64,000 nt of DNA from Candidatus Poseidonia alphae. Lineage in GTDB: Archaea > Thermoplasmatota > Poseidoniia > Poseidoniales > Poseidoniaceae. The stretch lies in assembly GCA_002505405.1 (NCBI GenBank), contig DAVD01000012.1:39809-103808 (forward strand), read 5' to 3'. A model generated the notes under the pieces. It was given only the letters and a program-made list of their open reading frames with translations. It did not search any database and was not told the origin of the DNA. The position numbers and the translations under genes are program-made. Positions within the stretch are counted from its first letter, which is position 1, and each line of letters begins with the position of its first letter. This document shows positions 1 to 64,000 of the stretch, piece after piece.

Positions 1-1
1 T

Positions 2-1048
2 GATATTGCTTACTATAATGTCTATGCTGCTACGTTTGAGTTTGCTGGTGCAAACCCGAACGGTCAAGCCCTAACGGCCATCGCGTTCCTGGACAGAAAT
101 CCGTCACTTCCGCTCACCATCGATGTGGTTGCCGGCGACACTCCAGTCATCCCTGGCCAAGACATCTGGGTGGCAGTGGTTGCAGTGGATACATCTGGCA
201 ATGCACACACAACCGACCTTACCGTTGTCAAAGCACAATCGATTGACGATGGCGTCACGGACCCTGGAAATTACCTCCCTGATATTGAATCGATCACCGC
301 TTCATGGGACGATGAAACCAATATTTTCGTTGAATGGGACCATTCAACCGATGCGCAAGTTCGCGGCTACCATATCTACATCTCAGACTCGGCGTTTGAA
401 GACATTGCAGATGCAACGATGGTTGGCGATATCAAGGCGTCAAATTCATTCTTGATTACCCCCTCCTTGTTTGAAGCCCTTGACAACGGCAGTGCGTGGT
501 ACGTCGCCGTAACACCGTACGACGAAAGCCTCAGCAAGGAGTCTGTAATTTCGGTCAAGTTGAACGCACTCGGAGATGAAGATAGCGGCTCTACGGATGG
601 AGACGGTTCTGGTGAATTGTCGCTAGAGTCCCTTCTCACCGGACCGAACTTGATTGCGGCGGGTATGCTCATCATCGTGTTGCTCTTGGTCGTACTTGTT
701 GTCCGCTCAAGAGGAAGCAGCAGTCGCCGGTCGAAGAGTTGGGAACTGCAAGAAGCAACTTGGGGTATCCAAGACCAAGGCTGGGGGAACACTCCGAATC
801 AAGCACCTCCTGCACCTTCTTCACCTGCACCTGCTCCACCACAAGGTGTTTCTCAGCAACAAGCGACTGACATCTACACTGCTGCAAACCAAATTCAAGG
901 GAACAATTACGGCCGTTCCGAATACCAACAAACTCAGCCGGTATTGCAGCCCCAGGTACGTACGGATGTATTTGATGACCTCTTGGGTGAACAAACTCCA
1001 CCCCCTTCGCCACAAATTGATACGTCGTTCCTAGACGATCTTCTCTGA
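2..1048 (+). CDS. Cell-surface protein, 5'-truncated at window start; C-terminal TM helix followed by Pro/Gln-rich low-complexity tail
   Basis: Open frame runs without a stop from nt 2. The acidic Thr/Asp-rich ectodomain ends in a hydrophobic stretch IAAGMLIIVLLLVVLVV followed by RSRGSSSRR and a Pro/Gln-rich tail. Confidence 0.5.
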   Translation, partial: DIAYYNVYAATFEFAGANPNGQALTAIAFLDRNPSLPLTIDVVAGDTPVIPGQDIWVAVVAVDTSGNAHTTDLTVVKAQSIDDGVTDPGNYLPDIESITASWDDETNIFVEWDHSTDAQVRGYHIYISDSAFEDIADATMVGDIKASNSFLITPSLFEALDNGSAWYVAVTPYDESLSKESVISVKLNALGDEDSGSTDGDGSGELSLESLLTGPNLIAAGMLIIVLLLVVLVVRSRGSSSRRSKSWELQEATWGIQDQGWGNTPNQAPPAPSSPAPAPPQGVSQQQATDIYTAANQIQGNNYGRSEYQQTQPVLQPQVRTDVFDDLLGEQTPPPSPQIDTSFLDDLL

Positions 1049-1057
1049 GGCGAAGGA

Positions 1058-1780
1058 ATGAGTCAAGTCAGAGGACCCCGGGATGAGGTCTTTACCACCG
1101 CGGTAGTGAATTCAGAAGGAAAGCTTGCTGACGCTCCTGCACATCTCAAACGTATGAAGGACCACGCTAAGCGGTTGAGAATAGCCCTACCCGATGAATT
1201 TCCAGCAACGGGACTTGAAGGAAAGGAAATGGGTCTCGTTCGACTGTCGTACTCAAGCCAAACCGGTTGGAAGGTTCAATACCGAGCTTTCACCGTTCGC
1301 AACGAAGCATTGGATGCGATATCGACTCCCGCCCCACGGTGGAATCCAAAAACAAACGGATGCAAGCATGGAGACTGGGCGCCCTACAATGACGCCCGAG
1401 CAATGGCGGAGAAGGCCGGCTGTGATGTTGCTCTCTTCGTTCATGAACACGCATTGGTTGACGGTGACCGTGGCACACCTCTGTTGCTTGATGAAGACGG
1501 AACGGTTTGGCTGCCAGCTGACGATGATGGAGGAGTGGATGGAATCACCGCATCATTCCTCGAAGCACGACTTCCGGAATTTGGATTGCCTGTAATGCGA
1601 GGGAGGTTGAACGAGCGTCTCGTTGCCCGATGTCATGAACTGGTGGTTGTCGGATCCGGACTCGGGGCTTGTCGGGTGGACTCCATTGACGGGGAACGCG
1701 TGGGGCAGTCCACTGTTTTATCGGAACAATGTCAAAAAATTATCAACCAACATTTTACCCAAGAGGCAACGTGGTCCTAG
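1058..1780 (+). CDS. pabC: Aminodeoxychorismate lyase (class IV aminotransferase fold)
   Basis: Class-IV motifs are present (HLKRMKDHAKRLRIAL ~ EHLxRLxxSA; WNPKTNGCK ~ KttN Lys; GTPLLLDEDGTVWLP). It lies immediately upstream of the PabB/PabA fusion. Confidence 0.6.
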   Translation: MSQVRGPRDEVFTTAVVNSEGKLADAPAHLKRMKDHAKRLRIALPDEFPATGLEGKEMGLVRLSYSSQTGWKVQYRAFTVRNEALDAISTPAPRWNPKTNGCKHGDWAPYNDARAMAEKAGCDVALFVHEHALVDGDRGTPLLLDEDGTVWLPADDDGGVDGITASFLEARLPEFGLPVMRGRLNERLVARCHELVVVGSGLGACRVDSIDGERVGQSTVLSEQCQKIINQHFTQEATWS

Positions 1781-1793
1781 ACGGGGCGGTCGT

Positions 1794-4034
1794 ATGTCGG
1801 TGAACATGACCGAAATTTCCACCCACTTGAGCCAACATAAATTACTCGGAGAGGGAGCGTTTCAACACGGTTCCCCGGACAAAGTATTGTTGGTTTCTGG
1901 AGGTCCTGCGTCGCATCTCGCCAACTGGTCGATGCTTGCCTCACCTCCAAAAAGACGAGCGATCATCCGTCAACCACCCCGCTCACAAATGCCAGCAGCA
2001 GAACAGCATTCTCCACTCTCCGGAACCATACGACTGACGGAAGAAAAGTGTGATTTAAGAGCCGAAGTTGAGGAATGGAAACACGGCAGTTGGTATCACA
2101 GCGTAACCCTTGTTGCCTCTGACATCGCCGATTTACTGAACAAATTGCAACCGATTACATCTCCTGAACCTTTTGACAAACCCGGTTGTAAAGGAATGGC
2201 TTCTGGCCCTTTCTGGTCCGGGGCAATGGCCTACGATATGATGCAGTGGACCCAACCGCTTCTCCTCCAAAAACCTCCTCGTGAGGGCACGATTTTGAGT
2301 GTTATGTGGCTGATTGAAGGAGGAGTTTGTCACGACCGCCACGAGGACAAAGTCAGCGTTTTTGGCACGGAATCACCCTGGACCGCAAAGGCAGAAAAAG
2401 CGCTCACTGCAGCCCCCTCTGAATTCATTGAGGGCACTCCATTGCAACGCGTAGAGACGACGACTCACGATGATGAAACCCATATGGAGAACATCGAGCG
2501 CGTTCGCCAAGGAATCGTTGCAGGGCAGGTGTATCAGGTCAATGTTGGAAAGCACTGGCAAGGGCCGATTGGCCATCCTTTTGATGTGTTTAAGCACCTG
2601 ACACAAAACAATCCTGCTCCGTATTCTGTTTACCTTGAAGCGGTTGATGTGGGATTGGCCTTAGCCAGCTCGTCACCGGAGTCTCTGCTGGATTGCGATG
2701 AACAACACATCCGCTCGTCTCCAATCAAAGGAACCTGTCTGCAGGGATCAACGGCTGAGGACGCTGCAGCCCTACGAAAAGCCATGCTCGAAGATGAAAA
2801 AGAACGTGCGGAACATCGTATGCTTGCTGACCTCATGCGAAATGATCTGTCCAGTGTGTGTGAGGTAGGTTCGGTTGACATTGACCGCTTTGATGTTGAA
2901 GTGTACTCCAACGTTCAGCACCTTGTCAGCCATATCACAGGGACATTCAAAACCGAACATAATGGAAAAACTGCCTTTCAGTCCATCTTTCCAGGAGGCT
3001 CAATCACGGGTTGTCCCAGAACGATGGTTTGCGCTGTGATCGATGAACTCGAACAGCATCCACGTTCGTTTTGGACCGGTTCAGCAGGCTGGGTGGACGT
3101 TCACACCGGTTCTTCATCCTGGAACATCTTGATCAGGACGCTTGAGGCGCATCGAACCGCATCTGGATGGAACGGAAGCATTGGGGCTGGTGGAGGAATT
3201 ACCATTGCTTCAGATGCAGCAAAGGAAGTTTCAGAAGCGGTTTGGAAAGGTGCAGCATTGCGAATTGCTTCGGGGTGGATGAAAGCCGACGACAGTCCCG
3301 TCCCGCGAGGTGAACTTGAGATTCACCCCATTGCTCATCAAAAGCAAAAAACCGCCATCAGAACGCTATCATCGGTTCAAACCCTGCAACAGTGCATTGA
3401 ACACAACAGAGATTGCGGCGTACTCTTTATTGACAATTTGGACTCCTTCTCACTCAATGTTGCAGACGCTATCGCTCAGTCGGGACACGATGTTACCGTC
3501 CTAGCTGGACGTAACAATCATGCAGAAATGTTGTCAGACCCTACTGCGCTCTTTGACCTTCTTGACCGCCTTCAACCGACGCACATCGTTCTCGGCCCTG
3601 GCCCGGGCACTCCTGAGGATGCGCCTCTGACGATGGCTCTCGCTCATCATGCCCTTGCAGGCCAACTAGCGGTTCCTGTCCTGGGGCTTTGTCTAGGTCA
3701 CCAAGCACTTGCCCTTGCAGACGGAATGGAAGTGCTCCCCTCTCCACGCGGCCCTGTTCATGGCGTTCCTGTTCATATTGACCACGACGGCACGGGTCTG
3801 TTCGCAACTTCAGCATCGCCTGCAGTATTCACCCGATACAATTCTCTCATCGCCAACGAGCAAGACGGTCAGTCATTCATCATCAACGCTCGAGAAGAGG
3901 GGACGGGGTTGGTGATGGGTGTGCGTCACCCTTTACACCCCATTCATGGCGTTCAGTTTCATCCAGAGTCAATTGGCTCACCGGAAGGACGGGCTATCAT
4001 TCAAGAATTTCTTCTGAATCCATCGGATGGTTGA
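1794..4034 (+). CDS. pabB: Aminodeoxychorismate synthase, fused component I (chorismate-binding, N-term) and glutamine amidotransferase component II (C-term)
   Basis: N-terminal PFWSGAMAYDMMQW (~PFxGGxxGY). Chorismate-binding core motifs SSPIKGTCLQG, MLADLMRNDL and FPGGSITGCPRTM. The C-terminal class-I GATase has FIDNLDSFS, the catalytic GLCLGHQAL and HGVQFHPES. Start chosen at the internal ATG (M58 of the ORF) after the pabC stop. Confidence 0.75.
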   Translation: MSVNMTEISTHLSQHKLLGEGAFQHGSPDKVLLVSGGPASHLANWSMLASPPKRRAIIRQPPRSQMPAAEQHSPLSGTIRLTEEKCDLRAEVEEWKHGSWYHSVTLVASDIADLLNKLQPITSPEPFDKPGCKGMASGPFWSGAMAYDMMQWTQPLLLQKPPREGTILSVMWLIEGGVCHDRHEDKVSVFGTESPWTAKAEKALTAAPSEFIEGTPLQRVETTTHDDETHMENIERVRQGIVAGQVYQVNVGKHWQGPIGHPFDVFKHLTQNNPAPYSVYLEAVDVGLALASSSPESLLDCDEQHIRSSPIKGTCLQGSTAEDAAALRKAMLEDEKERAEHRMLADLMRNDLSSVCEVGSVDIDRFDVEVYSNVQHLVSHITGTFKTEHNGKTAFQSIFPGGSITGCPRTMVCAVIDELEQHPRSFWTGSAGWVDVHTGSSSWNILIRTLEAHRTASGWNGSIGAGGGITIASDAAKEVSEAVWKGAALRIASGWMKADDSPVPRGELEIHPIAHQKQKTAIRTLSSVQTLQQCIEHNRDCGVLFIDNLDSFSLNVADAIAQSGHDVTVLAGRNNHAEMLSDPTALFDLLDRLQPTHIVLGPGPGTPEDAPLTMALAHHALAGQLAVPVLGLCLGHQALALADGMEVLPSPRGPVHGVPVHIDHDGTGLFATSASPAVFTRYNSLIANEQDGQSFIINAREEGTGLVMGVRHPLHPIHGVQFHPESIGSPEGRAIIQEFLLNPSDG

Positions 4035-4070
4035 AGAATCCCTTGCCGTTGGCCAACTTGAGGGGACGCC

Positions 4071-4457
4071 ATGCCAGCATGCCGACATTGTGGAAGCACT
4101 TATCCGCGTGAATTTTTCATTCATGGGGTTGGACCTCGTGCACAGGTGTGTGCACAATGCGGTTTAGACAAAGGCTTGGTCACCAAGGAAGAAGTCCCCC
4201 TTCTCTTTGACAAACAGCTTGCTAACGCTCGGTTTTCCGCCGTAGCTCGACGTTACAGTATCTTCCTCTATGTCCCGTTCCTTTGGGCTCTTTGGGGATT
4301 CACTCTCTCTGACATTAAGCCGTGGGGACTCTTTTTCCTCGGCTTGTTGATTGTCCTTACGCTTCTTGCGCCGGTCATCTTCATCTATCGCGGTGGACGT
4401 TATTCCGGAGATATGGCTCGCTTGAGTCCAGCATACGATCGTCCAAAAGGCCACTGA
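4071..4457 (+). CDS. Small membrane protein with N-terminal CxxC..CxxC zinc ribbon
   Basis: CRHCGS...CAQCG followed by two predicted TM helices. Confidence 0.35.
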   Translation: MPACRHCGSTYPREFFIHGVGPRAQVCAQCGLDKGLVTKEEVPLLFDKQLANARFSAVARRYSIFLYVPFLWALWGFTLSDIKPWGLFFLGLLIVLTLLAPVIFIYRGGRYSGDMARLSPAYDRPKGH

Positions 4458-4458
4458 A

Positions 4459-5748
4459 TCACGATTTAGCGTGAATTTTGAGGACGTCGCCATCAGTCAA
4501 TTCGTGGTCTGCGCCAACAACTCGGCGTGTTCTTCCATCAACGCCCCGAATGAACCCATCTCCCAAATCAGTGTGGACATGGTAAGCAAGAGCTTTGGCT
4601 TGAATTCCTGATGAGACAACAAAGGCGTCGGGCAATACTTTGCCGTCACCGTCCACCCAATGGGTTTCATCTTGTACGGGGTACACTACAATCTGATTGA
4701 GAAGTTCAAACAGCACTCGGTCCAATAAGCGAGCAACTCCAGTTCCATTCGACGATTTCATACGAGCGAGCATGTGGGCCAGGGCTTTGGTTTGAGGTTC
4801 ATTCAGCGAAGAAGAATCATTGATTGAAAACGTTGCTTCTCCGGGATGGTACGAGATGATATTGGCGTTAGCCGCCCTCCGAAGCGCAAGTTCAACGTCG
4901 GCCATGCAAGGTTCAATCGAATACAATGAAAGGTCGTCGATCACACCTTCTGGGGCAATGTCCCATTTGTTCGCAGCATATGCAATAGGGAACAGACCTT
5001 GTCGTAGCGTCACTGCCAATGTTCGAAGAACTTCTTCATTCCAATCCCAAGGCTGCCCTTCAGGTCGTTGCTCTTGCTGGAATTGCAGCATGCATTGGGA
5101 AACGAGTTGAGTCGTAGCCCCTAGCCCGCTTAATCGCTCTTGAACGAATGAAGCCAAGCCTTTCTCTCCCTCCGCTTGGACTCTGCGGACACCACGGGTC
5201 CAGCCCTCGTTGAGAATGCCGGCAATCCAGGCATCAAGTTCTTCCTCGAGAAAAGCGATCTCCTGTTTCAAACCGTTGATCGCATCTTCCTTTGAGGAAG
5301 CACCGCCAAGAAACTGCCCCTCTACGTCGGTTGTTCCAGCGGCATCGACGACTTGAATCAGAACGTTCGAATTGGCCAGGTCTGAAAGAAAGGCATTGCC
5401 CCGCCCTCTTCCTTCACTCGCCCCTGGAACAAGACCTGCTACATCAACAAGGGCTACGGGGACAAAACGACGGTGACCAACACAAGAACCCGTCCTCGGT
5501 TGGCAGAGGCTTCCTTGACGCGGATCTTCTGCTGAAGTGGGTTCAAGGCGTCCTTCGGATTCTAATTTCTCACGCAAGGCTTTGCACGGGCAAGGAAGGC
5601 GTGCTTCTACGAAAGCAACTCCAACGTTAGGGTCGATGGTACAAAACGGATAGTTCGCAATATCAACCTGAGCGAGTGTTGCTGCGCTAAAAAACGTAGA
5701 TTTGCCCACATTCGGTTTGCCAACGAGGCCTATGCGCACCGTCATCAC
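4459..5748 (-). CDS. ychF: Obg-like GTPase/ATPase, YchF/OLA1 family
   Basis: IGLVGKPNVGKSTFFSAAT P-loop, ANYPFCTIDPNVGV and DVAGLVPGASEGRGRGNAFL match the YchF G-motif order. Confidence 0.8.
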   Translation of the reverse strand: MMTVRIGLVGKPNVGKSTFFSAATLAQVDIANYPFCTIDPNVGVAFVEARLPCPCKALREKLESEGRLEPTSAEDPRQGSLCQPRTGSCVGHRRFVPVALVDVAGLVPGASEGRGRGNAFLSDLANSNVLIQVVDAAGTTDVEGQFLGGASSKEDAINGLKQEIAFLEEELDAWIAGILNEGWTRGVRRVQAEGEKGLASFVQERLSGLGATTQLVSQCMLQFQQEQRPEGQPWDWNEEVLRTLAVTLRQGLFPIAYAANKWDIAPEGVIDDLSLYSIEPCMADVELALRRAANANIISYHPGEATFSINDSSSLNEPQTKALAHMLARMKSSNGTGVARLLDRVLFELLNQIVVYPVQDETHWVDGDGKVLPDAFVVSSGIQAKALAYHVHTDLGDGFIRGVDGRTRRVVGADHELTDGDVLKIHAKS

Positions 5749-5763
5749 GCCCGATGAAGACCC

Positions 5764-7758
5764 TCATTCTTCCTCGGAACCTGCCGAGGGAGTGATGTCG
5801 TAGTCTCGCTTGATTTGAGCAATAGCAATATCAAGTTCTGGAAGGTTGAGTTCTCCGTCGCCATCAAGGTCCATAATCTGCATCAATTCGCCCGAGTCAA
5901 CGGAGGAAAGAGCATCAATATCTGTTGCTTGAAGGGCGGTAAGGAATTCTTCTTCGTCAACTTTTCCTGAAGCATCCAAATCCATGGACCGGAACAGGTC
6001 AAAGACGGATTGGCCTTTGTCTTCAAGGTACTGCACCAGTTGAATCATGGCTTCTGTTGGGGCCTTTGAAGGGAACTCTGTGATCTCATCGTTGTGGAGT
6101 GAGGAGTCAACGGCGATGATGGTTGAGCCGCCCTCGGTGTCTTCGGTTTGCGTTACAACCAATTCCGTGTCAACGCCAACACCACGACCGATGAGCGTGC
6201 GGATGGTGGTTGATGAGCCTGCTATCAAGGTGTAGGTATTCACATCAGAAACCGTTTCAGAGGAAACCGAACGACCTGTTGAGGAGATCCCGGTTCGTAT
6301 GGTCACAAGGGTTGCGAGGATTGTTCCGATTCCAAGAAGGTAGAACATAGCCGCTCCAGTGAGGAAGAATCCACCTGATGGAGCCACTGCATCTTCGATG
6401 CCGGAGGTTGCAATTGCATTGGTTGTGAAATCCCCTACGAGGAAGGTCACGGTAGAGGCCACGCCACCAACAAGGACCATCCAAACCGCCAGGTTAGCGG
6501 TTGATGGAGTAGCGAGTGGTTTTCCAATCGCCATTGGGTAACTGTTGAACACGGAGGAAAGAATGAGGAGTCCGCCAACGGTGAACATCATTCCCATGTC
6601 CACGCTGTGCGCCATGCTTCCAAGTTCTCCAGTTCCGACAAAGATATCCATCGCCGTGAAATATCCGCCGATAGCAAAGAACGGGAGGAGGACGAATGCA
6701 AGCAAACCAGCCATCGAGCCAGGGTTCTTTACCACGGAATCCATTCCTGAATTCGCCGTCATGATGATGTTAACAGAGGCTGCGAAGACCGGAAGCAATC
6801 CTAAGGTGAGAAGGATGGCTCCGAAGTTCACCAAAACGTTGCTACCATCAGCGCTTGACATGAAGAACGGGGGGAGGGTCACAAAGAGCAGAAGCATGCT
6901 TGCAGAGCGCATCGAACCGGACCAGATGGGTTGCTTGGCAACCATAGGAACGGTGTAGTATCCCACTGAAAACATCAGTGCAAGAGGGACCCAGCCGTTT
7001 GAGACGCGCTCTCCGAGCCAGACTGTTTGTGTCGAGTCTGCAACTTCGCCAATGAAGATGTAAATCATGGCGAAGATCTTGGAAACCAGAGCCATAATGA
7101 GGAACCAAGAACTGGTTGACAGTTCTTGTTCTCCACGAGTAGAAGCGGTGATCAAGACGTTGATGAGCACCGGGACAAGAAGCAAACCTACGGCAAGCGA
7201 TTCCAAACTGAGCAGGAGCGTAGAGACGGCGAAAGATTCTGTGTCAACATCAAGGAAACCGAAAATGAACGGGAGAAGAACGCTCACGATGAGAACGACC
7301 GTCAACAACAAGGCCACCATTGAAGCATTTGCTTCACTTGCAAGACGCCCGTTTCCGTTTCGAGATACTGCAACGAGGCCTCCTCCGACAAGGCCGTAGA
7401 TGAGAGCCAAGCCAAGAAGCCTCTGCGTAGCGTCCCGAAGGGAGGAGCCGTCGTCGTAAGACCAGCCAATGCTTGCTAGCGAATCAAGAGCTCGAGGGTC
7501 GTAGTTATGCCAAGCGGCCAAAAATCCAAGAATACCAGCGAAGACAAACCAGAGCATTCCGAAGTTCATCCATGTACGCGACCCGCTGCCATCTTTGTCA
7601 TCAAAGATATCTACGAGGCCTGGAGGGTTCTTCCTGAGAATGAACAACCCGATTTGCTGGAGCGCCCCGCCCACGTCCCCAGCACCGCGTGCTAGGGTTT
7701 GAGAAAGGAAAAAGAGCGTAGCGATGAGAAGCGTGCCGGTGATAAAAATAATTTCCAT
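5764..7758 (-). CDS. Polytopic membrane protein with C-terminal pair of EF-hand Ca2+-binding loops
   Basis: About 12 hydrophobic segments. C-terminal DLDASGKVDEEEF and DLDGDGELNLPEL are canonical EF-hand DxDxDG loops. Confidence 0.45.
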   Translation of the reverse strand: MEIIFITGTLLIATLFFLSQTLARGAGDVGGALQQIGLFILRKNPPGLVDIFDDKDGSGSRTWMNFGMLWFVFAGILGFLAAWHNYDPRALDSLASIGWSYDDGSSLRDATQRLLGLALIYGLVGGGLVAVSRNGNGRLASEANASMVALLLTVVLIVSVLLPFIFGFLDVDTESFAVSTLLLSLESLAVGLLLVPVLINVLITASTRGEQELSTSSWFLIMALVSKIFAMIYIFIGEVADSTQTVWLGERVSNGWVPLALMFSVGYYTVPMVAKQPIWSGSMRSASMLLLFVTLPPFFMSSADGSNVLVNFGAILLTLGLLPVFAASVNIIMTANSGMDSVVKNPGSMAGLLAFVLLPFFAIGGYFTAMDIFVGTGELGSMAHSVDMGMMFTVGGLLILSSVFNSYPMAIGKPLATPSTANLAVWMVLVGGVASTVTFLVGDFTTNAIATSGIEDAVAPSGGFFLTGAAMFYLLGIGTILATLVTIRTGISSTGRSVSSETVSDVNTYTLIAGSSTTIRTLIGRGVGVDTELVVTQTEDTEGGSTIIAVDSSLHNDEITEFPSKAPTEAMIQLVQYLEDKGQSVFDLFRSMDLDASGKVDEEEFLTALQATDIDALSSVDSGELMQIMDLDGDGELNLPELDIAIAQIKRDYDITPSAGSEEE

Positions 7759-7772
7759 ACATCACACCTCCA

Positions 7773-8054
7773 TCATTCTGCGAGTACCTCACCCACGAGT
7801 GTTGCTACGATTGCACCAACACCAACAAGGAATCCAATCAAGTAGTACCAGATTCCACTACCGCCCAAATTCTGCACCAAAGGAACGAGTTCTCCGAGCA
7901 ACGGAAGGTTGTCCCAACCGAAGACATTTGCAAACAAAGAATAGAGGCCCAAAAGGCCAACAAAGAACAACGTGAGAATCACGCGACTTGATGTTGGTTC
8001 TCCTGTTCCGACGGTTGTATCTGGAAGGGTTGTGGAATTTGACACGGGCCTCAC
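7773..8054 (-). CDS. Small membrane protein
   Basis: 93-aa ORF with two hydrophobic helices directly upstream of, and co-oriented with, the EF-hand membrane protein. Confidence 0.3.
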   Translation of the reverse strand: MRPVSNSTTLPDTTVGTGEPTSSRVILTLFFVGLLGLYSLFANVFGWDNLPLLGELVPLVQNLGGSGIWYYLIGFLVGVGAIVATLVGEVLAE

Positions 8055-8154
8055 CTCAAATTGACCCCATAGGGGTCATTCCTCCGACTTGCCGGGCGGT
8101 CATAAACGTTCACCATCACAGGCGAAGGAAAAGGGGTGCCTGTGGCCAAAGAAT

Positions 8155-9330
8155 TCACGGTGAACGCAACGTCTCAAGGGTTGGGGCTCGTCGAGGCTTT
8201 GAAAGTCCCAAAGGAAGGGGAAGTTGGCGCTCGAGCATCAACTCAGTCTGCCATTTCTTTTGACATTCACATTCCAACCCGTCAAATTCCAAGAGGCTGC
8301 CCGAGACGGCATAGCGTTCGATGGCTGCAACAACTTCTCCATCGCACGAACCGCAATTGTGCGATCCTCGAATCTTTCCTCCGGCGGTGGGGTGGACGAT
8401 CAAGCGTGAAACTTGGTCTTCTTCTCCGTTCATTCCGCCTTTGGGATGAATGAAGGGGTGCGCCCGTTGAATCATGGCGACAAGTGACCAAAGCCACGGA
8501 GGCCGGTATTCATTGTGGCGATGCAAGCGGTCGATGACGGTCCCGCGTTGGATGTTCATTGGATTGACTGAAATTTCATCAGAACGCTCTGCAACCGCTT
8601 CAATCCATTTGATACTGTGATCCAAGGCGTCAGCCTCGCTCATGAATGGGGGTTTGAACATGAGGTATGTTTTCACTCGGAGATTGAACGTTTCCAGGTT
8701 GGTCACGGCGCGATCCCAAGAAGCCGTTGAGAATCCCTTGTTCACATGGAACCGAAGCACTTCGTCGTCGTAAGCTTCCAGTCCAATCGCAACGGTGAAG
8801 GAAGGGTTGATCGATGTGGCCCATTCAAGTTTAGCTTCTGTTAATTGTTCACATCGGCTTTCTACAATCAATTCTTTTCCGAGTTCAGCGCAATCACGGA
8901 GGACTGTTTCTTGGAATTCAACGGGAATTTCTCTATCCTCGAGCAGGGACCCTGAAGTGTATACCTTCACCATGGCGTGTTCTTCGAAGCCGTCCAGTTT
9001 CTCTTTTGCATAGGCCCATTGAGCATGAAGGTCATCGTTGGTTACATCGTCCCTGGTATCGTTGAAGTAGCCGCAGAACGTGCACCCCGATGACCACCAC
9101 CAATGGCAGCCCTTGGTCCGGAGAATGACGGTTGCGGCGGTACATGGAGTGCCGTCTGGCAGTGCTTCTGGGGTAGTATATACTGTTGCAGGTTCGCTCG
9201 CATCCCAAGATTGCTGGCGCGCTTTTGCCCACGGAGTATTGGCTGGAGCCTTGACCAAATCGTGAATGCGCAAGCCCTTCTTACCTTGACCGAGAAGATG
9301 CAGGTTGGGCGGCTCCGACATGTGCTCCAC
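8155..9330 (-). CDS. Radical-SAM-like protein with non-canonical Cys spacing (TIGR01210-like archaeal family?)
   Basis: ILRTKGCHWWWSSGCTFCGY gives Cx7Cx2C. A second Cys cluster CGSCDG...ECEC lies near the C-terminus. The family assignment is tentative. Confidence 0.4.
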   Translation of the reverse strand: MEHMSEPPNLHLLGQGKKGLRIHDLVKAPANTPWAKARQQSWDASEPATVYTTPEALPDGTPCTAATVILRTKGCHWWWSSGCTFCGYFNDTRDDVTNDDLHAQWAYAKEKLDGFEEHAMVKVYTSGSLLEDREIPVEFQETVLRDCAELGKELIVESRCEQLTEAKLEWATSINPSFTVAIGLEAYDDEVLRFHVNKGFSTASWDRAVTNLETFNLRVKTYLMFKPPFMSEADALDHSIKWIEAVAERSDEISVNPMNIQRGTVIDRLHRHNEYRPPWLWSLVAMIQRAHPFIHPKGGMNGEEDQVSRLIVHPTAGGKIRGSHNCGSCDGEVVAAIERYAVSGSLLEFDGLECECQKKWQTELMLERQLPLPLGLSKPRRAPTLETLRSP

Positions 9331-9355
9331 TGACGTGCCGTCGGCATTTGAGGTT

Positions 9356-10429
9356 TCAAACCACCGCAGCGGGTTGTGTTAGGCTATTTTCGAAAAAGGA
9401 CACCAAATGCCCTCGGTAGGTTTCGGTTTGAGTCATCATCAGCGTGACGTGTGAAAGCACACCTGGCTCATCCCCATCTTGATGCGAAATTGAGGAATTG
9501 CCAAACCAGCACTCAACGAAACCGCCTTCCTTGACGTTGTTCTTTCCTGCATTACACATGGCATTGCCGTGGTGAATCTTGATGCGATAGTCGTCGTTTG
9601 ATTGCGTAATGAACATCGAGCGGTTTCCAATGTTTTCCGCACCAGATAACGGTTCAAATTTGACAAGGTTGTCCCCACTCTGGATTTTCCCAGCGAACAC
9701 TGCTGCATCCTTGAGGAAGGTGGGGAATCCGGCAAACTCCAATTCTTCGGATATGATCCGATCCATAGAGGAGAACGGGGAGTCCAAGAATACCGCCTCA
9801 ATGTCCCGCTCTTGGTCAAAAGCGATGGCGGTTGTTCCTGCTCCAAGAGAAATTCCCATAATTCCGATTGAAGGGGCAGGCACACCTTTCTCCTCCTGTA
9901 GCCACGACCAAACAGCAAGAACATCCCGGTACTCTCGTTGCCCTGCTGAAACCAGCCCGTCTTCTACGGTACTGTCACCATGGTCCCTCAAATCAAAAAG
10001 AATGACGTTGAAATTCGCTTGATGCAGCATGGCTGCAGGAATCAATACCTCGTGATTGGCCTTACAGGAACGAATACCATGAACGAGAATAACCCAGGGC
10101 TGTGATGCATTGGTTTCCATGACCCAGGCGGCCAAGGTAATCGGTTCATCGGGCACATCAATCGTAGCGTTATCCCATTGGTCAAACCAAAACGATTCCA
10201 TGTCCGAGGCAATCGTAGCATTCTTTTCCATCATCCCTTCTTCCAAACCTTCGTCCCAAAGATGCGGAGTAAAGTTGTCCGGGGTATTGTACGGCGCATG
10301 GTCGGAACATTCCAGATTGCTTGCTGCAGCCTGTGTGTAAACCAGACTCCCAAGTTGATAATACACAACAGGCATGCTGCATATGAGCAAAATAAGTATG
10401 GCGGGTATGCTTCTCTTCCATCGACTCAT
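9356..10429 (-). CDS. Membrane-anchored alpha/beta-fold hydrolase
   Basis: N-terminal TM helix, HG oxyanion-like VILVHGIRS, nucleophile elbow GISLG and Asp-rich DSPFS. Confidence 0.5.
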   Translation of the reverse strand: MSRWKRSIPAILILLICSMPVVYYQLGSLVYTQAAASNLECSDHAPYNTPDNFTPHLWDEGLEEGMMEKNATIASDMESFWFDQWDNATIDVPDEPITLAAWVMETNASQPWVILVHGIRSCKANHEVLIPAAMLHQANFNVILFDLRDHGDSTVEDGLVSAGQREYRDVLAVWSWLQEEKGVPAPSIGIMGISLGAGTTAIAFDQERDIEAVFLDSPFSSMDRIISEELEFAGFPTFLKDAAVFAGKIQSGDNLVKFEPLSGAENIGNRSMFITQSNDDYRIKIHHGNAMCNAGKNNVKEGGFVECWFGNSSISHQDGDEPGVLSHVTLMMTQTETYRGHLVSFFENSLTQPAAVV

Positions 10430-11331
10430 TCTTCTTCATCTCCTTTAGGGTGAAACATCACGGTTGAACCGGCTTGAACAAATGCGCCCTTCGGCTGAGA
10501 AGAATCCTTTGATTCGGCGGAAATAAGGTCGCAGGAGAAACGGTTTGCTGGGACTCGAACGTCCACTCGTGAGCCGAGGCGTATCATTCCGATGCGTTGA
10601 CCGCGTCGGACGGGCGCGCCCTCTCCGACCCAAGGGATGACCGTCCGTGCTAATGCCCCAGATATCTGCGTCATCTCAATCAACGTATCATCCTCTAAGC
10701 GGTACACGGAACGAACCCGTTCATTGTATTGACTCTCTTTTTTGAAGGCAAAGGCGAAAGGTCCGCGCTTCAGGCCTTTTCCCGTGCGATGTTCCAGGCG
10801 CTCCAAGGTACCTTTCGCTGGAGCGCGATTCACGTGGACATCAAGAGGCGACATGAACACGGCTACTCTAATCACGTCCAAGTCGTGTTCTTCGCCTTTT
10901 TCCACAGCCTCATACCGCTGTTCCGTAGAAAAGGTCAGCGGTTCTTGAAGGGGTTCGGGATACCAATCTCCGGTGAGTGAATCGGACTCAATCGGTCCTT
11001 GTTCGCGTTCAGCCTTAGAAGGTCGGCGTCCTGTTGCTCGCTCTCTGCGGACAAACATAACGTGCCCGTCGGCTGGAGAGACCAAGACCCCTTCTTCCTT
11101 GGGTATCGGTCGGTCAGGGTCGCGCCAGAAATTGACGAGAAAAGCTGCAAACATCAGGCATGAGATTCCAAAAAGAGGGACCAGCCCAAGAATTGGGTCG
11201 ATGAACGCCCCTACAAACAGAGCGCTTACGCCCATTGCAGTCATCATGAATACCGGGCCGTGGCCGCCGTGGGCCAAACCAGCCATGTCAACACCTACTG
11301 TCCAGACCAGGGGTCTTCGCCATCGCCCCAA
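10426..11331 (-). CDS. Phosphatidylserine decarboxylase-related proenzyme (archaetidylserine decarboxylase-like)
   Basis: C-terminal RGQRIGMIRLGSRVDV resembles the PSD G-S-(S/T) self-cleavage region. N-terminal TM helices. 4-nt overlap with the downstream hydrolase gene. Confidence 0.5.
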   Translation of the reverse strand: MGRWRRPLVWTVGVDMAGLAHGGHGPVFMMTAMGVSALFVGAFIDPILGLVPLFGISCLMFAAFLVNFWRDPDRPIPKEEGVLVSPADGHVMFVRRERATGRRPSKAEREQGPIESDSLTGDWYPEPLQEPLTFSTEQRYEAVEKGEEHDLDVIRVAVFMSPLDVHVNRAPAKGTLERLEHRTGKGLKRGPFAFAFKKESQYNERVRSVYRLEDDTLIEMTQISGALARTVIPWVGEGAPVRRGQRIGMIRLGSRVDVRVPANRFSCDLISAESKDSSQPKGAFVQAGSTVMFHPKGDEEE

Positions 11332-12110
11332 GATGCCGCTGGAGCAGCCTCAGTAGATTCGTCCTCTTCTGCAGCCTCTTCTTCGGGGGCTTCCTCTTCA
11401 GGAGATTCTTCTGGTGCTGGCTCAACAACTTCAATCGATGATGTTGCTTCGCTCGCTGCTTCTGCTTCCGCCTCTTGGGTGGCCATTTCCTCGGTTCGCG
11501 CTTGGACCATTTCGTCCATGCGGTCGTTGAACGCTCTCGACATGTGTTGGGACTTGCGCTCGGTCTCAACGGCACGCTCAATCATTTCATAGCGTTCTTT
11601 GATGGCCTTGTTCAAGTCTTCAAAGATTTGCATGTGAGCAACATACCAGTCGTCACGAGATTTCATTTCAGTAACAGCAAGACGCAGATCGTTGTCAAGT
11701 TCTTCTGCAATGCCGAACACCTTGCCCAAGCGGTCTTTTTCTCGAGAGTATTTCTCTTCCATCTTGTCAAGTTCAGGTTCCAAGTGTTCAACACGCTTGG
11801 AAGCCTTGGTAGCCTTCATCTCCAATTCTCGAACTCGAACTTCCTTCTGAGAAATGATTGATTCAAGAGATTCTTTATCGATTTCTCGGTCAATGATTTC
11901 CTTTTCTAGAACTTCAATTTCAGCACGTGCGTCAACCAAGTCTTTCTCTTGGGTTTCGTATGCAGCAAACAATTTCTGAAGACGGTCTGTCTCGGTTGCA
12001 AGGGAGTCTTGCAATTGTTGAATTTGTACCTCTGGCGTGATGGTTCCTTCAGTCATCTTCTCACCCGGAGGCAAGCCTCCATTCTCTCCGAGTCCTCTCC
12101 TCCCTATCAA
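11295..12110 (-). CDS. Acidic coiled-coil protein (start probably at internal ATG ~12056)
   Basis: Heptad-rich, Glu/Lys-rich sequence with an extremely acidic C-terminus. No enzymatic motifs. Confidence 0.4.
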   Translation of the reverse strand: MIGRRGLGENGGLPPGEKMTEGTITPEVQIQQLQDSLATETDRLQKLFAAYETQEKDLVDARAEIEVLEKEIIDREIDKESLESIISQKEVRVRELEMKATKASKRVEHLEPELDKMEEKYSREKDRLGKVFGIAEELDNDLRLAVTEMKSRDDWYVAHMQIFEDLNKAIKERYEMIERAVETERKSQHMSRAFNDRMDEMVQARTEEMATQEAEAEAASEATSSIEVVEPAPEESPEEEAPEEEAAEEDESTEAAPAASWGDGEDPWSGQ

Positions 12111-12158
12111 GCCGACGCTTGTACGGGTCCAGAAATATGGGGCTTGTGGGGTTTTTAC

Positions 12159-13121
12159 TCAGCGGAGAGCATCGGTGGCTGCAACCAACTCTCTGGCAAT
12201 GCTGACTTCTCCCATTGAATGTCCTGCGTCAGGTACGATGGTCAAGGTGCTGTTGGGTAGGGCTTGGTGCAATTCCCAAGCGCTACGAGCAGGACACACA
12301 ACGTCATACCGCCCTTGTACAATGACCGTTGGAATCGATTGAATAAGGGACACATGGTTCAAAATATGCGCTTCTTCAAGGAAAATTCCGTTGATGAAGT
12401 AGTGGCATTCAATGCGAGCAAATGCGACTGCAAAGTCAAGGTCTTCTGCTTTCTCAAGATAACTTGGGTCGGGGAACAAACGGCTGGTCGCCATCTCCCA
12501 TCGCGTCCACTCCTTGGCTGCAGCGCGACGAATCGCTCCGTCTGGACTGGTAAGTCGCTGATAATATGCCTTGATCAAATCGCTCTGTTCCTCCAAGGGA
12601 ATGTGGTCCCGATACGGAGCAAATGCGTCAGGGAAGATGTGGCTCGCACCATCTTGATAGAACCACTGAAGTTCACTTTTCCTGCACATGAAAATTCCGC
12701 GCAGAATCAAACTTTCAACTCTATTTGGATGCTCCTGGGCATAAATCAACGAAAGAGTCGAACCCCACGAACCTCCAAACACATGCCATGATTCAATTCC
12801 CAAATGTTGCCGCAACGTCTCAATATCTGCCACGGATGCTTGGGTTGTATTGTCTTCGAGTTCAGCGTGAGGCGTTGATTGGCCGCATCCGCGTTGGTCA
12901 AATTGAACGATGTTGTAGGCACCGGGGTCAAAATATTGACGGTACGATGGCTGCCCACCTCCGCCAGGACCGCCATGTATGACGACGACAGGAATTCCAT
13001 CGGCATTTCCACTTGCCTCCCATGCAATGGTATGGAGGTCAGTAACGGATAACGTTCCTTTTTGATAAGGTTCACAGGGTGAGTAAAGAACGTCGCTAAG
13101 CGTGGTCACGGTGTCAAGCAT
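12159..13121 (-). CDS. pip: Proline iminopeptidase (prolyl aminopeptidase, alpha/beta hydrolase)
   Basis: VVIHGGPGGG, QRGCGQS and nucleophile GGSWGSTL are hallmark PIP motifs. Confidence 0.8.
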   Translation of the reverse strand: MLDTVTTLSDVLYSPCEPYQKGTLSVTDLHTIAWEASGNADGIPVVVIHGGPGGGGQPSYRQYFDPGAYNIVQFDQRGCGQSTPHAELEDNTTQASVADIETLRQHLGIESWHVFGGSWGSTLSLIYAQEHPNRVESLILRGIFMCRKSELQWFYQDGASHIFPDAFAPYRDHIPLEEQSDLIKAYYQRLTSPDGAIRRAAAKEWTRWEMATSRLFPDPSYLEKAEDLDFAVAFARIECHYFINGIFLEEAHILNHVSLIQSIPTVIVQGRYDVVCPARSAWELHQALPNSTLTIVPDAGHSMGEVSIARELVAATDALR

Positions 13122-13138
13122 GAACTTCCCAAGGAGAG

Positions 13139-13828
13139 GTGATGAATGTTCTTTTCGTCATGGACACCTTCAAAGACAGGGTTCCTCCAACCTCCATCAT
13201 GGACCAAAGGAAAGCGACCGATGTCTTTCATGAGTGGGCTGAAAAAGGCAAGGACATCGGCATGGAAAAAGGCCATGCTGCAAGCGTAGATGTCATGCTA
13301 AATCTTCTTCTTGACAACGTATCAATGCCGTTTTCTGCCGTCGATATTGGTTGTGGAAATGGATGGGTCGTTCGACAACTTTCCAGTCATGAACACTGTA
13401 CCAACGCGTCAGGAGTTGACGGAGCCGTAGCTATGATTGAAAAAGCGAATGGAATCGACCCTAATGGAAGTTATCATCACGGCCAACTTCCTGATTGGAA
13501 ACCCGAGCAACCCGTCGACCTGGTCCACAGCATGGAATGTTTGTACTACCTGCATGACCCGTTGAACTTTCTTCAAATCATACATGATGACTGGATGAGG
13601 GCAGAAGGCAAACTTGTGATTGGGATGGACCATTACGAGGAAAACCCGGCCAGTCATGATTGGCCCAAGTCCCTCAACGTGCACATGACAACCCTCTCGA
13701 TCCAGGCATGGTTGCAAGGAATGAGAGACGCAGGATTTGAGAACGTAAGTGCGATTCAAACCGGAGCGAAGGAAGACTGGGCGGGAACGCTTGTACTGTC
13801 CGGGACTAAGCCTCAGCGTCCTCAATGA
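13139..13828 (+). CDS. Class I SAM-dependent methyltransferase
   Basis: Motif I VDIGCGNGWVV. Confidence 0.55.
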   Translation: MMNVLFVMDTFKDRVPPTSIMDQRKATDVFHEWAEKGKDIGMEKGHAASVDVMLNLLLDNVSMPFSAVDIGCGNGWVVRQLSSHEHCTNASGVDGAVAMIEKANGIDPNGSYHHGQLPDWKPEQPVDLVHSMECLYYLHDPLNFLQIIHDDWMRAEGKLVIGMDHYEENPASHDWPKSLNVHMTTLSIQAWLQGMRDAGFENVSAIQTGAKEDWAGTLVLSGTKPQRPQ

Positions 13829-16800
13829 AGCCGAGCACTTCGCCCTTTGGACCGCAGCGTCGAACATCGCCTTTGTAGTACGGGCAGCCTGCGCAAACGG
13901 TGGAATCTGAATCCAAACGCTCGGGTTCATCACTGCCGTTCGTGAGGTGCATCATGGTGCGCCAGTGGAGATGTTGGTCAAGGTCAGCCTTTGCAAACAC
14001 AAACTCTTCTTCAGTCATTTGTACAATACGTCCGTTTGCACCCAACAGCAGTGATGGCGGAAGTATGCGTCGGCGCTCTTCCTTTGGCTTAAGCTGTTCA
14101 ATCGCTTCAAGAGCGACGGAGTAAAGTGTCAATTGAAGGCGATGTTCGTGGAGAATCTCGGCTTCTGCTTCGGATTGCGGGAACGGGTTCGTGGTTTCAG
14201 GACCGACCGCTTGTAAAACATGGCCTTTCTCTGCAAGAGTTGGGTTAAACGGAGCCATGCATCCTTTGGTTTTCAGGTCAACCACTTGGAGGCATCCTCG
14301 GCCGCCTTCATCAACAAGCGCCAACACCAAGTCAGCACGTCCGTTGAAATCCATATCGACTTGTTCAATGGTTGCTTGCTCAACGGGGCCCTTAGGTGAA
14401 AACCGACTCCGTTTGAACGAATCGACTGAAATCGGATACGAATGGATGAACGGGAGTTCGGTTCGAACCGCTTCAACCCTGAATCCGTGGAGGGATTCTC
14501 CTGCTACCCACTGTCCAAGAAGGCCAGCATCAATGAGCGAACTCAAATGGAGCATGCGTTCCCTCCATTGATATTCTGTACTGTCCTTCCGTTGAGTTTC
14601 ACCGTATCCGAATTCGGCCATGACCCTTCCAACTGTAATTTCAGAGGCAAGCGCCCCTTCGCTGGCATGATGCCAGTCTTGGGGTAACTTCGGAGTACTG
14701 CTCGAGAATTGAAGGGGGTTACGGAGTCCAATCTCTACAATTCGGTGCATCATCAATCCAAATTCAGTCGGCAGAGGCCATCGCTTCTTCTTGGGTTTTG
14801 TGAGCCCCTTTGGAATTGTAAACGGTTCGGATGCCCATCCTTTCATGTGCTCCAACCAATACCTTCGGGGACAAGCGTCTGTAGCATCCAAGTGGTGGGC
14901 TGCGCCTTTGAGCGTCTCTCGCAAAGGTTGGAGCACGACCTCGTTCTTGTCGGCAACCAACGTTGTTGCATCAAGGTGCTCATCGAGCATTCGGAGACGT
15001 TGTTGAGGGGATGGCGGTGTCGGTTGATGAAAGCAATCGGGATGGTGATAGAGCCGGATTCCTGAAACGCCCTCTTCACCCAGAGGATTGTTTTCCAAAA
15101 GGATGGCTGGGTTGAGGGAGACGGGTGCTTTGGAAGAGGTGTATGGAGGGAGTGAATGGGCTCCTGCATCCCCTGGCAAGAGCCACGGGCTGTCTTCATC
15201 ACCAGCACACCAAGACGCACGTCGTAATCCTTCCACCCACATCCGCCCCATGGTCCTCGGGTCGGGTTTTACAGTGAGGGAGAGTTCTCCGGATTCGGTA
15301 TTGAAGGTCGAGGTATCGGTAGGCCTACCGGTGACGATGAGGCGGTCCTTTACACGGGTGAGGGCAACGTAGAATTTTCTTCGCAGTTCCGCCTTGTCCT
15401 GGGCGGTGTTCATTTGACTTGCAAATGCCCAGAGGCCGTCTACAGGGCGAGCGTGAGCATGCCAGGGTTGAATCCTTCCAGCGACAACTTGTGGCGTAAC
15501 CAATACATTGTCTTTTACCGAGGTCGTAACGTCGGCCATACCCGCTGTAAAGATGCCTGAAACAGCCACAACTGGGGCTTGAAGTCCCTTTGCACCGTGA
15601 ATCGTCATGATTTGTACGGCGGCTTTCGTAGGCTTACTGATGGCTTGCGGACCCCTCTTTTCAAGTCCAATCAATTCGTTTAAGCGCCGGTAAATTGCCG
15701 TAACTGAATGGCCTGTTTCATTTCCGATGCTATGAATCATGCCAAGCCATGCCTCTGCATGTTGACGCTGGGAGTCTTCACTGTACGCAACGAGAAGGTC
15801 GGAATGATCGAGCACCGCATCCAACACGTCATAGATAGCCCCCAAAGATGCGAGGTGATGAAGGTGGTTGAGTAAGGCCTCTATCGCATCGTTCGGTGCA
15901 TGTTCAAGAAGAGCATCCCATGCTGTACGCTCTTCAGCGAGACGATAAAAAGCGGCATGAACTTGAGATTCACTCATTCCAACAACAGCGGAGCGGGCCA
16001 ACTCAATGCCCGCTTTCCGAGAATGGGGATGCGCCACAAGTTCCAACACCGCCATCAAGGGCTGAACAACCGGTTGCATAAGCAACAATCCTTGCCGGTC
16101 GGCCATGACGGGAATCCCTCGCGCCCGCAAGCGTTCAAGCAGGTCCGGCAGGTGCCTCCGTGAATTGATCAAAATCATGACGTCCTCCGGGCGGACTTCG
16201 GGTCCGGTCTCTGCGATCTCTTTCCAATCCGCTTCAGATGAATTCCATACGCGGGAACCCTCTCCATTCAGCAACGAATGGAGGCGGGTTGCAAGCAATT
16301 CATGTTCAAGTTGGACATTGGAGGCGTTTGGGTTCTCAAAGGTGTTGAGTGGAATATCAAGGTCATACGAAGCATGTTGAAGCGCTCCTTGTATGGGGAG
16401 AAGCCACTCCAATACCCCTGGCTCTTCACTCGCTCTTGCAGGATGCAAACGCTGGGCTTCAGCATGCCAGTCGCCAGGTAATGCATGATGACGAGGAGAA
16501 AATACTTCGTCGAAGATGTCATTCATCGATTCCATCAAACTTGGCCGAGTACGATGGTTTGAGGTCAAATCAATGTGCCCTTCCTGTCTCCGCTCAAGCC
16601 GCTCACCCGTGATGGTTGAGGTGGTCTGTCCATCCTCCCATGCATAGGGGACGTAGCTGTGTGGGGCTGAACCTTCCGCATCATGTTCATTGGTGTACGA
16701 GCCTGTTTCCCCTCCGGCCCCAATTGGTCGCGGGTCCCTTCCTTCTCCGTTTTTGCGCAGATGGTTGAGGCTGGTTTCATCGGCTTCAATTCTGTTGCAA

Positions 16801-18746
16801 TCACGCACGGCAGCAACCGCTCGTCGCATGACTGATACCTCTGCTTGTCTGAAGCGATAGATGCTTTGTTTCATGTCACCAACGATGCAAACCGTTGGGT
16901 CCCAATATCCTCTGGGCCTTGGTGGGTCGTCACCATAACGCGCTCTCCGACCCCACAACCGTGCAAGCAATCGGTAGTGTGATGGATTTGTGTCCTGATA
17001 TTCGTCGATGATGAAGGCTCGGAACTGACGTCGCAATTCCCCTAATACCGCAAATCTCCGGTGAAGGTCGTCTTGGAGATCCGGTTGGTCGTTGAGCAGT
17101 GTTAACGCCCGGGAGACGTGTTCATCGCTCCATGGATTGTCGCCTAACCCGTCCAACGCGTCAATCACTTCTGGAGGGTAGCGGTGACGGCAGACATCCG
17201 GACATCGGGCAAGAAGAAGGTCGGCTGCAAAGCGTTGAATGTCATCGAAATCATGCATGCCTTCGAGCGATTTGCGGCGAGCAAGAATTTGATGGCATCC
17301 TCGATGAACCGTGATGAGGTCGCTGAGAATTTCCATTTGTAAATCAGCAGAGACATAGGTCCCTCCTTCAACCGGCGTCGGCCCAATGGAGGGGGGGAGC
17401 GGGACAAGCCGGAGGGGGGAGTCAAGAGGCATTCCATCATAACCGTCCCCGGGGTTGAGTAAGAAAGCGGATTCAGCCAAGAGGCGAATCAAGATGCCCA
17501 GCGGTGAGTGAAGTTCGTTTTTCAGTTCGTCTTGCAAGGCCACGCTTGCGGAAAACAACGCGTCCTTATCGGTCCCTTTCATTCCTTTTACCTTCCCTTT
17601 CGCCAGCAATCCACCATGCCATTTATCCGTTGAGGGGAGATTGTTGCGGGGGAAAAACGTGCATGGGTTTTTGTTGAGTCCTGAAGAACCCGCCATGCCG
17701 ATCATGGCTTTCCACATCCAGACCAATTGGTCCGCAGGCCGGTCGGGAAGCGGGGCACTAACCAAACGGGCAAGATGGTTGAAGCGGGTGAGGACGGTGT
17801 CGTGCTCTTCTTCAATGGGTTCAGCGCATTGTTCTGTATAAGGCAAGAACAGACTGACCCAATTGTGCAAAAGTGGTGCGAAATGATTGATGAAGCCAGG
17901 AAGTTCGGCAGCAATGGGTTGTGCGACCATGTCCAGAAGAAGCGAGACCGGAGCAGGTCCTCGGCCGCTCCATGAGATGCCCAAATCTTGAGCCCGCTGA
18001 ATCATCGAACGGTGAGATTGCTCTACGAAAAGAGATGTGTTGAGAAGTCCATTGAGGACCACTTCCGCAGGCTCTTGCCCTCCCAATCGCGTGACCAGCC
18101 GGTTGCGAGATTGAATGAATTCATGTTGGTGATTGAGCACACCGGCATCCGAGGCATCGTCTGTCGTGCGTATTCGCCAGACAGCATGCATTGTATCGCG
18201 AAGCATGAGCGGTGCTCGTTCTTCGGGAACTTGGTCGCTTGCTGAGTAAAGGGTGACGGTGTCGATGTACGGTCGCACCAACCGGTTGAGGAAGGCGTCA
18301 ATGGTTGAAATTGGAGCCTCATCGAGGCTTGACAAGAGCATTTCAACATCTGCGTCATCTCGGAGTCTCGGGTCAAATATTCCTTCGATATCTTCTTCCT
18401 TAGGAGGTTGAGCACGGCTTTGAGCAAGACGATGGCGTATTCGAGCCTTGAGTTCAGCCGCAGCTTTTCTGGTAAAGGTGATGGCGACGACTTCGGACGG
18501 CAAGAGGCCGTTCCAATCCTCAACCTCTGTGCGTTCCCTCTTCGGAGCGCGTAAGGAGCCGTGCCCGGAAAGTGGGACTCGTGGACCCGGAGGAGTCAGG
18601 TGAGTTGCCCGTTGATCGTGAGCCAACAAATGTTGAACGTAGCGCTCAGCCATGACGGTTGTTTTACCCGTACCCGCTCCTGCGTCTAGGGCAATGTGTT
18701 TGTCCAAATCAAGACCAAGTCGCTGGCTGTTGTTGAAGTCAACCAT
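13806..18746 (-). CDS. AddA-like helicase–nuclease: complete UvrD/PcrA-type SF1 helicase fused to C-terminal RecB-family PD-(D/E)xK nuclease with Cys cluster
   Basis: Helicase motifs in order: I ALDAGAGTGKT, Ia AITFTRKAA, TIDAFL, II IIDEYQDT, III VCIVGDMKQSIYRFRQA, IV LTSNHRTRP, V IMTIHGAKGLQAPVV, VI FYVALTRVKDRL. C-terminal nuclease has GRADLVLALVD (motif II) and VVDLKTKG (motif III), with Cys at GC..., CAGC and ...RRC. Start placed at ATG 18746, which overlaps the upstream stop. Confidence 0.7.
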   Translation of the reverse strand: MVDFNNSQRLGLDLDKHIALDAGAGTGKTTVMAERYVQHLLAHDQRATHLTPPGPRVPLSGHGSLRAPKRERTEVEDWNGLLPSEVVAITFTRKAAAELKARIRHRLAQSRAQPPKEEDIEGIFDPRLRDDADVEMLLSSLDEAPISTIDAFLNRLVRPYIDTVTLYSASDQVPEERAPLMLRDTMHAVWRIRTTDDASDAGVLNHQHEFIQSRNRLVTRLGGQEPAEVVLNGLLNTSLFVEQSHRSMIQRAQDLGISWSGRGPAPVSLLLDMVAQPIAAELPGFINHFAPLLHNWVSLFLPYTEQCAEPIEEEHDTVLTRFNHLARLVSAPLPDRPADQLVWMWKAMIGMAGSSGLNKNPCTFFPRNNLPSTDKWHGGLLAKGKVKGMKGTDKDALFSASVALQDELKNELHSPLGILIRLLAESAFLLNPGDGYDGMPLDSPLRLVPLPPSIGPTPVEGGTYVSADLQMEILSDLITVHRGCHQILARRKSLEGMHDFDDIQRFAADLLLARCPDVCRHRYPPEVIDALDGLGDNPWSDEHVSRALTLLNDQPDLQDDLHRRFAVLGELRRQFRAFIIDEYQDTNPSHYRLLARLWGRRARYGDDPPRPRGYWDPTVCIVGDMKQSIYRFRQAEVSVMRRAVAAVRDCNRIEADETSLNHLRKNGEGRDPRPIGAGGETGSYTNEHDAEGSAPHSYVPYAWEDGQTTSTITGERLERRQEGHIDLTSNHRTRPSLMESMNDIFDEVFSPRHHALPGDWHAEAQRLHPARASEEPGVLEWLLPIQGALQHASYDLDIPLNTFENPNASNVQLEHELLATRLHSLLNGEGSRVWNSSEADWKEIAETGPEVRPEDVMILINSRRHLPDLLERLRARGIPVMADRQGLLLMQPVVQPLMAVLELVAHPHSRKAGIELARSAVVGMSESQVHAAFYRLAEERTAWDALLEHAPNDAIEALLNHLHHLASLGAIYDVLDAVLDHSDLLVAYSEDSQRQHAEAWLGMIHSIGNETGHSVTAIYRRLNELIGLEKRGPQAISKPTKAAVQIMTIHGAKGLQAPVVAVSGIFTAGMADVTTSVKDNVLVTPQVVAGRIQPWHAHARPVDGLWAFASQMNTAQDKAELRRKFYVALTRVKDRLIVTGRPTDTSTFNTESGELSLTVKPDPRTMGRMWVEGLRRASWCAGDEDSPWLLPGDAGAHSLPPYTSSKAPVSLNPAILLENNPLGEEGVSGIRLYHHPDCFHQPTPPSPQQRLRMLDEHLDATTLVADKNEVVLQPLRETLKGAAHHLDATDACPRRYWLEHMKGWASEPFTIPKGLTKPKKKRWPLPTEFGLMMHRIVEIGLRNPLQFSSSTPKLPQDWHHASEGALASEITVGRVMAEFGYGETQRKDSTEYQWRERMLHLSSLIDAGLLGQWVAGESLHGFRVEAVRTELPFIHSYPISVDSFKRSRFSPKGPVEQATIEQVDMDFNGRADLVLALVDEGGRGCLQVVDLKTKGCMAPFNPTLAEKGHVLQAVGPETTNPFPQSEAEAEILHEHRLQLTLYSVALEAIEQLKPKEERRRILPPSLLLGANGRIVQMTEEEFVFAKADLDQHLHWRTMMHLTNGSDEPERLDSDSTVCAGCPYYKGDVRRCGPKGEVLGFIEDAEA

Positions 18747-21700
18747 TAGAATGACCCCCCTGTAAACGACGAGACCGAACACGATTGGCGGAGGACACAG
18801 TAGTTGCAATGTGTGCCCGGCGTTGGATTAACCTGTCCGTCATGAGCCGCCTGCACAGCGCGTTGGGCTGCCTTTAATCGCTCATACATCCATGTCCTGA
18901 ACGGAGAACGGTGGATGCCTTCCCCGTTCAAAGGAAGGAAGTGAAGGGGCAAATGCCCGGTTGCTTGTCCCAAGTGCAATTCCTCTTTCACCGAATCAAT
19001 GTCGGTATCCAATTCAACATAATGAGCAGTGAACTCCCCTATTTCTGTTGCGCCGACACCGATGACGCGGTCACCTGGGTGGGCGACCTCCCAAGCCCTA
19101 GCATACAATGCAAGTTGCAATTCTTCAAACAAGCAGCGAAGATGGCGCAAGCCACGTTGTTTGACCTGTGGGCCGCGAACGGTCTTCAAATCACGAACGA
19201 TGACCAGCCGCCGAGCAGCGTAAGGCGTTCCATCAAGAGGCATTGGAGTTGTCTTCTCACTTGATTCGTCCAATATACCAAGTGCAGTCAATGCCTCACG
19301 TTGCCCTTTATTCAACACCACCACGTCGACGCGATCGGCATAGCCAAACATTTCGAATGACGCTGCAGCCTCGTGTTCGTCGGTTGTATCCAAGGCGATG
19401 CTTGTCCCCTCGGACAAGGTCTTCCATTCACAGGCAATCGGGGCTGAATGTTCTAGCGTCAAATCCGATTGATACATTCTGAAAAGTCTGCCTCCGGGAG
19501 AAATCGGCGTTCCTGTCTCCTGGTAATCGTTCCATTCTGCTGGTGTGGCGTCGATGAGGTCGCGGGTTCGGTGGACAGAAACTGCATTGTATCTGCCCAT
19601 CCATTGTGCATGTTCGTTCAAGTGTTCAAGGATAACGTTCCAACCTGCCCCTACATCTCCCATTGGCCCAAGGTGGAGGGGTTCAATCCGTCCAAGGTCT
19701 GAGCCGCTCACATTGACGCCGTGCCCAGAAAGGAGGGCTCCTTCAACCTCGTGAGCGAGAATTCCGCGAATCCTCAGGTCAACATCCTCAGAGACGCCTT
19801 CATCTTCGCTCTTAGCGTTCAGAAACTGATTCATCCATGCGCTTCGCGGACAATGAAGCCATTTTTCCAGTCGGCTTGGCGACCAAACCTTTCGAACCAG
19901 CGAAGCATCAATTTTGCCGAAGCGGTGGTTGAGTGAAAGCCCTGTTGGCGCGTAGGCGGGAAGAGGACGAGGGTCAACACTTAGCGAGACAACCTTCTCT
20001 TCCTTATGACCGAGATGAGGCCACTGTGCTGCGCTAACTCCGGGGGCTTTGACTGAAGCGTGCTCTGGGCGCAACCTCACTGCATCAATTCCAAGGAGGT
20101 GGGTGCGGTGGCTCCAAGAGAGCGACGACCCCTCGGTGAGCCCTCTCAACGAGGGTTGTCTCTGCTTACGATCACTCTGAATCACGCCCTCAAAGGAATG
20201 AGTCAGTGTTGGGCGATGGTTGAGTTGTTCGCGGGGTTGGATGGACTCTTTGAGGTCCATACCCAACTGCTGGCGAGCATCCCTTGGAAGGTGCCCGTGA
20301 CGAATCAATCGCTTTGTTCCTGCTTCTTCTGCTGTCCAAGAGGAGACGGGCGTCAACCAACTTCCCTGTCCGAGTTCTCGCGAAACCCACTCCCAATGGC
20401 GTAAGCCCGATGTTCCTTGGTAAGTGTCAGGTGGCAAGAATTCGGGAGCTGGTCGCATAGCATCCCACTCCCCTGAACGTCGCACGTCCGACAACCATTC
20501 GGCGTAAGGAGCGCTTGGGCCGCCCCCATCTTCAGGGCTTGAATCAAACATGACAATACGAGGGGCTGCATTGAGGAGATGCCGAAGGTGGTGACGTCCT
20601 TGCCGAATCAGCAAGTCCGTTTGGAACATTCCAAGTTCAAGTTGGGCTTTGGCATCCAACCAAGGTACAACGGATGTTTTCATGGGCCAGGCGTCAACAT
20701 CAAGGCCTGCAAAGATGATCAAATCAGCTTCGAGCCCCAATGCCTCTTTTGGCGTAAGTACCTCGATGTCTGCTGTTTTCATCTTGGTTTGAGACAGTGT
20801 GGTGACCTGCCCTACATACGTGAGGAGGTCAATAAAGTCCATTCCATCAAAGGTGATGCTTTGTACTCTGACCATTGAAGATTGAATCTTTTGAATGGAT
20901 TCTAAGATAGCGTGGAAGGTACCTAGGCTGCGATTGTAGGGGGATTGCCGGTGTTCTAAGGCCTCAAAATCCAACCATTTGACGAACTGTGTCATCCATG
21001 CGGGCCCATTTTTTGGTGCTGGCGGGAGGGGGAGGAACTCACCGGTGCTGCACCCCTCTACATCGTACCGTAACATGTGCACGTCTTCTCCCATGAGCAA
21101 CGGCTTCCACGCATGAAGCATGCATGAAAGCCACCATTGGGTTTCCTCAAGGTCTTGCCTTCGTTGCTCTGGATTGCGTTCTGTAGCTGATGGTTTGGCT
21201 CGTGAAAGAGCGCCTACCCATCTTGAAATCGCACCTGGCCCACCGAGGACATGAAATTGTTGGGCAATACTTTGGAGTGCTTCTTGGTGAGGCCGAGGTC
21301 GCCATTCTTCCTGCGTTGGATGAACGAGTTCGGGGAACATATCTTCCTTGAGAGGAAGAGACGTTGAGTCCATAACGGAGTGAAGAGCGTTCATCCCCCA
21401 CGCACTCATACCTTGAGACAAGCGGGATGCTTGTAGGAGAGCGTGGAACAGCGGTTGGTCTTCCAACAACTCAGTGTTCGAATTCCATTGAATGCCAAGT
21501 GAGCCGAGTGACTGCGTCCAAAGGTGCTGTCGGTCTCGGACAGAGCCGTCAATGACCAGTATTCGTCCTTGAGAAGAACTACGGAAGTGCTTGATCAGTT
21601 CAATTGTAGAATTGAGAATATGGTCGCGTTCGTCGACCGTTACTCTGGTAAATTGGGTGTTTTTAGAACGACCAACATTGGACCTCCAGGAAGGGTGCGC

Positions 21701-22477
21701 CTCACTCCATACTTCGTGGGGCGGGACCCATGATGGGAGCGTTTCCTGTGTGCATGGATACTCGTCGACGAGAAATGCTCCATGGAATCCCAGGCGGAAC
21801 GAACCAGGGTTGAGCAACTGATGAATGGGGGTGAAGCGTGAAAGAGAACACAGAATTGCCCGTTCTATTTCTGTAAAGTCTGGAGCGTGGTCAAGGATAA
21901 GAATGCCTTCAATATGGGAAAAATGAAACGGGGCTGACTTAGCTGAATTGAGCGCGCTAAGGACGTGTTTTGGAAGTAAAACGGGGAGCGTTCCCCCGCG
22001 CTCCTTTTCAAAGGCAAGCAGGATGTTTTCATAGGTCTCAAGACCTGGGTTATTCTCCCAATTGAACGGGTCGAGAAGGGGACTCAAATGCGCATGAAGA
22101 CGTTCCAATCGTTGTGTTTTCTTCATGCCCCAAGATCCGTGTTCACCGCTATGAAGGAGGGGGAATTTGTAATTCTCACCTGCATCCATGCACTTGCTGT
22201 GAATGCCCATGAAAGAGGATGCTTCGTCGTCAAGAAGGACCGGAAGCCGGAAATCTACGTGCAGCAAGCGAAGAAGTTGATTCATCGTGACGTGTTCTTG
22301 AGGTTGTGCAGCGACGCCCCGTTCGCCAAGTGCATTGAGGGTGGACTTACGGTGTTGCTCTGTTGGATGTACGACCATAATATTGGATTCCGTCGATGCC
22401 GAAAGTCCATCAATCAGCCAATCGGGCAAACCTTGACCAGGGGGGGTGTACTCCGATGTGATGGTATAATCTTCCAC
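18746..22477 (-). CDS. AddB-like subunit: degenerate helicase-like region plus C-terminal RecB-family nuclease with CxxCx5C Fe–S motif
   Basis: No intact Walker A. C-terminal GYADRVDVVVLNK (nuclease motif II), LVIVRDLKTVRG (motif III) and terminal CNYCVLRQSC (Cx2Cx5C, as in AddB/Cas4). The stop TAA overlaps the ATG of the downstream helicase gene (TAATG). Confidence 0.55.
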   Translation of the reverse strand: MEDYTITSEYTPPGQGLPDWLIDGLSASTESNIMVVHPTEQHRKSTLNALGERGVAAQPQEHVTMNQLLRLLHVDFRLPVLLDDEASSFMGIHSKCMDAGENYKFPLLHSGEHGSWGMKKTQRLERLHAHLSPLLDPFNWENNPGLETYENILLAFEKERGGTLPVLLPKHVLSALNSAKSAPFHFSHIEGILILDHAPDFTEIERAILCSLSRFTPIHQLLNPGSFRLGFHGAFLVDEYPCTQETLPSWVPPHEVWSEAHPSWRSNVGRSKNTQFTRVTVDERDHILNSTIELIKHFRSSSQGRILVIDGSVRDRQHLWTQSLGSLGIQWNSNTELLEDQPLFHALLQASRLSQGMSAWGMNALHSVMDSTSLPLKEDMFPELVHPTQEEWRPRPHQEALQSIAQQFHVLGGPGAISRWVGALSRAKPSATERNPEQRRQDLEETQWWLSCMLHAWKPLLMGEDVHMLRYDVEGCSTGEFLPLPPAPKNGPAWMTQFVKWLDFEALEHRQSPYNRSLGTFHAILESIQKIQSSMVRVQSITFDGMDFIDLLTYVGQVTTLSQTKMKTADIEVLTPKEALGLEADLIIFAGLDVDAWPMKTSVVPWLDAKAQLELGMFQTDLLIRQGRHHLRHLLNAAPRIVMFDSSPEDGGGPSAPYAEWLSDVRRSGEWDAMRPAPEFLPPDTYQGTSGLRHWEWVSRELGQGSWLTPVSSWTAEEAGTKRLIRHGHLPRDARQQLGMDLKESIQPREQLNHRPTLTHSFEGVIQSDRKQRQPSLRGLTEGSSLSWSHRTHLLGIDAVRLRPEHASVKAPGVSAAQWPHLGHKEEKVVSLSVDPRPLPAYAPTGLSLNHRFGKIDASLVRKVWSPSRLEKWLHCPRSAWMNQFLNAKSEDEGVSEDVDLRIRGILAHEVEGALLSGHGVNVSGSDLGRIEPLHLGPMGDVGAGWNVILEHLNEHAQWMGRYNAVSVHRTRDLIDATPAEWNDYQETGTPISPGGRLFRMYQSDLTLEHSAPIACEWKTLSEGTSIALDTTDEHEAAASFEMFGYADRVDVVVLNKGQREALTALGILDESSEKTTPMPLDGTPYAARRLVIVRDLKTVRGPQVKQRGLRHLRCLFEELQLALYARAWEVAHPGDRVIGVGATEIGEFTAHYVELDTDIDSVKEELHLGQATGHLPLHFLPLNGEGIHRSPFRTWMYERLKAAQRAVQAAHDGQVNPTPGTHCNYCVLRQSCSVSSFTGGSF

Positions 22478-22816
22478 TACCTATCCCCCGCTGAGAAGGT
22501 GTTGGTGACCCTTATTGAAGGTGGCGAGAAGAAATCTACGGGCGCCCTAGAAAATGATTGCGTCTTGAGCCGTTCATGTTATATCTTTGAACCCCAGGCG
22601 GTCATGTAGCAGTTTCCAGCACGAGAAGCGCATGCAGTTCATTTGAGTGTGCTGAGGGCGGTTTTGGTTCCGCCTTTGGGGTAAAAGCACCGGTAGTTTT
22701 ATATAGTGCTTGTAGCAATAAGAATATGTCATGATTGTAGGGGGCGCGATTGGAGAGCGGAATAAACCCGTTCTTTATAACCCCTTAACGACATGTATTA
22801 GAGGAAGTGAGCGAAA
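22478..22816. promoter_or_regulatory. Divergent intergenic control region between the AddB-like gene and the TFB-like gene, with TATA-like elements
   Basis: AT-rich elements ttttatata (~22696) and ttctttataa (~22772, about 40 nt upstream of the + strand ATG). No long ORF with coding character. Confidence 0.35.
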
Positions 22817-23968
22817 ATGAGCGATAATATGGAATGTGAAGACTGCTGTGGAATGAATTTTACGATTGACCAAGCTCGAGCAGAGCGTGTTTGCGATGGT
22901 TGTGGCCTGGTTGACCCACACTACACCACCGATGCTGATACCAACAGTTCAATTGGGCTGGGTGACACACGACAAACTGAATCCTTGGATGTCTTCGCGA
23001 ACAATCCAAACGCAGCACAAGGTGGCCGGATGAATCCTTTTGGAGATCGCACCGATTACTCAGGGAGCCGTCTTTCTCCGTCTCAACGTCGTAGATTTAT
23101 TCGTTTGAGCCGTGCTGACCGCTCGAGTCAGCGTGAAAAGGACCCTATGTGCCGCGAGGTGAAGCTGACTCTGTGTCGCATGTTCGGCGACAGTGTTGCT
23201 CGCGCCACCACTCATTTGGCCGATGCCGCATGCCGAAAATTGTCTCCTGAACAAGAAGCTGTTCGAAAGACCCTTACCTCTGGGGAGCGTGCCGCTTTGA
23301 GCTGCCCTAAGACCTCCATCACACGAAAGGAAGTGGGAATTCGTGGTGAAAGCCACCAAGACAACCTCCAAATCATAGCACTGGCCATCGCTGTGCTCTC
23401 CCACGAGTGGCTCAATACCCCTGCTTTCAACCATCAAATTGTCATGGCCGAATATGGTATTTCCGAGTCTCAATTCAAAAACGCAAAGTCCACCATAAGC
23501 AAATCCTACAAAGCACGATGTCGCAGAGGATGGGCTGCCATACCCCGTGTAATGGCTCGAGGGGCTCTTCGTGCTGACCAACTTGACATCGTCGCAGAGA
23601 ACCTTGACCGCGCCCTCTCCCAGCGGCTTGCGCCAAGTGAACTTGAGGTCGTGGCTGAGCTGTTCTGGAACACCATGACCGACTTGAACGAGCCTACTGC
23701 TGAAGGCCCGCTGGCCAATGTAGCCATGGGTTATGTGGCCGGGTGTGCCATGTACGCAGCGCTTGACCTCGTCGGTTTGAGTCATGGAAACTTGGGCCGA
23801 GTAGCTGAGGCTGTAGAACTCTCCCCCGCCGGCTTGACCAACCGCCTCAAGAGCATCCAGGCTGAAGTGAATGCTGGACAGCTGCCTGAAGCACGTCGCA
23901 TGTTTGTTCTCGATGAAGTTGATGGCGACTCTGGGCCATCCGGTGCAGAAGAACGCGCAGAAGAATGA
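22817..23968 (+). CDS. Divergent TFB-like transcription factor (TFIIB-type Zn ribbon plus degenerate cyclin-like repeats)
   Basis: N-terminal CEDCCG...CDGCG Zn ribbon. The later segments THLADAACRKL and VAMGYVAGCAMYAAL resemble cyclin-repeat AAALYxACR helices. The C-terminal LTNRLKSIQAEV resembles TFB's TIRNRYKEL. The linker is much longer than in canonical TFB. Confidence 0.5.
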   Translation: MSDNMECEDCCGMNFTIDQARAERVCDGCGLVDPHYTTDADTNSSIGLGDTRQTESLDVFANNPNAAQGGRMNPFGDRTDYSGSRLSPSQRRRFIRLSRADRSSQREKDPMCREVKLTLCRMFGDSVARATTHLADAACRKLSPEQEAVRKTLTSGERAALSCPKTSITRKEVGIRGESHQDNLQIIALAIAVLSHEWLNTPAFNHQIVMAEYGISESQFKNAKSTISKSYKARCRRGWAAIPRVMARGALRADQLDIVAENLDRALSQRLAPSELEVVAELFWNTMTDLNEPTAEGPLANVAMGYVAGCAMYAALDLVGLSHGNLGRVAEAVELSPAGLTNRLKSIQAEVNAGQLPEARRMFVLDEVDGDSGPSGAEERAEE

Positions 23969-24014
23969 ACCATTTGGAAGACGGGTTCATATCTCCTCCC
24001 TCGTTGGACAATCC

Positions 24015-24932
24015 ATGCGCCCCGCTCTCACCGTGTTTGCCTCGTTGATGTTTTTCGCATTGTTCGCCCCTGTTGCACCAGCACTACCTGCTGAATCTCT
24101 CGACAAGGGAATGATGTTTGGCGGCCAATGGTCTGATGTGAACAACACCACGACGGATCTCTCAAATCTTACCGACCTGCCTGCTGTCGTCGAAGTTTAT
24201 ACAGCCACCTGGTGTGAAAACTGCGTTGACGTTGAGCACGCATTGGACGAAGTCCAGGAAGCTGGTTTGTTGGAACAGTACCACATTCATCGAGCAATCG
24301 GAGAAACTCAGGACCCGTTTGGAAGTGAAGCCATAGATGCTCGTTGGAATTCTAAATACGGCCAAAACGCCCCTCCTGCCGTGGTATTCAACGGTTCCAT
24401 GAAGAAATTAGGCAGTGTTGCCGATGAGGCAACGTTGGTTGATGAATTCACTGGTTTAGCAAACACTGACTTAGCATTGGGTGCTGGTTCAACAAGTTTT
24501 GGTTGGACTCCTACCACCGACAGTTCTGGAACGGTCACTTGGAACCTCGACATCGATGCTGATCATCTTGAAAATTCAACGCTCAATGTTACGGCTTGGA
24601 TCGTAGAAGCAGGTGCAGAGTTTGAAGAAGGTTCTAACGGACTGGGAACCTATCCCCACATCGTGCTTGACATCGTCTCCTTAGGAAATGAACTCCAGGG
24701 AAGCGTTGCAATACAGATTCCGGAAGCAAACGACGGTGATGACCTCCAAGTCCACCTCATCTACGAAATCATACCCTTGGTTGAAGAGCCAACGGATGAT
24801 GTGAAAGTTGAAGACTCGGACGATTCGGAATCCGTACCGTTTCTAACCGGATTGACCACAGTCACTGTCCTCTTGGGAGCCGCTTGGGCACACGGCGGCA
24901 ACGTTAACCAAAAAGGTCGCCAAGACCAGTGA
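24015..24932 (+). CDS. Secreted thioredoxin-fold protein with C-terminal membrane anchor
   Basis: Signal peptide MRPALTVFASLMFFALFAPVAPA, CxxC motif TWCENC and a C-terminal hydrophobic LTTVTVLLGAAWA. Confidence 0.45.
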   Translation: MRPALTVFASLMFFALFAPVAPALPAESLDKGMMFGGQWSDVNNTTTDLSNLTDLPAVVEVYTATWCENCVDVEHALDEVQEAGLLEQYHIHRAIGETQDPFGSEAIDARWNSKYGQNAPPAVVFNGSMKKLGSVADEATLVDEFTGLANTDLALGAGSTSFGWTPTTDSSGTVTWNLDIDADHLENSTLNVTAWIVEAGAEFEEGSNGLGTYPHIVLDIVSLGNELQGSVAIQIPEANDGDDLQVHLIYEIIPLVEEPTDDVKVEDSDDSESVPFLTGLTTVTVLLGAAWAHGGNVNQKGRQDQ

Positions 24933-27273
24933 GTTCAGTGAATTCTTTTTGTTTTCGGGGCTCATCGGTCAAGTCTTCATGCAACTGCCAGGGATAACGC
25001 TCAACCGTATCAGGGGCACGCTCCACATTGGCATAATTCCACCATCGAGGAGGGGCTCCCCGGACGCCTTGTCGGCGTTGACTTTCTCCAAGGAGGTCAG
25101 TAAGACGGAGGCGAGCATTCGGGCGTGGATGATCCCGACGAATGTAGTGAGTATGGTTTGGCCCCTCGAGATCTTTGACATAGCCAAGAATTGATGCAAT
25201 TTGTCGCACGAAACGGCGCTCTACCGTATTGCGCAGTGTCACCTTAAGGTCCACGTTTCCGAATTCAAGAGCAGCACCGTATTTGGCAGGGATTAGGAAA
25301 TCTGAGCCCAGAGGTTGAGATGTCAAAACGCTCCAAATTCGGGAATATACTTCACACCAACGCCGTTCACCGTCGCGTATATCTCCAATCTGGTGGACAT
25401 CGTCTCTTCTCCTCGGCATAACCGCATGACGCCGATGATGAATCTGTCTTCGGAAGTCACCGTATCTGAAGGCTCGCTCTTCTGCGGATGAGCGATGTAC
25501 CGCATGAGCTCGGTAAGGTTTGACGCCTCCTGCCCATCGCTGAATCACGTTATGAATTGGAAACGTTCCGGACTCCTCAAAATGTTCTTGGAAAATCTCG
25601 TTCCATTCGGTGTTCCGGCGTTCACTGATTCGTTCACCGTGACGGAATTGACGTTGCAGAAGGCCGCGAAAGCCTCGGTTCCCTCGCTCCGGTTCAGGCT
25701 CATAACGGCCTCGAAGCTCGTACCATGGATCAGCGACATAATTGTGATGGTGGTAGGTCAATTCTTTGAGGGCCTCTTGGTCAAGAACAGCAATCCATTC
25801 CCTTGGAACTGGCCGTAGAAAACCAAACGGAGGACGGTTGCGTATCAAATCATTCAAGCTGTCAATGTTGAGGGTTGCAGTGGTATCATTGTACATTGAG
25901 AGCACTACAGAACCCATGGTATCTCCGAGAGGGACCGTGGAATGATAGTGGCCGTTGTGAATGCAAATCGCATCTTTGTGCTCTCGACCAAATCCGCTGA
26001 GGTGGGAGATTAGATACGGCGCGCTGTGTTGCCCCCTTGTCACATTGACCTCGTAGCAATGCCCTAATTTTCCAACCACAAGAACCGTTGCGTTCTTGAC
26101 ATACACTCGGTCGGTAAGCCCGTTGAGGATTCCATGACAAAATTCCAGAGAACGGACCATTTGGTCGGTCGGAGCATCGGTTTTGAGGTAAGCTTGTGAC
26201 CAATTGTGCTGCAAGCCCAGAAGAATCTTTCCTGCATCGGAATTCAACGGCGATAGCGCAAGTGAGACGAGAATCGCCAAGTGTACCGGTTGACGGGGAA
26301 TTTGAACGAGGCGGGTCCGGCCAACTTGACTGCGGACGCGAAGCGAAATGTGCTTTTCTGAAACTCGCAGTGGCCAATCGAGGGTGTTCGCTGGAATTTT
26401 GAACTCTTTCGGGTCCCTCCAGTGCCTCATCCATGGCGTATCATAACAGTCAAACAAACCCCGAGGGTGGTTTGAAAATGCTTTGCGGAGGTCTTGCATG
26501 TTGGTTCGACCTCCGTTTCGGATCAGTTCGGTTCGAACATCGTAAGCCCAGGAGATGAAGCCAGCTTTTCCAGACACTCCTGTTTCTTTGAGCCGGTCAA
26601 TCTTGACCTTGGTGGAAAGCCAAGCAAGCATTGAGGCCATCGGGCGAGAATTAGAATCACCGTTCGCAAAAACATAATTCAATGCACGAATTTCACGATG
26701 GTCCTGATTCCTGTTTGCGGCCGGCGTAGCGCAAGAAAGGCCTACGATGAGTTTCGCGAGATCCCATCCGCTCCGGAGTTTTTTATCGGTCATGATGGGG
26801 AAAAATGAGCGAAGACTGATGACGGATGGAAGTTCTACATCATCCAAATATTGGCGGCCGTCCATGATTCGAAAACACGAGCCATCTTGGAATTCAATTC
26901 CCTGAGCCAACCATCTGATTTGGGAGTTTGACAACACATGACCGTTAACGAGGGCATCTCCCAGTTCTTGAAACTCAGCCTCACTGCAGGGAAGATCGGC
27001 AATTGGTTCCATTGCTTCATGTTCTAATTTAGCCCAATTCGCATGCTCACCATCCCCCAGTGAATGAGCCAGTCGTTTCCAGCGACCTGAGGCGTGAACG
27101 GATGGCCCTCCGAACAACGCAATAGCACGTTCATGATCGGTTGGAGTAAGGGGGACAGACCATCCCTCCCGAGGATTGAAGTCGATCATTGATTGACACC
27201 AATCGCAGACAATTTCCGCCTCGTTTGAGTCCAGATTATACTTGCAGTCAATGTAAGAAGAGTGCGAACTCAT
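24904..27273 (-). CDS. Large Arg/His/Trp-rich protein of unknown function (N-terminal CxxC; no recognisable catalytic motifs)
   Basis: About 790 aa from ATG 27273 (the track's 27315 start is TTG). The composition is basic, unlike neighbouring acidic proteins. N-terminal CDWCQS. No P-loop. It lies 38 nt downstream of the ltaE stop on the same strand. Confidence 0.5.
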   Translation of the reverse strand: MSSHSSYIDCKYNLDSNEAEIVCDWCQSMIDFNPREGWSVPLTPTDHERAIALFGGPSVHASGRWKRLAHSLGDGEHANWAKLEHEAMEPIADLPCSEAEFQELGDALVNGHVLSNSQIRWLAQGIEFQDGSCFRIMDGRQYLDDVELPSVISLRSFFPIMTDKKLRSGWDLAKLIVGLSCATPAANRNQDHREIRALNYVFANGDSNSRPMASMLAWLSTKVKIDRLKETGVSGKAGFISWAYDVRTELIRNGGRTNMQDLRKAFSNHPRGLFDCYDTPWMRHWRDPKEFKIPANTLDWPLRVSEKHISLRVRSQVGRTRLVQIPRQPVHLAILVSLALSPLNSDAGKILLGLQHNWSQAYLKTDAPTDQMVRSLEFCHGILNGLTDRVYVKNATVLVVGKLGHCYEVNVTRGQHSAPYLISHLSGFGREHKDAICIHNGHYHSTVPLGDTMGSVVLSMYNDTTATLNIDSLNDLIRNRPPFGFLRPVPREWIAVLDQEALKELTYHHHNYVADPWYELRGRYEPEPERGNRGFRGLLQRQFRHGERISERRNTEWNEIFQEHFEESGTFPIHNVIQRWAGGVKPYRAHAVHRSSAEERAFRYGDFRRQIHHRRHAVMPRRRDDVHQIGDIRDGERRWCEVYSRIWSVLTSQPLGSDFLIPAKYGAALEFGNVDLKVTLRNTVERRFVRQIASILGYVKDLEGPNHTHYIRRDHPRPNARLRLTDLLGESQRRQGVRGAPPRWWNYANVERAPDTVERYPWQLHEDLTDEPRKQKEFTELTGLGDLFG

Positions 27274-27311
27274 GCCTAAGAAAAATGCCGACCTGTTATG
27301 AAGTCCGCACC

Positions 27312-28355
27312 TCAAAAGATGCGCTTACAAAGATCGATAAAACGCTCAATGTCTTCATCCGTGATGTGCAAATGTACGACAATACGGATGTGCGTTGGAG
27401 ACACATCAAACACATCAACGCCGTTGTTTTGCAGTTCAAGAGCGACCTCATTCGCTGGCCTGAGGCATTGGACATAGACCATGTTGGTTTGTACCGTTTC
27501 CATGTCAACGGAAAAGGAATCCATTGAATCAAGTGCTTGAGCAATGGTTGTTGCACGGTGATGGTCTTCTTCCAGCCGGAGTACGTGATGGTCAAGGGCG
27601 TGCATGCCAGCGGCTGCGAGCATGCCTGCTTGTCGCCAGCCGCCACCAAACAATTTGCGCCATCGATGTGCTCGAGTGATGAAGGCTGTTGTGCCCACCA
27701 AGACCGACCCCACAGGAGCACCGAGGCCTTTGGAAAGACAAATTGATACTGAGTCGTAATGTTTGCACATGGTTGCTACATCAACACCTGTGGCGATTGC
27801 CGCATTGAAAATACGTGCACCATCAATATGGGTTTTACAATCGTTCGCTTTGGCAACTGCAGCGATTTGGTCAAAGATCTCTTGGTCGTAACATGAGCCG
27901 CCACCAAGGTTGGTCGTGTTCTCAATGCAAACCAAACTGCCGTTTGGATAGTGACCGCCGGAACCTTCAGATTTTCGTATAGCCTTCTGAACTTGCTCTG
28001 GAGTCATCAGGCTCTTCTCTCCATCGACCAGGGCAATAGATGCCCCACAAAGTGCTGCATAACCGCCACCTTCATACCGGTAAATGTGTGCGGTTTTATC
28101 GCAAACGATTTCATCGCCTGGGACGGTATGCGTCCTTAGCGCAATTGCGTTTGACATGGTCCCTGATGGAACGAAAAGAGCGGCTTCCTTGTCAAACATC
28201 TTCGCCACCCGATCTTGAAGGGCAATAACCGTTGGGTCGTCACCTAAGACATCGTCACCAACAGGGGCTGCCATCATGGCTTCCCGCATGGCTTGTGTTG
28301 GTTGAGTCACCGTGTCCGAGCGAAAATCGATGCGGTCTGAGGGATACTCGCGCAT
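27312..28355 (-). CDS. ltaE: Low-specificity L-threonine aldolase (PLP-dependent)
   Basis: N-terminal DFRSDTVTQPT and SGTMSNAIAL are typical of the threonine aldolase family. Confidence 0.8.
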   Translation of the reverse strand: MREYPSDRIDFRSDTVTQPTQAMREAMMAAPVGDDVLGDDPTVIALQDRVAKMFDKEAALFVPSGTMSNAIALRTHTVPGDEIVCDKTAHIYRYEGGGYAALCGASIALVDGEKSLMTPEQVQKAIRKSEGSGGHYPNGSLVCIENTTNLGGGSCYDQEIFDQIAAVAKANDCKTHIDGARIFNAAIATGVDVATMCKHYDSVSICLSKGLGAPVGSVLVGTTAFITRAHRWRKLFGGGWRQAGMLAAAGMHALDHHVLRLEEDHHRATTIAQALDSMDSFSVDMETVQTNMVYVQCLRPANEVALELQNNGVDVFDVSPTHIRIVVHLHITDEDIERFIDLCKRIF

Positions 28356-28396
28356 GATTCATCCTCCACGCTCTCCTTCATCAATGCCTTGTAACG

Positions 28397-28813
28397 TCAC
28401 AAGAGCTTGAGGTGGCCGGTGATTTTGTCGAGGTGTTCTTCATCGTAAGGGCCCAGAGCAAGAACGGTCTGTGAGCCACTGGGAATTTGGGTGTGGCCGG
28501 CGTCCCGCACAATGTGGCCCGGTATCTGTTCCTTATCTGCCGCCCGCATGAGCTCTGTAAAGACGCCTTCATCCTCGGCTTTCAAACAGATTTTCTTTTG
28601 ACCCCCAGACAGCCAAGCTTCCAGGTGATCAGGGTGTGTCGTTCCAGCGCGAAGAAAGGATTCCACCGAAGCATGCCCTACTTGGGCAGCGATTTTCCCT
28701 TTCCCCATTTTCAAGGATTGGTTAACAACACAAACCAATTTCATGTTCCCATGAACGATCTGTCCATTCACCCTTGGAGCAGTCATGCGGTGGATGAACG
28801 AACGAAAGCCCAC
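28397..28813 (-). CDS. pth2: Peptidyl-tRNA hydrolase, archaeal/eukaryal Pth2 type
   Basis: GKGKIAAQVGHASV, KICLKAEDE and VRDAGHTQIPSGSQTVLALGP. Confidence 0.75.
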   Translation of the reverse strand: MGFRSFIHRMTAPRVNGQIVHGNMKLVCVVNQSLKMGKGKIAAQVGHASVESFLRAGTTHPDHLEAWLSGGQKKICLKAEDEGVFTELMRAADKEQIPGHIVRDAGHTQIPSGSQTVLALGPYDEEHLDKITGHLKLL

Positions 28814-28822
28814 ATTCTCACC

Positions 28823-29191
28823 TCAAAGTGTTGACAACTCACCGGTGATCAAGTCCAATGATCTTCGCGGCGCTGGCCCAATTCCAAGGACTGTTACGGT
28901 TCCAGCAGGAACTTCAGTATGCCCTGCATCTTGGACCAAGTAATAGGATAAATTCGCTTGCTGTGCTTCATTCGCTAGGCGATGTAAGGAAGGCAAGTCA
29001 TCAGCAACCAAGCAAATTTTTCGCGCCCCTGCCCTTCGCCAGCGCTCCATGAGGCGGGCATGTTGACGGCGTGCTTGAAAGGCACACTGAACTGCTGCAT
29101 GGGCACATTGAACTGCTGTTTTACCAGCGGAGAGCGAAAGGTCACCCCGAACGATTAACGCCATGGAGGGAGCATCATCCTTCGACGACAT
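28823..29191 (-). CDS. Second Pth2-family paralog (tandem duplicate)
   Basis: AGKTAVQCAHAAV, KICLVADD and VQDAGHTEVPAGTVTVLGIGP share the same motif order as the adjacent Pth2 but are divergent. Confidence 0.65.
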   Translation of the reverse strand: MSSKDDAPSMALIVRGDLSLSAGKTAVQCAHAAVQCAFQARRQHARLMERWRRAGARKICLVADDLPSLHRLANEAQQANLSYYLVQDAGHTEVPAGTVTVLGIGPAPRRSLDLITGELSTL

Positions 29192-29834
29192 AGTCCTCAG
29201 CCACCGATTGTTCCAATTCTTCTAGCGAGGCAACGGTTTCCAATGCCCGGAAAACGAAATGTCCGAACCAAACTGCAAAGGTAAGGTTACCCAAAGCGTG
29301 TAAGACATCAAATGGAAGTCCGTGTGCTAGATAAACAGCAAAATCCGAGAGCGTCGTTCCTGTCGTGACGATGGAAAGTGATGCGATGAAATCAAACACA
29401 AAGGCTGAACAAATCGCTGCAACATAGAGGTGTCCTGAACGGAATTTATCAGCGGTTCCGAGGTTCAATTGAGAACCAATAACCGCCACAGCGCCCCACC
29501 CAATGGCTTGGAACAGCGTCCACCAACCATCTCCGATCAAGAGGTTTGATAGCAACGTGACGAGAACTGCAAAGGCAACGCCGCGGCGTGCCCCTAATTG
29601 TGCGCCCACCAGCAGAGCGGCTACTGTTACGGGCTGCACATTCGGAAGCGGTTGTAGAAGGACCCGTAGGGCTGTCACGGCGGCAACAAAGGTGGCGAGA
29701 AGGTAGACATCGTGTCGAGACGTCCGTGGTGCAGTCACAAGAAGTGAAAAAGCGAGAGCCACCAAAAGCACATCAATAACCGTATCCGCAAACGGGGTCA
29801 ATTCGGGCCCGTGAACACCAAAGGCTTGGAACAT
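29175..29834 (-). CDS. Polytopic membrane protein (about 6 TM; possibly transporter substrate-capture component-like)
   Basis: Start taken at the internal ATG (M64 of the ORF) to avoid overlap with the upstream gene. Hydrophobic throughout. Confidence 0.4.
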   Translation of the reverse strand: MFQAFGVHGPELTPFADTVIDVLLVALAFSLLVTAPRTSRHDVYLLATFVAAVTALRVLLQPLPNVQPVTVAALLVGAQLGARRGVAFAVLVTLLSNLLIGDGWWTLFQAIGWGAVAVIGSQLNLGTADKFRSGHLYVAAICSAFVFDFIASLSIVTTGTTLSDFAVYLAHGLPFDVLHALGNLTFAVWFGHFVFRALETVASLEELEQSVAEDYVVEG

Positions 29835-29865
29835 ATTCAACCCGAAAGGGCGTTCCTCCTTGAGC

Positions 29866-31539
29866 CTACCGACGAACAAGGCGCCAATGCAAGACGATGG
29901 AGTCGGAAACGGGCTGACGGTCAGAAGATTGTCCTGCTCGTTCCCCGTTGAGGAAATATTCCCATCCCGAGCCCTCTTCCCCGTTGATGGATACGACGTA
30001 TGAACCAAGTTCTGTGGATTCAACGTCCACCTCCCATGAGATTTCGTTTGCTGCTGCTAGCGTGAGGTCAAGAGCCGTTTCATAACCAACCAACCCGCCT
30101 GCAATCTGCTGTTCACCATCGATTTCAACGATCACCACTTGTGTGCCCTTCCAAGATTCGGGCCACGAATCATTCCAGGTATCTGAATAACCGTTTGAAT
30201 TGTCTTCAGTCAGCGATTCTGACCATTGCGAAGAAAGGTCTGGGGTGATGGCGATTGTCGAAACGAGGAAGACGAGCAGGACGAGCCTCCACGCCCAATC
30301 AATACGGTTGATGGAGGTGGCGTAGGCGCCGATTGAAAGAAGAGAAATGAACAGAACGGCACCTCCAACAGGGACCCAATCGTATGGCTGGGCGTTGGCT
30401 GTGATGGTAAGTTCTTGAACATACATCATGAGGACGCCGGCATCATTTCCCATCACCATTCTGTTTTCACCAAACGATGGAGCGGCTGTCCCGTAACCGT
30501 CATGAGGCGTTGAAAAATTAAACGTGGAGGTGATGTTCCCGCTCTCATTGATGGTTGTAACGGCCCAATTGCCGTCGGGTTGATTCACGGGGTACCAGAG
30601 TGCTTGGTTGCTGTCCCATGCCATTTCCCCGTTGGTTGTCGTCGGGTGCTTTGAAACCAAAGAGCAGTTGCGTTGACAATCAAAAGTTGAGAGAAATAAA
30701 CTGTCTCCAGTTACCACATATCGCCCGTTAGAAACGGGCATTGCCGGTGAAGCTCCGCCTTGATGAACGGTGACGGCTGTGGCTTGTGTCGTATTCAGCA
30801 AATGGACCGTACTCGTTGCTCCTCTCTGGACATGAACAAAAATTCCGGATGGTGTTTGGATTGGAGTATGTCGGATGGAGCCGCCTAAATCAGCAACCAA
30901 CGATGCGTTACCTTCCCGCGAAACTTTCCATATGCTCCCGGATTCATCTCCCTGCCAGAACGCGTCGCTGGTGACCAATATTCCGTTACGCCAGCCGAGT
31001 CCCAATTCCACTTCGAAATCCAGTTCGCCGTTTGAGATGCAGAGGCGCATCATACCGGTTCGAGTCGGGACGACCAAGTGGTCACCATCCAGAGTTATTG
31101 CTCCGGTGATGCCCCAGCCCTGGGTTGTAGATGTACGGTTCCAAATCGAAGTTCCATTGTCTGCTCGTAGAACTTCTACCGTGCCATCTGCCCACCCTAC
31201 AACAACAAGTTCCGGCCAAGCACCACATGCCCCTGACCCGCTAGGAAGAAGGAGAAGTGGACTCATATCGTGTTGAACAGTTGTTGCACTGGTTCGATTC
31301 CACAGCTCTTCGCCATCGGTTGAAAACGCGAAAACTTGCGGCCGCTCTTCTCCGGTCCAAAATCCAGAAGTTCGAACGTAGACGGTGTCATCGTCTATTA
31401 TCGGATGTGTGGTTATGTAACCGTCGGCAAGGTTGACTTCCCATTCCAATTCCCATGATTCTGGTGTCGTTGCCTGAACTGGAAGAAGGAGGCTTAGCGT
31501 TGCGAGGAGAAGGCAGGCCAAGACCGTTCGTTTGACCAT
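29866..31539 (-). CDS. Secreted PQQ-repeat beta-propeller protein with C-terminal TM segment
   Basis: Signal peptide MVKRTVLACLLLATLSLLLPVQA. Repeated Trp-containing blades such as LRADNGTSIWNRTS. C-terminal hydrophobic helices. Confidence 0.55.
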   Translation of the reverse strand: MVKRTVLACLLLATLSLLLPVQATTPESWELEWEVNLADGYITTHPIIDDDTVYVRTSGFWTGEERPQVFAFSTDGEELWNRTSATTVQHDMSPLLLLPSGSGACGAWPELVVVGWADGTVEVLRADNGTSIWNRTSTTQGWGITGAITLDGDHLVVPTRTGMMRLCISNGELDFEVELGLGWRNGILVTSDAFWQGDESGSIWKVSREGNASLVADLGGSIRHTPIQTPSGIFVHVQRGATSTVHLLNTTQATAVTVHQGGASPAMPVSNGRYVVTGDSLFLSTFDCQRNCSLVSKHPTTTNGEMAWDSNQALWYPVNQPDGNWAVTTINESGNITSTFNFSTPHDGYGTAAPSFGENRMVMGNDAGVLMMYVQELTITANAQPYDWVPVGGAVLFISLLSIGAYATSINRIDWAWRLVLLVFLVSTIAITPDLSSQWSESLTEDNSNGYSDTWNDSWPESWKGTQVVIVEIDGEQQIAGGLVGYETALDLTLAAANEISWEVDVESTELGSYVVSINGEEGSGWEYFLNGERAGQSSDRQPVSDSIVLHWRLVRR

Positions 31540-31543
31540 ACGA

Positions 31544-33562
31544 TCACTCCGTGACCGATTGAATCGCTGCGCGCAGCAGGGCACTGACTTCTTTTCCATC
31601 GGCGCCGCCTGCGGCTTGCATGACAATGCCCATGAGCGGGCCCATAGCACCCATGCCGCGTTCTCTGACAAAGTCAAGACGTTCAGCGATGATTTTGTCA
31701 ATCACGTCCGCAAGCCCACTGACATCAGCAGGGGCGAGTTGGTTGGTTTGACAGTACGAACCTAGGGCTTCCATTGATGGGTTTTGCCCGCCATGGATTT
31801 CAATAACGCTCTCAACATGCTCCCGTGAAAGGAGGCCATCTTCCCTCAACTTGAGAACGTTGACCAGAAGAGCGGGGTGTTCTTCGTCATGAACCAATAG
31901 CAAAGAGGCCCATCCCTTTGCCGGTATGCCCTCCATATGATTCCAAAAGACATCATCCAGTTCTCGTGCTAACAGTTGAGATGCCTGATCGTTTGAAATA
32001 TCGAACCCAGAGAGTCGCTCGGCTCGTTCCTTGTCCGACATAGGGAGGTTCTCGAGAATGTTGTCCCAATGTGAGGGCGTGACGGCTTGGGGAGGAACAT
32101 CGGTTTCGGGGTACATTCGGGACCGTCCTGGAAGAGGTCGCATGGGAGCGGTTGTTCCGTCTTCAGGAGACCCTTTCTTGACGACGACATTTCGGACTTC
32201 TTGAGGAATACGATGCCAGGCAAGTCGAGCGCGATTTAACGTTGCTTCCAATGCCAGTTCTGCCTGCCAGAGCGGAGCGCAACACAACACGAATCCATCT
32301 TCTTCATTCAAGTCTAATGATGTACGAACACTGTTAATTTCTTCTTCTGTAATGCCGTAAGCTGGAAGTTCATCAGCGTGGAAAATCCCCTTGACCCCTG
32401 CGAGTTTTGCTGCTCCTGCGAGTTCGCGTCCCAATCGTGGAAGTTGAGCGCCGTTAGGATCGGCTGCTTTGACACCTAATTTCCCTTTGAGGCCTGGAAG
32501 AGGAAGGGCAACCATGCGTGAACCGCTGTTCAAACCTTCTTGAATCATCTTTGAACCGCATGCCGAGAAGGCGTCGGAAACATCGTATGAGATCCATGGG
32601 AGCGCTTCCTCAACCCGCTTGGCCACCTGTTGCTCAACGCCTGCATCGTCTTCTTCCCTGTGCGAAGGAAGACTCGGAAGGTCCATGTTCGCTCTGAGGT
32701 CATTTGCAAGGCGATAGAAGTGGAGTTGACGGGCCATTTCCAATCGAATAATTCGCGGAATCCAATCCAAATCCTGACAACCCTTGATTTCAACTCGATC
32801 ACCTGCGCCGATGGAGACGTTCAGGTCCTGACGAATGCTTCCAAGTCCACGACGAACTCTTCGTGTTTGACGAAGGACTCGCCCAAGAGCGATTGCCGTT
32901 GATTTTGCATGCTCTGGCGTTTGAACTTCGGGAGAGGTTGCAATCTCAATGAGAGGTAGCCCCAAACGGTCAAGATTGTAGAGGACTTGCTGGCCACCTG
33001 GAACATCGATCGTATCCAATTTCCGAGCACTGTCTTCTTCTAAACAAAGGACGTCGACCCCTACGGGCCCCTCCGCAGTTTGCAAAACACCGCCTGTAGC
33101 AATCAGTGAGGTACGTTGAAACCCACTGGTATTGGAACCATCAACAACGGTTTTTCGCATGGTTTGAATCAGTGAAACGGGGTTGGCTTCGATCAAAGCA
33201 GCAACGGTGAGTGAAATATCAACTGCATCAGCGTCAAGGTCCACCGGTGGTTGTTCGTCAAGTTCGATCAAGCCTGAATTGGGTGATTGCGCATAGATGA
33301 ACGAGCGGTTTCGTTTTGCCTCAAAGCGTGCAGCAATGTCAATGGCCCCACCTTCTCCCCGAGATGCCCGTAATTTTCGGGCAAAGCGTGGCCAATCGTC
33401 AGGGACGGTTTCAACGGTCACGTCGTACAGTTCGCCCGTTTGGCGTGAGTGAAGTTTTCCCGTTGCTAATTGTTGATGCACTTCCAATCCGCACATGAAG
33501 CCGATTTGGACAGGGTCCAACAGGTCGGAGCGGTCAACATCGCCTTCGGGTTCACCGGCCAT
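31544..33562 (-). CDS. gatE: Glutamyl-tRNA(Gln) amidotransferase subunit E
   Basis: N-terminal GLEVHQQL, a GatB-like core and a C-terminal YqeY-like domain. Confidence 0.85.
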   Translation of the reverse strand: MAGEPEGDVDRSDLLDPVQIGFMCGLEVHQQLATGKLHSRQTGELYDVTVETVPDDWPRFARKLRASRGEGGAIDIAARFEAKRNRSFIYAQSPNSGLIELDEQPPVDLDADAVDISLTVAALIEANPVSLIQTMRKTVVDGSNTSGFQRTSLIATGGVLQTAEGPVGVDVLCLEEDSARKLDTIDVPGGQQVLYNLDRLGLPLIEIATSPEVQTPEHAKSTAIALGRVLRQTRRVRRGLGSIRQDLNVSIGAGDRVEIKGCQDLDWIPRIIRLEMARQLHFYRLANDLRANMDLPSLPSHREEDDAGVEQQVAKRVEEALPWISYDVSDAFSACGSKMIQEGLNSGSRMVALPLPGLKGKLGVKAADPNGAQLPRLGRELAGAAKLAGVKGIFHADELPAYGITEEEINSVRTSLDLNEEDGFVLCCAPLWQAELALEATLNRARLAWHRIPQEVRNVVVKKGSPEDGTTAPMRPLPGRSRMYPETDVPPQAVTPSHWDNILENLPMSDKERAERLSGFDISNDQASQLLARELDDVFWNHMEGIPAKGWASLLLVHDEEHPALLVNVLKLREDGLLSREHVESVIEIHGGQNPSMEALGSYCQTNQLAPADVSGLADVIDKIIAERLDFVRERGMGAMGPLMGIVMQAAGGADGKEVSALLRAAIQSVTE

Positions 33563-33609
33563 GAACCTGCGACGGGCTCACCCTTCATGAGCACCACCCT
33601 CAATCGGAA

Positions 33610-35826
33610 TCAAACCACTTGCAGGGTCTCGTAGCCGGACGGGCGCATCATTCGGCCTTCACGGCACAGTTTGTCGATGATGTCCTCAGCCTTCCCGCGG
33701 TTGATGTCGTTACGTTCAGCCTCAGTCAATACATCAAGCAAATTAGCAGAACTTCCTGATTCATTCTGAAGGGTTGAGACAATGTCCAGAATGGTTTTCT
33801 CCTGATTTCGGACCGTCCCCTTCTTGCCAGATTGCATGGTCGTTTCATCGAAATGTTCGCCCATCAAATCGTGGCGCCAAGTCTTGGTGAGGCGAATGGC
33901 TCGCTCTGCATCCTCCAGATTCGCATCTTGTGAAAGCCGGATTCGGGCACTCGCTTCTGATAGGCGTGAAAGTGCTTCAAGAGAACGGGCGGTAATGGCG
34001 ACGCTGTCGGTGGATTCTCCTCCGGTTTTTCTGGTTTCAACATAATAGGCAACAATGGCTTCTTGTGCGTCTTCTGTGAGTTTGGGGTGGATGTTTCTCT
34101 TGGAGTAGGCCACGTACTTGCGTAGAATTTCTCTCGACAAGATGTCGTAATCTTCATTTTTCTTCTTGCTGACTTTTTGTGTCAAGGCTGTTGGTCGCGA
34201 TGGGTCGGGTAGCGAACCTTCGTTGACCAACAATTCGCTGCTACCTTGCATCCGGTTCGCGATGATGTGCCTGGCAATCTTCTGGTCATTGTCCCCGTCT
34301 GGTGTATCGGTGATGAGCCAAATGATGTCAAAACGAGAAACCAAGGGCGGTGCAAGGTCGATCTGAGCAGTGAACGGGAGGTCGCTCACCGGTTCAAATC
34401 GGCCTGCCTTCGGGTTTGCAGCGGCAAGAACCGCACATCGTGTTCTGAGGCTTGCATTGATCCCTGCTTTAGAAATTGAAATCCGTTGCTGTTCCATGGC
34501 TTCGTGCATGCTGGAACGATCGGCGCTGTTCATTTTGTCAAATTCGTCTATCGCTGCGAGGCCAAGGTCGGCCAGGACCAGCGCACCGGCTTCAAGCGTC
34601 CAGCGGCCATCTGCAGTGGCGTCTTGAACCGCAGCAGCTGTCAAACCTGCTGCTGAGGCTGATTGCCCAGAAGTGAACCTTCCACGAGGAGAAATCGACG
34701 CCATGTAGTTGAGAAGTTGTGACTTTGCAACACCGGGGTCGCCCATGAGCAGGATGTGAATATCGCCCCGGTTTCGTGTTCCGTCGGAATTCAACTGTGC
34801 AACACCACCAAACAACTGCAGCATCAGGGATCTCTTGATATGGGTCATGCCAAAAATCGACGGTGCAATGCTTCGTGTAAGTAAATCGTAAACGTCAGCC
34901 TTCCGAGCAATGCTTCGTATTTCCAATTCTTCTTCCTCAGAAATGATGATTTCTTCCAACGGAATGTTTTGCCGCTCAAGAGAGTGGATGCGGAGGAATA
35001 TATCGAAGACTGGAGTGTCTTTTCCTCCTTTTCGTTGAGAACGGATGAACAGGACTCCGTTCGCCTTGACTCGGTCGCCAGGGTTGAGTTTGCCTGCTAA
35101 ATCTTGCTCACCAATGCAGATGATGCGTTCGGGCTGGATACCGCCTTTCATTTGCTCAGGTAATTCTTGTAATTCAATAAATTGGGAGTTGATGAGGTGG
35201 GATGCTTGTTGTTGTAACTGAAATCGTGTTTGTCGTTTTGGACGACCGCAGCCACCGTCTATTTGGGAACATTCGAGCGGTTCGATCAATTCTTGCTCGT
35301 TTGGTTGATTGATTTCAATCGTATGCCCGCAGGCAATGCATTCGAACACAGCAGAATACAACCGAGGACGAACTCCTGAGATTTTGGTCGTTACAGCATC
35401 AAGGGCAACCATTTGGCCAATATCATCCGCCCGCAATTGAGATACGGTACGAATTTGGTCGCTTGGGAGGTGTTCAATTCGCACAAACGGTAGAATTGTT
35501 CCGTGTCCTGCATCCAATAAAAATTGATGAAGGGCTCGATTTGCAGCTGAAAAGTGAAGGTCTGGATTAGCAAGTAAATCTTGAGCAAACTCGTGATCAT
35601 ATCCTTCTATGACACGATAGGATATCGTCATTGATTGCTCATCTGGCCACATGTGTGCAAGATTATGTACGGCCTCAGAGAAGTTGTCCTGAATCAATGA
35701 AGTCCAACGAGCGGGCAAATCGAATTCTTGTATTGAGACCATCTCTTTCCCGCCCGTAGATATCCTACTCGGTTGCCTAGGGTACATAATGAATTCCCAA
35801 AAGGAACACCACCCCTTGGTTTCCAC
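33610..35826 (-). CDS. mcm: MCM replicative helicase (start may be internal ATG ~35742)
   Basis: C4 zinc finger CIACG...CSQIDGGCG, Walker A MGDPGVAKSQ, Walker B IDEFDKM, Arg-finger SRFDIIW. No intein. Confidence 0.85.
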   Translation of the reverse strand: METKGWCSFWEFIMYPRQPSRISTGGKEMVSIQEFDLPARWTSLIQDNFSEAVHNLAHMWPDEQSMTISYRVIEGYDHEFAQDLLANPDLHFSAANRALHQFLLDAGHGTILPFVRIEHLPSDQIRTVSQLRADDIGQMVALDAVTTKISGVRPRLYSAVFECIACGHTIEINQPNEQELIEPLECSQIDGGCGRPKRQTRFQLQQQASHLINSQFIELQELPEQMKGGIQPERIICIGEQDLAGKLNPGDRVKANGVLFIRSQRKGGKDTPVFDIFLRIHSLERQNIPLEEIIISEEEELEIRSIARKADVYDLLTRSIAPSIFGMTHIKRSLMLQLFGGVAQLNSDGTRNRGDIHILLMGDPGVAKSQLLNYMASISPRGRFTSGQSASAAGLTAAAVQDATADGRWTLEAGALVLADLGLAAIDEFDKMNSADRSSMHEAMEQQRISISKAGINASLRTRCAVLAAANPKAGRFEPVSDLPFTAQIDLAPPLVSRFDIIWLITDTPDGDNDQKIARHIIANRMQGSSELLVNEGSLPDPSRPTALTQKVSKKKNEDYDILSREILRKYVAYSKRNIHPKLTEDAQEAIVAYYVETRKTGGESTDSVAITARSLEALSRLSEASARIRLSQDANLEDAERAIRLTKTWRHDLMGEHFDETTMQSGKKGTVRNQEKTILDIVSTLQNESGSSANLLDVLTEAERNDINRGKAEDIIDKLCREGRMMRPSGYETLQVV

Positions 35827-35934
35827 TGGAGAACATGCGTTTTGCTGGCCCCTTTTTGCAACCTTGTGATGTGTCCATTGGAACCAAGCCAGAACCGCAG
35901 GACAGATGAATCACCGCTCCTTACCCTTGCCATG

Positions 35935-36957
35935 CCTGAGCACCAATTCACTCCCGTTCGTGGCCGTATTGACCGCTGGTCGTTTGATTCCGAACTCATT
36001 GCGAATCGTTTGGGCGACCCTACTGAACGGGAAATTATGGTACACCTTACCCCCGAAGGAATTCAACAACTTGAGGCGGGGGGGGCGCTACCTGTTGTCG
36101 TTTACCTTGCACCGTTCACATCAAGTGGCCCGCAACGTGCAGGTTGGAAGGCGTTCGGAGAGACCCTGCCTCAACGGCATGAACGGTTGGTAGCTGATGG
36201 GTCCATGGACCCCGTGATTTTGGTCATGCCCGACACATTCACGTCCTTGGGAGGCAACCAATTCGTCGACTCCCCTGTTCTTGGAAACTGGTCTTCGTGG
36301 TTGGCCGATGGGCTGCGGCCCGAGATTGTAAGCAGATACTCCACTAACGAACAATTCGGACTTGTTGGAAAATCGTCTGGAGGATACGGATCGATGGTCA
36401 ACGGCATGCTTCGGCCCGATGCTTGGTCTGCTGTTGCTTCGCATTCTGGCGACGTGGGATTTGAGTTGATGTACGGGGGCTCTTGGGGGGAAACCGTCAC
36501 CCACATTGCGCCTGACGGGTCGGCTGAAGCCTATCTTGCTCGTCTGGCAAATGCGCCGTCAATGCGTTCCTCTGATTTTCATACGATGATGATGTGTGCA
36601 CTTGCCGCATCCTACGACCCGCGCCCCATCGGTGGGTTGCTTAACTTGGGCGTGAAGTTGCCCGTTGACCTTTCCACCTGCATCGTTGATGCTGAAGCTT
36701 GGGGGCGATGGATGGCTTTTGACCCGCTTTCAATGGTTGAACACCATCACGAAGCCTTGGCTGGAATGAAATTGTGCTTTGTCGATTGTGGGGGGCAAGA
36801 CCAGTACCACATCCACTACGGTACTCGGCGGTTTGTCGCTCGACTTGACGCTCTTTCAGTCCCCCATCGGTACGAAGAATTTGTTGGGACGCACAGTGGA
36901 ATTGACCATCGCCTTGACGTTTCGTTTCCTCTTCTTTCAAAAGCACTGCGAAAATGA
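35935..36957 (+). CDS. Putative esterase (esterase-D/enterochelin-esterase-like alpha/beta hydrolase)
   Basis: GKSSGGYGS nucleophile motif and VVVYLAPF. Start at the internal ATG (MPEHQF), clear of the MCM start. Confidence 0.6.
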   Translation, partial: PEHQFTPVRGRIDRWSFDSELIANRLGDPTEREIMVHLTPEGIQQLEAGGALPVVVYLAPFTSSGPQRAGWKAFGETLPQRHERLVADGSMDPVILVMPDTFTSLGGNQFVDSPVLGNWSSWLADGLRPEIVSRYSTNEQFGLVGKSSGGYGSMVNGMLRPDAWSAVASHSGDVGFELMYGGSWGETVTHIAPDGSAEAYLARLANAPSMRSSDFHTMMMCALAASYDPRPIGGLLNLGVKLPVDLSTCIVDAEAWGRWMAFDPLSMVEHHHEALAGMKLCFVDCGGQDQYHIHYGTRRFVARLDALSVPHRYEEFVGTHSGIDHRLDVSFPLLSKALRK

Positions 36958-37008
36958 AGCAAGAAAATCAAGCGGTTTCTTCTTGAGGCGCCGACTTGTG
37001 GTCGCGCT

Positions 37009-38121
37009 ATGGACGAGCCCATGGACTACGCAAGTGCTGGGGTTGATATTGACCTTGAAGGCTCTGCAGTCGCATCCCTCATCGGAGCCCTAAGCAAGAG
37101 CGTTCGCAAACCCGGGACCCCTGGCGCGCCTGTCGACCTCCCCGGCGGATTTGGTGGACTCATTGAGTTTGGAGATAATTTGTTGGCAATGGCTACCGAT
37201 GGAGTCGGGAGTAAATTGCAAATCGCAACCATGCTCGAACAATGGTCTGGAGTAGGCATTGACTGCATGGCAATGAACGTGAATGACCTGTTGTGCGTGG
37301 GAGCCGAACCGATCGCCTTCGTTGACTATGTTGCTGTTCCAAAACCAGACCCGGCCATTCATGCGGCTTTGGGTGCATCGCTTGCAGAAGCGTGCCGGCA
37401 AGCAAGAGTGACCTTAGCGGGTGGAGAAACTGCATCACTGCCGGGTATTGTCACTGAATTGGACATGTCTGGAACCGCTCTTGGATGGCTGCCGAAAGGA
37501 CAAGCCATCACTGGAGAACATCTGAAAGAGGGTGACGTGTTGATCGGCCTACCTGCGTCAGGGATTCACTCAAACGGTTACTCATTGGTTCGTCGAATCG
37601 TTGAGCATGCTGGAATTGACTATCGCTCCCCTGCCCCTTTTGACAGCAACCACCCCAACAGGACATTCATCCGTTGGACTGAGGGTGAACCAACCATGGG
37701 CGAAGTTGTTCTGAACCCCACAAGAATTTACTGCGACCCTGTCGTTGATTTACTCTCAGAAGCACGAAACGGGTCATCCTTTTCAATTTCTGATATCCAT
37801 GGTATCTGCCATGTAACTGGCGGTGGACTCTCGAATCTTCTTCGCCTTCACGACACACTTGGATGGTCCATTGATGCTCCTCTTCCCGTACTGCCAGAAT
37901 TCAAGTGGTTGCAAGAAGCCGGAGGGGTAGAAACCCGAGAGATGTACCGTACATTCAATATGGGAATGGGAATGGTCATTGCAGTTGACAAAGCCCACGC
38001 TCAAAGCATCACTGAATGGATTTCTCACCGCCTTCCTGGAACAGCAATTGTCGGTTCGGTAACCAATGACGGCCATGTTGTTACTCACGCCATCGAAGGC
38101 GTTGAATTCTCGCATTATTGA
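37009..38121 (+). CDS. purM: Phosphoribosylformylglycinamidine cyclo-ligase (AIR synthetase)
   Basis: YASAGVDID, GGFGGL, ATDGVGSKL and GIDCMAMNVNDL match the PurM signature order. Confidence 0.85.
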   Translation: MDEPMDYASAGVDIDLEGSAVASLIGALSKSVRKPGTPGAPVDLPGGFGGLIEFGDNLLAMATDGVGSKLQIATMLEQWSGVGIDCMAMNVNDLLCVGAEPIAFVDYVAVPKPDPAIHAALGASLAEACRQARVTLAGGETASLPGIVTELDMSGTALGWLPKGQAITGEHLKEGDVLIGLPASGIHSNGYSLVRRIVEHAGIDYRSPAPFDSNHPNRTFIRWTEGEPTMGEVVLNPTRIYCDPVVDLLSEARNGSSFSISDIHGICHVTGGGLSNLLRLHDTLGWSIDAPLPVLPEFKWLQEAGGVETREMYRTFNMGMGMVIAVDKAHAQSITEWISHRLPGTAIVGSVTNDGHVVTHAIEGVEFSHY

Positions 38122-38169
38122 TTTGGCTCGCGTCGGTGCGGTCTTGAGGGAGAGGTTCTTCCCCGATTT

Positions 38170-39513
38170 ATGACCGGAGAACCTGAAGGGGCGAAATCTC
38201 CCGGTCACCTTTGGCTTGAGGGGAGGACGCTGGTCCATCTGCGTGAAGACCAAGAGCGCCCAACACACATGCCGAGAGGACCTGCAAAGCGCACGGGGCC
38301 TGGTTTTCTCAACCCTGCAATGGCTCCGGCCCGAACACGCTCGGTGATGCTGCTTGCAGATGCGTTGGAACACGATTGGTTGGTCAAGCCCGGTCACGAT
38401 CTTCGCGCTCTTGATGCCCTCTGTGCAACAGGAGTGCGTGTTCGACGGTGGCGAAATGAACTTCCTGATGAAATCCAACCCCGCCTTCGTATTGCAGCAA
38501 ACGATCTTGACGCCTTCGCTCTTGATTGGTTAAAGCGCTCCCATGGTGCGTTCCCTCCAAAAATTACCGTAGGTCACGCTCTTGAAGACGACCGATATGA
38601 GCGGATACCTGAAGGAACCATGGAAAACGGAATTTTTGTCATGCAAAACGACGCCCGTATTGCCTTGATGGAAGCAGCCTACCAGTGGGTTGACCTCGAC
38701 CCCTTCGGCTCTCCTGTGAATTTCCTGGATTCGGCCATCCAAGGACTTGCAAGAATCGGCTTCCTCGAGGTGACGGCCACCGATACCGCTGCGCTAACGG
38801 GCTCAAGCGCTTCGTCACAACAGCGCCGTTACGGTGCAAAGGGAATCGTTGATACCTATGCGCATGACGATGGAGTGCGCGTTCTCCTCGGCCTCGTAGC
38901 AACTACCGCTGCTCGTCATGACCGATTCATTGAACCCGTTTTAGCACTCTTTGATGGCCACCATGTTCGTGTAAGCGTCAAGGTGCGACGAAGTAAGGAA
39001 CGGGCATCCGATGTCATGGACATGATGGGTTGGCGCATTCGTGAACCTCATGGCGGTTATCGGTTTGTTCAGCATCCAACTCCCGAAGAGGTCGAGCGGG
39101 GAAGCGGCCCAATGTGGGTCGGCCCTCTTTGGAGCAAAGACATCGCTGGTAGAATGACCGAAGAGCGTGCCCTTGCCCTATGCTCGCCGTCGTTGGACGA
39201 AGTTGAACGAGCAAGAACTTCAGGTTTGGAGTGGGACGACGCAGACCAAGAATACTCCCAGCGGGAATTGCGACGAAGTGTTCGTTACATTGCCGACGCT
39301 GCAGATCTGATGAGTCGGGACCACTTGTTGTTGCATATTGACGACCTTCCTAATATGGCGGGTGTGACGCATGCTCCAAAGTTGGAAGTCCTGTTTTCTT
39401 CCCTCAGAGAGCACGGACATTGTGCGGCTCGAGTTCCAGATATCGACCCGTTCTTTGTCACTGATGCTCCACTTGAGGCGGTTCTTGAGCGGGTGCGCTC
39501 GCTGGTTGGATAA
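38170..39513 (+). CDS. trm1: tRNA (guanine26-N2)-dimethyltransferase
   Basis: VDLDPFGSPVNFLDSA is the Trm1 hallmark motif. Confidence 0.75.
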   Translation: MTGEPEGAKSPGHLWLEGRTLVHLREDQERPTHMPRGPAKRTGPGFLNPAMAPARTRSVMLLADALEHDWLVKPGHDLRALDALCATGVRVRRWRNELPDEIQPRLRIAANDLDAFALDWLKRSHGAFPPKITVGHALEDDRYERIPEGTMENGIFVMQNDARIALMEAAYQWVDLDPFGSPVNFLDSAIQGLARIGFLEVTATDTAALTGSSASSQQRRYGAKGIVDTYAHDDGVRVLLGLVATTAARHDRFIEPVLALFDGHHVRVSVKVRRSKERASDVMDMMGWRIREPHGGYRFVQHPTPEEVERGSGPMWVGPLWSKDIAGRMTEERALALCSPSLDEVERARTSGLEWDDADQEYSQRELRRSVRYIADAADLMSRDHLLLHIDDLPNMAGVTHAPKLEVLFSSLREHGHCAARVPDIDPFFVTDAPLEAVLERVRSLVG

Positions 39514-39529
39514 CGCCGACGGGAACCTT

Positions 39530-40309
39530 TCATCCGAATGATGGGTCAATGTCCGTGATGTTGGTTGCTTCGGGTGCTGGGAGCATCTGTGAGGCATTCT
39601 CTATGATGTTGCGTACGTTGTCTTCAATGTCCCGGGCGTTTTCCAACAAGTCGGTCAATGGAATATCTAATCCCGTCAATTCGCCAATAGCCTCAACCGC
39701 AATAGCTGCGGCCCGAGCATCTGGATACATTGGGTTTGCTTCAGAAAGAAGGGCGGTGATGTCAATGCCCAAACGGTCACCTTCACCCAATAAGAATCCG
39801 GTAATTCCAGCAACGATGCCTTGCTGAATGGGTTCGATGTCCAAACCCTTCAACCGGTTTCTCGAGGCTTGGATTGAACCAACACCAAACAAAGCTCCTT
39901 CGGTTAATTCTTTTTCCGGTCGAACGAGCCCATCAATGATAATGAGGCGGTCGAAACCACCTTTTGTGAACCACTCAAGAACGGTGGATGCAAAGGTGAT
40001 ATCGGTTTCATTTCCGAACTGTATTTCGGAAGTGAACACGCCTACTCCCTCACCCTGATAAACACGTACAGGATGTTTTGGAATCTCGTTGTGTATGAGG
40101 GCAACGGCAGGGAAATCAGCATGCATGACGGTTCCTAATTGTTTCAATTTCAACTCTTTGATGATGTGAGATGTGGCAATGACCCCGACCATCCCTGCAG
40201 TGGTGAATCCACAGATTGCAACGCCTCCGGTTCTTGGGTCAGCATCTTGGTGCAAAACCAACGCGTACGATTGAAGATTCGCATCCATAGCATTCCCTCC
40301 GGTTTGCAT
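39530..40309 (-). CDS. PAC2-family (proteasome assembly chaperone-like) protein
   Basis: Overall similarity in layout to the second PAC2-like ORF at 53338–54171 (GF..GMVG.IA...I.). Confidence 0.5.
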   Translation of the reverse strand: MQTGGNAMDANLQSYALVLHQDADPRTGGVAICGFTTAGMVGVIATSHIIKELKLKQLGTVMHADFPAVALIHNEIPKHPVRVYQGEGVGVFTSEIQFGNETDITFASTVLEWFTKGGFDRLIIIDGLVRPEKELTEGALFGVGSIQASRNRLKGLDIEPIQQGIVAGITGFLLGEGDRLGIDITALLSEANPMYPDARAAAIAVEAIGELTGLDIPLTDLLENARDIEDNVRNIIENASQMLPAPEATNITDIDPSFG

Positions 40310-40344
40310 CCACTCGTCAGCCCATCAAAAGACTCGCGCCTGAA

Positions 40345-43300
40345 TCAATCTTCCCAGACAGCCCAGTCTTCCCAGCCTTCTTCGCGGTACCACCAGACGC
40401 CTTCTTCATCTTCCCACCATTCGGTACCGTTCTCGTCCATTGAGATTCCATCGTTCTCTTCGGTTGCTTCTTCAGTCCATTCCTCTTCGGACGAATGTTC
40501 CTCCTCATGGGTGTCTTCAGCACCCGTTTCGAGGCGGGTCTCTTCAGCAGTTGCGCCAAATTGGAAGGCATCAGCACTGCTTCCAAGCATTGAGGATTCA
40601 ATTCCTTCAGGGGCTTCTTCATGCAATTCTTTACCCTCTGCCTTAAGTGAATCAAGAGATTTGGAGGCGTTCAGGTCAAGACTCTTCGGCCCGGGGCTAA
40701 CGTCTGGGGCAGCCATTGCTTCAGCATAGTAATCTTCCTCGTCGTCCTCGTCAAAATCGTCATCGAGTCTTGAACGCATGAAGATGGCTCCCCCAATGGC
40801 GGCAGCCACGAAGATAACAATGCCGATTCCGACCAATACTGGGGTCATGGAACTCGAAGCTCCATCACCTTCATCGTTGCTCTGACCGTCGTTGGTATTG
40901 TCTGTATCAACCACAAGTTTCTCCGAGAGCGTCCACCGTAACTCACCTTCAGTGCTGGCTGTAGGCGTGGTCATGGAATCGCACTGATTGGCTCCGCCGA
41001 ACTCAGAGCATGAGAAGTAAACGACGTAGCCCACACCTTGAATTCCAGGGAACAAACCATCGGATGGCCCATTGCGGATCGGCGAGAATTCCACTTGGAC
41101 TGAGGCCTCCGCAGAAATGGTGAAGATTGGCGCGCTGCCCACACCAAAAGGCGCCTCAAAGGTGACTGGCGGAGGGGTTGTTGGAGTCACTTTCCAGGAA
41201 AACCCGAGGAGCACATCAAACGGATTCGGATTGGTGATGGTGCACGTAATGCGCTCGTCGGTACTGTTTTGCTCCCATGCGTAGGTTGCAGTTCCACAGT
41301 CAATCGTTCCAGCCAGCGTTGCATCCGGGAATGTCGTTTCGTTGCTGGTGTTGGAGGAGGAGTTGGTTTGATTTTCTTCTACGGCAGGTGATCCTTCAAA
41401 GTCGATCATGACCGCCATACCTTCGGTGTAATAGTACGGAGTGAACGTGTCCAGATGAATGTGTAAGAATCCACCGTATGCGCCAATTCCAGAGAGTTCC
41501 ATCTCGTTTCCACGCACCTCTCCAATTCCCGCTGATACCTCTGAACCATTTTCATCGTTCGCAATCCATCCAACGACCATGTTTGCAAGCAGTACCTGTT
41601 GTTCGGCGATGTCTGCATTGACGAGGAGAACCGTTGAGAATGATGCGTTCTCAGTAAGGAGGATTGGCTCGACGGTCGTGAAGGACACATCAACGACGCC
41701 AAAAGCAGAAGATTGGTTGAATGCAGGGGTTAGTGGGCGGTCTATGAGTCCTCCTTGGCTTCCTTCGTATGAAACTGAAAGGGTCATTTGGCCAAGCGCT
41801 TCAATTGGGCCCAGAGTGGTGAGGTTAGGGATTGAAAACACCGCTATGCCTGATTCATTTGTTGTTTCAACGAGCGTGAAGTTATCGTTTTCACCGAGAA
41901 TGTTCAATGTTAAATCCGCTCCAACAACACCCGAACCGTTCTCATGCAAATGAGCGGTAACATCCAACGCCCCATTCTTCTTCAACAAGACATGTGAGGT
42001 GGTTTCATCGCTTGTAAATCCAAGATAGGTCACGTCAAGCGAGGTGGTTAACGCCGAGTCGTTTCTGGTGAACACTGGGCCAAACGCTGTCGCATCGTAT
42101 GAAAAATTACCAAACTGGTCGACGCCAACAACGGTGACGAAGTAAGGCGTTCCATCAAGGAGGGCATTGCCTTCATTGTCAACGCTCAGCGTGGAATTAA
42201 AGACTGAAGCCGCTGTTGTCATGGAGGCACTCATTCCGTTAAGTGAAGTGAAATTCACAGCACTGACGTAAATCTGATGTTCATTCACGGATGAATGTCC
42301 CGGGGACCAAGTGATGTCCAACGCGCCTCCAGAATCGCTGGGGCGGTCTACAGCCGTCACGTTCGGTATGTAGGACTGAGGGGGAGGGTAGGGGACGGTG
42401 ATTGAAAGAGGGGCGGAGAGATTGCTGGTCACTCCGTATTGATGGACACTGCGGACATAGTAGTCGTATTGTTCACCGGGGGAGAAATTCATATCGATCG
42501 TGAAGTTGCTGATGCTGCTTGAATAGGTATCAAGGAGATCTAAGTCTTGATTCTGGCCCACCCTGTAGATGATGAATTGAAGCAGGTCGTCACCAAAATC
42601 GGTTTGATTCTGCCATCCAAGTTCCAAACTCGTGCTGTTCAGTTGATTGATTTGCAATATCGGAGTTGGCGGTAGGGCGATATTAGGTGCGCCTTCGGTG
42701 TAGGCAATGGTGGGGTTGGAAATCTCAAAACTACCGTTTCGTGTTGAGGAAAACAGCAGAGGTACGTTTAACGTTCCTGAACCACCGGTCATCTGTTGAT
42801 TCAATACATTGGTGAGATTACGAGAGGGATGTGGATTAAGATTCACCTGAAATTCTGCATCATATGTAATGTTGAGATCTGTAAAGGTGAACATGCCCCC
42901 AGCCAATGTGCTCAACGAAAAGTTGACCGGAGACATTTGAATGCCGTATCCATCGGTAATCCACGGCCAACTGAAACTCATAGCGCTCAACTGCGTGCTC
43001 AAGTTGTTGACTGGGTCGAGTATCTGAAGCGGTGCGAGGCCATTTGAGCCGTTTCCAGCATAGCCTGATGCGGTGTAATCAGCCATTGAATTATGGTCAA
43101 CATCGTAACCAATTTCGTGCCAGGCACCTATGAACACCCCGTGCTGTGAACCTTCACCTGCGACGACAATGTGTTCGCGTATACCATCGCCATCAAAGTC
43201 TCCGAAATCGATGGACTTGGGCATGGTCCAGGGTTCCAATATTGCTGAAGCAGATGAGTTAACTCGTCCCTTGTTGCTGCCGTAAGTACGGAAATTGTAA

Positions 43301-44682
43301 GCAGTAAAGTTGCCATCTAATGTGCTCGAAATGCCATCGCCTTGGGTCAACTGAGGAAGGAGGAGCGAACTGTCCATGTCGTAATCGTGATCGATGATGG
43401 TCGCATTGGTGAGGTCCAAGAGACCGTTGTGATTCTCCTCATTCCAAGATGTAAGGCGATTTTCAATTGAGCGGTGTCCAGTGCTACGTGTGGCAATGAA
43501 ATCGAGGTCTCCATCGTTATCAAAATCGCCGTACACTGAATCCGTTCCGAGTCCATCAAAGCGCGTCACCAGCTCTGCAAAGGCCCCGTTTGGCGAATAC
43601 TGCAGTTGGATGCATTGGCCTGTGGTATCCACCACGACCAACTTGTATGGGTTCAATTCACCATTAAACCGAGCCAGGTACATTGCCGTCAAAGAGGCTG
43701 TTGTAGTGCCTTGAGGAGTTTCGTAAACAACGGCCGAATCTACGCTTGAAAACCCGTTGGACTTGGTGCTAAATTCTGCAATATCAACTCCTCCACCGGT
43801 TCGGATGGTTACCAAGTCTGCATATCCATCATCGGCAACATCTCCAATATCCAAATCAATGACTGAAGAGGGGAGCGTAAAATTGGCCCGGGTTGGAAAG
43901 TTACCTGTGGTGCCGTTGTAGATGTGGATGCAGAGCAAACTGTCCACCGGTGCATACGTGACCACGTCTTCAAAGGAATCACCGTTCAAATCGGCAACCA
44001 TCACCCGGGTAGCATTCGTACATGTTGGAACCCATGATGTGTTGGAAACGCCCGTAGTATTGGTATAACTCATGACCGTGAAGGCGGTCCCAACTCCGGT
44101 ACTTGCATTTGAGGACGAAAGAAGGATGGCGTCTGCCAGACTGTTGTTTTCGATGTCACCAATGGCCGTATCGGTTATCGGCCCCAATGGAAAGAAGCCG
44201 CCAGTCAAAGTAGGTTCAAACCCAACGGTCATTCGAGCATCGGTTATTGCAGAACCGTAAGGAAGAAGGAAGTCGGAAGTGTTGGTACTGGCTTGGATGG
44301 GCCCATTTGGTTCGATGGCTAATGCAGATGAGTTGTTTCCATCTGCAAACATCGTCTGCAATCCAAAGTCTCCGTAACCGGTTTGATTGAATTCCCACTC
44401 ATTCTCTCCGTTTTGGTCGAGGTCCAGCCAAACCTTACCCGGCGACTGGGTTGTTCCAGAATCGGGAGAGAGGAAGAAAAGAGACTGTTCGATCGTAGTG
44501 TTTCGCTCCAAATCAAACCCAATTGAGGTGTGTGTGCCCCCGTTCATGGTGATTGTTTCTTGGGCTGTACCCGTGGAAAAAACAGAAATGGTGGTGGATT
44601 GGGCGCTAGCAAACATAACTGACCAGCCAGGGCCAACCATCATCAAAACAAGCAGGGTTCCCAGAATTTGACGGGATTTCAT
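40345..44682 (-). CDS. Giant secreted cell-surface protein with FG-GAP/VCBS-type Ca-binding repeats and fibronectin-III-like domain, C-terminal TM anchor and acidic cytoplasmic tail
   Basis: Signal peptide. Repeated DxDxDG loops (DFDNDGDLDF, GDFDGDGIRE, VADLNGDSFEDV). Fn3-like LELGWQNQTD...YDYYVRSV. A TM helix IGIVIFVAAAIGGAIF followed by an Asp/Glu/Trp-rich tail. Confidence 0.6.
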   Translation of the reverse strand: MKSRQILGTLLVLMMVGPGWSVMFASAQSTTISVFSTGTAQETITMNGGTHTSIGFDLERNTTIEQSLFFLSPDSGTTQSPGKVWLDLDQNGENEWEFNQTGYGDFGLQTMFADGNNSSALAIEPNGPIQASTNTSDFLLPYGSAITDARMTVGFEPTLTGGFFPLGPITDTAIGDIENNSLADAILLSSSNASTGVGTAFTVMSYTNTTGVSNTSWVPTCTNATRVMVADLNGDSFEDVVTYAPVDSLLCIHIYNGTTGNFPTRANFTLPSSVIDLDIGDVADDGYADLVTIRTGGGVDIAEFSTKSNGFSSVDSAVVYETPQGTTTASLTAMYLARFNGELNPYKLVVVDTTGQCIQLQYSPNGAFAELVTRFDGLGTDSVYGDFDNDGDLDFIATRSTGHRSIENRLTSWNEENHNGLLDLTNATIIDHDYDMDSSLLLPQLTQGDGISSTLDGNFTAYNFRTYGSNKGRVNSSASAILEPWTMPKSIDFGDFDGDGIREHIVVAGEGSQHGVFIGAWHEIGYDVDHNSMADYTASGYAGNGSNGLAPLQILDPVNNLSTQLSAMSFSWPWITDGYGIQMSPVNFSLSTLAGGMFTFTDLNITYDAEFQVNLNPHPSRNLTNVLNQQMTGGSGTLNVPLLFSSTRNGSFEISNPTIAYTEGAPNIALPPTPILQINQLNSTSLELGWQNQTDFGDDLLQFIIYRVGQNQDLDLLDTYSSSISNFTIDMNFSPGEQYDYYVRSVHQYGVTSNLSAPLSITVPYPPPQSYIPNVTAVDRPSDSGGALDITWSPGHSSVNEHQIYVSAVNFTSLNGMSASMTTAASVFNSTLSVDNEGNALLDGTPYFVTVVGVDQFGNFSYDATAFGPVFTRNDSALTTSLDVTYLGFTSDETTSHVLLKKNGALDVTAHLHENGSGVVGADLTLNILGENDNFTLVETTNESGIAVFSIPNLTTLGPIEALGQMTLSVSYEGSQGGLIDRPLTPAFNQSSAFGVVDVSFTTVEPILLTENASFSTVLLVNADIAEQQVLLANMVVGWIANDENGSEVSAGIGEVRGNEMELSGIGAYGGFLHIHLDTFTPYYYTEGMAVMIDFEGSPAVEENQTNSSSNTSNETTFPDATLAGTIDCGTATYAWEQNSTDERITCTITNPNPFDVLLGFSWKVTPTTPPPVTFEAPFGVGSAPIFTISAEASVQVEFSPIRNGPSDGLFPGIQGVGYVVYFSCSEFGGANQCDSMTTPTASTEGELRWTLSEKLVVDTDNTNDGQSNDEGDGASSSMTPVLVGIGIVIFVAAAIGGAIFMRSRLDDDFDEDDEEDYYAEAMAAPDVSPGPKSLDLNASKSLDSLKAEGKELHEEAPEGIESSMLGSSADAFQFGATAEETRLETGAEDTHEEEHSSEEEWTEEATEENDGISMDENGTEWWEDEEGVWWYREEGWEDWAVWED

Positions 44683-44796
44683 CTCAAGGCCTCAAGGTTG
44701 GCTGCGCATTACCTGTTATGTTTGTTTTGTCGCGTTGAACGCTTAAATTTTCTAAAAATGTATCATTTTTCACAACATAAGGTTATGAAGGATTGA

Positions 44797-45315
44797 GTGT
44801 CGTTATTGGTCAAGAGGCGATTATTTTTGCGACTTACAGTTCAAGCCGGTGACATTGAGATTAATCTCGAAGGCGCCGCCATTCAAATTGACGAACAATT
44901 GGCTGCGGCCAAGATTGACCACACATGGACCATGCTCCTCGAACGCATCCGAGAGGCAAGAGAAAACGCACTTGAAGCCGCTGTGAATGCGGCAAGAGAT
45001 GCCGGACTGCCAGAACGAGGGTCTGCGTTCCGCGCCCTTCTGGACAATTGTGCATTGTCGCGGAAACCTGACCAAGTGTTGGGCGCCATACACTACTTGC
45101 GCGACGTAGAGGGTATTAGCGACAGTCCACCTCGTGTGGTCAACCAATTGTTTAGTGATGCAGGCATTGACCCACCAGGCAACCTCTCCCTCTACCTCAA
45201 CCGTCTGAAGGAAAGGAATTTCCTCATCGTCCCTCGTGGAAAGGATGAGAAAAATCGATTCGCAATCCTTACACCCGAAGGCCAAGCACACTTGGACAAG
45301 CGCTCCGGCGCTTGA
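44797..45315 (+). CDS. Hypothetical protein, possible winged-helix DNA-binding C-terminus
   Basis: C-terminal LYLNRLKERNFLIVPRGKDEKNRFAILTPEG resembles a wHTH wing. The start is uncertain. Confidence 0.35.
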   Translation: MSLLVKRRLFLRLTVQAGDIEINLEGAAIQIDEQLAAAKIDHTWTMLLERIREARENALEAAVNAARDAGLPERGSAFRALLDNCALSRKPDQVLGAIHYLRDVEGISDSPPRVVNQLFSDAGIDPPGNLSLYLNRLKERNFLIVPRGKDEKNRFAILTPEGQAHLDKRSGA

Positions 45316-45324
45316 GGTGCTCAA

Positions 45325-45768
45325 ATGGTCATGTCCGGTGGAGGAAAAGGCGATCCTCGGGACGATGAGACAACTTCTGAAGAAGCCGAAGTGCTGGATT
45401 GGTCTTTTCAAAACAAGACCGAATCGCTCGTGAGAAAGGGGCGTCACACCGGTTCAAATTTCCGAAGGACCATCTTTGACAGGGCCGACCTAACCGAAGG
45501 GGATTTTACCCACTGTGACTTTCGTCGTGCTTCGATGGTTGATACCGATTTGATGAAATCTTCATTCGACCACTCGGATTTCCGTGGTGCTGATTTGAGA
45601 AAAGCAAGACTGAACCTTTCAAATTTTAAGAATTGTAAATTCAAGGGTGCCGACTTACGTGGAATACGAGGCAAATACGCGATCTGGCAGGGTAGCGATT
45701 GGTGGAACGCCACCATGGACGACGAATTGCGAAAGGCCCTTGCCAAAAAATGGCCAAAGCCTGAATGA
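45325..45768 (+). CDS. Pentapeptide-repeat protein
   Basis: Tandem A(D/N)LxG-type pentapeptides: ADLTEGDFTHCDFRRASMVDTDLMKSSFDHSDFRGADLRKARLNLSNFKNCKFKGADLRG. Confidence 0.6.
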   Translation: MVMSGGGKGDPRDDETTSEEAEVLDWSFQNKTESLVRKGRHTGSNFRRTIFDRADLTEGDFTHCDFRRASMVDTDLMKSSFDHSDFRGADLRKARLNLSNFKNCKFKGADLRGIRGKYAIWQGSDWWNATMDDELRKALAKKWPKPE

Positions 45769-45793
45769 ACCATTCACTGCACAACTGATTGAA

Positions 45794-46543
45794 TCAGTCA
45801 TCCTTTTCCTTCAATCCGGTAGCATTGATATCGCCAGCGATTGCACTGTCCTGAATGTTGTAAGTAATATTCTGAACAACTGTGGTTGACTTTGCTTTCT
45901 CCAACTCATCCTGCATATGCGTTTTTTCAAGTTCAGCCCGAGTGACTGTTTGCTGTAAACGTTGTATTTCATCATTGACTGATTCGTCTTGTACCACAAT
46001 GACTTGGAGGTTGAGAGCCATCCGAGCTTTGGTGTTCAAGAGAGGTAACGCTGTTACCGCGAGACATAAGGACATGATCGCTCCACAAAGATACACCCAT
46101 ATTTCGTAAGTCAGCATCATAGCGTCACCCAAGTGCATTTGAGCTGAATCGTTGATGAGATAACTTCCATAAACGCCGGAAATCAGGCCAAGCACTGCTC
46201 CCGTTACACAGAGATACGCTCCGTTGATGTTCAATCGATGCAAGAGAGGCGTCCCAATAAGCAAGCAAATCGTTGCTATTGCCAGCCCAATTGAACGGAT
46301 CAGGTATCCCTTATTTGTTTGAACTTCATCTTCAAAGGCTCTAAAGTCGTCCACGGATGTTGGCTCTCCACCCTGACTGTTTGGAGTCGCCAGGAAGGTA
46401 TCAACCTGGGAATCCGTAAGCCCGCCTTGGTGCTGAAGCCAGTCTTGATAGGAGAACCCCGCCAGTAAAAGCGCGCTGAAAAAGAGGATGATGGCGATGT
46501 TCTTCGGCCCTCGCGTGTCTGGTTTAATGCCTTCATTATTCAT
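45794..46543 (-). CDS. Membrane protein with C-terminal coiled-coil
   Basis: Four hydrophobic segments, then a heptad-rich tail. Confidence 0.4.
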   Translation of the reverse strand: MNNEGIKPDTRGPKNIAIILFFSALLLAGFSYQDWLQHQGGLTDSQVDTFLATPNSQGGEPTSVDDFRAFEDEVQTNKGYLIRSIGLAIATICLLIGTPLLHRLNINGAYLCVTGAVLGLISGVYGSYLINDSAQMHLGDAMMLTYEIWVYLCGAIMSLCLAVTALPLLNTKARMALNLQVIVVQDESVNDEIQRLQQTVTRAELEKTHMQDELEKAKSTTVVQNITYNIQDSAIAGDINATGLKEKDD

Positions 46544-46964
46544 TATCTACCCCTCCATCTAAATGGTTGAGCAGTCCCGTTTTGAGGCGCTCTGGAATCG
46601 GTGTTGGCTTCAGCGTATCCATGTCAACACAAACGGTGGTTTGGGATGATGACCAAACAAGATCTGCGTGTTGATTGATGAAACGATATTCCCAGACCAA
46701 CGATGTGGTCCCGATATGGGAAATTGATATATGCGCTGAAATACGGTCGCCATACCTCATTGGCGCTTTGAATTCCGACGCGATGTTGATCACGGGAAAA
46801 CCAACTTTCAGTTCTCCAAGAACCGTTGGATAATCCACACCGCACATCTCTGGCCAAGTGGCTTCAAACACCCGATGTGCCAGGTCGTAGATTCTTGGGA
46901 AGTAGGCGATATTGGCCAAATCGACCATCGGGAATTCCACGGAGCGTTCAATCACTACGGCCAT
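46536..46964 (-). CDS. Hotdog-fold acyl-CoA thioesterase (4HBT/YbgC-like)
   Basis: N-terminal VDLANIAYFPRIYDL is typical of the 4HBT family. Length about 140 aa. Confidence 0.6.
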   Translation of the reverse strand: MAVVIERSVEFPMVDLANIAYFPRIYDLAHRVFEATWPEMCGVDYPTVLGELKVGFPVINIASEFKAPMRYGDRISAHISISHIGTTSLVWEYRFINQHADLVWSSSQTTVCVDMDTLKPTPIPERLKTGLLNHLDGGVDNE

Positions 46965-47058
46965 GGACTTTCCAGGCGTCTCAATTCAATGAACCCTTGT
47001 ACGAAACAGGGCGTTGTATCACCCTCGCGCTTATATTGGGGCGGCTGGTCGGCCAAAT

Positions 47059-47136
47059 TGGCCCTATAGTGTAGCTTGGATATCACAGAGGCTTGCGGAG
47101 CCTCGAACCCGTGTTCGAATCGCGGTGGGGCCGCCA
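47059..47136 (+). tRNA. tRNA-Arg (anticodon GCG), CCA encoded
   Basis: Acceptor GGCCCTA/TGGGGCC. Anticodon arm GAGGC-TTGCGGA-GCCTC. T arm CCGTG-TTCGAAT-CGCGG. Discriminator G followed by CCA. Confidence 0.85.
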
Positions 47137-47153
47137 TTCAACCATGAATCAGC

Positions 47154-48119
47154 TCAAGCAAGAGCCAAGTTACGAATCTGCTCATCAAGAAGAGCGACGG
47201 TTGTTGCTTCTTCTTCAGTGATGGTTTCATCGTAAAAAGATTGAATCGTTGCAGGGTCGTAATCCTCACTCTCAATGGTTGTCAACAACTTCTTGGCGAG
47301 AGGGGGGTAAACTGAGGCGACCTTTCTGACAAAAATGGGGTCTGTCTGCCACTCGGATGAGTTGCGAAGAATTGCAGGAGATTCGGATAGATGGTCGATG
47401 AGGTCAAAGAAGCCGCAAAGCGTGTAATGTTGGGAGGTTTCGGCTAGATGGTCATCAAACATGTCATTCCACCAACTTTGACGTGACTTTGAGTATTCTA
47501 TCTTGAAGCCGCGAGCCAGTGGATTTCCAAAAGAAACGCGCCACTTCCATCCGTTTGTACCTCTCAAGGTAAAATGGTCAGATTTGGGGTCCAAACGCCC
47601 ACCGTATTTCATGAAAAGATGTTCTGACAAGGATTCGGTGAGGGGACTCTCTCTTAACCCGTACATGGCGTACAATGCATGGCGTAGAGGGCCCATGTTT
47701 TCTTGAAGCCATGTCGACTCATCGTTCATGAGCCCCAGCAAATATGCTCCAAGGAGGTCGTATGCAGGCATTGAACCGTTGATTTGGACTTGAACGCATG
47801 CAGTTTTTGGTTGGTCGACAAGAGTTCCTTTGGGGTGGATTTCAACCTGGTCAAAAGAACTGTAATCAAAGGGGTTGTTCATTTTGTTGAGAAACCCGCC
47901 CATGTCAACACGATAGGTTGCAAGCGTTCCATTTACAATGATTCGACCAGCCTTGTCGAGAAACATTCGGTCTTGGTTTCGGGCTACGATACTGCTGACT
48001 AACTTTGCAGCCCGATTGGTTGCTTGAGCAGCCTCCAACATTTGGTTCAACAGCAATTCCCTTCGGTAATCTTGGACAACTTCACTCGCTTGGTTTTCTT
48101 CTTCATCGTCCGGACTCAT
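47154..48119 (-). CDS. Hypothetical protein (321 aa)
   Basis: Long ORF with halophile-like acidic composition. No motifs recognised. Immediately downstream of tRNA-Arg. Confidence 0.45.
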   Translation of the reverse strand: MSPDDEEENQASEVVQDYRRELLLNQMLEAAQATNRAAKLVSSIVARNQDRMFLDKAGRIIVNGTLATYRVDMGGFLNKMNNPFDYSSFDQVEIHPKGTLVDQPKTACVQVQINGSMPAYDLLGAYLLGLMNDESTWLQENMGPLRHALYAMYGLRESPLTESLSEHLFMKYGGRLDPKSDHFTLRGTNGWKWRVSFGNPLARGFKIEYSKSRQSWWNDMFDDHLAETSQHYTLCGFFDLIDHLSESPAILRNSSEWQTDPIFVRKVASVYPPLAKKLLTTIESEDYDPATIQSFYDETITEEEATTVALLDEQIRNLALA

Positions 48120-48151
48120 GGTTTAGATGGCCCGTAAGGATATATGAACCC

Positions 48152-48814
48152 TCAAGGCCATTCCACAATTTCCCACTGGTATGAGTGCGCGTGCTTTCGT
48201 AGAGACCCTTCTGGGTTAACAGCAATTGCATGCCCGCAGAGCTTCATAAACCACGAATCTGCAAGGGTATTTCCATATCCATAACATTGACTGAGGTCGT
48301 GATTGTTTTCCCTCGCATCCAATTCCACTACGGGGACTTTGCCTTTGCGACGGGGGACGCTCCAACCCCGCTCAGAACCTGACAAAATGCCTGTTCGCTC
48401 GCTTGGCCCGCAACCGTACACTGCGTCCATGTTGAGAACCTGAGCCATCGCTTCAGCCATGGGAGCAACGGTAGCCGTAACAAGGATCAAACGGTGGCCT
48501 TGATCACGATGCCACTGCAGTCGTTCCCAAGCTCCCGCTGAAACATGTTCTTTCAAGACATGTTCAGCCAAGTGCTCTGAATAGTTCTCAAGGACTTCCC
48601 ATGACGCTAGAGATAGGTGGCCGCGGTTTCGGGCCGCATCGTAAACAGAACGACCTCGTAATAAATTGGTCAAAAAACCAGATGTCCATGCTACTGCACC
48701 CCATGGAATACGCCATGGACGACGTTTAGCGAGATGAGCCGTGAGGGTTTTTTCGCTGGACGCATTGAGGAGCGTTCCATCGAGGTCGAAATAAGCAGCG
48801 ATTTGCCCCTCCAT
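48152..48814 (-). CDS. HAD-superfamily hydrolase (HAD-IB/phosphoserine phosphatase-like)
   Basis: Motif I YFDLDGTLL. Confidence 0.6.
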   Translation of the reverse strand: MEGQIAAYFDLDGTLLNASSEKTLTAHLAKRRPWRIPWGAVAWTSGFLTNLLRGRSVYDAARNRGHLSLASWEVLENYSEHLAEHVLKEHVSAGAWERLQWHRDQGHRLILVTATVAPMAEAMAQVLNMDAVYGCGPSERTGILSGSERGWSVPRRKGKVPVVELDARENNHDLSQCYGYGNTLADSWFMKLCGHAIAVNPEGSLRKHAHSYQWEIVEWP

Positions 48815-48863
48815 ATTGGTGCTGATGAGCGGGCCCTACATGAGACAAACCCACAATTCTCCT

Positions 48864-49160
48864 TTATTGGCTTGATTTTTTAGAAGGCTCATCGCCAATC
48901 AAACCGTACACGCGGCGACCAGCACGATGGTCCTGCCACCACGTGAGGGTGGCACCAAGATGTCGTGTGATGAAGAAACCTACTTTTCTTGGAGTAAGGC
49001 CGTGGTTGCGCATCCCTTGATCGTGGTTCAAATTAGCGACGATGGCTTGGGCAGAACAGCCTGGATTCGCTGAAACAAAATGTCGAACCTCACGACACAT
49101 ACGGTTGAATCGTGCTCTTTTTTGACTGCCTATACCTGTCCTGTTTGACATAAACGGCAA
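48864..49160 (-). CDS. Small basic hypothetical protein
   Basis: 98-aa ORF. Basic, possibly DNA-binding. Confidence 0.3.
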   Translation of the reverse strand: MPFMSNRTGIGSQKRARFNRMCREVRHFVSANPGCSAQAIVANLNHDQGMRNHGLTPRKVGFFITRHLGATLTWWQDHRAGRRVYGLIGDEPSKKSSQ

Positions 49161-49196
49161 AATCTTGTTGAACCGTTATCAAAGATTCGTTGGGGG

Positions 49197-49559
49197 TTAC
49201 TCGAACGAAACGGATTGGGTGGTCTTCCAGTTAGCCGTGGCTAACTTCTTGGCTTTTCCATCAGCGATGATCGGGTGAATCTTGTTGAGCCGTCCGTGCA
49301 TTCCATGGACGTGAAACTTCACGCGCAGTTCTGCTGCTCGGTCTCGGTGAAGGGCTTCGTCTTGCTCATCGTCGAGTTCGACTGAAGCAAGTTCATGGCC
49401 TTGATTTGCGCAACGCACAGAAAGGGTGTTGTTTGCATAGAAGAGCGAGGGCCTGAAGTCCCAGTCGTCTGGATCATTCATCCAAACGGAGAGGTCAACA
49501 GACAAGGCGTCTCGAATCGTAACTCGGCTGACTTCAACTGTATCGACCATGATGACCAT
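49197..49559 (-). CDS. Hypothetical protein
   Basis: 120-aa ORF with coding-like composition. Confidence 0.35.
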   Translation of the reverse strand: MVIMVDTVEVSRVTIRDALSVDLSVWMNDPDDWDFRPSLFYANNTLSVRCANQGHELASVELDDEQDEALHRDRAAELRVKFHVHGMHGRLNKIHPIIADGKAKKLATANWKTTQSVSFE

Positions 49560-49597
49560 TCCTTTCCAAGGCGCCCCTCTTCATACACCTTTCTCTT

Positions 49598-50788
49598 TCA
49601 AACGCTGGAATCGCTGACGGCTACTTCCGATAAAGAAGGCCTCATAACGGTGATTTTAACGCTCAAAACCCAATCGTTCCCCGGGTCGGGGTCTGGCTCT
49701 CCAAATATTGAATCGGGGTCGGATTGTTGAGCAACAACCGACCAAATCCATTCGCCTTGGCCGGTTCGGTTTCCTCGGTCACCCAACAAGAAATTCAACA
49801 ACTCTTCCTCTGAATCCGATACGAACAAACCTTCTTCACCTGGTGAATTCATTTCATCAAGCGACATTTCAGCCGTTGCGGGTTCATTGGTGGTGTAATT
49901 TCCGGCTTGGGTTTGAGCAGTTTTTCTATAATTATCATCAACGATATGGAGGACCAGTGAGAAGTTATCGTGTGGAGGTGCAATGTCTCGATCGAGTTCC
50001 AACAAAGCGTCAAAGGCGATGATGCGCCCGTTTTCGCCTGGTGTCAGATTCCCTTCCCATGTCTGACCCTGTTCAAGATACTCGTCCCAGGAAATGTCAA
50101 TGGTTTCAGTGACCCAGACAACGTTGAACGTACGTGTTGTGATGTTCAATTCAAACGATTCTATCGCAAATGCTCCATCGCTGTCATCGATTCGAAGAAT
50201 GCCATGAATCATGCCTGAAGTTGTTGTATCAAAGAGAACTTCGGGCGTTAAAGCGTCCAAATCATTGAGTGGGTCTCCGTCTCCATTGGTATCGACCTTG
50301 ATGTCAAAGTCCCAAGAGAAGGCCATTTGCCCGCCTTCCGGGTCGTAAGATTCCGAGGCATCGAACAGGGCTGAATCTCCAGCGCGAACCGATGTGGGCA
50401 TGCTGATGTTGATGACCGGCGCTCCGTTAACCAAAACAGTCGCAACGGCATCGTCGGTTCCGCCTTGGTCGTTGGTAACGGTCAAACGAACGATGTATTG
50501 CCCGTGATTTGGGAACGCATGAGAGGTGAAACCCACTACGGTTTCGGCGGTTGAGCCGTCACCAAAGTCCCAACTGTAGCCGGTGATGATTCCCTCAACA
50601 GCGGAGGAGTCTCGAGCGTCCAAGGTTACCATTTCGCCTTCTTGAATGAGGGTTGGGTAGGCTTCCAATGTGGCCCGAGGAGAAACCGTTGTGTCCAAGG
50701 CTTGCAAGCAACCGGACAGCAATGAAATGAGAACAAAGCCAACGGCAAAGGCGGTTGACACCTTTGTTCGCTTTAGGGAATGCTTCAT
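49598..50788 (-). CDS. Lipoprotein with PKD domains
   Basis: Lipobox LLSGC after MKHSLKRTKVSTAFAVGFVLI. PKD motifs YSWDFGDGS and FSWDFD. Confidence 0.55.
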   Translation of the reverse strand: MKHSLKRTKVSTAFAVGFVLISLLSGCLQALDTTVSPRATLEAYPTLIQEGEMVTLDARDSSAVEGIITGYSWDFGDGSTAETVVGFTSHAFPNHGQYIVRLTVTNDQGGTDDAVATVLVNGAPVINISMPTSVRAGDSALFDASESYDPEGGQMAFSWDFDIKVDTNGDGDPLNDLDALTPEVLFDTTTSGMIHGILRIDDSDGAFAIESFELNITTRTFNVVWVTETIDISWDEYLEQGQTWEGNLTPGENGRIIAFDALLELDRDIAPPHDNFSLVLHIVDDNYRKTAQTQAGNYTTNEPATAEMSLDEMNSPGEEGLFVSDSEEELLNFLLGDRGNRTGQGEWIWSVVAQQSDPDSIFGEPDPDPGNDWVLSVKITVMRPSLSEVAVSDSSV

Positions 50789-50834
50789 GTTAGAAACGAC
50801 CGGCCCATCCTTTCTAACTGTTCGGTTGAAGTGA

Positions 50835-51224
50835 TTAAACAGAAGCCCTGTTTTCATGCCCGTCGAAGACGACGGTTTCGGATATATCCCCTTCGACCAT
50901 TGCATCTTCATAGGGGTCTTCAACCTCTGACACATCATGGATTTCAACCTCATCTTGATGGGTAAATGACGGTGATGTACCTTCACTGAGCAAGTCTTCA
51001 ATTTGAGCCTGACTGGCATCATAAGGCGCTGGAACGCTGTTCGCTAAGGGCTCCAAGACCGGGTCGTCTTCTTCGAACAGGGCGAGGGCTTCCGTTGCGC
51101 GTTTTTCCTGAGTGTGATGGAAGGTGGTCATGTCCTCCTCCAATACCGCAGGCTCTACAACAGGCGTATTACCTACAGAATCGGTTCTTCCTATGACTTG
51201 ATTCAACCAACTTCGAAGCCCCAT
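50835..51224 (-). CDS. Small acidic hypothetical protein
   Basis: 129-aa ORF, highly acidic. Confidence 0.3.
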   Translation of the reverse strand: MGLRSWLNQVIGRTDSVGNTPVVEPAVLEEDMTTFHHTQEKRATEALALFEEDDPVLEPLANSVPAPYDASQAQIEDLLSEGTSPSFTHQDEVEIHDVSEVEDPYEDAMVEGDISETVVFDGHENRASV

Positions 51225-51290
51225 ATTCCGCCCAAGGGCTCATCGGGTTTGAGAGTGATGTTCAAAGAGGAGCAGTTGCGGTGAAATGTC

Positions 51291-52106
51291 ATGGGGCAAG
51301 ACCTTTTCCAAGGCGAAAAAGTTCTGGCCTTTGACCTTGAGACCACCGGGGTATCAACACAAGAGGACAAGATTGTCCAACTCGCTTTGATCGGCAGTGC
51401 TATCGATGGAACAGCGGTCAACTTCGAACGCTTGGTCAACCCAAAACGCTCCATACCCTATGATGCAAGTCGAATCCACGGGATTTACGACAGAGATGTT
51501 CGCAGCTTACAAGGGTTTGAAGCCGTGGCTGACGAGGTCGCTGAATTGATTGAAGGCGCTGTTTTAGTAGGCCACAATGTCAGAAAATTTGATTTCGCCA
51601 TGCTAGAAAAGGAATTTCTCCGGCTCGGTAGACTTTGTCCGCAACCTAAGGCGATTATGGATACGCTTGAACTGGTCCGGAGACTCAAGATTCCAAGACC
51701 TCACAATCTTGGCTCACTTTGCAGCCGGCACGGAATTCGTCTGGAAGCCGCACATACTGCCGCTGCAGATGCTGCTGCAACGCTGTTGCTGTTTTGGCGA
51801 CTCTCCGTTGAACATTCTCCAGCGTTCCGAAGGTCAATCCCCGAACTTGAACGATGGATTGTTCACGGCGAAGGAAACACGGACGCTTCGGAACTTGGCA
51901 GAGGTTTGAACGACTTGGAACCGGTGGATTCCTTAGGAAAAGTTCGTCGCGATGGTGCCCATTACGTTGTCTCTTTTGGCCGTCACAGAGGAAAACATCT
52001 TTCTGAAATTCAAGCAATAGACCCCGGTTATGTCGGGTGGTTGCTTTCCCCTAATGGAATCGAATGCGAAGATACGCGGCAATTGTTGCGCGAACATCTA
52101 CGCTGA
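51291..52106 (+). CDS. DnaQ-like DEDDh 3'-5' exonuclease with about 90-aa C-terminal extension
   Basis: Exo I FDLETTG, Exo II VGHNVRKFD, Exo III HTAAADAAAT. Confidence 0.7.
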   Translation: MGQDLFQGEKVLAFDLETTGVSTQEDKIVQLALIGSAIDGTAVNFERLVNPKRSIPYDASRIHGIYDRDVRSLQGFEAVADEVAELIEGAVLVGHNVRKFDFAMLEKEFLRLGRLCPQPKAIMDTLELVRRLKIPRPHNLGSLCSRHGIRLEAAHTAAADAAATLLLFWRLSVEHSPAFRRSIPELERWIVHGEGNTDASELGRGLNDLEPVDSLGKVRRDGAHYVVSFGRHRGKHLSEIQAIDPGYVGWLLSPNGIECEDTRQLLREHLR

Positions 52107-53282
52107 GAGGGGCTCGTACGGTTCGCCGTCCGGCAAAGGATTCCACGGAAGAACATCACACCACGGACCAACTCGCCAGGAACGTCGAGCCGTCATGATC
52201 GACCCGAGAAACAGCGGCCCTTGGTAGCCTTGAGTTCGCAATTCTTCGAGAGCATCTTTTCCACGACCGTCGAATTTTGCTGAAACTCGGTTGCCTGTTG
52301 GGATTGCTCGTCCGGTCTCATCCAATGGTTCGCAAAGTTCCACAACGCCGACACCGCTGACGTCGTCGTATTGATGCAAAAGGACGACGGCATCGCTGAA
52401 ATCATCTTTGTGAAGGGTGCCGGACTCTTTGCGCCAAGTCCACCAGTGCGGGCACCACGCCTTCCAATCGCAGAACCCTCCACAACTGTCCGGTCCAGGG
52501 GTTGGCTCCATGGGAATGGGGGTGGCTTGCGTTGCCTCCCAAGCAGCGTATGCGTCTTCGAGGACGCTTGGCCCTAGAGCAGCCCACTTGCTTGCTGTTT
52601 TGGTGTACCATCCTTCAGTACGAACCGGTGGCGCGCTTGGATTGTTAGCGAGAAGAATGTCCCGATACATTCGGAGTTGGCGATTTACTTCGGTCTTCAG
52701 TTCCTTTGTTGGTGCGTTGCCAGTTTTTAGGTCTGCAACCAGCCAGCCTTTCATCGTGCCATCCTCGGCCATATCTGCGAACAATAAATCCAAGCGGCCC
52801 ATTAGACGGCCGTCACTGGTTTTGAGTTCGCCCTCTACGGCGATGGTGAGTTGTTGCAATCGCTTCCAAAGGGCAACGGTGATGTCTTCATGGGGCAGTT
52901 CACGCGCCCCTAAGTGGTCAAGCAAGAGAATAACGCCCCCTCGTTGTTGTTTGAGCGCTTCCTTCCATTTGTCTTCTTTCCAATTGGGGCGTCTGGGCGT
53001 AGCCATGAACACTGCCTTTTCCTCTTCCCAACGTATCTTGAGAACACGCTCTGCCTCACGGGGCAACCATCCTGCTTCCTTATCCCCGCGTCCTGAAAGG
53101 TCCAAGTTGAGCAAATCTTCAATCGAAGCGTGGACTGCGGTTCCAAGCGAGGCCGCCATTCCCGCCTTCCGTGGGAGGCGTTGTCGGCTGAGCCAATACA
53201 TCCTCGGACAAGTCTCGTAGCGATTCCATGCGGAAGGCGAAAGGCTGTGTGGACGTGGCGAAGGAGTTTCGTCAGCGCTCAT
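52098..53282 (-). CDS. Cas4-like/RecB-family PD-(D/E)xK nuclease with Fe–S Cys motif and C-terminal extension (standalone, no cas neighbours)
   Basis: N-terminal SAWNRYETCPRMYWL. Motif II GRLDLLF, motif III WLVADLKTG, QLRMY, then CGGFCDWKAWC. Confidence 0.65.
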   Translation of the reverse strand: MSADETPSPRPHSLSPSAWNRYETCPRMYWLSRQRLPRKAGMAASLGTAVHASIEDLLNLDLSGRGDKEAGWLPREAERVLKIRWEEEKAVFMATPRRPNWKEDKWKEALKQQRGGVILLLDHLGARELPHEDITVALWKRLQQLTIAVEGELKTSDGRLMGRLDLLFADMAEDGTMKGWLVADLKTGNAPTKELKTEVNRQLRMYRDILLANNPSAPPVRTEGWYTKTASKWAALGPSVLEDAYAAWEATQATPIPMEPTPGPDSCGGFCDWKAWCPHWWTWRKESGTLHKDDFSDAVVLLHQYDDVSGVGVVELCEPLDETGRAIPTGNRVSAKFDGRGKDALEELRTQGYQGPLFLGSIMTARRSWRVGPWCDVLPWNPLPDGEPYEPLSA

Positions 53283-53337
53283 GGCTGTTGGTGAACCTTG
53301 TCAATGATGAAGCCTTTGATGTCATGGAGCCAAAGCG

Positions 53338-54171
53338 TTGAAGGCGCACGGTCCGTTAGGGGAACTCATGGATGGCCCAAGTCTTCGAATCAATACCATT
53401 ATTGAACAAGAGAATACCATGGTTATTGCTTGCTTCCCAAGTGTTGGAATGGTTTCCAGTATTGTAGCTCACTACCTCATCGACCATTTGGAATTGGAGT
53501 TCGTCGGCGGTCTCGTCGATGACCGCCTACCTACCCTTTCTTTGATTCAAGAAGGTGTTCCCTTGCCCCCAATCCGGGCCTATGCTGGGAAGCCTCAGTG
53601 CAGCATTGATGGCTGTGACCAGGTGATTCTGCTCATGAGTGAAATGGTTGTTCCCGAACCTCTCGTTCACAAGATCGTATGGGCTTTGTTTGAGTGGTCC
53701 AAGGAGCACAAAGTATTGGCTGGTATCGTTATTGATGCATTCGCTAAGGCGGGCATGAAGAGCAATATGGACGGTGTTGAGCCCGTTGTCGAATACGAAG
53801 ACACAGACGGTATCGATGTTGTCGGGATCGGATGCAACGAGACCGTTCGAGATATGCTCAAAGAAATGAATATCCCTCTGCTCCAACAAGGAGTCATCCG
53901 TGGAATGAATGCTGGCATCCTAAGCGAAGCAACCCGCAGGGGCCTGGGCACCATGTCCATCATGGTCGAAGCTGACCCTCGTTGGCCCGACGCTCGTGCT
54001 GCAGCAGTACTCATTGAGAAACTGAATACGCTTCTCCCAAGCATTGACCTTCCAAACCAGCCACTGATCGAAGAAGCTGAGAAACTTGAAGCACAACTCA
54101 AAGCACTCATGGACAGTGCTGGAAAAAGCGAAGACAGTTCTCCCAGTACCAACGCTATGCTTTACGGTTGA
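53338..54171 (+). CDS. PAC2-family (proteasome assembly chaperone-like) protein, second paralog
   Basis: VIACFPSVGMVSSIVAHYLIDHL matches the PAC2-type N-terminus. Similar to 39530–40309. Confidence 0.5.
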   Translation: MKAHGPLGELMDGPSLRINTIIEQENTMVIACFPSVGMVSSIVAHYLIDHLELEFVGGLVDDRLPTLSLIQEGVPLPPIRAYAGKPQCSIDGCDQVILLMSEMVVPEPLVHKIVWALFEWSKEHKVLAGIVIDAFAKAGMKSNMDGVEPVVEYEDTDGIDVVGIGCNETVRDMLKEMNIPLLQQGVIRGMNAGILSEATRRGLGTMSIMVEADPRWPDARAAAVLIEKLNTLLPSIDLPNQPLIEEAEKLEAQLKALMDSAGKSEDSSPSTNAMLYG

Positions 54172-54176
54172 ATTCA

Positions 54177-56414
<2,238 letters not shown>

Positions 56415-56885
56415 TCAATCAAACTTCAAAGCAACAAATTCGCTGTTCTCCAACGGGCAACGCGTCATGATGGCTTCGGTGAGCAAACGAAGGTGAAGTT
56501 CGGCCACGACATGGACCGTTGCTTCGAACATATGGCCTGCATGAGGCGTGAGATTATCGTCTGAAAAGGTAGCATGCAAGTGGGTGAACGCGTCGCCATT
56601 CTCACGCCGTGCTAAGTTGCCTTGGAGCGTTACAAGTTCGCTACCGCCCGTGATGGTTCGTCGATGGTAATGATGGTCGTCGTCCATGTAGCCGTAAGTA
56701 CTGTCCCGTGTCCTTCCAATACCACTGGTAATCGCTGCAGCATCAAACCCGATTTCGTCGGCTAGCGTTTGCAGTGAGGCATGAATTTCCTCACCGGGGT
56801 CAAGTCGTAAAAAAACATCATCGCCACTTCGTGTCCATTCCATAACACCGCTAGGCGTCGGCACTCCAAGAGAATAACGCTTCAT
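56415..56885 (-). CDS. PPC/DUF296-domain protein
   Basis: VMEWTRSGDDVFLRLDPGEEIHASL resembles the PPC-domain core. Start at the internal ATG (MKRYSLG). Confidence 0.45.
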   Translation of the reverse strand: MKRYSLGVPTPSGVMEWTRSGDDVFLRLDPGEEIHASLQTLADEIGFDAAAITSGIGRTRDSTYGYMDDDHHYHRRTITGGSELVTLQGNLARRENGDAFTHLHATFSDDNLTPHAGHMFEATVHVVAELHLRLLTEAIMTRCPLENSEFVALKFD

Positions 56886-57451
56886 TCTTCTTGATCGCCA
56901 ACGAAACGCTTCTGAGAACGCGACTGCTCCATGGCCAGAATGTATTCTTTGGCCGTCCCCAACGAAGTAGGATCTCCGCCAAGCGGAAGGGGGCCAAACG
57001 GGCCCCATCCATTTCGCAGGAGCATGATTCTGCGTTTTGGTTGACGCTTAGCAAGTCTGAGTCGCTCCCAAGCATAGCTTTGGCCGTCCGCAAAAAGATG
57101 GGTTGAGGTGATCGCGTATCGTTTAGGAACGGTCAGAGAAATGAGATGAAGGCAAAGAAGCACATCCCATACAATCGCGTAGATGACCGGAGTGTTGCTC
57201 GCCTCAAGCAAGCCCCACGGCAGAACCATCATCGCTGCCATTGAACCAAGATTCCCCCATTGCCGAATCAATTCATGGCTCCCCTCGCTTTTCCATGCAA
57301 AGCCTCCGTTAGCGAGCATTCCTAATTCCGGAATATCCCTCCGTTGCCGCGTCAACCAAAAGGCATCCCAAGCAAGTATGACTGCAAGAATACCTACCGC
57401 AGCGAACGCCATTTGTTCGGGCGTTGGTAGAAAGGAGGTCAACCGTTCCAC
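56882..57451 (-). CDS. Membrane protein
   Basis: Four to five hydrophobic helices. 4-nt overlap with the downstream ORF. Confidence 0.4.
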   Translation of the reverse strand: MERLTSFLPTPEQMAFAAVGILAVILAWDAFWLTRQRRDIPELGMLANGGFAWKSEGSHELIRQWGNLGSMAAMMVLPWGLLEASNTPVIYAIVWDVLLCLHLISLTVPKRYAITSTHLFADGQSYAWERLRLAKRQPKRRIMLLRNGWGPFGPLPLGGDPTSLGTAKEYILAMEQSRSQKRFVGDQEE

Positions 57452-57454
57452 TCC

Positions 57455-60400
57455 TCAAAGGTGAGTTTCGTCGATGGATGTAAATTCACCCGGGCCACCT
57501 TTCCGGAGTCGAGCGAAGAACATCAATACGGCAATACCAAACAATGTTACAACAAGCATGATGGCATTGATGTTATCGTTGCCTGAATCCGCTTCGACCC
57601 CTTCAAGACTGTCCGGAATACCATCACCATCATCATCCATATCAACGGTCAGCCAAGAGGTCACTCCCTCCGGGCAGTTGAGGTCGTCCGGCTGGGTATC
57701 TCCATCGGTGTCCAAATAAGCACATCCATCCAATGGGAAGGCATCTTTCACGTCGGTAAATCCGTCGTTATCATCATCCAAATCGTAAATATCTGGGCCA
57801 CAGGTTCGCCCAAGTGTTGAGTCGAACCAAGTGTCAGACTGACATGTGCTCAACCAATCGAGGTCGGTATCAAGCAATGTATATTCAATATCAACAGAGG
57901 TTGAGGATGACAACCCATAGGAATCGGTCGCTGTAACTTCAACAACATAGAACCCTGCTGTTAGATCGGTGATGTTGAACACTGGTTCGTTTCCATTCTG
58001 GAGGACAGCGTTGCCTGAAACATCGTAAACTTTCCATGAAATGATGATGCTTTCTACGCCGTCGATGTCGTCTTGAACGTGAACTGCAGCTCGAATAGAA
58101 TCGCCTTCCATCACACGTCCACCAGCCATTGGTTCGGTAAGTTCAGCGGTTGGTGCCTGATTGACAACGAGTGAAATCACAACGTTACGGTCCGCTGTTG
58201 CAAGTGATTCAACAAAGATTGAGGCTGACGGGGACCCTGCGGAGGTGGCGGTAAAGGATGCTGCAGTTGCAGTAGAATCGGATGAATCCGTTATCATTCG
58301 AACGATAATTTCAGCATCTATGGTCGTTCCCATAAGGTGCATCTCTGGTAGAGATGAGTTTGGGAATTGAACGGTGAACTCAGCATTCAGTGGAATTCCA
58401 TTGCGCTGCGCGTCAAGAACAAAGGTACGGTAAGCGTTGAAACTGCCGCCTTCCGAGACTTCAATTCCATTATGACTTCCATCCACTAGGTCAACATGAG
58501 CACCGTAATTCTCAACCAGACCGAGAAGATTCGTATCTTCGAACCGAACATCGTAGCCCTCTGTCGAAAGTGAGGTGCTGGCGGTAATGGAACTGGAACG
58601 AACGACGAGGGGCGTTGCCTGTTCGTCAGCGTCAAGATGCAAACCTAGCCCTACTGCGAATTGCTCAATGGTCACGTTGGTAAGGTACAGAGGATCCAAA
58701 GAACGCCCGTGATGGAAAACTACGGCTGTCCCTGAACCATCGCCTGAAAGGTGAACGTTCGTGATGGTTCCAGCACTTCGGTCAATATCGATTCCTGGTG
58801 CGCCTGTGAGATTGATGTCTTGGAGGTTGAGTGCTTTGTTTTCTGAGCCAATGATTCCTCCAAGTCCTCCTGTCACTCCGTTGACGTCAGAAAGGGCAAA
58901 GGTTCCATCGATTGAACTGAGAGAAATGAGGGACCCTGTTCCGCTGAATGCATGTGCATGGACTCCGTCAACCTGACCTGTAACTCCGGTCAAGTCCAAA
59001 CCTTGTTCAATTCCACCGCCCAGCGTTATCTTTGATACGGAGAGGGAGGTTTGACGCGCCCACAACCCAGGTCCACCGCAATCGGAAAGCGTCACGTTGG
59101 ACATCGAGAAGATACCGGTTGATTGGAACACCCTGAGGCAGCCGTTTCCTGCGTCTTGAAGGTGGGAGTCTCTCAATTGGACCTCGGCATTGCTACCTGT
59201 TTCAACGGTGATGAGGCTCTCCGATGCGGAGCGGGCGAAGAACACGCCGTTAGCACTGAAAGAGCCGTCACCGTTGATGCGTACGGCAGGAGCGGCTTCA
59301 ACAACTGTTGCACCCGCAAGGTCAATTGAGGCCCCTGCAGAATCTCCGAGAATGAGGCCACCCCAACGTGCACCTGAACCGGTTGATGCAAGCGTTGCTT
59401 CATCGACATCCATTGTACCGTTCACGGTAATGGTGGCGTCATTGGACACGCGCAGCGATACGCCATCTTGAACGGTCATGGTCGCATCTTTTGATAGGAT
59501 AAGGGATGATGAGAGCGTGTATGGACTCCATTGCTTTTCAAGAATCAACCAATCGTTAACGGTTCCAGACGGTAGAGTTGAGGCCATGAAGGTGTGTTCA
59601 AACGATACGTTCGTATCCCAAGAGATGAAATCGAGAAGACCGTTTGCTGAAATGGTTAACATCACTGTTCCGTACCAGTTTTCACCTGAACTATCAACAA
59701 CAAGCGATGGGTGGGATAGGAAGCCATACCCGTTACTGTTGGTTTGAGTGGTTGCTCCTGCAACAGAAATCAACGCACCTTCAACCGGAGACCCTTTGTC
59801 GAGAACCGTCACGTATGCCTGAGAAAAGGATTCGAATTTTGCATCGTTTAGAACCGACACTTGAGTCGGAATTCGCCCTTCGTTTTGGCGAACCTCGCAA
59901 TAAGGCTGTAGTGCAAGGCTGCCGTCGAAATGAATTCCATTAACCTGTTTTTGAACGGCACAATTCCACGTTACATCGCCGTCAATTGTCAAGAATGACT
60001 CTTCATCAACGACGCTTGATAGCGCTCCAAGGCGTCCTTGAGGAGATACAGAAAGCGAGGGTGCTTCAATTGTACTTGCTTCACCCTCTAACACGCCAGT
60101 GCCGAGAAGAGAAACGGATTCTGAAGCAGGTACGATGAGCACCGTATTCATGAGCGTCAACTGGGCTCCGTCTGAAATCGTAAGACTGCCCGTAAGTTGG
60201 TGGGATGCTCCGTCGGGGCGAGGGCCTAAGATGACCACTTTGCTCGATGGAATGGTCCAATCCCCGGCTGGAATGATTGGAACCTGAACGGACTGACCGA
60301 TGTAGCCGCCCGTAAGAACAACACGAACACCGGCTCCTTGGTACGTAGCATCGATGAGGGAGCCTGAAGATGAAAGAGGGAGCGTCAGTGCGCCGTTTGA

Positions 60401-62137
60401 ATTCGCTACGAATTCAAAGCCATGGACTACCACATTGGCCTCAATCGGTTGGCCGTCCAAATCAGTGAATGTCACGGGGGTTTCTTCCAAAAAGTAAGAT
60501 TCAGCCGTGTTAATTGTTGGCGAGCTTTCGCTTCCATAGTAGAGCACCCCTAGACCCGAGGCATCACCGGCTCCTTGTGCGGTGTTGATCGGTTCAAAGG
60601 ATCGAACGGTAGCGGTAGCGGTGGAGGTCTCGAGCAGGAGGGCAACATCGTGAAGTGTACCTGTTAAGTTGATCGCTTGAAGATGTGACTGTCCAACCAA
60701 ATGGACGCCATAGGTCTGTGCAAGTGTGGAAATGTCCTCTGCTGTAACATCACTGTTGATGAGATGCAGGCCTGCCGTTGAGCCTTGGTGGGCATTCAAC
60801 GAGGCAATCGTTGCAACACTTCGTTCCATTCGCATTCCGATGGAGGTATTCTCGGTGTTCATTTCACCAAGGTTGAGGTCAGCGTACCACGCGTTCACAC
60901 CAACAGAGGAAGAATCCCCCGATTGAAAGGATTTGTGAATGGAAATACCATCCCAGTCGTGTACACCACCCAATGCGTCGATTCCCGTAGATTGAACGTC
61001 CCCCAACTCCACACCGACCGCAGAAAGGAGAGAGGTTGGCGTTTGGATGTTAATTCCGACGCCATCGGTGACCACGTTCGAGTTTGCAATGTCCAAATGT
61101 CCAGCCCCTGACGCAAAGATTGCTTGCTGACTGGCTGTGATTTGGCTGTTTGTTAGTTCATGAGTGCCGCTTCCTGAGAGCGACATGCCTCGTGAAGTAT
61201 TGAGAAGGTTCAATCCATCATAGGTGCATTGTCCCGAGCATTTCATGTCCACCACGTAGCGGGAGTCCTGGTGGGTAGCATTGAATTCAACATCGTGAAG
61301 TTCAAACCCTGAAACCGAGGTCCCTAACAGCATTCGCTGTCCAGAAAAAACGGCTTGATTTATTTTGAGATCGTCTGAATTCGCAGCATCGATAGCGATG
61401 GCCAGGTCGGCTCCCACGACATTTGAGATGTTGATGGCGGCCCCTGGGTTAGCGGCGATACCAACCGCAGCATCATCAAGTTCAAGCCCGTCCACATGAA
61501 GCGAGCCACCGTGTGCCCGGACGCCAATGCCAGACTGTGACACGTCAAAATCGGTTACAATCGCAGTCCCAGATGAATCAAGTCCAACGGCTGTATCGGT
61601 CACCTCAGCATTGCTCAAGGTCAGTGACCCTGAATCAAGGTAGACCGCTTCATAGTCCATACCTTGAGCAGTCAGGTCGTCAACAATAGCGGTGCCCCCA
61701 TGTACGGCAATACCACGGTATGCATCGTTTAGGGTGAGGCCGTTAGCATTCAACGTCCCTTCTACGCGAAGTGCTGCTGAAGCGTTTGAAATCGAAACCT
61801 CGTCCAATGTTGCCGTTCCGGTGGGCGTTATAACAAGGCCAATCCACAGTCCTTGACCGTGTGAGCCTTGGGTGAGCGGGACTGTTGATGAGAAGAATGA
61901 GGTTTGGTCAGCATCCAAGGTCCCCTCAACGGTTAACGAATACGTTTTGGCGTCAACCGTTGTTCCGGGTTCAAGCGTCAGTGTAGCTCCTTGGTCAACG
62001 GTGACGTTTCCCTCAAGGGTAACGGTTCCTGACCAAGTCGTGTTAACGGTGACCGTGCTGTCTGCTGCAGGGACCATTGGAACCCAAGCCATGGTGACCA
62101 TTAGGGAGATGAGGAGAAAGGCGGGTAGGCTTCGCAT
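57455..62137 (-). CDS. Giant cell-surface protein: signal peptide, long right-handed parallel beta-helix repeat region, Asp-rich Ca-binding (thrombospondin-type-3-like) module, C-terminal TM anchor
   Basis: Signal peptide MRSLPAFLLISLMVTMAWVPMVPA. Dozens of about 22-aa G/N/T/S-rich beta-helix turns. DLDDDNDGFTDVKDAFPLDGCAYLDTDGDTQPDD and DMDDDGDGIPD. TM helix AIMLVVTLFGIAVLMFF followed by ARLRKG. Confidence 0.6.
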   Translation of the reverse strand: MRSLPAFLLISLMVTMAWVPMVPAADSTVTVNTTWSGTVTLEGNVTVDQGATLTLEPGTTVDAKTYSLTVEGTLDADQTSFFSSTVPLTQGSHGQGLWIGLVITPTGTATLDEVSISNASAALRVEGTLNANGLTLNDAYRGIAVHGGTAIVDDLTAQGMDYEAVYLDSGSLTLSNAEVTDTAVGLDSSGTAIVTDFDVSQSGIGVRAHGGSLHVDGLELDDAAVGIAANPGAAINISNVVGADLAIAIDAANSDDLKINQAVFSGQRMLLGTSVSGFELHDVEFNATHQDSRYVVDMKCSGQCTYDGLNLLNTSRGMSLSGSGTHELTNSQITASQQAIFASGAGHLDIANSNVVTDGVGINIQTPTSLLSAVGVELGDVQSTGIDALGGVHDWDGISIHKSFQSGDSSSVGVNAWYADLNLGEMNTENTSIGMRMERSVATIASLNAHQGSTAGLHLINSDVTAEDISTLAQTYGVHLVGQSHLQAINLTGTLHDVALLLETSTATATVRSFEPINTAQGAGDASGLGVLYYGSESSPTINTAESYFLEETPVTFTDLDGQPIEANVVVHGFEFVANSNGALTLPLSSSGSLIDATYQGAGVRVVLTGGYIGQSVQVPIIPAGDWTIPSSKVVILGPRPDGASHQLTGSLTISDGAQLTLMNTVLIVPASESVSLLGTGVLEGEASTIEAPSLSVSPQGRLGALSSVVDEESFLTIDGDVTWNCAVQKQVNGIHFDGSLALQPYCEVRQNEGRIPTQVSVLNDAKFESFSQAYVTVLDKGSPVEGALISVAGATTQTNSNGYGFLSHPSLVVDSSGENWYGTVMLTISANGLLDFISWDTNVSFEHTFMASTLPSGTVNDWLILEKQWSPYTLSSSLILSKDATMTVQDGVSLRVSNDATITVNGTMDVDEATLASTGSGARWGGLILGDSAGASIDLAGATVVEAAPAVRINGDGSFSANGVFFARSASESLITVETGSNAEVQLRDSHLQDAGNGCLRVFQSTGIFSMSNVTLSDCGGPGLWARQTSLSVSKITLGGGIEQGLDLTGVTGQVDGVHAHAFSGTGSLISLSSIDGTFALSDVNGVTGGLGGIIGSENKALNLQDINLTGAPGIDIDRSAGTITNVHLSGDGSGTAVVFHHGRSLDPLYLTNVTIEQFAVGLGLHLDADEQATPLVVRSSSITASTSLSTEGYDVRFEDTNLLGLVENYGAHVDLVDGSHNGIEVSEGGSFNAYRTFVLDAQRNGIPLNAEFTVQFPNSSLPEMHLMGTTIDAEIIVRMITDSSDSTATAASFTATSAGSPSASIFVESLATADRNVVISLVVNQAPTAELTEPMAGGRVMEGDSIRAAVHVQDDIDGVESIIISWKVYDVSGNAVLQNGNEPVFNITDLTAGFYVVEVTATDSYGLSSSTSVDIEYTLLDTDLDWLSTCQSDTWFDSTLGRTCGPDIYDLDDDNDGFTDVKDAFPLDGCAYLDTDGDTQPDDLNCPEGVTSWLTVDMDDDGDGIPDSLEGVEADSGNDNINAIMLVVTLFGIAVLMFFARLRKGGPGEFTSIDETHL

Positions 62138-62222
62138 GATTCTGCGTTAACTCCCCGCCATATCAAACCAAAGGCTTCGCGTCAATGTTAGATTCAATTT
62201 TCTTTGAGTTTTTGAGTAGGGT

Positions 62223-62282
62223 GAGAGTAGGGTCGCACCATGTGATATGATAATTGTCTTGAAGCCCCTTGACCCTACTCTC
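62223..62282. repeat. Perfect 12-bp inverted repeat GAGAGTAGGGTC ... GACCCTACTCTC separated by 36 nt
   Basis: Read directly from the sequence. The left arm is preceded by a near-copy gagtagggt. A second imperfect palindrome GACCCTTTATAAGGGGTC lies at 62329–62346. Confidence 0.6.
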
Positions 62283-62403
62283 GATGTGGTGTCGGTCAAT
62301 TCCGCCCCCAACTGAATAAGATCGTTTTGACCCTTTATAAGGGGTCGGGGGGGTCGGCCTTTTTTTGAAAGTGGGCTAATGCTGACAGTAAATTCATTAT
62401 GGG

Positions 62404-62433
62404 TTAAAAATAAATTCAAAATCGAAAAAGGCC
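62404..62433 (-). terminator. T-rich tract downstream of tRNA-Pro / rpoN operon (archaeal oligo-T terminator)
   Basis: The minus strand reads GGCCTTTTTCGATTTTGAATTTATTTTT about 50 nt past the tRNA 3' end. Confidence 0.4.
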
Positions 62434-62481
62434 GAATTCAATTCCTAAGTCGCCAACATGTATTCATGTGTAAATCAAGGA

Positions 62482-62556
62482 TGGGCCCGCCCGGATTTGA
62501 ACCGGGGTCTGACGGCCCCCAGCCGCCAAGTATAGGCCAAGCTAACCCACGGGCCC
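62482..62556 (-). tRNA. tRNA-Pro (anticodon GGG), no encoded CCA
   Basis: Acceptor GGGCCCG/CGGGCCC. Anticodon arm GGCGG-CUGGGGG-CCGUC. T arm CCCGG-TTCAAAT-CCGGG. The D-stem pairs poorly (GGUU/AUAC). Confidence 0.65.
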
Positions 62557-62565
62557 GTTGTGATC

Positions 62566-62769
62566 TCAATTTCGAGCTGCACTGAACGGTGCGATCTCTT
62601 GAATGAGGTCGAGGTGGCCTACATACATGCGTCGGCAGCAGTAACGTGCGAGGCCCACTTCATCGAGGGCTTCGGCGTCGGTTTTGCCTTCGCTTAGCAA
62701 TATTTTGAATTCTTCCCATTTGTGGGCGACAACGGCGCCACAGCTGAAACATCGTACTGGAATAATCAT
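62566..62769 (-). CDS. rpoN: DNA-directed RNA polymerase subunit N (Rpb10 homolog)
   Basis: MIIPVRCFSCG...YCCRRM zinc-binding signature. Confidence 0.85.
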   Translation of the reverse strand: MIIPVRCFSCGAVVAHKWEEFKILLSEGKTDAEALDEVGLARYCCRRMYVGHLDLIQEIAPFSAARN

Positions 62770-62778
62770 GATATCACT

Positions 62779-63216
62779 TCATCGGTAGGACTTCTGCTTC
62801 TTGCGGCGAGCACCACGGCCGAGTTGATGTTTGGCTTCCTTACGACGTGGGTCGTTCACGAGGAGGCTGCGATCAAAGCGCAGGTATTCGTCACGAAGTT
62901 CTTCGTCGATGCCTTCTGCTCCGCCGTTATAGTGGACGAGTCCACGGGCGATAGCGGTTCGGATAGCGTCGGTTTGTCCCATAATCCCTCCACCGTTGGT
63001 GGTAATGGTAATGTCAACCTTGCTCAAACGATTCATGGCGTCGGCGATAACCAGCGGCTCCATGGACTTGCGACGAGCAAGTGAAGGTTGAAGGATTTCA
63101 ATCGGTTCTGAGTTCACGCGAACTCGGCCTTTTCCGGCCTTTACCGATGCACGAGCAACGGCTGTCTTGCGCTTACCTGAGGATTCAACTGATTTTTTCT
63201 TTCTTGCTGCCATCAT
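62779..63216 (-). CDS. rps9: 30S ribosomal protein S9 (uS9)
   Basis: GKRKTAVARA and C-terminal ...KKQKSYR. Confidence 0.9.
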   Translation of the reverse strand: MMAARKKKSVESSGKRKTAVARASVKAGKGRVRVNSEPIEILQPSLARRKSMEPLVIADAMNRLSKVDITITTNGGGIMGQTDAIRTAIARGLVHYNGGAEGIDEELRDEYLRFDRSLLVNDPRRKEAKHQLGRGARRKKQKSYR

Positions 63217-63707
63217 TGTTCACCTCCGGTCCATCGATGCGTTGGGGCACCCAAGTCTGCGCTGATATCGCCCAGACGGATGAAACGCTCAGGAAGGTCT
63301 CGTCGGAATTTGCTGTCGTCGCCGTGTTGGTGGCCTTCTGGTAGGTCGCCCGCCAAATGGCTTGGGCATCCAATTTCAACCCGAAGGTTGCGAAGGGCAC
63401 GACGGCCGCTGCTCTTCTTTTGGTACGGTAACATACCTCGGACAGAGCGCTTGAGAATCATATCGGGCATACGTGGGTAGAACGGACCCTTACGGGCGTG
63501 GTTCAATGCATACTTTGCATGATAGGTGTCAAGAACAGATCGTGGTCGGCCGGAAACGATTGCTTTCTCTGCGTTGATGATGATAACTTTGTCATCACGA
63601 TGCTCTCGTGCTGCTTTGAGCAAGAGTTCCGCAGAGGCAGAAGCCAAACGACCCAAAATGAGTCCGTCGGCGTCGAATACGTAGGTCGTTTCATCCAAGG
63701 ATAACAA
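63213..63707 (-). CDS. rpl13: 50S ribosomal protein L13 (uL13)
   Basis: DADGLILGRLAS... and 4-nt overlap with rps9. Confidence 0.9.
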   Translation of the reverse strand: MLSLDETTYVFDADGLILGRLASASAELLLKAAREHRDDKVIIINAEKAIVSGRPRSVLDTYHAKYALNHARKGPFYPRMPDMILKRSVRGMLPYQKKSSGRRALRNLRVEIGCPSHLAGDLPEGHQHGDDSKFRRDLPERFIRLGDISADLGAPTHRWTGGEQ

Positions 63708-64000
63708 CCCCCGTGCCTGTTGGGTTTTCGTTCATCAGCTCGCTGTAGGTCATGAAACGACCTCCAGCGGCTTCTATTTTCTCACGTGCGCCGTTGCTGA
63801 CACTGTAGGCGGCGATGGTGTGACCGTTGGTCAACTCACCTGAGCCAAGCAGCTTGCCTGGTACGAGGATGGTTGCACCCTCGGGGGCGTAGCGGCTTAC
63901 ACGGCTAAGGTTAGGTTGGGCCCAATTCTTACGACTCTTTGAAAGTCGCAAGGCCACATCTCGCCAAACAGCTACTCCGGTGTCGCGAGACTGGGCTTTC
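63691..64000 (-). CDS. rpl18e: 50S ribosomal protein L18e, 5'-truncated at window end
   Basis: GVAVWRD MALRLSKSRK...RYAPEGATILVPGKLLGSGEL matches the L18e core. The frame stays open to nt 64000. Confidence 0.8.
   Translation of the reverse strand, partial: KAQSRDTGVAVWRDVALRLSKSRKNWAQPNLSRVSRYAPEGATILVPGKLLGSGELTNGHTIAAYSVSNGAREKIEAAGGRFMTYSELMNENPTGTGVVILG

Follow-up and report, generated by a model that had tools for sequence, protein, structure and literature searches.

A highly divergent AddAB-type helicase–nuclease operon conserved across the marine archaeal order Poseidoniales

The 64-kb stretch of DNA analyzed here (the window) carries two large co-directional open reading frames on its minus strand. 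The upstream frame (18746..22477, GTG start) encodes a protein of 1243 aa, here called the B-like subunit, and the downstream frame (13806..18746) encodes the 1646-aa A-like subunit. The two share a single base within a TAATG (18744..18748), in which TAA (18748..18746) stops the first gene and ATG (18746..18744) starts the second. At its full extent, the A-like frame occupies 13806..18809, and the ATG at 18746..18744 is its biologically sensible start; independent gene callers gave the same 1243- and 1646-aa products on identical metagenome contigs. Two minus-strand G-rich runs may serve as Shine-Dalgarno-like signals: a G6 run ahead of the A-like gene (18755..18760) and a GGGGGA (22484..22489) located 7 nt upstream of the B-like GTG.

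The stop/start overlap recurs in all 52 related loci that could be scored (T[GA]ATG in 32, [ATG]TGA in 20), and the B-then-A order and adjacency hold in every related locus from which both genes were recovered, deep branches included. Because the overlap and the operon's motifs are conserved across the scorable loci and across GTDB species loci, they are not chance features. The locus has the adjacent, co-directional addB-then-addA arrangement of an AddAB operon, and both the coordinates and the TAATG coupling described for it in an earlier note on this DNA are confirmed.

The A-like protein, which matches Pfam UvrD-helicase, UvrD_C, and PDDEXK_1, has the complete SF1A motor followed by a RecB-family nuclease that is characteristic of AddA. 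The motor (approximately residues 1 to 1145; 15312..18746) contains motifs Q, I, Ia, II, III, IV, V, and VI; the Q motif (residues 4 to 13) is followed in canonical order by GAGTGKT (motif I, 18657..18686), DEYQDTN (motif II; DEYQD, 16983..17015), GDMKQSIYRFRQAE, TIHGAKGL, and YVALTRVKDRL, with motif III at 16839..16892. Large insertions occupy approximately residues 170 to 560 and 640 to 720. Motor residues K28, T29, D581, E582, Q584, R633, and R1131 are present in 69/69 sequences, as are the catalytic residues (D…D-x-K…QxxxY) of the nuclease domain (approximately residues 1285 to 1646; 13809..14894), namely D1472 within GRADL, D1490-L-K1492, and Q1538xxxY1542. The same domain holds C1292 and a Cys triplet, C1618x2C1621x9C1631 (13854..13895).

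Among NCBIfam models, AddA_Gpos gives the A-like protein its highest score (139 bits), followed by recB (129), AddA_alphas (129), PcrA (79), and UvrD (55). Its best solved relative in a PDB sequence search is Bacillus subtilis AddA (3u44_A, E 7e-17), with AdnB second, and Foldseek matched an AF2 model of its nuclease domain (pLDDT 84.8) to AddA (4cej_A, 9e-8), AdnA, AddB, Dna2, ACE1, and Cas4. The previous reading of this protein as an intact SF1A motor joined to a RecB nuclease is borne out by these scores and by the rank of AddA among solved structures. The relationship is nevertheless distant when set against the curated equivalog cutoffs (139.3 versus 707.65 bits for TIGR02785 and 128.8 versus 860.75 for TIGR02784); the scores of the pair amount to 5 to 20% of the cutoffs of TIGR02785, TIGR02784, and TIGR02786.

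The four-Cys pattern of the A-like nuclease is Cas4-like, and the matches of its model to Cas4 and ACE1 would also fit a protein of the defense-associated UvrD–Cas4 fusion family (Hudaiberdiev et al. 2017), with the B-like protein as an unrelated accessory PD-(D/E)XK nuclease. Such fusions, which likewise join an SF1A motor to a Cas4-like Fe-S nuclease, are known in mesophilic archaea (PMC5704561). We regard this assignment as improbable. The fusions are stand-alone single genes or are linked to type III R-M, Dcm, or Vsr genes (PMC5704561), none of which lies at the locus, whereas the A-like protein has an obligate partner of full AddB architecture, strictly co-inherited and translationally coupled, in a housekeeping context, and the AddA and RecB models give it its best scores. 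Placement in a defense family, named in the earlier note as an outcome that would count against the AddAB reading, was not found: PADLOC returned no match for the B-like protein and, for the A-like protein, only generic GajB/UvrD-core similarity at no more than 65 bits, below its AddA score. Gabija (GajB) and the other PADLOC defense helicases were rejected on the basis of this generic similarity and of the partner having no PADLOC match.

By sequence, the B-like protein reveals only a C-terminal PD-(D/E)XK nuclease (approximately residues 860 to 1243; 18749..19900). This domain includes C876, E1017, GYADRVD (D1048 and D1051), D1096-L-K1098, Q1121xxxY1125, and the terminal CNYCVLRQSC (C1224x2C1227x5C1233; 18779..18808). 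Its catalytic residues (D…D-x-K…QxxxY) are invariant in 74/74 orthologues from GTDB species loci, so that the alignment suggested in the earlier note as a check on the catalytic Asp and Lys found them throughout both subunits. C876 (19850..19852) is present in 74/74 orthologues, C1224 and C1227 in 69/74, and C1233 in 65/74. A profile of the B-like protein matches Cas4 (4r5q) around the first of these Cys residues, and the quartet has the same pattern as the Fe-S cluster ligands of AddB and Cas4 (PMC3321194, PMC5704561), from which we predict that it binds such a cluster. Judged by motif, a C…Cx2Cx5-9C quartet of Fe-S type is conserved in both nucleases, with each position kept in 64 to 74 of approximately 70 sequences from GTDB species loci; the Cys clusters noticed earlier in both nuclease domains are thus a conserved feature. 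AddA is not reported to have such a four-Cys pattern; the literature examined mentions the cluster for AddB and AdnA alone.

The N-terminal region of the B-like protein (approximately residues 1 to 700; 20378..22477) is recognizable by its fold. The best match of the AlphaFold model over its full length is B. subtilis AddB, followed by mycobacterial AdnA and RecC, and the fold also matches the UvrD core; these matches suggest the dead, four-subdomain UvrD-like scaffold with an active-type C-terminal RecB nuclease that typifies AddB. The assignment as AddB rests on this predicted structure, which is of moderate confidence (pLDDT 76, pTM 0.51, TM ~0.4; C-terminal Cys segment of low confidence). 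The sequence gave no significant match to solved AddB structures, and the sole curated AddB model to match it, addB_alphas (TIGR02786), did so over residues 530 to 655 with 26.1 bits versus a cutoff of 486.5. The protein has zero Pfam helicase matches; a conserved Walker A (GxxxxGK[ST]) is absent across the 74 orthologues, and the N-terminal region has neither Walker B nor other helicase motifs. One stretch, IEVLTPKEALGLEADLIIFAGLD, resembles motifs V/VI in vestigial form; its alignment with AddB_alphas is weak and that with A-like motif V is not significant. The earlier description of this part of the protein as a degenerate ATPase region understated the case, as the protein retains no ATPase motif.

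For the B-like protein, AdnA ranks second among structural matches, and for the A-like protein, AdnB ranks second in the PDB sequence search. These ranks, and the RecB nucleases on both subunits, recall the dual-motor, dual-nuclease AdnAB of mycobacteria (PDB 6PPR, 9NP6), a heterodimer whose Fe-S cluster lies in the trailing AdnA subunit (PMC13000450). It is very improbable that the Poseidonia pair is an enzyme of this type, given that AdnA keeps Walker A and B and binds AMPPNP (PMC3321194, PMC13000450) and that the B-like protein has neither motif. For the AdnAB-like option raised in the earlier note, a dual-motor arrangement is unsupported because the B-like protein is without ATP-binding motifs. 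AdnAB is, moreover, restricted to actinomycetes (PMC3321194). RecBCD differs in another way, in that a gene for RecD (SF1B motor) is absent beside the pair and neither the operon nor its flanking regions contain a third helicase gene. RecC has a catalytically dead nuclease-like domain, in contrast to the intact active site of the B-like nuclease.

The closest architectural counterpart is AddAB of the B. subtilis type (PDB 3U44, 4CEH; RexAB), with which the pair shares the two-gene B-then-A operon, a single subunit that joins an active SF1A motor to a RecB nuclease at its C terminus, and a partner composed of a dead UvrD-like fold and a RecB nuclease with a C…Cx2Cx5C Fe-S motif. There are four departures from canonical AddAB: scores far under the cutoffs; a B subunit without the Walker A that AddB retains (PMC3321194); Fe-S-type Cys in the motor subunit (C1292, C1618, C1621, C1631); and large insertions, located in the 1B region and in the stretch that separates motif III from motif IV, in an A-like protein that is approximately 400 aa longer. 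The host is also different, being an archaeon with a RadA recombinase. Scores with the models of Alphaproteobacterial/Bacteroides-type AddAB (TIGR02784/TIGR02786) are 129 bits for AddA_alphas and 26 bits, versus a 486-bit cutoff, for addB_alphas, and a specific kinship to that type is unsupported. The pair represents a strongly diverged form of AddAB, the bacterial machine that processes DNA ends.

The host is a Marine Group II (MGII) archaeon of the genus Poseidonia (Poseidoniales). It had been taken for a haloarchaeon, but the names attached to homologues and to syntenic loci are Poseidonia, Poseidoniaceae, Thalassarchaeaceae, or Poseidoniales, identical proteins are encoded on marine metagenome contigs, the GC content is 0.52, and the proteome is only mildly acidic. 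We found the pair in 388 species genomes, and it spans both Poseidoniaceae and Thalassarchaeaceae as well as deeper unnamed branches; it is a conserved core feature of these abundant ocean archaea. As to the earlier note's statement that archaea normally lack AddAB, PMC2887965 cites Cromie (2009) as having previously noted AddAB genes in archaea.

AddAB is typically bacterial, and one related contig (L022) is labeled Verrucomicrobiales, as would be expected if the operon had recently been transferred from a bacterium, horizontal acquisition being one option in the earlier note, or if it were part of a mis-binned bacterial contig. Either origin is hardly credible in view of the genomic setting. 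MCM, GatE, Trm1, and RaSEA are encoded in the window, the operon's neighbors are housekeeping genes, and its GC content (0.52 to 0.54) equals that of the window. Across related loci, whose GC spans 0.39 to 0.73, the GC of the pair tracks that of the host. Flanking genes are partly shared among the loci of the 388 archaeal species genomes, and the best 150 matches out of 1.84 billion representatives included no full-length bacterial relative. The order-wide spread, the constant gene order, the overlap, and the partly shared flanks therefore point to ancient vertical inheritance rather than recent transfer. Contig L022 is itself syntenic with MGII loci, and its taxonomic label is probably wrong.

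We consider it likely, from the translational coupling and the folds and by analogy with B. subtilis AddAB, that the two genes encode a heterodimeric AddAB-type helicase–nuclease of Poseidonia, with one motor and two nucleases, for the resection of double-strand ends. Such a complex would bind a double-stranded DNA end, and its lone active SF1A motor, in the A-like subunit, would hydrolyze ATP, move 3′→5′ on one strand, and unwind the duplex. The 3′-ended strand would pass through the B-like subunit, whose helicase-like scaffold is dead, and be cut by the A-like RecB nuclease, while the displaced 5′-ended strand would be cut by the RecB/Cas4-type nuclease of the B-like subunit; an Fe-S cluster, most likely bound by the Cys quartet of that nuclease, would sit at the fork. 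A 3′ single-stranded tail would result, available to RadA, the archaeal recombinase. AddAB is not known to cooperate with RadA.

The same activity would degrade unprotected linear foreign DNA. RecBCD and AddAB destroy such DNA by means of a dual-nuclease, processive-motor architecture. The two intact nucleases and the comparable architecture of the Poseidonia pair could thus be read as those of an exonuclease directed mainly against viruses and plasmids, as RecBCD is against phage, rather than one serving recombination repair. A Markov-corrected scan of 6- to 8-mers that showed no outstanding Chi-like oligomer would be in keeping with this, although the scan covered the 64-kb window only, from which replication orientation is not given, and is underpowered. 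Poseidoniales are also reported to be heavily infected by viruses (PMC11706807). As the principal function, defense is nonetheless unlikely: the neighborhood is a conserved housekeeping one and not a variable defense island, the pair's order-wide presence differs from the usually patchy distribution of defense genes, and the B-like subunit drew no PADLOC match. Because both roles coexist in bacteria, an antiviral role is better seen as an added one than as an alternative. The pair is most likely a one-motor, two-nuclease enzyme for double-strand-end resection.

More tentatively, the Poseidoniales and some deeper relatives may possess a distinct and ancient class of end-resection machine with AddAB architecture, in which both nucleases would contain Fe-S clusters and the B subunit would be nucleotide free. 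It is possible that such a machine has functionally replaced the canonical archaeal HerA–NurA route or works alongside it, that it delivers single-stranded DNA to RadA and not to RecA, and perhaps that it responds to a Chi-like signal of its own. If this is true, the Poseidoniales would be the first archaeal lineage with a bacterial-type initiation of core recombination.

The minus strand of the region carries two long open reading frames (ORFs) in an ORF scan. The upstream gene, for the AddB-like protein (B-like; 18746..22477, minus strand), starts with GTG and encodes 1243 aa. For the downstream gene, encoding the AddA-like protein (A-like), the mechanical ORF spans 13806..18809 on the same strand; starting it, as is sensible, from the ATG at 18746..18744 yields a protein of 1646 aa. 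This ATG belongs to a TAATG (18748..18744, within minus-strand GGGGGGTCATTCTAATGGTT), so the TAA stop of one gene and the ATG of the next have one A in common. The coupled two-gene operon proposed in the earlier note is borne out, both ORFs and their overlap having been located at these coordinates, and every motif listed there was found, translating where expected. Independently run gene-calling pipelines gave identical products of 1243 aa and 1646 aa on contigs from marine metagenomes. The A-like gene directly follows the B-like gene in all loci from which both were recovered, with a stop/start overlap in 52 of 52 scorable loci, either 1 nt (T[GA]ATG; 32 loci) or 4 nt ([ATG]TGA; 20 loci). 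A 47-nt gap with no overlap separates the genes at the related locus L086. In two species representatives (L078, 6953-11060; L074, 6839-10258), the B-like gene is split (ORFs of 923 and 643 aa) or shortened, which could be due to a frameshift or a faulty assembly, or mark the gene as an occasional pseudogene. The A-like gene and a convergent SAM-methyltransferase gene (13139..13828, plus strand) share 23 nt at their 3' ends (13806..13828), and the same methyltransferase, again convergent, comes after the pair at the deep-branching locus L084/L085.

The A-like protein combines a motor with a nuclease. Its Pfam domains are UvrD-helicase, UvrD_C, and a C-terminal PDDEXK_1, and among NCBIfam models it scores highest against AddA_Gpos (139 bits), recB (129), and AddA_alphas (129), scores that are far under the equivalog cutoffs (about 700-860 bits) but higher than those against PcrA (79 bits) and UvrD (55). 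Its closest solved relative by sequence is Bacillus subtilis AddA (3u44_A, E 7e-17), followed by mycobacterial AdnB, UvrD1, and RecB. Because the nuclease domain alone gave only chance matches when searched by sequence against the PDB, structure prediction was needed; when residues 1150-1646 were modelled with AlphaFold (pLDDT 84.8), the structure matched nuclease domains from AddA, AdnA, AddB, Dna2, ACE1, and Cas4.

The B-like protein is more divergent at the sequence level. Its one Pfam match is a C-terminal PDDEXK_1, and among NCBIfam models it matches AddB_alphas partially, at 26 bits. As a single sequence it had no phmmer match in the PDB, and hence none to solved AddB; the family profile had a sole, marginal PDB match, to Cas4 (E 0.002), and hhalign of the B-like against the A-like profile returned one non-significant, motif-V-like match. 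More informative was the AlphaFold prediction for residues 44-1243, made from 27 family members (pLDDT 76). Five B. subtilis AddB chains top the Foldseek ranking (E 2.5e-16 to 2.8e-15; TM about 0.4 across the whole length), ahead of mycobacterial AdnA at about 1e-12 and then AddA, UvrD, and RecC. On the strength of this predicted structure, we regard the identity of the B-like protein as AddB-type as settled. The ranking also indicates that its N-terminal two-thirds is a UvrD-like helicase fold devoid of any ATPase or helicase motif, and no conserved Walker A motif was found among 74 orthologues.

Conservation was assessed in 74 orthologues of the B-like protein and 69 of the A-like protein, taken from the genomes that represent species in GTDB. 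The alignments show that both nucleases have their catalytic Asp and Lys: B-like E1017, D1048, D1051, D1096, K1098, Q1121, and Y1125 are invariant, as are A-like D1472, D1490, K1492, Q1538, and Y1542 together with every motor residue checked. Each protein also has a Cys before its nuclease core and another three at its C terminus, a quartet of the Fe-S type. In the B-like protein, C876 is kept in 74/74 and C1224-x2-C1227-x5-C1233 in 65-69 of 74; in the A-like protein, C1292 is kept in 66/69 and C1618-x2-C1621-x9-C1631 in 64-69 of 69. A deep-branching homologue pair at 72% GC retains both patterns. These quartets are predicted to bind metal. In characterised systems it is for the non-motor subunit (AddB or AdnA) alone that an Fe-S cluster has been described (PMC3321194, PMC13000450), so the quartet in the motor subunit is a real difference.

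The best-supported reading of these results is that the pair is a one-motor, two-nuclease enzyme of the AddAB type. It has the architecture of AddAB and, by analogy, probably works like it; it departs from AddAB in scoring below the curated cutoffs and in lacking the AddB Walker A motif, and differs by the added Cys quartet in the motor subunit and by insertions of about 400 aa. The AdnAB-like arrangement that the earlier note had entertained is not supported, because the pair lacks a second nucleotide site. The pair is not RecBCD either, because no RecD gene lies beside it and the B-like nuclease is predicted from its intact residues to be active. The UvrD–Cas4 fusion of PMC5704561 is stand-alone and defence-linked, whereas the pair is neither. 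A PADLOC scan for a defence-system helicase gave nothing specific, and no defence-island marks were found at the locus. As a type of system, the pair is not new.

As an AddAB-type enzyme, the pair would use the A-like SF1A motor to pull the 3' strand past the dead B-like scaffold, after which the A-like nuclease would cut it. The B-like nuclease would cut the 5' strand, with the predicted B-like Fe-S module at the fork, and the outcome would be a 3' tail for RadA. Of this picture, the gene organisation, motifs, folds, and conservation are documented here; the heterodimer, strand assignment, Fe-S clusters, control by Chi, and loading of the recombinase are what B. subtilis AddAB (PMC3321194) would lead one to expect. 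A scan for Chi-like oligomers, underpowered and covering the window only, turned up nothing outstanding. RecBCD-like destruction of linear viral DNA is compatible with a repair role, and the two may coexist.

The host is archaeal, the window carrying MCM, GatE, Trm1, and RaSEA. The earlier note had taken it for a halophile; a haloarchaeal origin is rejected on the names of homologues (Candidatus Poseidoniales, Poseidoniaceae, Thalassarchaeaceae, or Poseidonia sp.), the marine sample sources, a GC of about 0.52, and a proteome that is only mildly acidic (D+E 0.132, K+R 0.082). The closest GTDB locus, L001, is a Poseidonia metagenome-assembled genome (MAG) with 92% amino acid identity. When one genome was scanned for each species, the B-like gene turned up in 388 of them, and the best 80 of these, which include the original 2012 MG-II assembly (CM001443.1), are titled Poseidoniales, Poseidonia, or broader archaeal labels, with one exception. 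This is L022 (NZEQ01000040.1), titled 'Verrucomicrobiales bacterium isolate ARS100', which has a Marine Group II (MGII; Poseidoniales) B-like gene at 51% identity and, upstream, the ~800 aa ORF that most MGII loci have; the contig is probably archaeal and was mis-binned into a bacterial MAG.

An exhaustive search of 1.84 billion cluster representatives, with a profile from a trimmed alignment, gave only 538 matches at E ≤ 1e-3; of these 538, 107 are at E ≤ 1e-30 and about 35 are full length, and the most divergent named full-length matches were still Poseidoniales or Thalassarchaeaceae. A profile that matched ordinary bacterial AddB would give far more matches, so the family is small, clade-restricted, and deeply diverged. 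A neighbour-joining tree has two main clades, of which one holds the named Poseidoniaceae members and the other the named Thalassarchaeaceae members, and in addition two deeper pairs. One, in GCA_964389655.1 (GC 0.44), keeps its neighbours in the order DUF4430 – PTH2 – β-eliminating lyase – B – A – methyltransferase, most of which the window has too; the other is on a contig that measures 3.0 Mb and has 72% GC. Local GC at the pair loci follows the host, from 0.39 to 0.73. The tree, the shared flanks, and this tracking of host GC indicate that the pair was anciently acquired or originated and has been kept vertically; the horizontal acquisition suggested previously is, in the sense of a recent event, disfavoured. 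The second of the two deep-branching copies (L083, 8001-16168 of ENA ERZ26167216 ctg495766, 3.0 Mb; and L086, 6001-14237), in archaeal DNA of 72-73% GC, has 27% identity to the B-like protein of the window and adjoins GatE and PTH2.

Other genes in the window also deserve mention. A bacterial-type NAD-dependent DNA ligase (54177..56381, minus strand; LigA adenylation, OB, HhH, and BRCT domains) is a second bacterial-style DNA-repair gene near the AddAB-like pair. Upstream of the pair, an 803 aa basic protein (24904..27315, minus strand; pI 8.75) has no Pfam or NCBIfam match, and two opposite-strand genes (22817..23968 and 23871..24932) lie in between; in most Poseidoniales loci an ORF of ~800 aa occurs on the same strand as the pair, about 2.4 kb upstream. 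Three very large and very acidic proteins, all encoded on the minus strand, are predicted to be at the surface: an FG-GAP/fn3 protein (40345..44682, 1445 aa), a β-helix protein (57455..62137, 1560 aa), and a PKD protein (49598..51022, 474 aa). The calcium-binding domain of an EF-hand protein (5764..7758, minus strand, 664 aa) is consistent with the Poseidoniales-specific families of PMC9258230. A further 271 aa protein (11295..12110, minus strand; 27% Asp+Glu) has a coiled coil weakly similar to SMC/Rad50.

The presence of addAB genes in archaea was already noted by Cromie 2009, according to a passage in a citing paper (PMC2887965), in which Bacteroides fragilis AddAB was used for complementation of E. 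coli ΔrecBCD. In the literature searched, we found no report linking MGII/Poseidoniales with AddAB or RecB, and the main MGII genomics papers make no mention of helicases or nucleases. Public annotations read 'exonuclease V beta subunit', 'UvrD-helicase domain-containing protein', 'PD-(D/E)XK nuclease family protein', or 'hypothetical'. MGII, which have yet to be cultured, count among the most abundant archaea of the plankton. Textbook archaeal end resection is the work of Mre11–Rad50–HerA–NurA. The DNA-repair and recombination machinery of MGII is all but undescribed in the literature. An order-wide AddAB-type machine under purifying selection shows that the bacterial solution is encoded in at least one major lineage of archaea, and it raises the question of how an AddAB-type enzyme is coupled to RadA. 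With its dual Fe-S-type Cys quartets and lost AddB ATP site, the pair offers enzymologists a natural variant that could probe the contribution of the Fe-S 'wedge' and of the AddB nucleotide site. It also bears on the proposal that in Poseidoniales homologous recombination serves to 'overwrite' proteorhodopsin genes (PMC6461757).

Follow-up and report, generated by a model that had tools for sequence, protein, structure and literature searches.

UBE2O and BIRC6 of eukaryotes are giant enzymes with several domains, of the E2 or E2/E3 hybrid type, and SAMP/UbaA sampylation in archaea requires no E2. Prokaryotic Ubl-E2-E1-JAB operons were described by Iyer, Burroughs and Aravind in 2006 (PMC1779556), and the Bil and Bub systems are their characterised descendants (PMC10557695, PMC11601596). 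A cascade of E1, E2 and RING proteins has been described from Caldiarchaeum (PMC5654768). In Haloferax, sampylation involves SAMP, UbaA and HvJAMM1, and turnover of the transcription factor TBP2 is sampylation-dependent (PMC4895103, PMC4443979). Where Ubl, E1 and JAB occur as a trio with no canonical E2, the system is classically a sulfur carrier (PMC1779556, PMC2948915).

Gene X was analysed within a window, the whole 64-kb stretch of DNA, which is about 90% identical at the protein level to a Poseidonia sp. MAG. X is specific to the Poseidoniales, or Marine Group II archaea, which are very abundant members of the ocean plankton, and the protein matched no known family. It is tentatively read here as an E2-like thiol-carrier protein, possibly an unrecognised kind of ubiquitin-conjugating (E2-like) enzyme. 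Unlike the prokaryotic Ubl operons, its own locus has no Ubl, E1 or JAB-like gene, and none was found in the rest of the window or at any locus belonging to the clade of X. The locus comprises the following features.

13806-22477, minus strand: helicase-nuclease pair, AddB-like (18746-22477) and AddA-like (13806-18809), with UvrD-helicase, UvrD_C and PDDEXK_1 matches
22817-23968, plus strand: TFB-like paralog with a TFIIB-type Zn ribbon (Zn_Ribbon_TF, E 0.0015)
24015-24932, plus strand: thioredoxin-like (Trx-like) protein, exported or membrane-anchored, with a WCENC motif and weak Thioredoxin/Glutaredoxin matches
24904-27273, minus strand: gene X, 789 aa, ATG at 27271-27273 and stop at 24904-24906, placed by the ORF list, homolog starts and codon usage
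27274-27311, minus strand: intergenic spacer of 38 nt between ltaE and X
27312-28355, minus strand: ltaE, a threonine aldolase-type PLP enzyme (Beta_elim_lyase, Pfam E 3.5e-105)

Gene X and its surroundings

An uninterrupted mechanical ORF at 24904-27315 on the minus strand encodes 803 aa from an upstream TTG at 27315. In the alignment every homolog begins at the position of the Met encoded at 27273, and from this ATG the product has 789 aa. The frame is free of frameshifts and its GC content matches that of the window. The synonymous codon log-likelihood was −1.161 per codon, inside the window range of −1.11 to −1.22, while the wrong frames gave −1.21 to −1.36. X is a genuine, conserved gene under selection, as shown by 46 full-length homologs at 40–99% identity.

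It is extremely improbable that X has decayed to a pseudogene, was called in the wrong frame or was recently inserted from a foreign source. Such a reading could draw on the TTG with which the mechanical ORF starts, and on the copy in a related MAG (L008), which is broken by 18 small insertions. Against it, mismatches to L008 are skewed to the third codon position (31/13/86), and every one of the 18 indels adds sequence to the L008 copy only; together these point to an assembly artefact. Full-length conservation in at least 46 clusters and 58 genomes, with codon usage and GC content that match the window, refuted this reading.

Full-length homologs (28–99% identity) were present in 58 species-representative genomes. 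All were Poseidoniales or generically labelled archaeal MAGs except one labelled 'Verrucomicrobiales', which is probably a mis-binned contig.

A long run of co-directional genes (MCM, GatE, PQQ-like, DUF6580, PTH2, PTH2, ltaE, X) ends with X, which starts exactly 38 nt after the stop codon of the aldolase gene, as originally described; ltaE is immediately upstream in every locus of the window's clade. The reported position between the AddAB/TFB-like locus and ltaE-pth2 was likewise correct, with two PTH2 genes and the exported Trx-like protein also located there. The Trx-like gene is convergent with X, their 3′ ends overlapping by 29 nt, and is conserved beside it in clade loci; its true start is probably 24015 and not 23871, since the alignment to homologs begins at residue 49 of the longer ORF. 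No cyclin-repeat Pfam match was obtained for the window's TFB-like protein.

The block ltaE, X, Trx-like, (TFB-like), AddB, AddA was kept in all clade loci, and homologs of X travelled with the Trx-like and AddAB-like genes in every clade locus that reaches far enough. Three lineages with entirely different outer flanks (L065, L067 and L069) retained it. From MCM to AddA, gene order is nearly frozen in the Poseidoniaceae, even at about 42% protein identity.

Composition and domain architecture

The preliminary description took the host for a salt-in halophile. It is instead a marine MGII archaeon, in whose window the neighbouring proteins have pI values of 4–6 and about 13% Asp plus Glu. Compared with the other window proteins, X is rich in Arg (9.8%, 2nd of 37), His (4.7%) and Trp (2.7%), the latter two each ranking 7th of 37. 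Its pI of 8.6 against a window median of 5.3 bears out a basic protein in acidic surroundings; the effect is mild, with a net charge of +6 only and a family median pI of 7.4. The protein was divided as follows, all features being on the minus strand.

27124-27252, minus strand: putative N-terminal Zn-binding knuckle or ribbon, residues ~8-50, from alignment conservation
26389-27123, minus strand: N-terminal helical region with small beta-hairpins, residues 51-295, from AF2 secondary structure
25783-26388, minus strand: central conserved domain, residues 296-497 (domain model m3b097fcf7a62, pLDDT 89.2)
25819-26181, minus strand: subdomain of UBC-like topology, residues 365-485, from invariant columns, weak Foldseek matches and hhalign
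25963-25965, minus strand: Cys437 codon (checked), candidate catalytic or thioester cysteine
25378-25782, minus strand: Arg/His/Trp-rich linker, residues 498-632, a clade-specific insertion containing both Arg-rich strings quoted earlier
24994-25377, minus strand: C-terminal alpha/beta domain, residues 633-760, from alignment conservation and profile block 630-765

In the knuckle, C10, C23, C26 and H47 are nearly invariant among homologs, and pLDDT in the AF2 model is 87–89 for residues 11–30. The N-terminal CxxC already noticed in this ORF is C23-D-W-C26; distant family members (P0070, P0175) carry a full CxxC...CxxC. Residues 51–295 may be partly winged-helix-like, the sole hint being a weak HSF DNA-binding-domain match of the full-length model. 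This N-terminal helical region is the first block conserved with distant relatives, in which profile block 20–190 was found. The C-terminal domain, with motifs DIRDGERRWCEV, RRDHPRPNARL and RGAPPRWWNY, is the third such block, and of these motifs solely the PPWW-type one survives in the distant relatives.

The two Arg-rich strings were found at residues 530 and 608. The linker that holds them is mostly low-confidence or long-helix in the model (pLDDT 40–48 over 520–550 and 590–630). Its net charge is merely +3, because Asp and Glu are also abundant there. It is absent from relatives of 610–690 aa and from Thalassarchaeaceae-labelled orthologs such as P0070.

These data bear on the proposal that X binds nucleic acid because it is basic. 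More fully, X would be a non-enzymatic nucleic-acid-binding or scaffolding factor serving the AddAB-like helicase-nuclease and/or the TFB-like factor, which is unlikely; a role in DNA-break processing or a damage-response transcription switch is equally doubtful, as is binding through the Zn knuckle, a possible winged helix and the Arg-rich segments. The invariable ltaE-X-Trx-AddB-AddA block, kept also where the outer flanks differ, is in keeping with it, as are the N-terminal Zn-binding motif, the Arg content and pI, and the HSF match. The case is weak, however, because the Arg/His-rich stretch is a Poseidoniaceae-type insertion missing from many orthologs, and the charge and family pI are modest. 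Two other members of the syntenic block, the exported Trx-like protein and the PLP aldolase, have no obvious DNA role, so the gene order may be simply inherited. Structure searches detected no OB, HhH, KH or nuclease fold, the sister-clade family is linked to Ubl-E1 genes and not to AddAB, and the invariant C437/D451/D463 set would be unaccounted for. Of the earlier reading, the uncharacterised nature of the protein stands, but the evidence favours a conserved Cys domain linked to a Ubl/E1 system over nucleic-acid binding.

The central cysteine domain

X gave no significant match in Pfam, NCBIfam, PADLOC, PHROGs or PDB, the last searched both by sequence and with Foldseek. The absence of a P-loop and of a nuclease motif was supported, and for its part of the window X was again judged the best candidate for an unknown function. 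A profile search of 1.8 billion representative proteins recovered 141 relatives. The sole block common to all 141 was profile positions ~370–475; the Cys domain is thus the universal core of the family. Across 55 diverse domain sequences only G401, C437, D451 and D463 were invariant.

In the model, the central domain consists of a three-stranded sheet and two helices followed by the Cys subdomain, in which a helix, 4–5 antiparallel strands, the Cys loop (ICIHNG) and three helices succeed one another (pLDDT 89). This is the element order of UBC-fold E2, UEV and Atg10 proteins (Ube2k 7myh_A, Rad6, Ubc13/Mms2, UbcH5): an N-terminal helix, an antiparallel beta-meander, a Cys-bearing loop, a crossover helix and two further helices. 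As in E2, a single invariant Cys lies between the last strand and the long helix. When the domain model was compared with PDB using Foldseek, the highest-ranking match was Ube2k (7myh_A; prob 0.90, E 0.05), and E2/UEV/Atg10 chains made up most of the top 50; with the full-length model the region matched E2-type chains only, and weakly. TM-scores were low (0.2–0.37, rmsd 6–11 Å), and frataxin-type alpha/beta sandwiches scored about equally. E2 chains are heavily over-represented in PDB, so the many matches amount to roughly one weak match.

The domain differs from E2 in several respects. There is no significant sequence or profile similarity and no HPN motif, an extra strand precedes the Cys, and the Cys is followed by the 'LPxGD/WPxD' motif after 12 residues and not ~8. 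It also forms part of a 620–800-aa protein that carries a Zn knuckle along with two further conserved modules. The Pfam UQ_con and Prok-E2 models matched neither X nor its distant members or stand-alone paralogs. Against a small, hand-entered E2 alignment, hhalign gave no similarity (P 0.07–0.48); a permissive alignment to it was collinear and placed C437 on the E2 catalytic Cys, which is compatible with the E2 model and not evidence for it. The domain is at most a candidate member of the E2 family.

All four invariant residues could be structural, with the Gly in a turn, the Asp residues as helix caps and the Cys buried. X might be a lineage-specific structural or regulatory protein in which these residues are purely structural and whose neighbourhoods, ltaE/AddAB in one clade and Ubl-E1 in the other, reflect slow rearrangement in the Poseidoniales and not shared function, an explanation we consider improbable. 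The near-frozen gene order from MCM to AddA is in its favour, as are the nature of the invariants (Gly, helix-capping Asp, and Cys flanked by hydrophobic residues in a strand) and the lack of a significant match to enzyme families. Inertia alone is a hard explanation, however, for the Ubl-E1 linkage of the family, which spans E1 identities of 42–100%, at least three gene arrangements and differing flanks.

Ubl-E1 operons in a sister clade

A ThiF/E1 found beside two Thalassarchaeaceae relatives of X was used to seed a metagenome scan, which yielded 80 loci with conserved gene order: Ubl, E1, JAB-like, p79, TFB-like and then a convergent X-family gene. Other arrangements include one with a stand-alone Cys domain between Ubl and E1, and another with a co-directional X. 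The Ubl ends in ..VPGLVGG plus 1–2 residues, and the E1 matched ThiF at 40–53 bits. The JAB-like protein, sometimes fused to the E1, had no Pfam or PDB match and was assigned by motif alone (H[ST]HPx5SxxD in 65 of 71). An X-family ORF followed within 400 nt of the operon in 33 of the 36 loci extending far enough, and one or two large X-family proteins are encoded next to the operon. Against the window clade's profile the E1-linked X proteins scored only 45–113 bits, and were therefore taken as a sister or paralogous clade.

The Cys domain also occurs as a short stand-alone protein, which in 17 of 24 loci was located between Ubl and E1 or just upstream, the slot usually held by the E2 gene in prokaryotic Ubl operons. 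These proteins are homologous to the central domain of X (hhalign 97.9%, E 4e-13, and 96.8%, E 3e-10). Homologs of the Cys domain and of the whole protein are thus tightly linked to Ubl-E1-JAB-like operons in the sister clade.

With the prokaryotic Ubl operons the sister-clade operon has in common a small Ubl whose C terminus must be trimmed, an E1 of the ThiF type, a putative peptidase of the JAB type and, in the E2 slot, a Cys-domain protein. It differs in that this putative E2 is missed by the Prok-E2 and UQ_con Pfam models and by the PADLOC E1-E2 models, which matched only the E1. It also adds p79, the TFB-like gene and flanking X; it is archaeal and chromosomal, and showed no evidence of a defence-island context. 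Sampylation is likewise an archaeal system of Ubl, E1 and JAMM, and its general-transcription-factor paralog as a Ubl target or partner is a parallel to the TFB-like gene. In contrast, neither a Cys-domain protein nor a TFB-like gene is grouped with the SAMP and UbaA genes, and no homology of sampylation components to X was reported or found.

The Cys domain could instead be unlike E2 and act as an enzyme or carrier that depends on a thiol or a metal, which seems quite unlikely. It would take part in persulfide or sulfur relay for a Ubl thiocarboxylate system of the ThiS/MoaD type, or would form a Cys/Asp/Asp metal site, either assignment being quite doubtful; a place for X in cofactor, tRNA-thiolation or small-molecule metabolism, which would fit co-transcription with ltaE, has a similarly small probability. 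Trios lacking a canonical E2 classically carry sulfur, and JAB-removed C-terminal extensions after GG are known in such systems. A Cys with two Asp could plausibly bind a metal or serve as an active site, frataxin-like folds were among the Foldseek matches, and every clade locus has X downstream of ltaE at a distance of 38 nt. The conserved operon, however, contains no sulfurtransferase, rhodanese, MoaE, ThiG, CysM or other biosynthetic gene, its remaining members being p79, the TFB-like protein and X-family proteins. No thiol-enzyme family was matched in any of the four libraries.

For the E2-like reading, with E2-type chains as the best Foldseek matches and a family linked to E1 and a GG-ended Ubl, we infer an E2-like fold and chemistry of the central domain, and a carry-over of that function to the window's own clade, whose loci have no Ubl/E1 genes. 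X is a cytoplasmic multidomain protein composed of the putative Zn knuckle, helical region, central Cys domain, Arg/His insertion and C-terminal alpha/beta domain. A ThiF-type E1 would pass an activated Ubl to the central domain, where it would form a thioester with C437. Its transfer to targets would be the task of X, either by itself or together with the TFB-like Zn-ribbon protein encoded nearby. The large domains on either side of the central one may be adaptors for substrates or partners, in the manner of an E2/E3 hybrid. UBE2O and BIRC6 offer the same concept of a UBC-like catalytic domain within a large protein in which substrate selection falls to the other domains; this is an analogy only, with no sequence or demonstrated structural relationship.

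The TFB-like protein of the window is a full-length homolog of the operon-terminal TFB-like protein (hhalign 98.5%, E 2e-15, 295 columns), and the pair of a TFB-like gene followed by convergent X therefore recurs in both contexts.

Coding sequence, composition and anatomy of X

Gene X lies in an uninterrupted minus-strand ORF at 24904-27315 of the window. Its start was placed at the Met encoded at 27273, the position where all homologs begin, giving a protein of 789 aa. The preliminary description placed the ORF co-oriented and 38 nt downstream of a threonine aldolase gene, which was confirmed from the coordinates and a Pfam match. No RNA genes or repeats were found in the region. The features of the locus were as follows.

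13806-22477 (-), genes for an AddA-like (1667 aa) and an AddB-like (1243 aa) helicase-nuclease
22817-23968, TFB-like gene
23871-24932 (+), ORF of a Trx-like gene; WCENC motif, N-terminal signal or anchor, C-terminal hydrophobic segment
24904-27273 (-), gene X
38 nt upstream of X and co-oriented with it, Beta_elim_lyase/threonine-aldolase gene, ltaE (Pfam E 3.5e-105)
28397-29191 (-), two tandem paralogs of PTH2, the archaeal peptidyl-tRNA hydrolase (138 and 122 aa)
Co-directional array ending with X: MCM, GatE, PQQ-like, DUF6580, PTH2, PTH2, ltaE, X

The Trx-like gene and X are convergent and their 3' ends overlap by 29 nt; the former probably starts at 24015 (MRPALT...) and not at the first ATG of its ORF. 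The AddA-like and AddB-like proteins are unusually large and belong to an archaeon.

Synonymous codon usage of X scored -1.161 log-likelihood per codon, within the range of 25 other genes of the window; the five wrong frames scored more poorly, and the GC content was not unusual. A search of 5.8 billion protein clusters returned 46 full-length, unannotated homologs (40-99% identity), the alignment of which held 104 invariant positions among 37 sequences. Neither poor codon fit nor a frameshifted structure was seen, and with homologs at these identities and codon usage within the window's range a pseudogene was rejected. One related copy is broken (L008:6001-8391, CASIBY010000018.1). It is 93.7% identical to the window's X in DNA, its flanking genes being less close (82-88%), and it carries 18 one- or two-base insertions and 0 deletions, the flanks having 0-2 gaps; mismatches by codon position are 31/13/86, a third-position bias. 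Judged from this pattern, the copy is probably a chimeric or mis-polished assembly and not a decaying pseudogene, and as a probable artefact it was rejected as a sign that X is dispensable.

X contains 9.8% R, 4.7% H and 2.7% W, with a pI of 8.6 against a window median of 5.3. Both Arg-rich strings quoted in the preliminary description occur in the protein, and X is indeed more basic than its neighbours; the basicity is nevertheless modest, with a net charge of +6, only +3 in the supposedly Arg-dense linker (residues 498-632), and a family pI with a median of 7.4 (range 6.6-8.9). The case for nucleic-acid binding drawn from these stretches is weak because the basicity is modest and the linker is of low model confidence and absent from shorter relatives, and the evidence does not show X to be a nucleic-acid binder. 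The premise of a salt-in halophile was likewise not borne out: in the neighbouring proteins the pI is 4-6 and Asp+Glu make up about 13%, and the host is a marine planktonic archaeon with a mildly acidic proteome. A salt-in origin was ruled out by this moderate acidity together with the Poseidoniales taxonomy.

A full-length AF2 model (mean pLDDT 75.6) and a model of residues 296-497 built from a 55-sequence diverse alignment (pLDDT 89.2) gave the following parts.

N-terminus, Cys/His knuckle with C10, C23, C26 and H47 nearly invariant
After the knuckle, helical region with small hairpins
Next part, three-stranded sheet and two helices
365-485, compact subdomain (the Cys domain): helix 370-385, strands 390-436, C437, helices 449-461, 463-466 and 471-479
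498-632, linker, pLDDT 40-48 in the AF2 model, absent from relatives of 610-690 aa
633-760, C-terminal alpha/beta domain

The N-terminal CxxC noted previously is present as C23/C26. A Zn ribbon has four metal ligands in two knuckles; residue 12 is Tyr in the window's protein, distant members having the full CxxC..CxxC, and Pfam did not recognise a Zn-ribbon in X. Across the superfamily only four residues are invariant: G401, C437 (within the motif ICIHxG), D451 (in LPxGD) and D463 (in xxDD).

No match to X was obtained even at E <= 1 with Pfam, NCBIfam, PADLOC or PHROGs, including known anti-phage and phage families, nor with PDB sequences using either the single sequence or the family profile; Pfam was equally silent on 10 distant members and 55 domain segments. 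The claim of no recognisable domains thus held, and no confident housekeeping-family match appeared. A PD-(D/E)xK nuclease carries a D...(D/E)xK triad on an alpha-beta-beta-beta-alpha-beta core. The invariant columns of X contain neither this triad nor a Walker A motif, and its Foldseek matches include no nuclease or NTPase fold, in agreement with the reported lack of a P-loop and nuclease motif. P-loop, PD-(D/E)xK, CX5R phosphatase or rhodanese, and papain-like Cys protease assignments were weighed by motif order and secondary structure and dropped, since the Cys is not at a helix N-terminus, no Arg or His partner is conserved superfamily-wide, and strands 2-3 are without acidic residues.

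Distribution and gene context of the family

Marine Group II (MGII) archaea rank with the most abundant archaea of the plankton; they are uncultured and have many unannotated core genes. A pattern scan covering a single genome for each GTDB species located X in 58 loci. With one exception they belong to Poseidoniales (Marine Group II, Thermoplasmatota) or to MAGs with a generic archaeal label, and the closest was a Poseidonia sp. MAG (~90% identity). The exception, labelled 'Verrucomicrobiales bacterium' (L049, NZEQ01000040.1), carries a complete MGII block from DUF6580 to AddB at identities typical of Poseidoniales, and is probably a mis-binned archaeal contig. Apart from that probable mis-binning, the phylogenetic distribution is confined to the one order and the generic archaeal labels.

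When 1.84 billion representatives were searched exhaustively with the profile, 141 relatives came up, in three groups.

750-850 aa, full architecture
610-690 aa, profile blocks 20-190, 276-480 and 630-765 kept, no linker; includes Thalassarchaeaceae-labelled proteins
365-560 aa, mainly profile segment 370-475 kept

One relative of 871 aa, placed with the last group, has two copies of the 370-475 segment. All relatives that carry a name are annotated 'hypothetical protein' and come from MAGs of Poseidoniaceae, Thalassarchaeaceae or 'Euryarchaeota archaeon'; a second profile search with the domain alignment in a 5.8-billion-protein database added only 6 fragments and no names, and no paper was found that describes the family or connects Poseidoniales with AddAB. 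The family is real, order-specific and unannotated, and X is, as first described, an uncharacterised protein.

The two-copy protein (P0170, L070:2261-4876) is acidic, with a CxxC..CxxC ribbon after each Cys domain. Its 21-kb contig consists of small ORFs in one orientation that match neither Pfam nor PHROGs, and may represent an MGII virus or mobile element; PHROGs gave no support for a virus. A minimal member of 431 aa (P0248, L066:9001-10296), consisting of a Zn ribbon, helical region and Cys domain, has a third kind of gene context, with an AIRS-domain gene on one side and Trm1 on the other, and MCM and GatE nearby.

In the 58 loci and further contigs the order DUF6580, PTH2, PTH2, ltaE, X, Trx-like(-), TFB-like(-), AddB, AddA was kept wherever the contig reached. 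Three divergent lineages (L065, L067 and L069), one of which has a tandem short paralog ahead of X, differ considerably in their outer flanks and retain ltaE, X, Trx-like, (TFB-like), AddB and AddA, so that homologs do travel with the Trx-like and AddAB-like genes. Throughout the clade the Trx-like gene adjoins X, in one orientation or the other, and the PTH2 genes stay paired. The AddB-like (~50% identity across Poseidoniales) and AddA-like (~67%, where the contig reaches) genes are always near X. X (~42%) and the TFB-like gene (~44%) are the fastest evolving of the block where ltaE keeps ~75%.

This constancy would fit a non-enzymatic, DNA- or transcription-associated scaffold tied to AddAB and the TFB-like protein, an explanation we consider unlikely given the weak case for nucleic-acid binding. 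It is similarly improbable that X is a purely structural protein with inherited synteny.

The Ubl-E1 operon of the sister clade

Two Thalassarchaeaceae-type relatives, 44% identical to each other and with differing flanks, share one arrangement: a short paralog, X, then convergent genes for a TFB-like protein, a 79-aa protein (p79), a JAB-like protein, a ThiF/E1 protein and a small protein with VPGLVGG and 1-2 further residues at its end. The E1 of these loci was used to scan JGI metagenomes, and 80 loci were retrieved (E1 identity 42-100%) in which the order Ubl (ubiquitin-like protein), E1, JAB-like, p79, TFB-like is kept. The operon appears to be undescribed. Its features are listed here.

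L068:10552-13492, L071:11927-14914, also L074-L153; operon loci on Thalassarchaeaceae-type contigs
Ubl candidate, 72-85 aa, directly upstream of E1; the majority of 73 homologs end in VPGLVGG plus 1-2 residues; no Pfam match
E1, 219 aa, or fused to the next gene (JAB-like) in some loci; ThiF Pfam score 40-53 bits (cutoff 28)
JAB-like putative peptidase, motif H[ST]HPx5SxxD in 65/71 homologs; no Pfam or PDB sequence match
p79, 79-aa helical protein
TFB-like, Zn-ribbon protein

The JAB-like motif is one residue shorter in spacing than the canonical JAB/JAMM HxHx7SxxD. Beyond the generic E1 domain, the sister-clade proteins matched no defence system in PADLOC.

The operon is flanked by one or two X-family proteins. 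An X-family ORF starts less than 400 nt past its end in 33 of the 36 loci reaching at least 500 nt beyond that point (32 convergent, 1 co-directional). In 17 of the 24 loci with enough upstream sequence, a short protein that is essentially the Cys subdomain alone is encoded between Ubl and E1 or, on the same strand, a short way upstream. Homology between these stand-alone proteins and the central domain of X is shown by hhalign (97.9%, E 4e-13; and 96.8%, E 3e-10). The window's TFB-like gene is homologous over its full length to that of the operon (98.5%, E 2e-15), and therefore the pair of a TFB-like gene followed by convergent X is common to both contexts. The E1-linked X proteins score 45-113 bits against the profile of the window's clade and form a sister or paralogous clade. 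Prokaryotic operons of Ubl, E1, E2 and JAB have the ThiF E1 adjacent, as does sister-clade X; the window's clade differs, tblastn having found no Ubl, E1, JAB-like or p79 gene in the window or across 62 loci belonging to that clade.

Comparison of the Cys domain with E2 enzymes

The UBC fold consists of alpha1, a four-strand antiparallel meander and alpha2-alpha4. C437, which does not vary among 55 diverse domain sequences or the stand-alone paralogs, lies immediately after strand 433-436 and 12 residues ahead of helix 449-461, as the conserved Cys of UBC/E2 lies between the last strand and helix alpha2; it aligns with the E2 catalytic Cys only in a collinear, permissive and non-significant hhalign alignment. 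E2 enzymes have an HPN motif upstream of the Cys, which X and the stand-alone paralogs lack; X comes closest with HGAP[YF] and the paralogs with [HLY]PF or NPF, 17-25 residues ahead of the Cys. Neither X itself nor any of 10 distant members, 9 stand-alone paralogs and 55 domain segments showed UQ_con or Prok-E2 similarity in Pfam, the PADLOC E1-E2 models did not match the X-family or stand-alone proteins, and hhalign against 5-10 canonical E2 sequences was not significant (P 0.07-0.48). The HPN motif and profile similarity thus both speak against E2 membership.

Predicted structures were compared with Foldseek, as proposed in the preliminary description. The whole X model gave nothing significant against PDB and BFVD, several of its weak PDB matches being E2 enzymes and the best BFVD matches three unnamed viral-metagenome proteins (A0A516M0H5, A0A516MG04 and A0A516LSW3; prob 0.7-0.9). 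The domain model matched Ube2k best (prob 0.90, E 0.05), and its top 50 were mostly E2, UEV or Atg10 chains with frataxin-type sandwiches among them, at TM-scores of just 0.2-0.37.

The classic prokaryotic Ubl-conjugation set unites in one operon a Ubl whose GG tail is trimmed, an E1 of ThiF type, a peptidase of JAB type and an alpha/beta protein with a conserved Cys (PMC1779556); examples have been characterised (PMC10557695, PMC11601596, PMC5654768). An E2-like role is proposed for the X domain because E2 is the only component absent by homology from the sister-clade operon, the X-family domain is its only unassigned conserved-Cys protein, and the topology and best fold matches are E2-like. 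The Cys domain would act as an E2-like Ubl carrier, and X would be a large adaptor-bearing version working with the TFB-like paralog; a precedent is TBP2 of Haloferax, a general transcription factor paralog subject to Ubl modification (PMC4895103). We regard this explanation of X as tentative but quite possible, its mechanism being inferred.

The core of X and the embedding of its relatives in Ubl-E1 operons suggest, as a hypothesis, a new E2-like variant in Marine Group II archaea. The wider proposal, an E2-like or E2/E3-hybrid class without UBC sequence similarity in an MGII-specific modification system, which in the window's clade would have become wired to a TFB-like regulator and an AddAB-type locus for DNA-break processing, seems rather unlikely. 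Such a system would comprise a GG-ended Ubl, a minimal ThiF E1, a JAB-like peptidase, p79, a TFB paralog and the X family. If the E2-like hypothesis holds, the prokaryotic ubiquitin-like systems, a list that is growing, would gain an E2 lineage that sequence does not reveal, and Ubl modification in archaea would be tied to a TFB paralog and possibly to DNA-break repair.

Ubl-E1-JAB trios can also serve as sulfur carriers, and archaeal sampylation needs no E2. Other thiol or metal chemistry in the Cys domain we judge quite improbable. The E2-like reading predicts a thioester on C437 or on the stand-alone paralog with the cognate Ubl and E1 now identified, and can be tested as such. One 'hypothetical protein' has in any case become a defined family, with a domain map, four invariant residues, a distribution and two conserved gene contexts; should the E2 reading fail, it is still a well-delimited, order-specific family worth structure determination.

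Tandem short paralogs of X (507-555 aa, acidic, N-terminal region plus Cys domain) were observed at L067:2191-5866, L068:7106-10555 and L071:8485-11926. In the tandem pairs of Thalassarchaeaceae type the Cys is kept in both copies, and in Poseidoniaceae-type loci, including the window, X is present as a single copy.

Follow-up and report, generated by a model that had tools for sequence, protein, structure and literature searches.

Cas4-like proteins of the pfam12705 family have no link to CRISPR (PMC5704561), and solo Cas4 genes are mostly inherited vertically along order-level lines (Hudaiberdiev et al. 2017, PMC5704561). The solo-Cas4 of M. mazei has been reported to be active on double-stranded or supercoiled DNA (PMC12501428). 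Related nuclease domains, Fe–S-braced, of the RecB type and acting on single-stranded DNA, are found in AdnA/AdnB, AddB and Dna2, and similar cores occur in Druantia DruK and the Argonaute-associated ACE1. Among exonucleases of the DEDDh type, E. coli ExoX-type enzymes act in excision together with 5'–3' exonucleases. Our searches of the literature on Poseidoniales nucleases, AddAB or MutSL yielded nothing specific to the gene pair described here.

A convergent nuclease pair in a syntenic block

The pair, ORF A and ORF B, lies in a 64-kb stretch of DNA (the window) from a Poseidoniales (marine Group II) archaeon, within a syntenic block that runs giant beta-helix protein, PCC, LigA, PAC2, ORF B, ORF A, small ORF and PKD protein. 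The features to which the text refers are as follows.

49598..51022, minus strand: PKD-domain protein (Pfam PKD_4, 3.3e-26)
50835..51224, minus strand: small acidic ORF of 129 aa, divergent from ORF A (ORF list)
51291..52106, plus strand: ORF A, 271 aa, predicted ExoX-like DEDDh 3'–5' exonuclease (Pfam, NCBIfam and PDB sequence matches)
51327..51794, plus strand: DEDDh catalytic domain of ORF A, aa 13–168 (Pfam RNase_T; D15, E17, D101, H155, D160)
51972..52046, plus strand: ExoX-like C-terminal domain of ORF A, aa 228–252 (PF20600, NF005937)
52098..52106, no strand: shared 3' tails of ORF A and ORF B, 9 nt, read directly from the sequence
52098..53282, minus strand: ORF B, 394 aa, Cas4/AddB-type Fe–S PD-(D/E)xK nuclease that ends in an OB-like domain (Pfam, AF2, Foldseek)
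52146..52400, minus strand: acidic OB-fold-like beta-barrel of ORF B, aa 295–379 (predicted structure, b1-b2-b3-helix-b4-b5)
52449..53246, minus strand: nuclease domain of ORF B, aa 13–278 (invariant columns in alignments of 36 and 13 sequences)
53338..54171, plus strand: PAC2-family (proteasome assembly chaperone-like) gene, divergent from ORF B (Pfam PAC2, 2.6e-31)
54177..56381, minus strand: LigA, the bacterial-type DNA ligase that depends on NAD (535.9 bits to the NCBIfam LigA equivalog, cutoff 369)

Around ORF A and ORF B the window also encodes MCM, GatE, PurM, Trm1 and two tRNAs, and its GC content is even (0.48–0.54).

A predicted Fe–S nuclease with a modelled C-terminal barrel

ORF B matches PDDEXK_1 (pfam12705) over aa 13–278 with an E-value of 2.9e-21 (77 bits against a threshold of 22), covering the profile end to end (positions 1–247 of 247), and extends 116 aa beyond this core. 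These matches bear out the first-pass annotation, which had described a standalone Cas4-like Fe–S PD-(D/E)xK nuclease extended at its C terminus by a further domain of about 100 aa. In alignments of 36 and 13 sequences the nuclease residues H51, E150, D165, D184-x-K186, Q202 and Y206 are invariant; D165, D184-x-K186 and Q202...Y206 make up the RecB-type motifs and QhxxY. By analogy with characterised relatives, the metal site would be formed by D165, D184, K186 and Q202/Y206. Four conserved cysteines, one N-terminal (C25) and three C-terminal (C267, C271 and C277), constitute a predicted 4Fe–4S site, and a cluster held there would brace the nuclease domain as it does in those relatives. The three C-terminal cysteines are invariant too; C25 falls just short of invariance in the broader alignment on account of a single N-terminally truncated sequence. 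The cysteines are spaced C-x3-C-x5-C in the clade of ORF B and C-x2-C-x5-C in distant members of the family.

The AF2 model of ORF B (pLDDT 88, pTM 0.81) matches AdnA/AdnB, ACE1, AddB, Dna2, MGME1 and SSO0001 in Foldseek, among the best matches being those with E-values of 1.6e-6 for 6ppu_A (AdnA/AdnB), 6.1e-5 for 4cej_B (AddB) and 1.2e-4 for 5eax_A (Dna2). The Dna2 alignment, of 426 columns, takes in the full length of ORF B (TMq 0.44), yet its rmsd is 18.3 Å. A search of the PDB by sequence returned a single spurious match (0.044), and no NCBIfam model matched. ORF B is a member of the Cas4/AddB/Dna2 clade of nucleases and, as its characterised relatives suggest, may cleave single-stranded DNA from or near the 5' end. 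Unlike AddB, AdnAB and Dna2, with which it has its fold in common, it carries no helicase or helicase-like domains, only PDDEXK_1 and a barrel of about 85 residues; no helicase or MZB match lies beside it in the window or in the loci of its relatives, and in the window it is flanked by PAC2 and ORF A.

With pfam12705 proteins and archaeal solo-Cas4, ORF B has in common a PD-(D/E)xK core with QhxxY, a four-cysteine module, a position outside CRISPR loci and largely vertical inheritance at the level of the order. It departs from them in its length of 394 aa with an OB-like barrel, in its C-x3-C-x5-C spacing, in missing PF01930 and in a distribution limited to Poseidoniales plus a few relatives of high GC.

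The barrel comprises five strands with a helix between b3 and b4, the order of an OB fold, as assigned by DSSP in both models; when the C-terminal domain was modelled alone, again with good confidence (pLDDT 86.8), the secondary structure was the same as in the full model. Nearly all listed Foldseek matches of the barrel in the PDB are OB folds, although weak ones (best E-value 4.3e-3, TM 0.43–0.48). Its pI is 4.66 (4.3–6.2 in relatives), and the acidity of the barrel, together with the weakness of the fold matches, makes a DNA-binding role uncertain; the barrel probably holds either a DNA strand or a partner protein.

An ExoX-like DEDDh exonuclease

ORF A contains an RNase_T/DEDDh domain at aa 13–168 (E = 5.5e-27, 95.8 bits in Pfam) with the motifs D15-x-E17, H95-N-x4-D101 and H155-x4-D160, followed by a C-terminal extension of 103 aa, in agreement with its earlier description as a DnaQ-like DEDDh exonuclease extended by about 100 aa. 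The NCBIfam model TIGR00573 is matched at the level of the DnaQ family (81.3 bits, cutoff 71.5), and sequence searches of the PDB retrieve the exonuclease domains of PolC, DinG and Pol III epsilon. The extension holds a PF20600 (ExoX-like_C) match that is barely above its cutoff (27.5 against 26.5 bits), positions 167–215 of the ExoX profile NF005937 align to aa 220–268, and PF20600 is precomputed in most Poseidoniales homologues. ORF A resembles E. coli ExoX and DnaQ-family exonucleases in its DEDDh motifs and domain and in the small PF20600 domain. It differs from them in having a 55-residue linker and an archaeal host, and it scores well below the equivalog cutoffs of ExoX (NF005937, 40.5 against 202 bits) and dnaQ_proteo (77.3 against 222.7 bits), with the other DnaQ equivalog cutoffs likewise missed. 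Homologues that combine these two domains also occur in phages, at less than 30% identity.

By comparison with these characterised enzymes, ORF A would remove nucleotides from 3' ends. Archaea are not known to have Pol III alpha, the partner of the epsilon proofreading subunit. The small ExoX-like domain at the end of ORF A may serve for docking.

The overlapping tails are typical of the window

ORF A ends in TGA at 52104–52106, and the TAG stop codon of ORF B reads cta at 52098–52100. Both ORFs have exactly the coordinates given at first pass, and the overlap of their tails, noticed then as about 9 nt, is 9 nt long, at 52098–52106. Using a greedy ORF set that makes 96% of the window coding, we found six convergent junctions with gaps of −23, −29, −9, +1, +5 and +16 nt, three of them overlapping. 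A 9-nt overlap is typical of the convergent junctions in the window, and we rejected it as a functional signal: it is a by-product of genome compaction and no more than chance gives in this genome. In relatives the two tails overlap by as much as 22 nt or lie up to 4.3 kb apart. The two genes are not co-directional, as co-transcription would need, but convergent, and therefore have no transcript in common. Terminator-like matches all fall within or upstream of coding sequence and none at the junction, and a scan with a sigma-70 model, which is not applicable to archaea, found no promoter-like sites.

The block is conserved across Poseidoniales

Relatives of ORF B are encoded at 392 loci of GTDB species genomes. 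The best 80 of these are at least 68% identical, and nearly every one carries the label Poseidoniales or unclassified archaeon; the best matches that have a name are Poseidonia, Poseidoniaceae, Poseidoniales or Thalassarchaeaceae. A set of 1.84 billion representative proteins gave only 123 matches, mostly fragments of the same family.

We sampled synteny at 88 loci (84 loci and four distant ones at 37–49% ORF B identity). The block LigA–PAC2–ORF B–ORF A–PKD is still recognizable where ORF B identity has fallen to 37% and over a GC range of 40–70%, and the position of ORF B was the same wherever we looked. In 78 of the 88 loci ORF A follows ORF B downstream in convergent orientation, no more than 100 nt away in 64. 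Unrelated genes stand between the two in at least 14 loci, from many lineages, and two further loci have no ORF A within 5 kb. The inserted genes encode membrane proteins, a PKD-like protein, a surface protein, a hemA-like product and formate-dehydrogenase-like products, the last identified from their sequences alone, without Pfam. PAC2 adjoins ORF B more strictly than ORF A does, being present and divergent in 84/84 loci and in all four distant ones, and the PKD gene is also kept in the block; both are conserved at least as well as the adjacency of ORF A. LigA is close by in Poseidonia-like loci and likewise in the four distant ones (in L088 as two called pieces).

The first-pass annotation had allowed that ORF B might turn out to be a widespread housekeeping RecB-family nuclease of haloarchaea with a freely varying neighbour. 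The family is indeed lineage-wide, but in Poseidoniales and not haloarchaea, and its neighbour is not freely variable, being convergent in 78 of 88 loci. The co-occurrence of the pair in other genomes and viruses, a check named at first pass, was seen in genomes at that frequency; in the viral collections IMG/VR and INPHARED we found no close relatives of ORF B.

Neither CRISPR nor defence is likely to explain the pair

Prespacer trimming is a task of Cas4, and also of DEDDh/DnaQ domains, in some CRISPR systems, and ORF A matches the PADLOC 'Cas DEDDh' model (5.5e-34), so that the pair could be read as a remnant of CRISPR adaptation, a Cas4 and a DEDDh trimmer left behind after loss of the array and of cas1/cas2. 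However, TRF found no CRISPR-like repeats in the window, where no 16-mer occurs three or more times or twice within 20–120 nt. Pfam recognized no Cas families among the 36 larger ORFs to which the scan was confined (11 of the 36 have no Pfam match), in line with the initial observation that array and cas genes are absent. Nor are there cas genes in the Pfam-annotated contexts of relatives. ORF B itself misses every NCBIfam model and, at an E-value of 0.01 or better, Cas_Cas4 (PF01930), which one DruK-like relative does match; at 394 aa it is about twice as long as the Cas4 chains matched by Foldseek (about 190–206 residues). With no array in the window and no cas genes among the ORFs scanned, we rejected a CRISPR link; the remnant reading has next to no probability left and is in practice refuted.

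An origin in viruses or mobile elements, or a role against them, was also proposed at first pass; ORF B would then degrade invader DNA in the manner of DruK or ACE1, with ORF A as an accessory. Several matches point that way. Of the relatives outside the family that are of comparable length and have a C-terminal extension, the nearest (P0324-like, about 22% identity) directly follow DruE and also adjoin DruA or BrxC/D; PADLOC matches ORF B to DruK (E = 1.2e-9) and ORF A to PDC-S48 and the Cas-associated DEDDh model; ACE1 is among the top structural matches of ORF B (Foldseek 5.5e-5); and ORF B has its fold in common with phage RecB-family nucleases. The PADLOC matches are, however, limited to generic catalytic cores, that to DruK (35.8 bits) covering only aa 143–281. 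DruK-like relatives have a C-terminal extension of about 100 aa, as does ORF B, but we rejected a common C-terminal domain, for which the hhalign probability is 0.1%. True DruK-like relatives adjoin DruE (a DUF1998 helicase), whereas ORF B has no DruE, DruA or pAgo partner, and neither these nor R-M or any other defence match appeared among the 36 larger ORFs in Pfam (PADLOC was run on ORF A and ORF B). There is no integrase among the scanned ORFs and there are no long repeats, in a window of even GC. Close relatives are absent from viral collections: scanning IMG/VR with the family alignment gave just five matches, weak or partial, tblastn against INPHARED gave none for ORF B and only matches below 30% identity for ORF A, and the BFVD matches of ORF B reflect merely the generic RecB-family fold. 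On these grounds we rejected a viral origin. The 392 GTDB loci, with the same position in each one examined, are unlike patchy defence islands and largely indicate that ORF B is a constitutive part of the core genome. A defence or mobile-element module is accordingly very improbable.

Inherited synteny or a functional unit

We consider it fairly probable that ORF A and ORF B are separately transcribed, vertically inherited chromosomal nucleases of Poseidoniales, adjacent through inherited synteny and not as a dedicated two-gene machine; their tail-to-tail placement would follow because both belong to an old, compact syntenic block. The analysis establishes domains, motifs, fold, distribution and synteny; polarity, substrates and pathway are inferred. 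The two nucleases most likely trim flaps, gaps or ends in repair or replication, possibly before sealing by the nearby LigA; a pathway common to all three is possible but unproven.

The adjacency, on the other hand, has been held over very large divergence, beyond expectation for unlinked genes, and this leaves room for a functional link. The pair, perhaps with LigA, could be a real unit that trims both single-strand polarities at gaps, flaps or breaks before LigA seals, a bacterial-style excision or flap-processing toolkit held together by selection. Such a unit would fit the retention of the convergent pair while ORF B identity drops from 96% to 37% and GC spans 40–70%, the presence of LigA within a few kilobases in Poseidonia-like and distant loci, the E. 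coli ExoX precedent in excision and the Dna2 alignment over the whole of ORF B, for all its high rmsd. We nevertheless regard it as unlikely, if far from negligible. Convergent genes without a common transcript, separated by unrelated inserts in at least 14 loci and lacking ORF A within 5 kb in two more, are not what a unit would lead one to expect. PAC2 stands beside ORF B without exception, whereas ORF A does so less strictly, and PKD is conserved too, so synteny here is not specific to function. An AddAB/AdnAB-like end-resection machine is moreover encoded, by a helicase–nuclease pair at 13806–22477, 30 kb from ORF A and ORF B. Together with the ordinary overlap, these observations tell against the two-polarity resection module that had been proposed for the pair. 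More doubtful still is a specific version in which ORF B would be a helicase-less, Dna2-like 5'-flap or 5'-end nuclease, its barrel gripping the displaced strand or an RPA/PCNA-type partner, and in which ORF B, ORF A and LigA would form an order-wide trimming-and-sealing toolkit kept in one block since before the family-level splits; marine Group II archaea would use such a toolkit for excision or to process flaps or gaps. An invariant GxWCDVLPWxPIPD tail could offer an interface for a complex of ORF A with ORF B, or of ORF B with PCNA, RPA or LigA.

Under the favoured reading of inherited synteny, the flagged pair is neither a defence system nor a CRISPR curiosity, and ORF A and ORF B are probably ordinary, lineage-wide chromosomal genes for DNA maintenance. 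With LigA and the AddAB-like pair, the ExoX-like ORF A and the Cas4-like ORF B with its OB-like domain make up a stable and partly bacterial-style set. The finding is otherwise ordinary, but the ORF B family is a defined, lineage-specific nuclease family open to biochemistry.

Neighbouring genes

A LigA, a 5'-type nuclease and a 3'–5' exonuclease in one block make a suggestive combination; the PAC2 and PKD genes have no obvious functional relation to the nucleases. Most tblastn alignments of the PAC2 gene begin at query residues 8–11, so its true start is probably near 53368. At the position of the small ORF, a gene of similar size (114–124 aa) is found in L001, L003 and L085, matched by position and size. 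The 5' end of the listed PKD ORF probably reaches too far, the real gene being likely of about 395 aa and starting near 50785; its homologues measure 367–418 aa, and most tblastn alignments start at about query residue 80–100.

A convergent pair of chromosomal nucleases

The first-pass annotation had described two converging nuclease genes whose 3′ ends overlap by about 9 nt, each extended by roughly 100 residues past its catalytic core, in a region with neither a CRISPR array nor other cas genes. The coordinates that it gave are identical to ours:

51291..52106, +, ORF A, 271 aa, ExoX-like DEDDh exonuclease; stop codon TGA at 52104–52106
52098..53282, −, ORF B, 394 aa, Cas4/AddB-type four-cysteine PD-(D/E)xK nuclease with a C-terminal OB-like barrel; stop codon TAG (cta at 52098–52100)

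The overlap is 9 nt, and the extensions comprise 103 residues in ORF A and 116 in ORF B. CRISPR-like repeats are absent from the window, and no Cas-family match occurs among the 36 larger ORFs scanned with Pfam, 11 of which had no Pfam match of any kind. A greedy ORF set covers 96% of the window and contains six convergent junctions, whose gaps measure −23, −29, −9, +1, +5 and +16 nt; a 9-nt tail overlap is routine for so compact a genome and carries no signal.

The window around the pair is ordinary chromosome. GC content is even throughout (0.48–0.54), and the surroundings include genes for a chorismate-utilising enzyme, an Obg-like GTPase, phosphatidylserine decarboxylase, MCM, GatE, PurM, Trm1, two tRNAs, HAD and LigA. 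The LigA next to the pair is of the bacterial type (535.9 bits versus a cutoff of 369; NCBIfam).

Catalytic domains and C-terminal extensions

The RNase_T/DEDDh domain of ORF A (amino acids 13–168; Pfam, E 5.5e-27) has the full catalytic set of D15, E17, D101, H155 and D160. The ExoX-like C-terminal domain PF20600 lies within its extension (amino acids 228–252; 27.5 bits versus a cutoff of 26.5) and is also precomputed for most Poseidoniales homologues; the NCBIfam ExoX profile aligns to amino acids 220–268.

In ORF B, PDDEXK_1 spans amino acids 13–278 (Pfam, E 2.9e-21). We read conservation from two alignments, one of 36 close homologues and one of 13 sequences that include distant ones. H51, E150, D165, D184, K186, Q202 and Y206 are invariant or nearly so, as are, in both alignments, the four cysteines C25, C267, C271 and C277; these residues make up the RecB/Cas4 motif set and the cysteines of the predicted Fe–S cluster. 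The nuclease domain of an AlphaFold2 model built from the 36-sequence alignment (pLDDT 88, pTM 0.81) matches AdnA/AdnB (1.6e-6) and the Argonaute-associated, Cas4-like ACE1 (5.5e-5), with further matches to AddB, Dna2, MGME1 and the Cas4 protein SSO0001. Cas4 proteins have been reported to be 5′–3′ single-stranded DNA exonucleases with Fe–S clusters (PMC5704561).

We infer the polarity, substrates and pathway of both enzymes. By analogy with characterised Cas4, AddB and Dna2 enzymes, the most likely substrate of ORF B is single-stranded DNA, cleaved at or from a 5′ end, and ORF A, like ExoX and the DnaQ-family DEDDh enzymes, would most likely remove 3′ nucleotides. The C-terminal domain of ORF B is acidic (pI 4.66, and 4.3–6.2 in relatives; 7.7 for the nuclease domain), and we therefore name it only ‘OB-fold-like’; it may bind DNA or a partner protein. 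After the barrel comes a strongly conserved tail, GxWCDVLPWxPIPD (amino acids 372–385; window ~52128–52169), most positions of which are invariant among the 36 close homologues and which could be a docking motif.

A narrow family in a conserved block

For both proteins, the best matches that carry a name come from MAGs of Poseidonia, Poseidoniaceae or Poseidoniales, and more distant matches from Thalassarchaeaceae. Pattern matching against the GTDB species, each represented by one genome, found 392 loci with ORF B relatives; the best 80 share at least 68% identity, and almost all are labelled Poseidoniales or unclassified archaea, with one in a bin named Verrucomicrobiales. That locus (L022, NZEQ01000040.1), from a MAG named ‘Verrucomicrobiales bacterium’, has a typical Poseidoniales block with an ORF B 79% identical to ours, and the contig is probably mis-binned. 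When 1.84 billion cluster representatives were searched exhaustively with HMMER, only 123 matches reached E 1e-3 or better, most of them fragments of ORF B’s own family. Full-length divergent members reach down to 48%, 45% and 39% identity, and past them come only weak matches (E above 1e-8) to other PD-(D/E)xK proteins. By these searches, the ORF B family is narrow and, inside its lineage, widespread.

We compared 88 related loci by tblastn, extending each match to a stop codon. In 78 of them ORF A lies convergent and downstream of ORF B, and 2 loci show no ORF A anywhere in a full 5-kb flank. Flanks are short in the remaining 8, and in the 3 of these with more than 1 kb ORF A was still not seen. 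Tails overlap in 42 of the 78 loci; the gap is 0–100 nt in 22, 100–1000 nt in 10 and 1.4–4.3 kb in 4. Judged from their sequences, the genes that separate the pair are of mixed, unrelated kinds, among them a PKD-like protein, membrane proteins, a thrombospondin-repeat-like surface protein, apparent formate-dehydrogenase subunits and a hemA-like gene. A Thalassarchaeaceae locus has one additional gene, without a Pfam match, between ORF B and ORF A. Inserts range in length from 0.4 kb to over 5 kb in loci L044, L045, L046, L049, L055, L057, L062, L068, L083 and L087; in some Poseidoniaceae lineages the junction behaves as a local insertion hot spot.

The association of ORF B with PAC2, its divergent neighbour, is stricter than that with ORF A: PAC2 accompanies ORF B at all the related loci examined, and most of them also have the PKD protein on the far side of ORF A. 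Two paralogues of the PAC2 family, which resembles proteasome assembly chaperones, lie in the window:

39530–40309, −, PAC2-family paralogue
53338–54171, +, PAC2-family paralogue adjoining ORF B

The whole LigA–PAC2–ORF B–ORF A–PKD block is kept in the most distant members (37–49% ORF B identity, GC 40%–69.5%), one of them on a 3.0-Mb contig. That contig (locus L085, ENA ERZ26167216; 69.5% GC) and locus L086 (63% GC) carry the same block as marine Poseidoniales of 40–52% GC. Of the block’s genes, ORF B evolves fastest: relative to its L085 counterpart it has 37% identity, against 51% in ORF A and 58% in LigA.

Function of the pair

ORF A and ORF B are best explained as chromosomal nucleases that are transcribed separately and inherited vertically, and their adjacency as inherited synteny. 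An earlier suggestion was that they form a two-polarity end-resection module, and their adjacency is indeed ancient and mostly kept. As functional evidence, however, it is weakened because it is one piece of a longer block that includes genes without obvious functional relation, because insertions are tolerated, and because convergent genes cannot share a transcript. The same window also encodes two proteins, on one strand and with a 64-nt overlap, that look like a bacterial-type AddAB/AdnAB helicase–nuclease pair in an archaeon:

13806–18809, −, UvrD-helicase/UvrD_C/PDDEXK_1 protein, 1667 aa
18746–22477, −, adjoining protein with C-terminal PDDEXK_1, 1243 aa

Such a machine is the usual route for double-strand-break resection. 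Against this background a resection module is not supported. A pathway shared with the neighbouring LigA is plausible; a real functional link strikes us as rather unlikely, and its narrower version, a Dna2-like toolkit, as more doubtful still.

The pair had also been proposed as an anti-viral or virus-derived module. The nearest relatives of comparable length with a C-terminal extension outside the ORF B family are the P0324-like proteins from metagenomes (~22% identity). Each (in L094, positions 4–6994, and in L096, L099 and L100) lies directly downstream of a ~1600-aa protein; the one tested, in L094, is DruE (PADLOC 1.8e-246; MrfA Zn-binding domain). DruA follows in L094, and a BrxC/D ATPase takes its place in L099. 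Because of these neighbours, we assign the P0324-like proteins to the Druantia DruK-type nucleases, in agreement with the reported link of Cas4-like nucleases to COG1205/DUF1998 helicases (Hudaiberdiev et al. 2017, PMC5704561). ORF B, however, matches DruK weakly and in the catalytic core only (PADLOC 1.2e-9), and DruK-type nucleases have their own ~100-aa C-terminal extension, without detectable similarity to that of ORF B in profile comparison. ORF B has no helicase or Dru neighbour and no close relative in IMG/VR or INPHARED, and we therefore consider a defence or viral interpretation improbable.

Both enzyme types are already known: the literature describes pfam12705 Cas4-like proteins located away from CRISPR loci as well as archaeal solo-Cas4 genes that are inherited vertically (PMC5704561). 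The pair adds modestly to this knowledge: new here are the identity of both C-terminal extensions, the OB-like fusion within a Poseidoniales-specific ORF B family, the depth of block synteny and the tolerance of the ORF B/ORF A junction to insertions.

Other genes in and near the block

49598–51022, −, PKD protein, ORF of 474 aa (homologues about 367–418 aa)
50835–51224, −, small acidic ORF, 129 aa, overlapping the 5′ extension of the PKD ORF
57455–62137, −, giant protein, 1560 aa, with a weak beta-helix match
40345–44682, −, giant protein, 1445 aa, with FG-GAP and fn3 domains

The PKD ORF probably starts too far upstream; it has an internal Met followed by a lipobox-like LLSGC. In relatives, a 114–124-aa gene occupies the position of the acidic ORF. 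Both giant proteins are probably surface-exposed, and in several relatives a protein sized like the 1560-aa one marks the block’s upstream edge.
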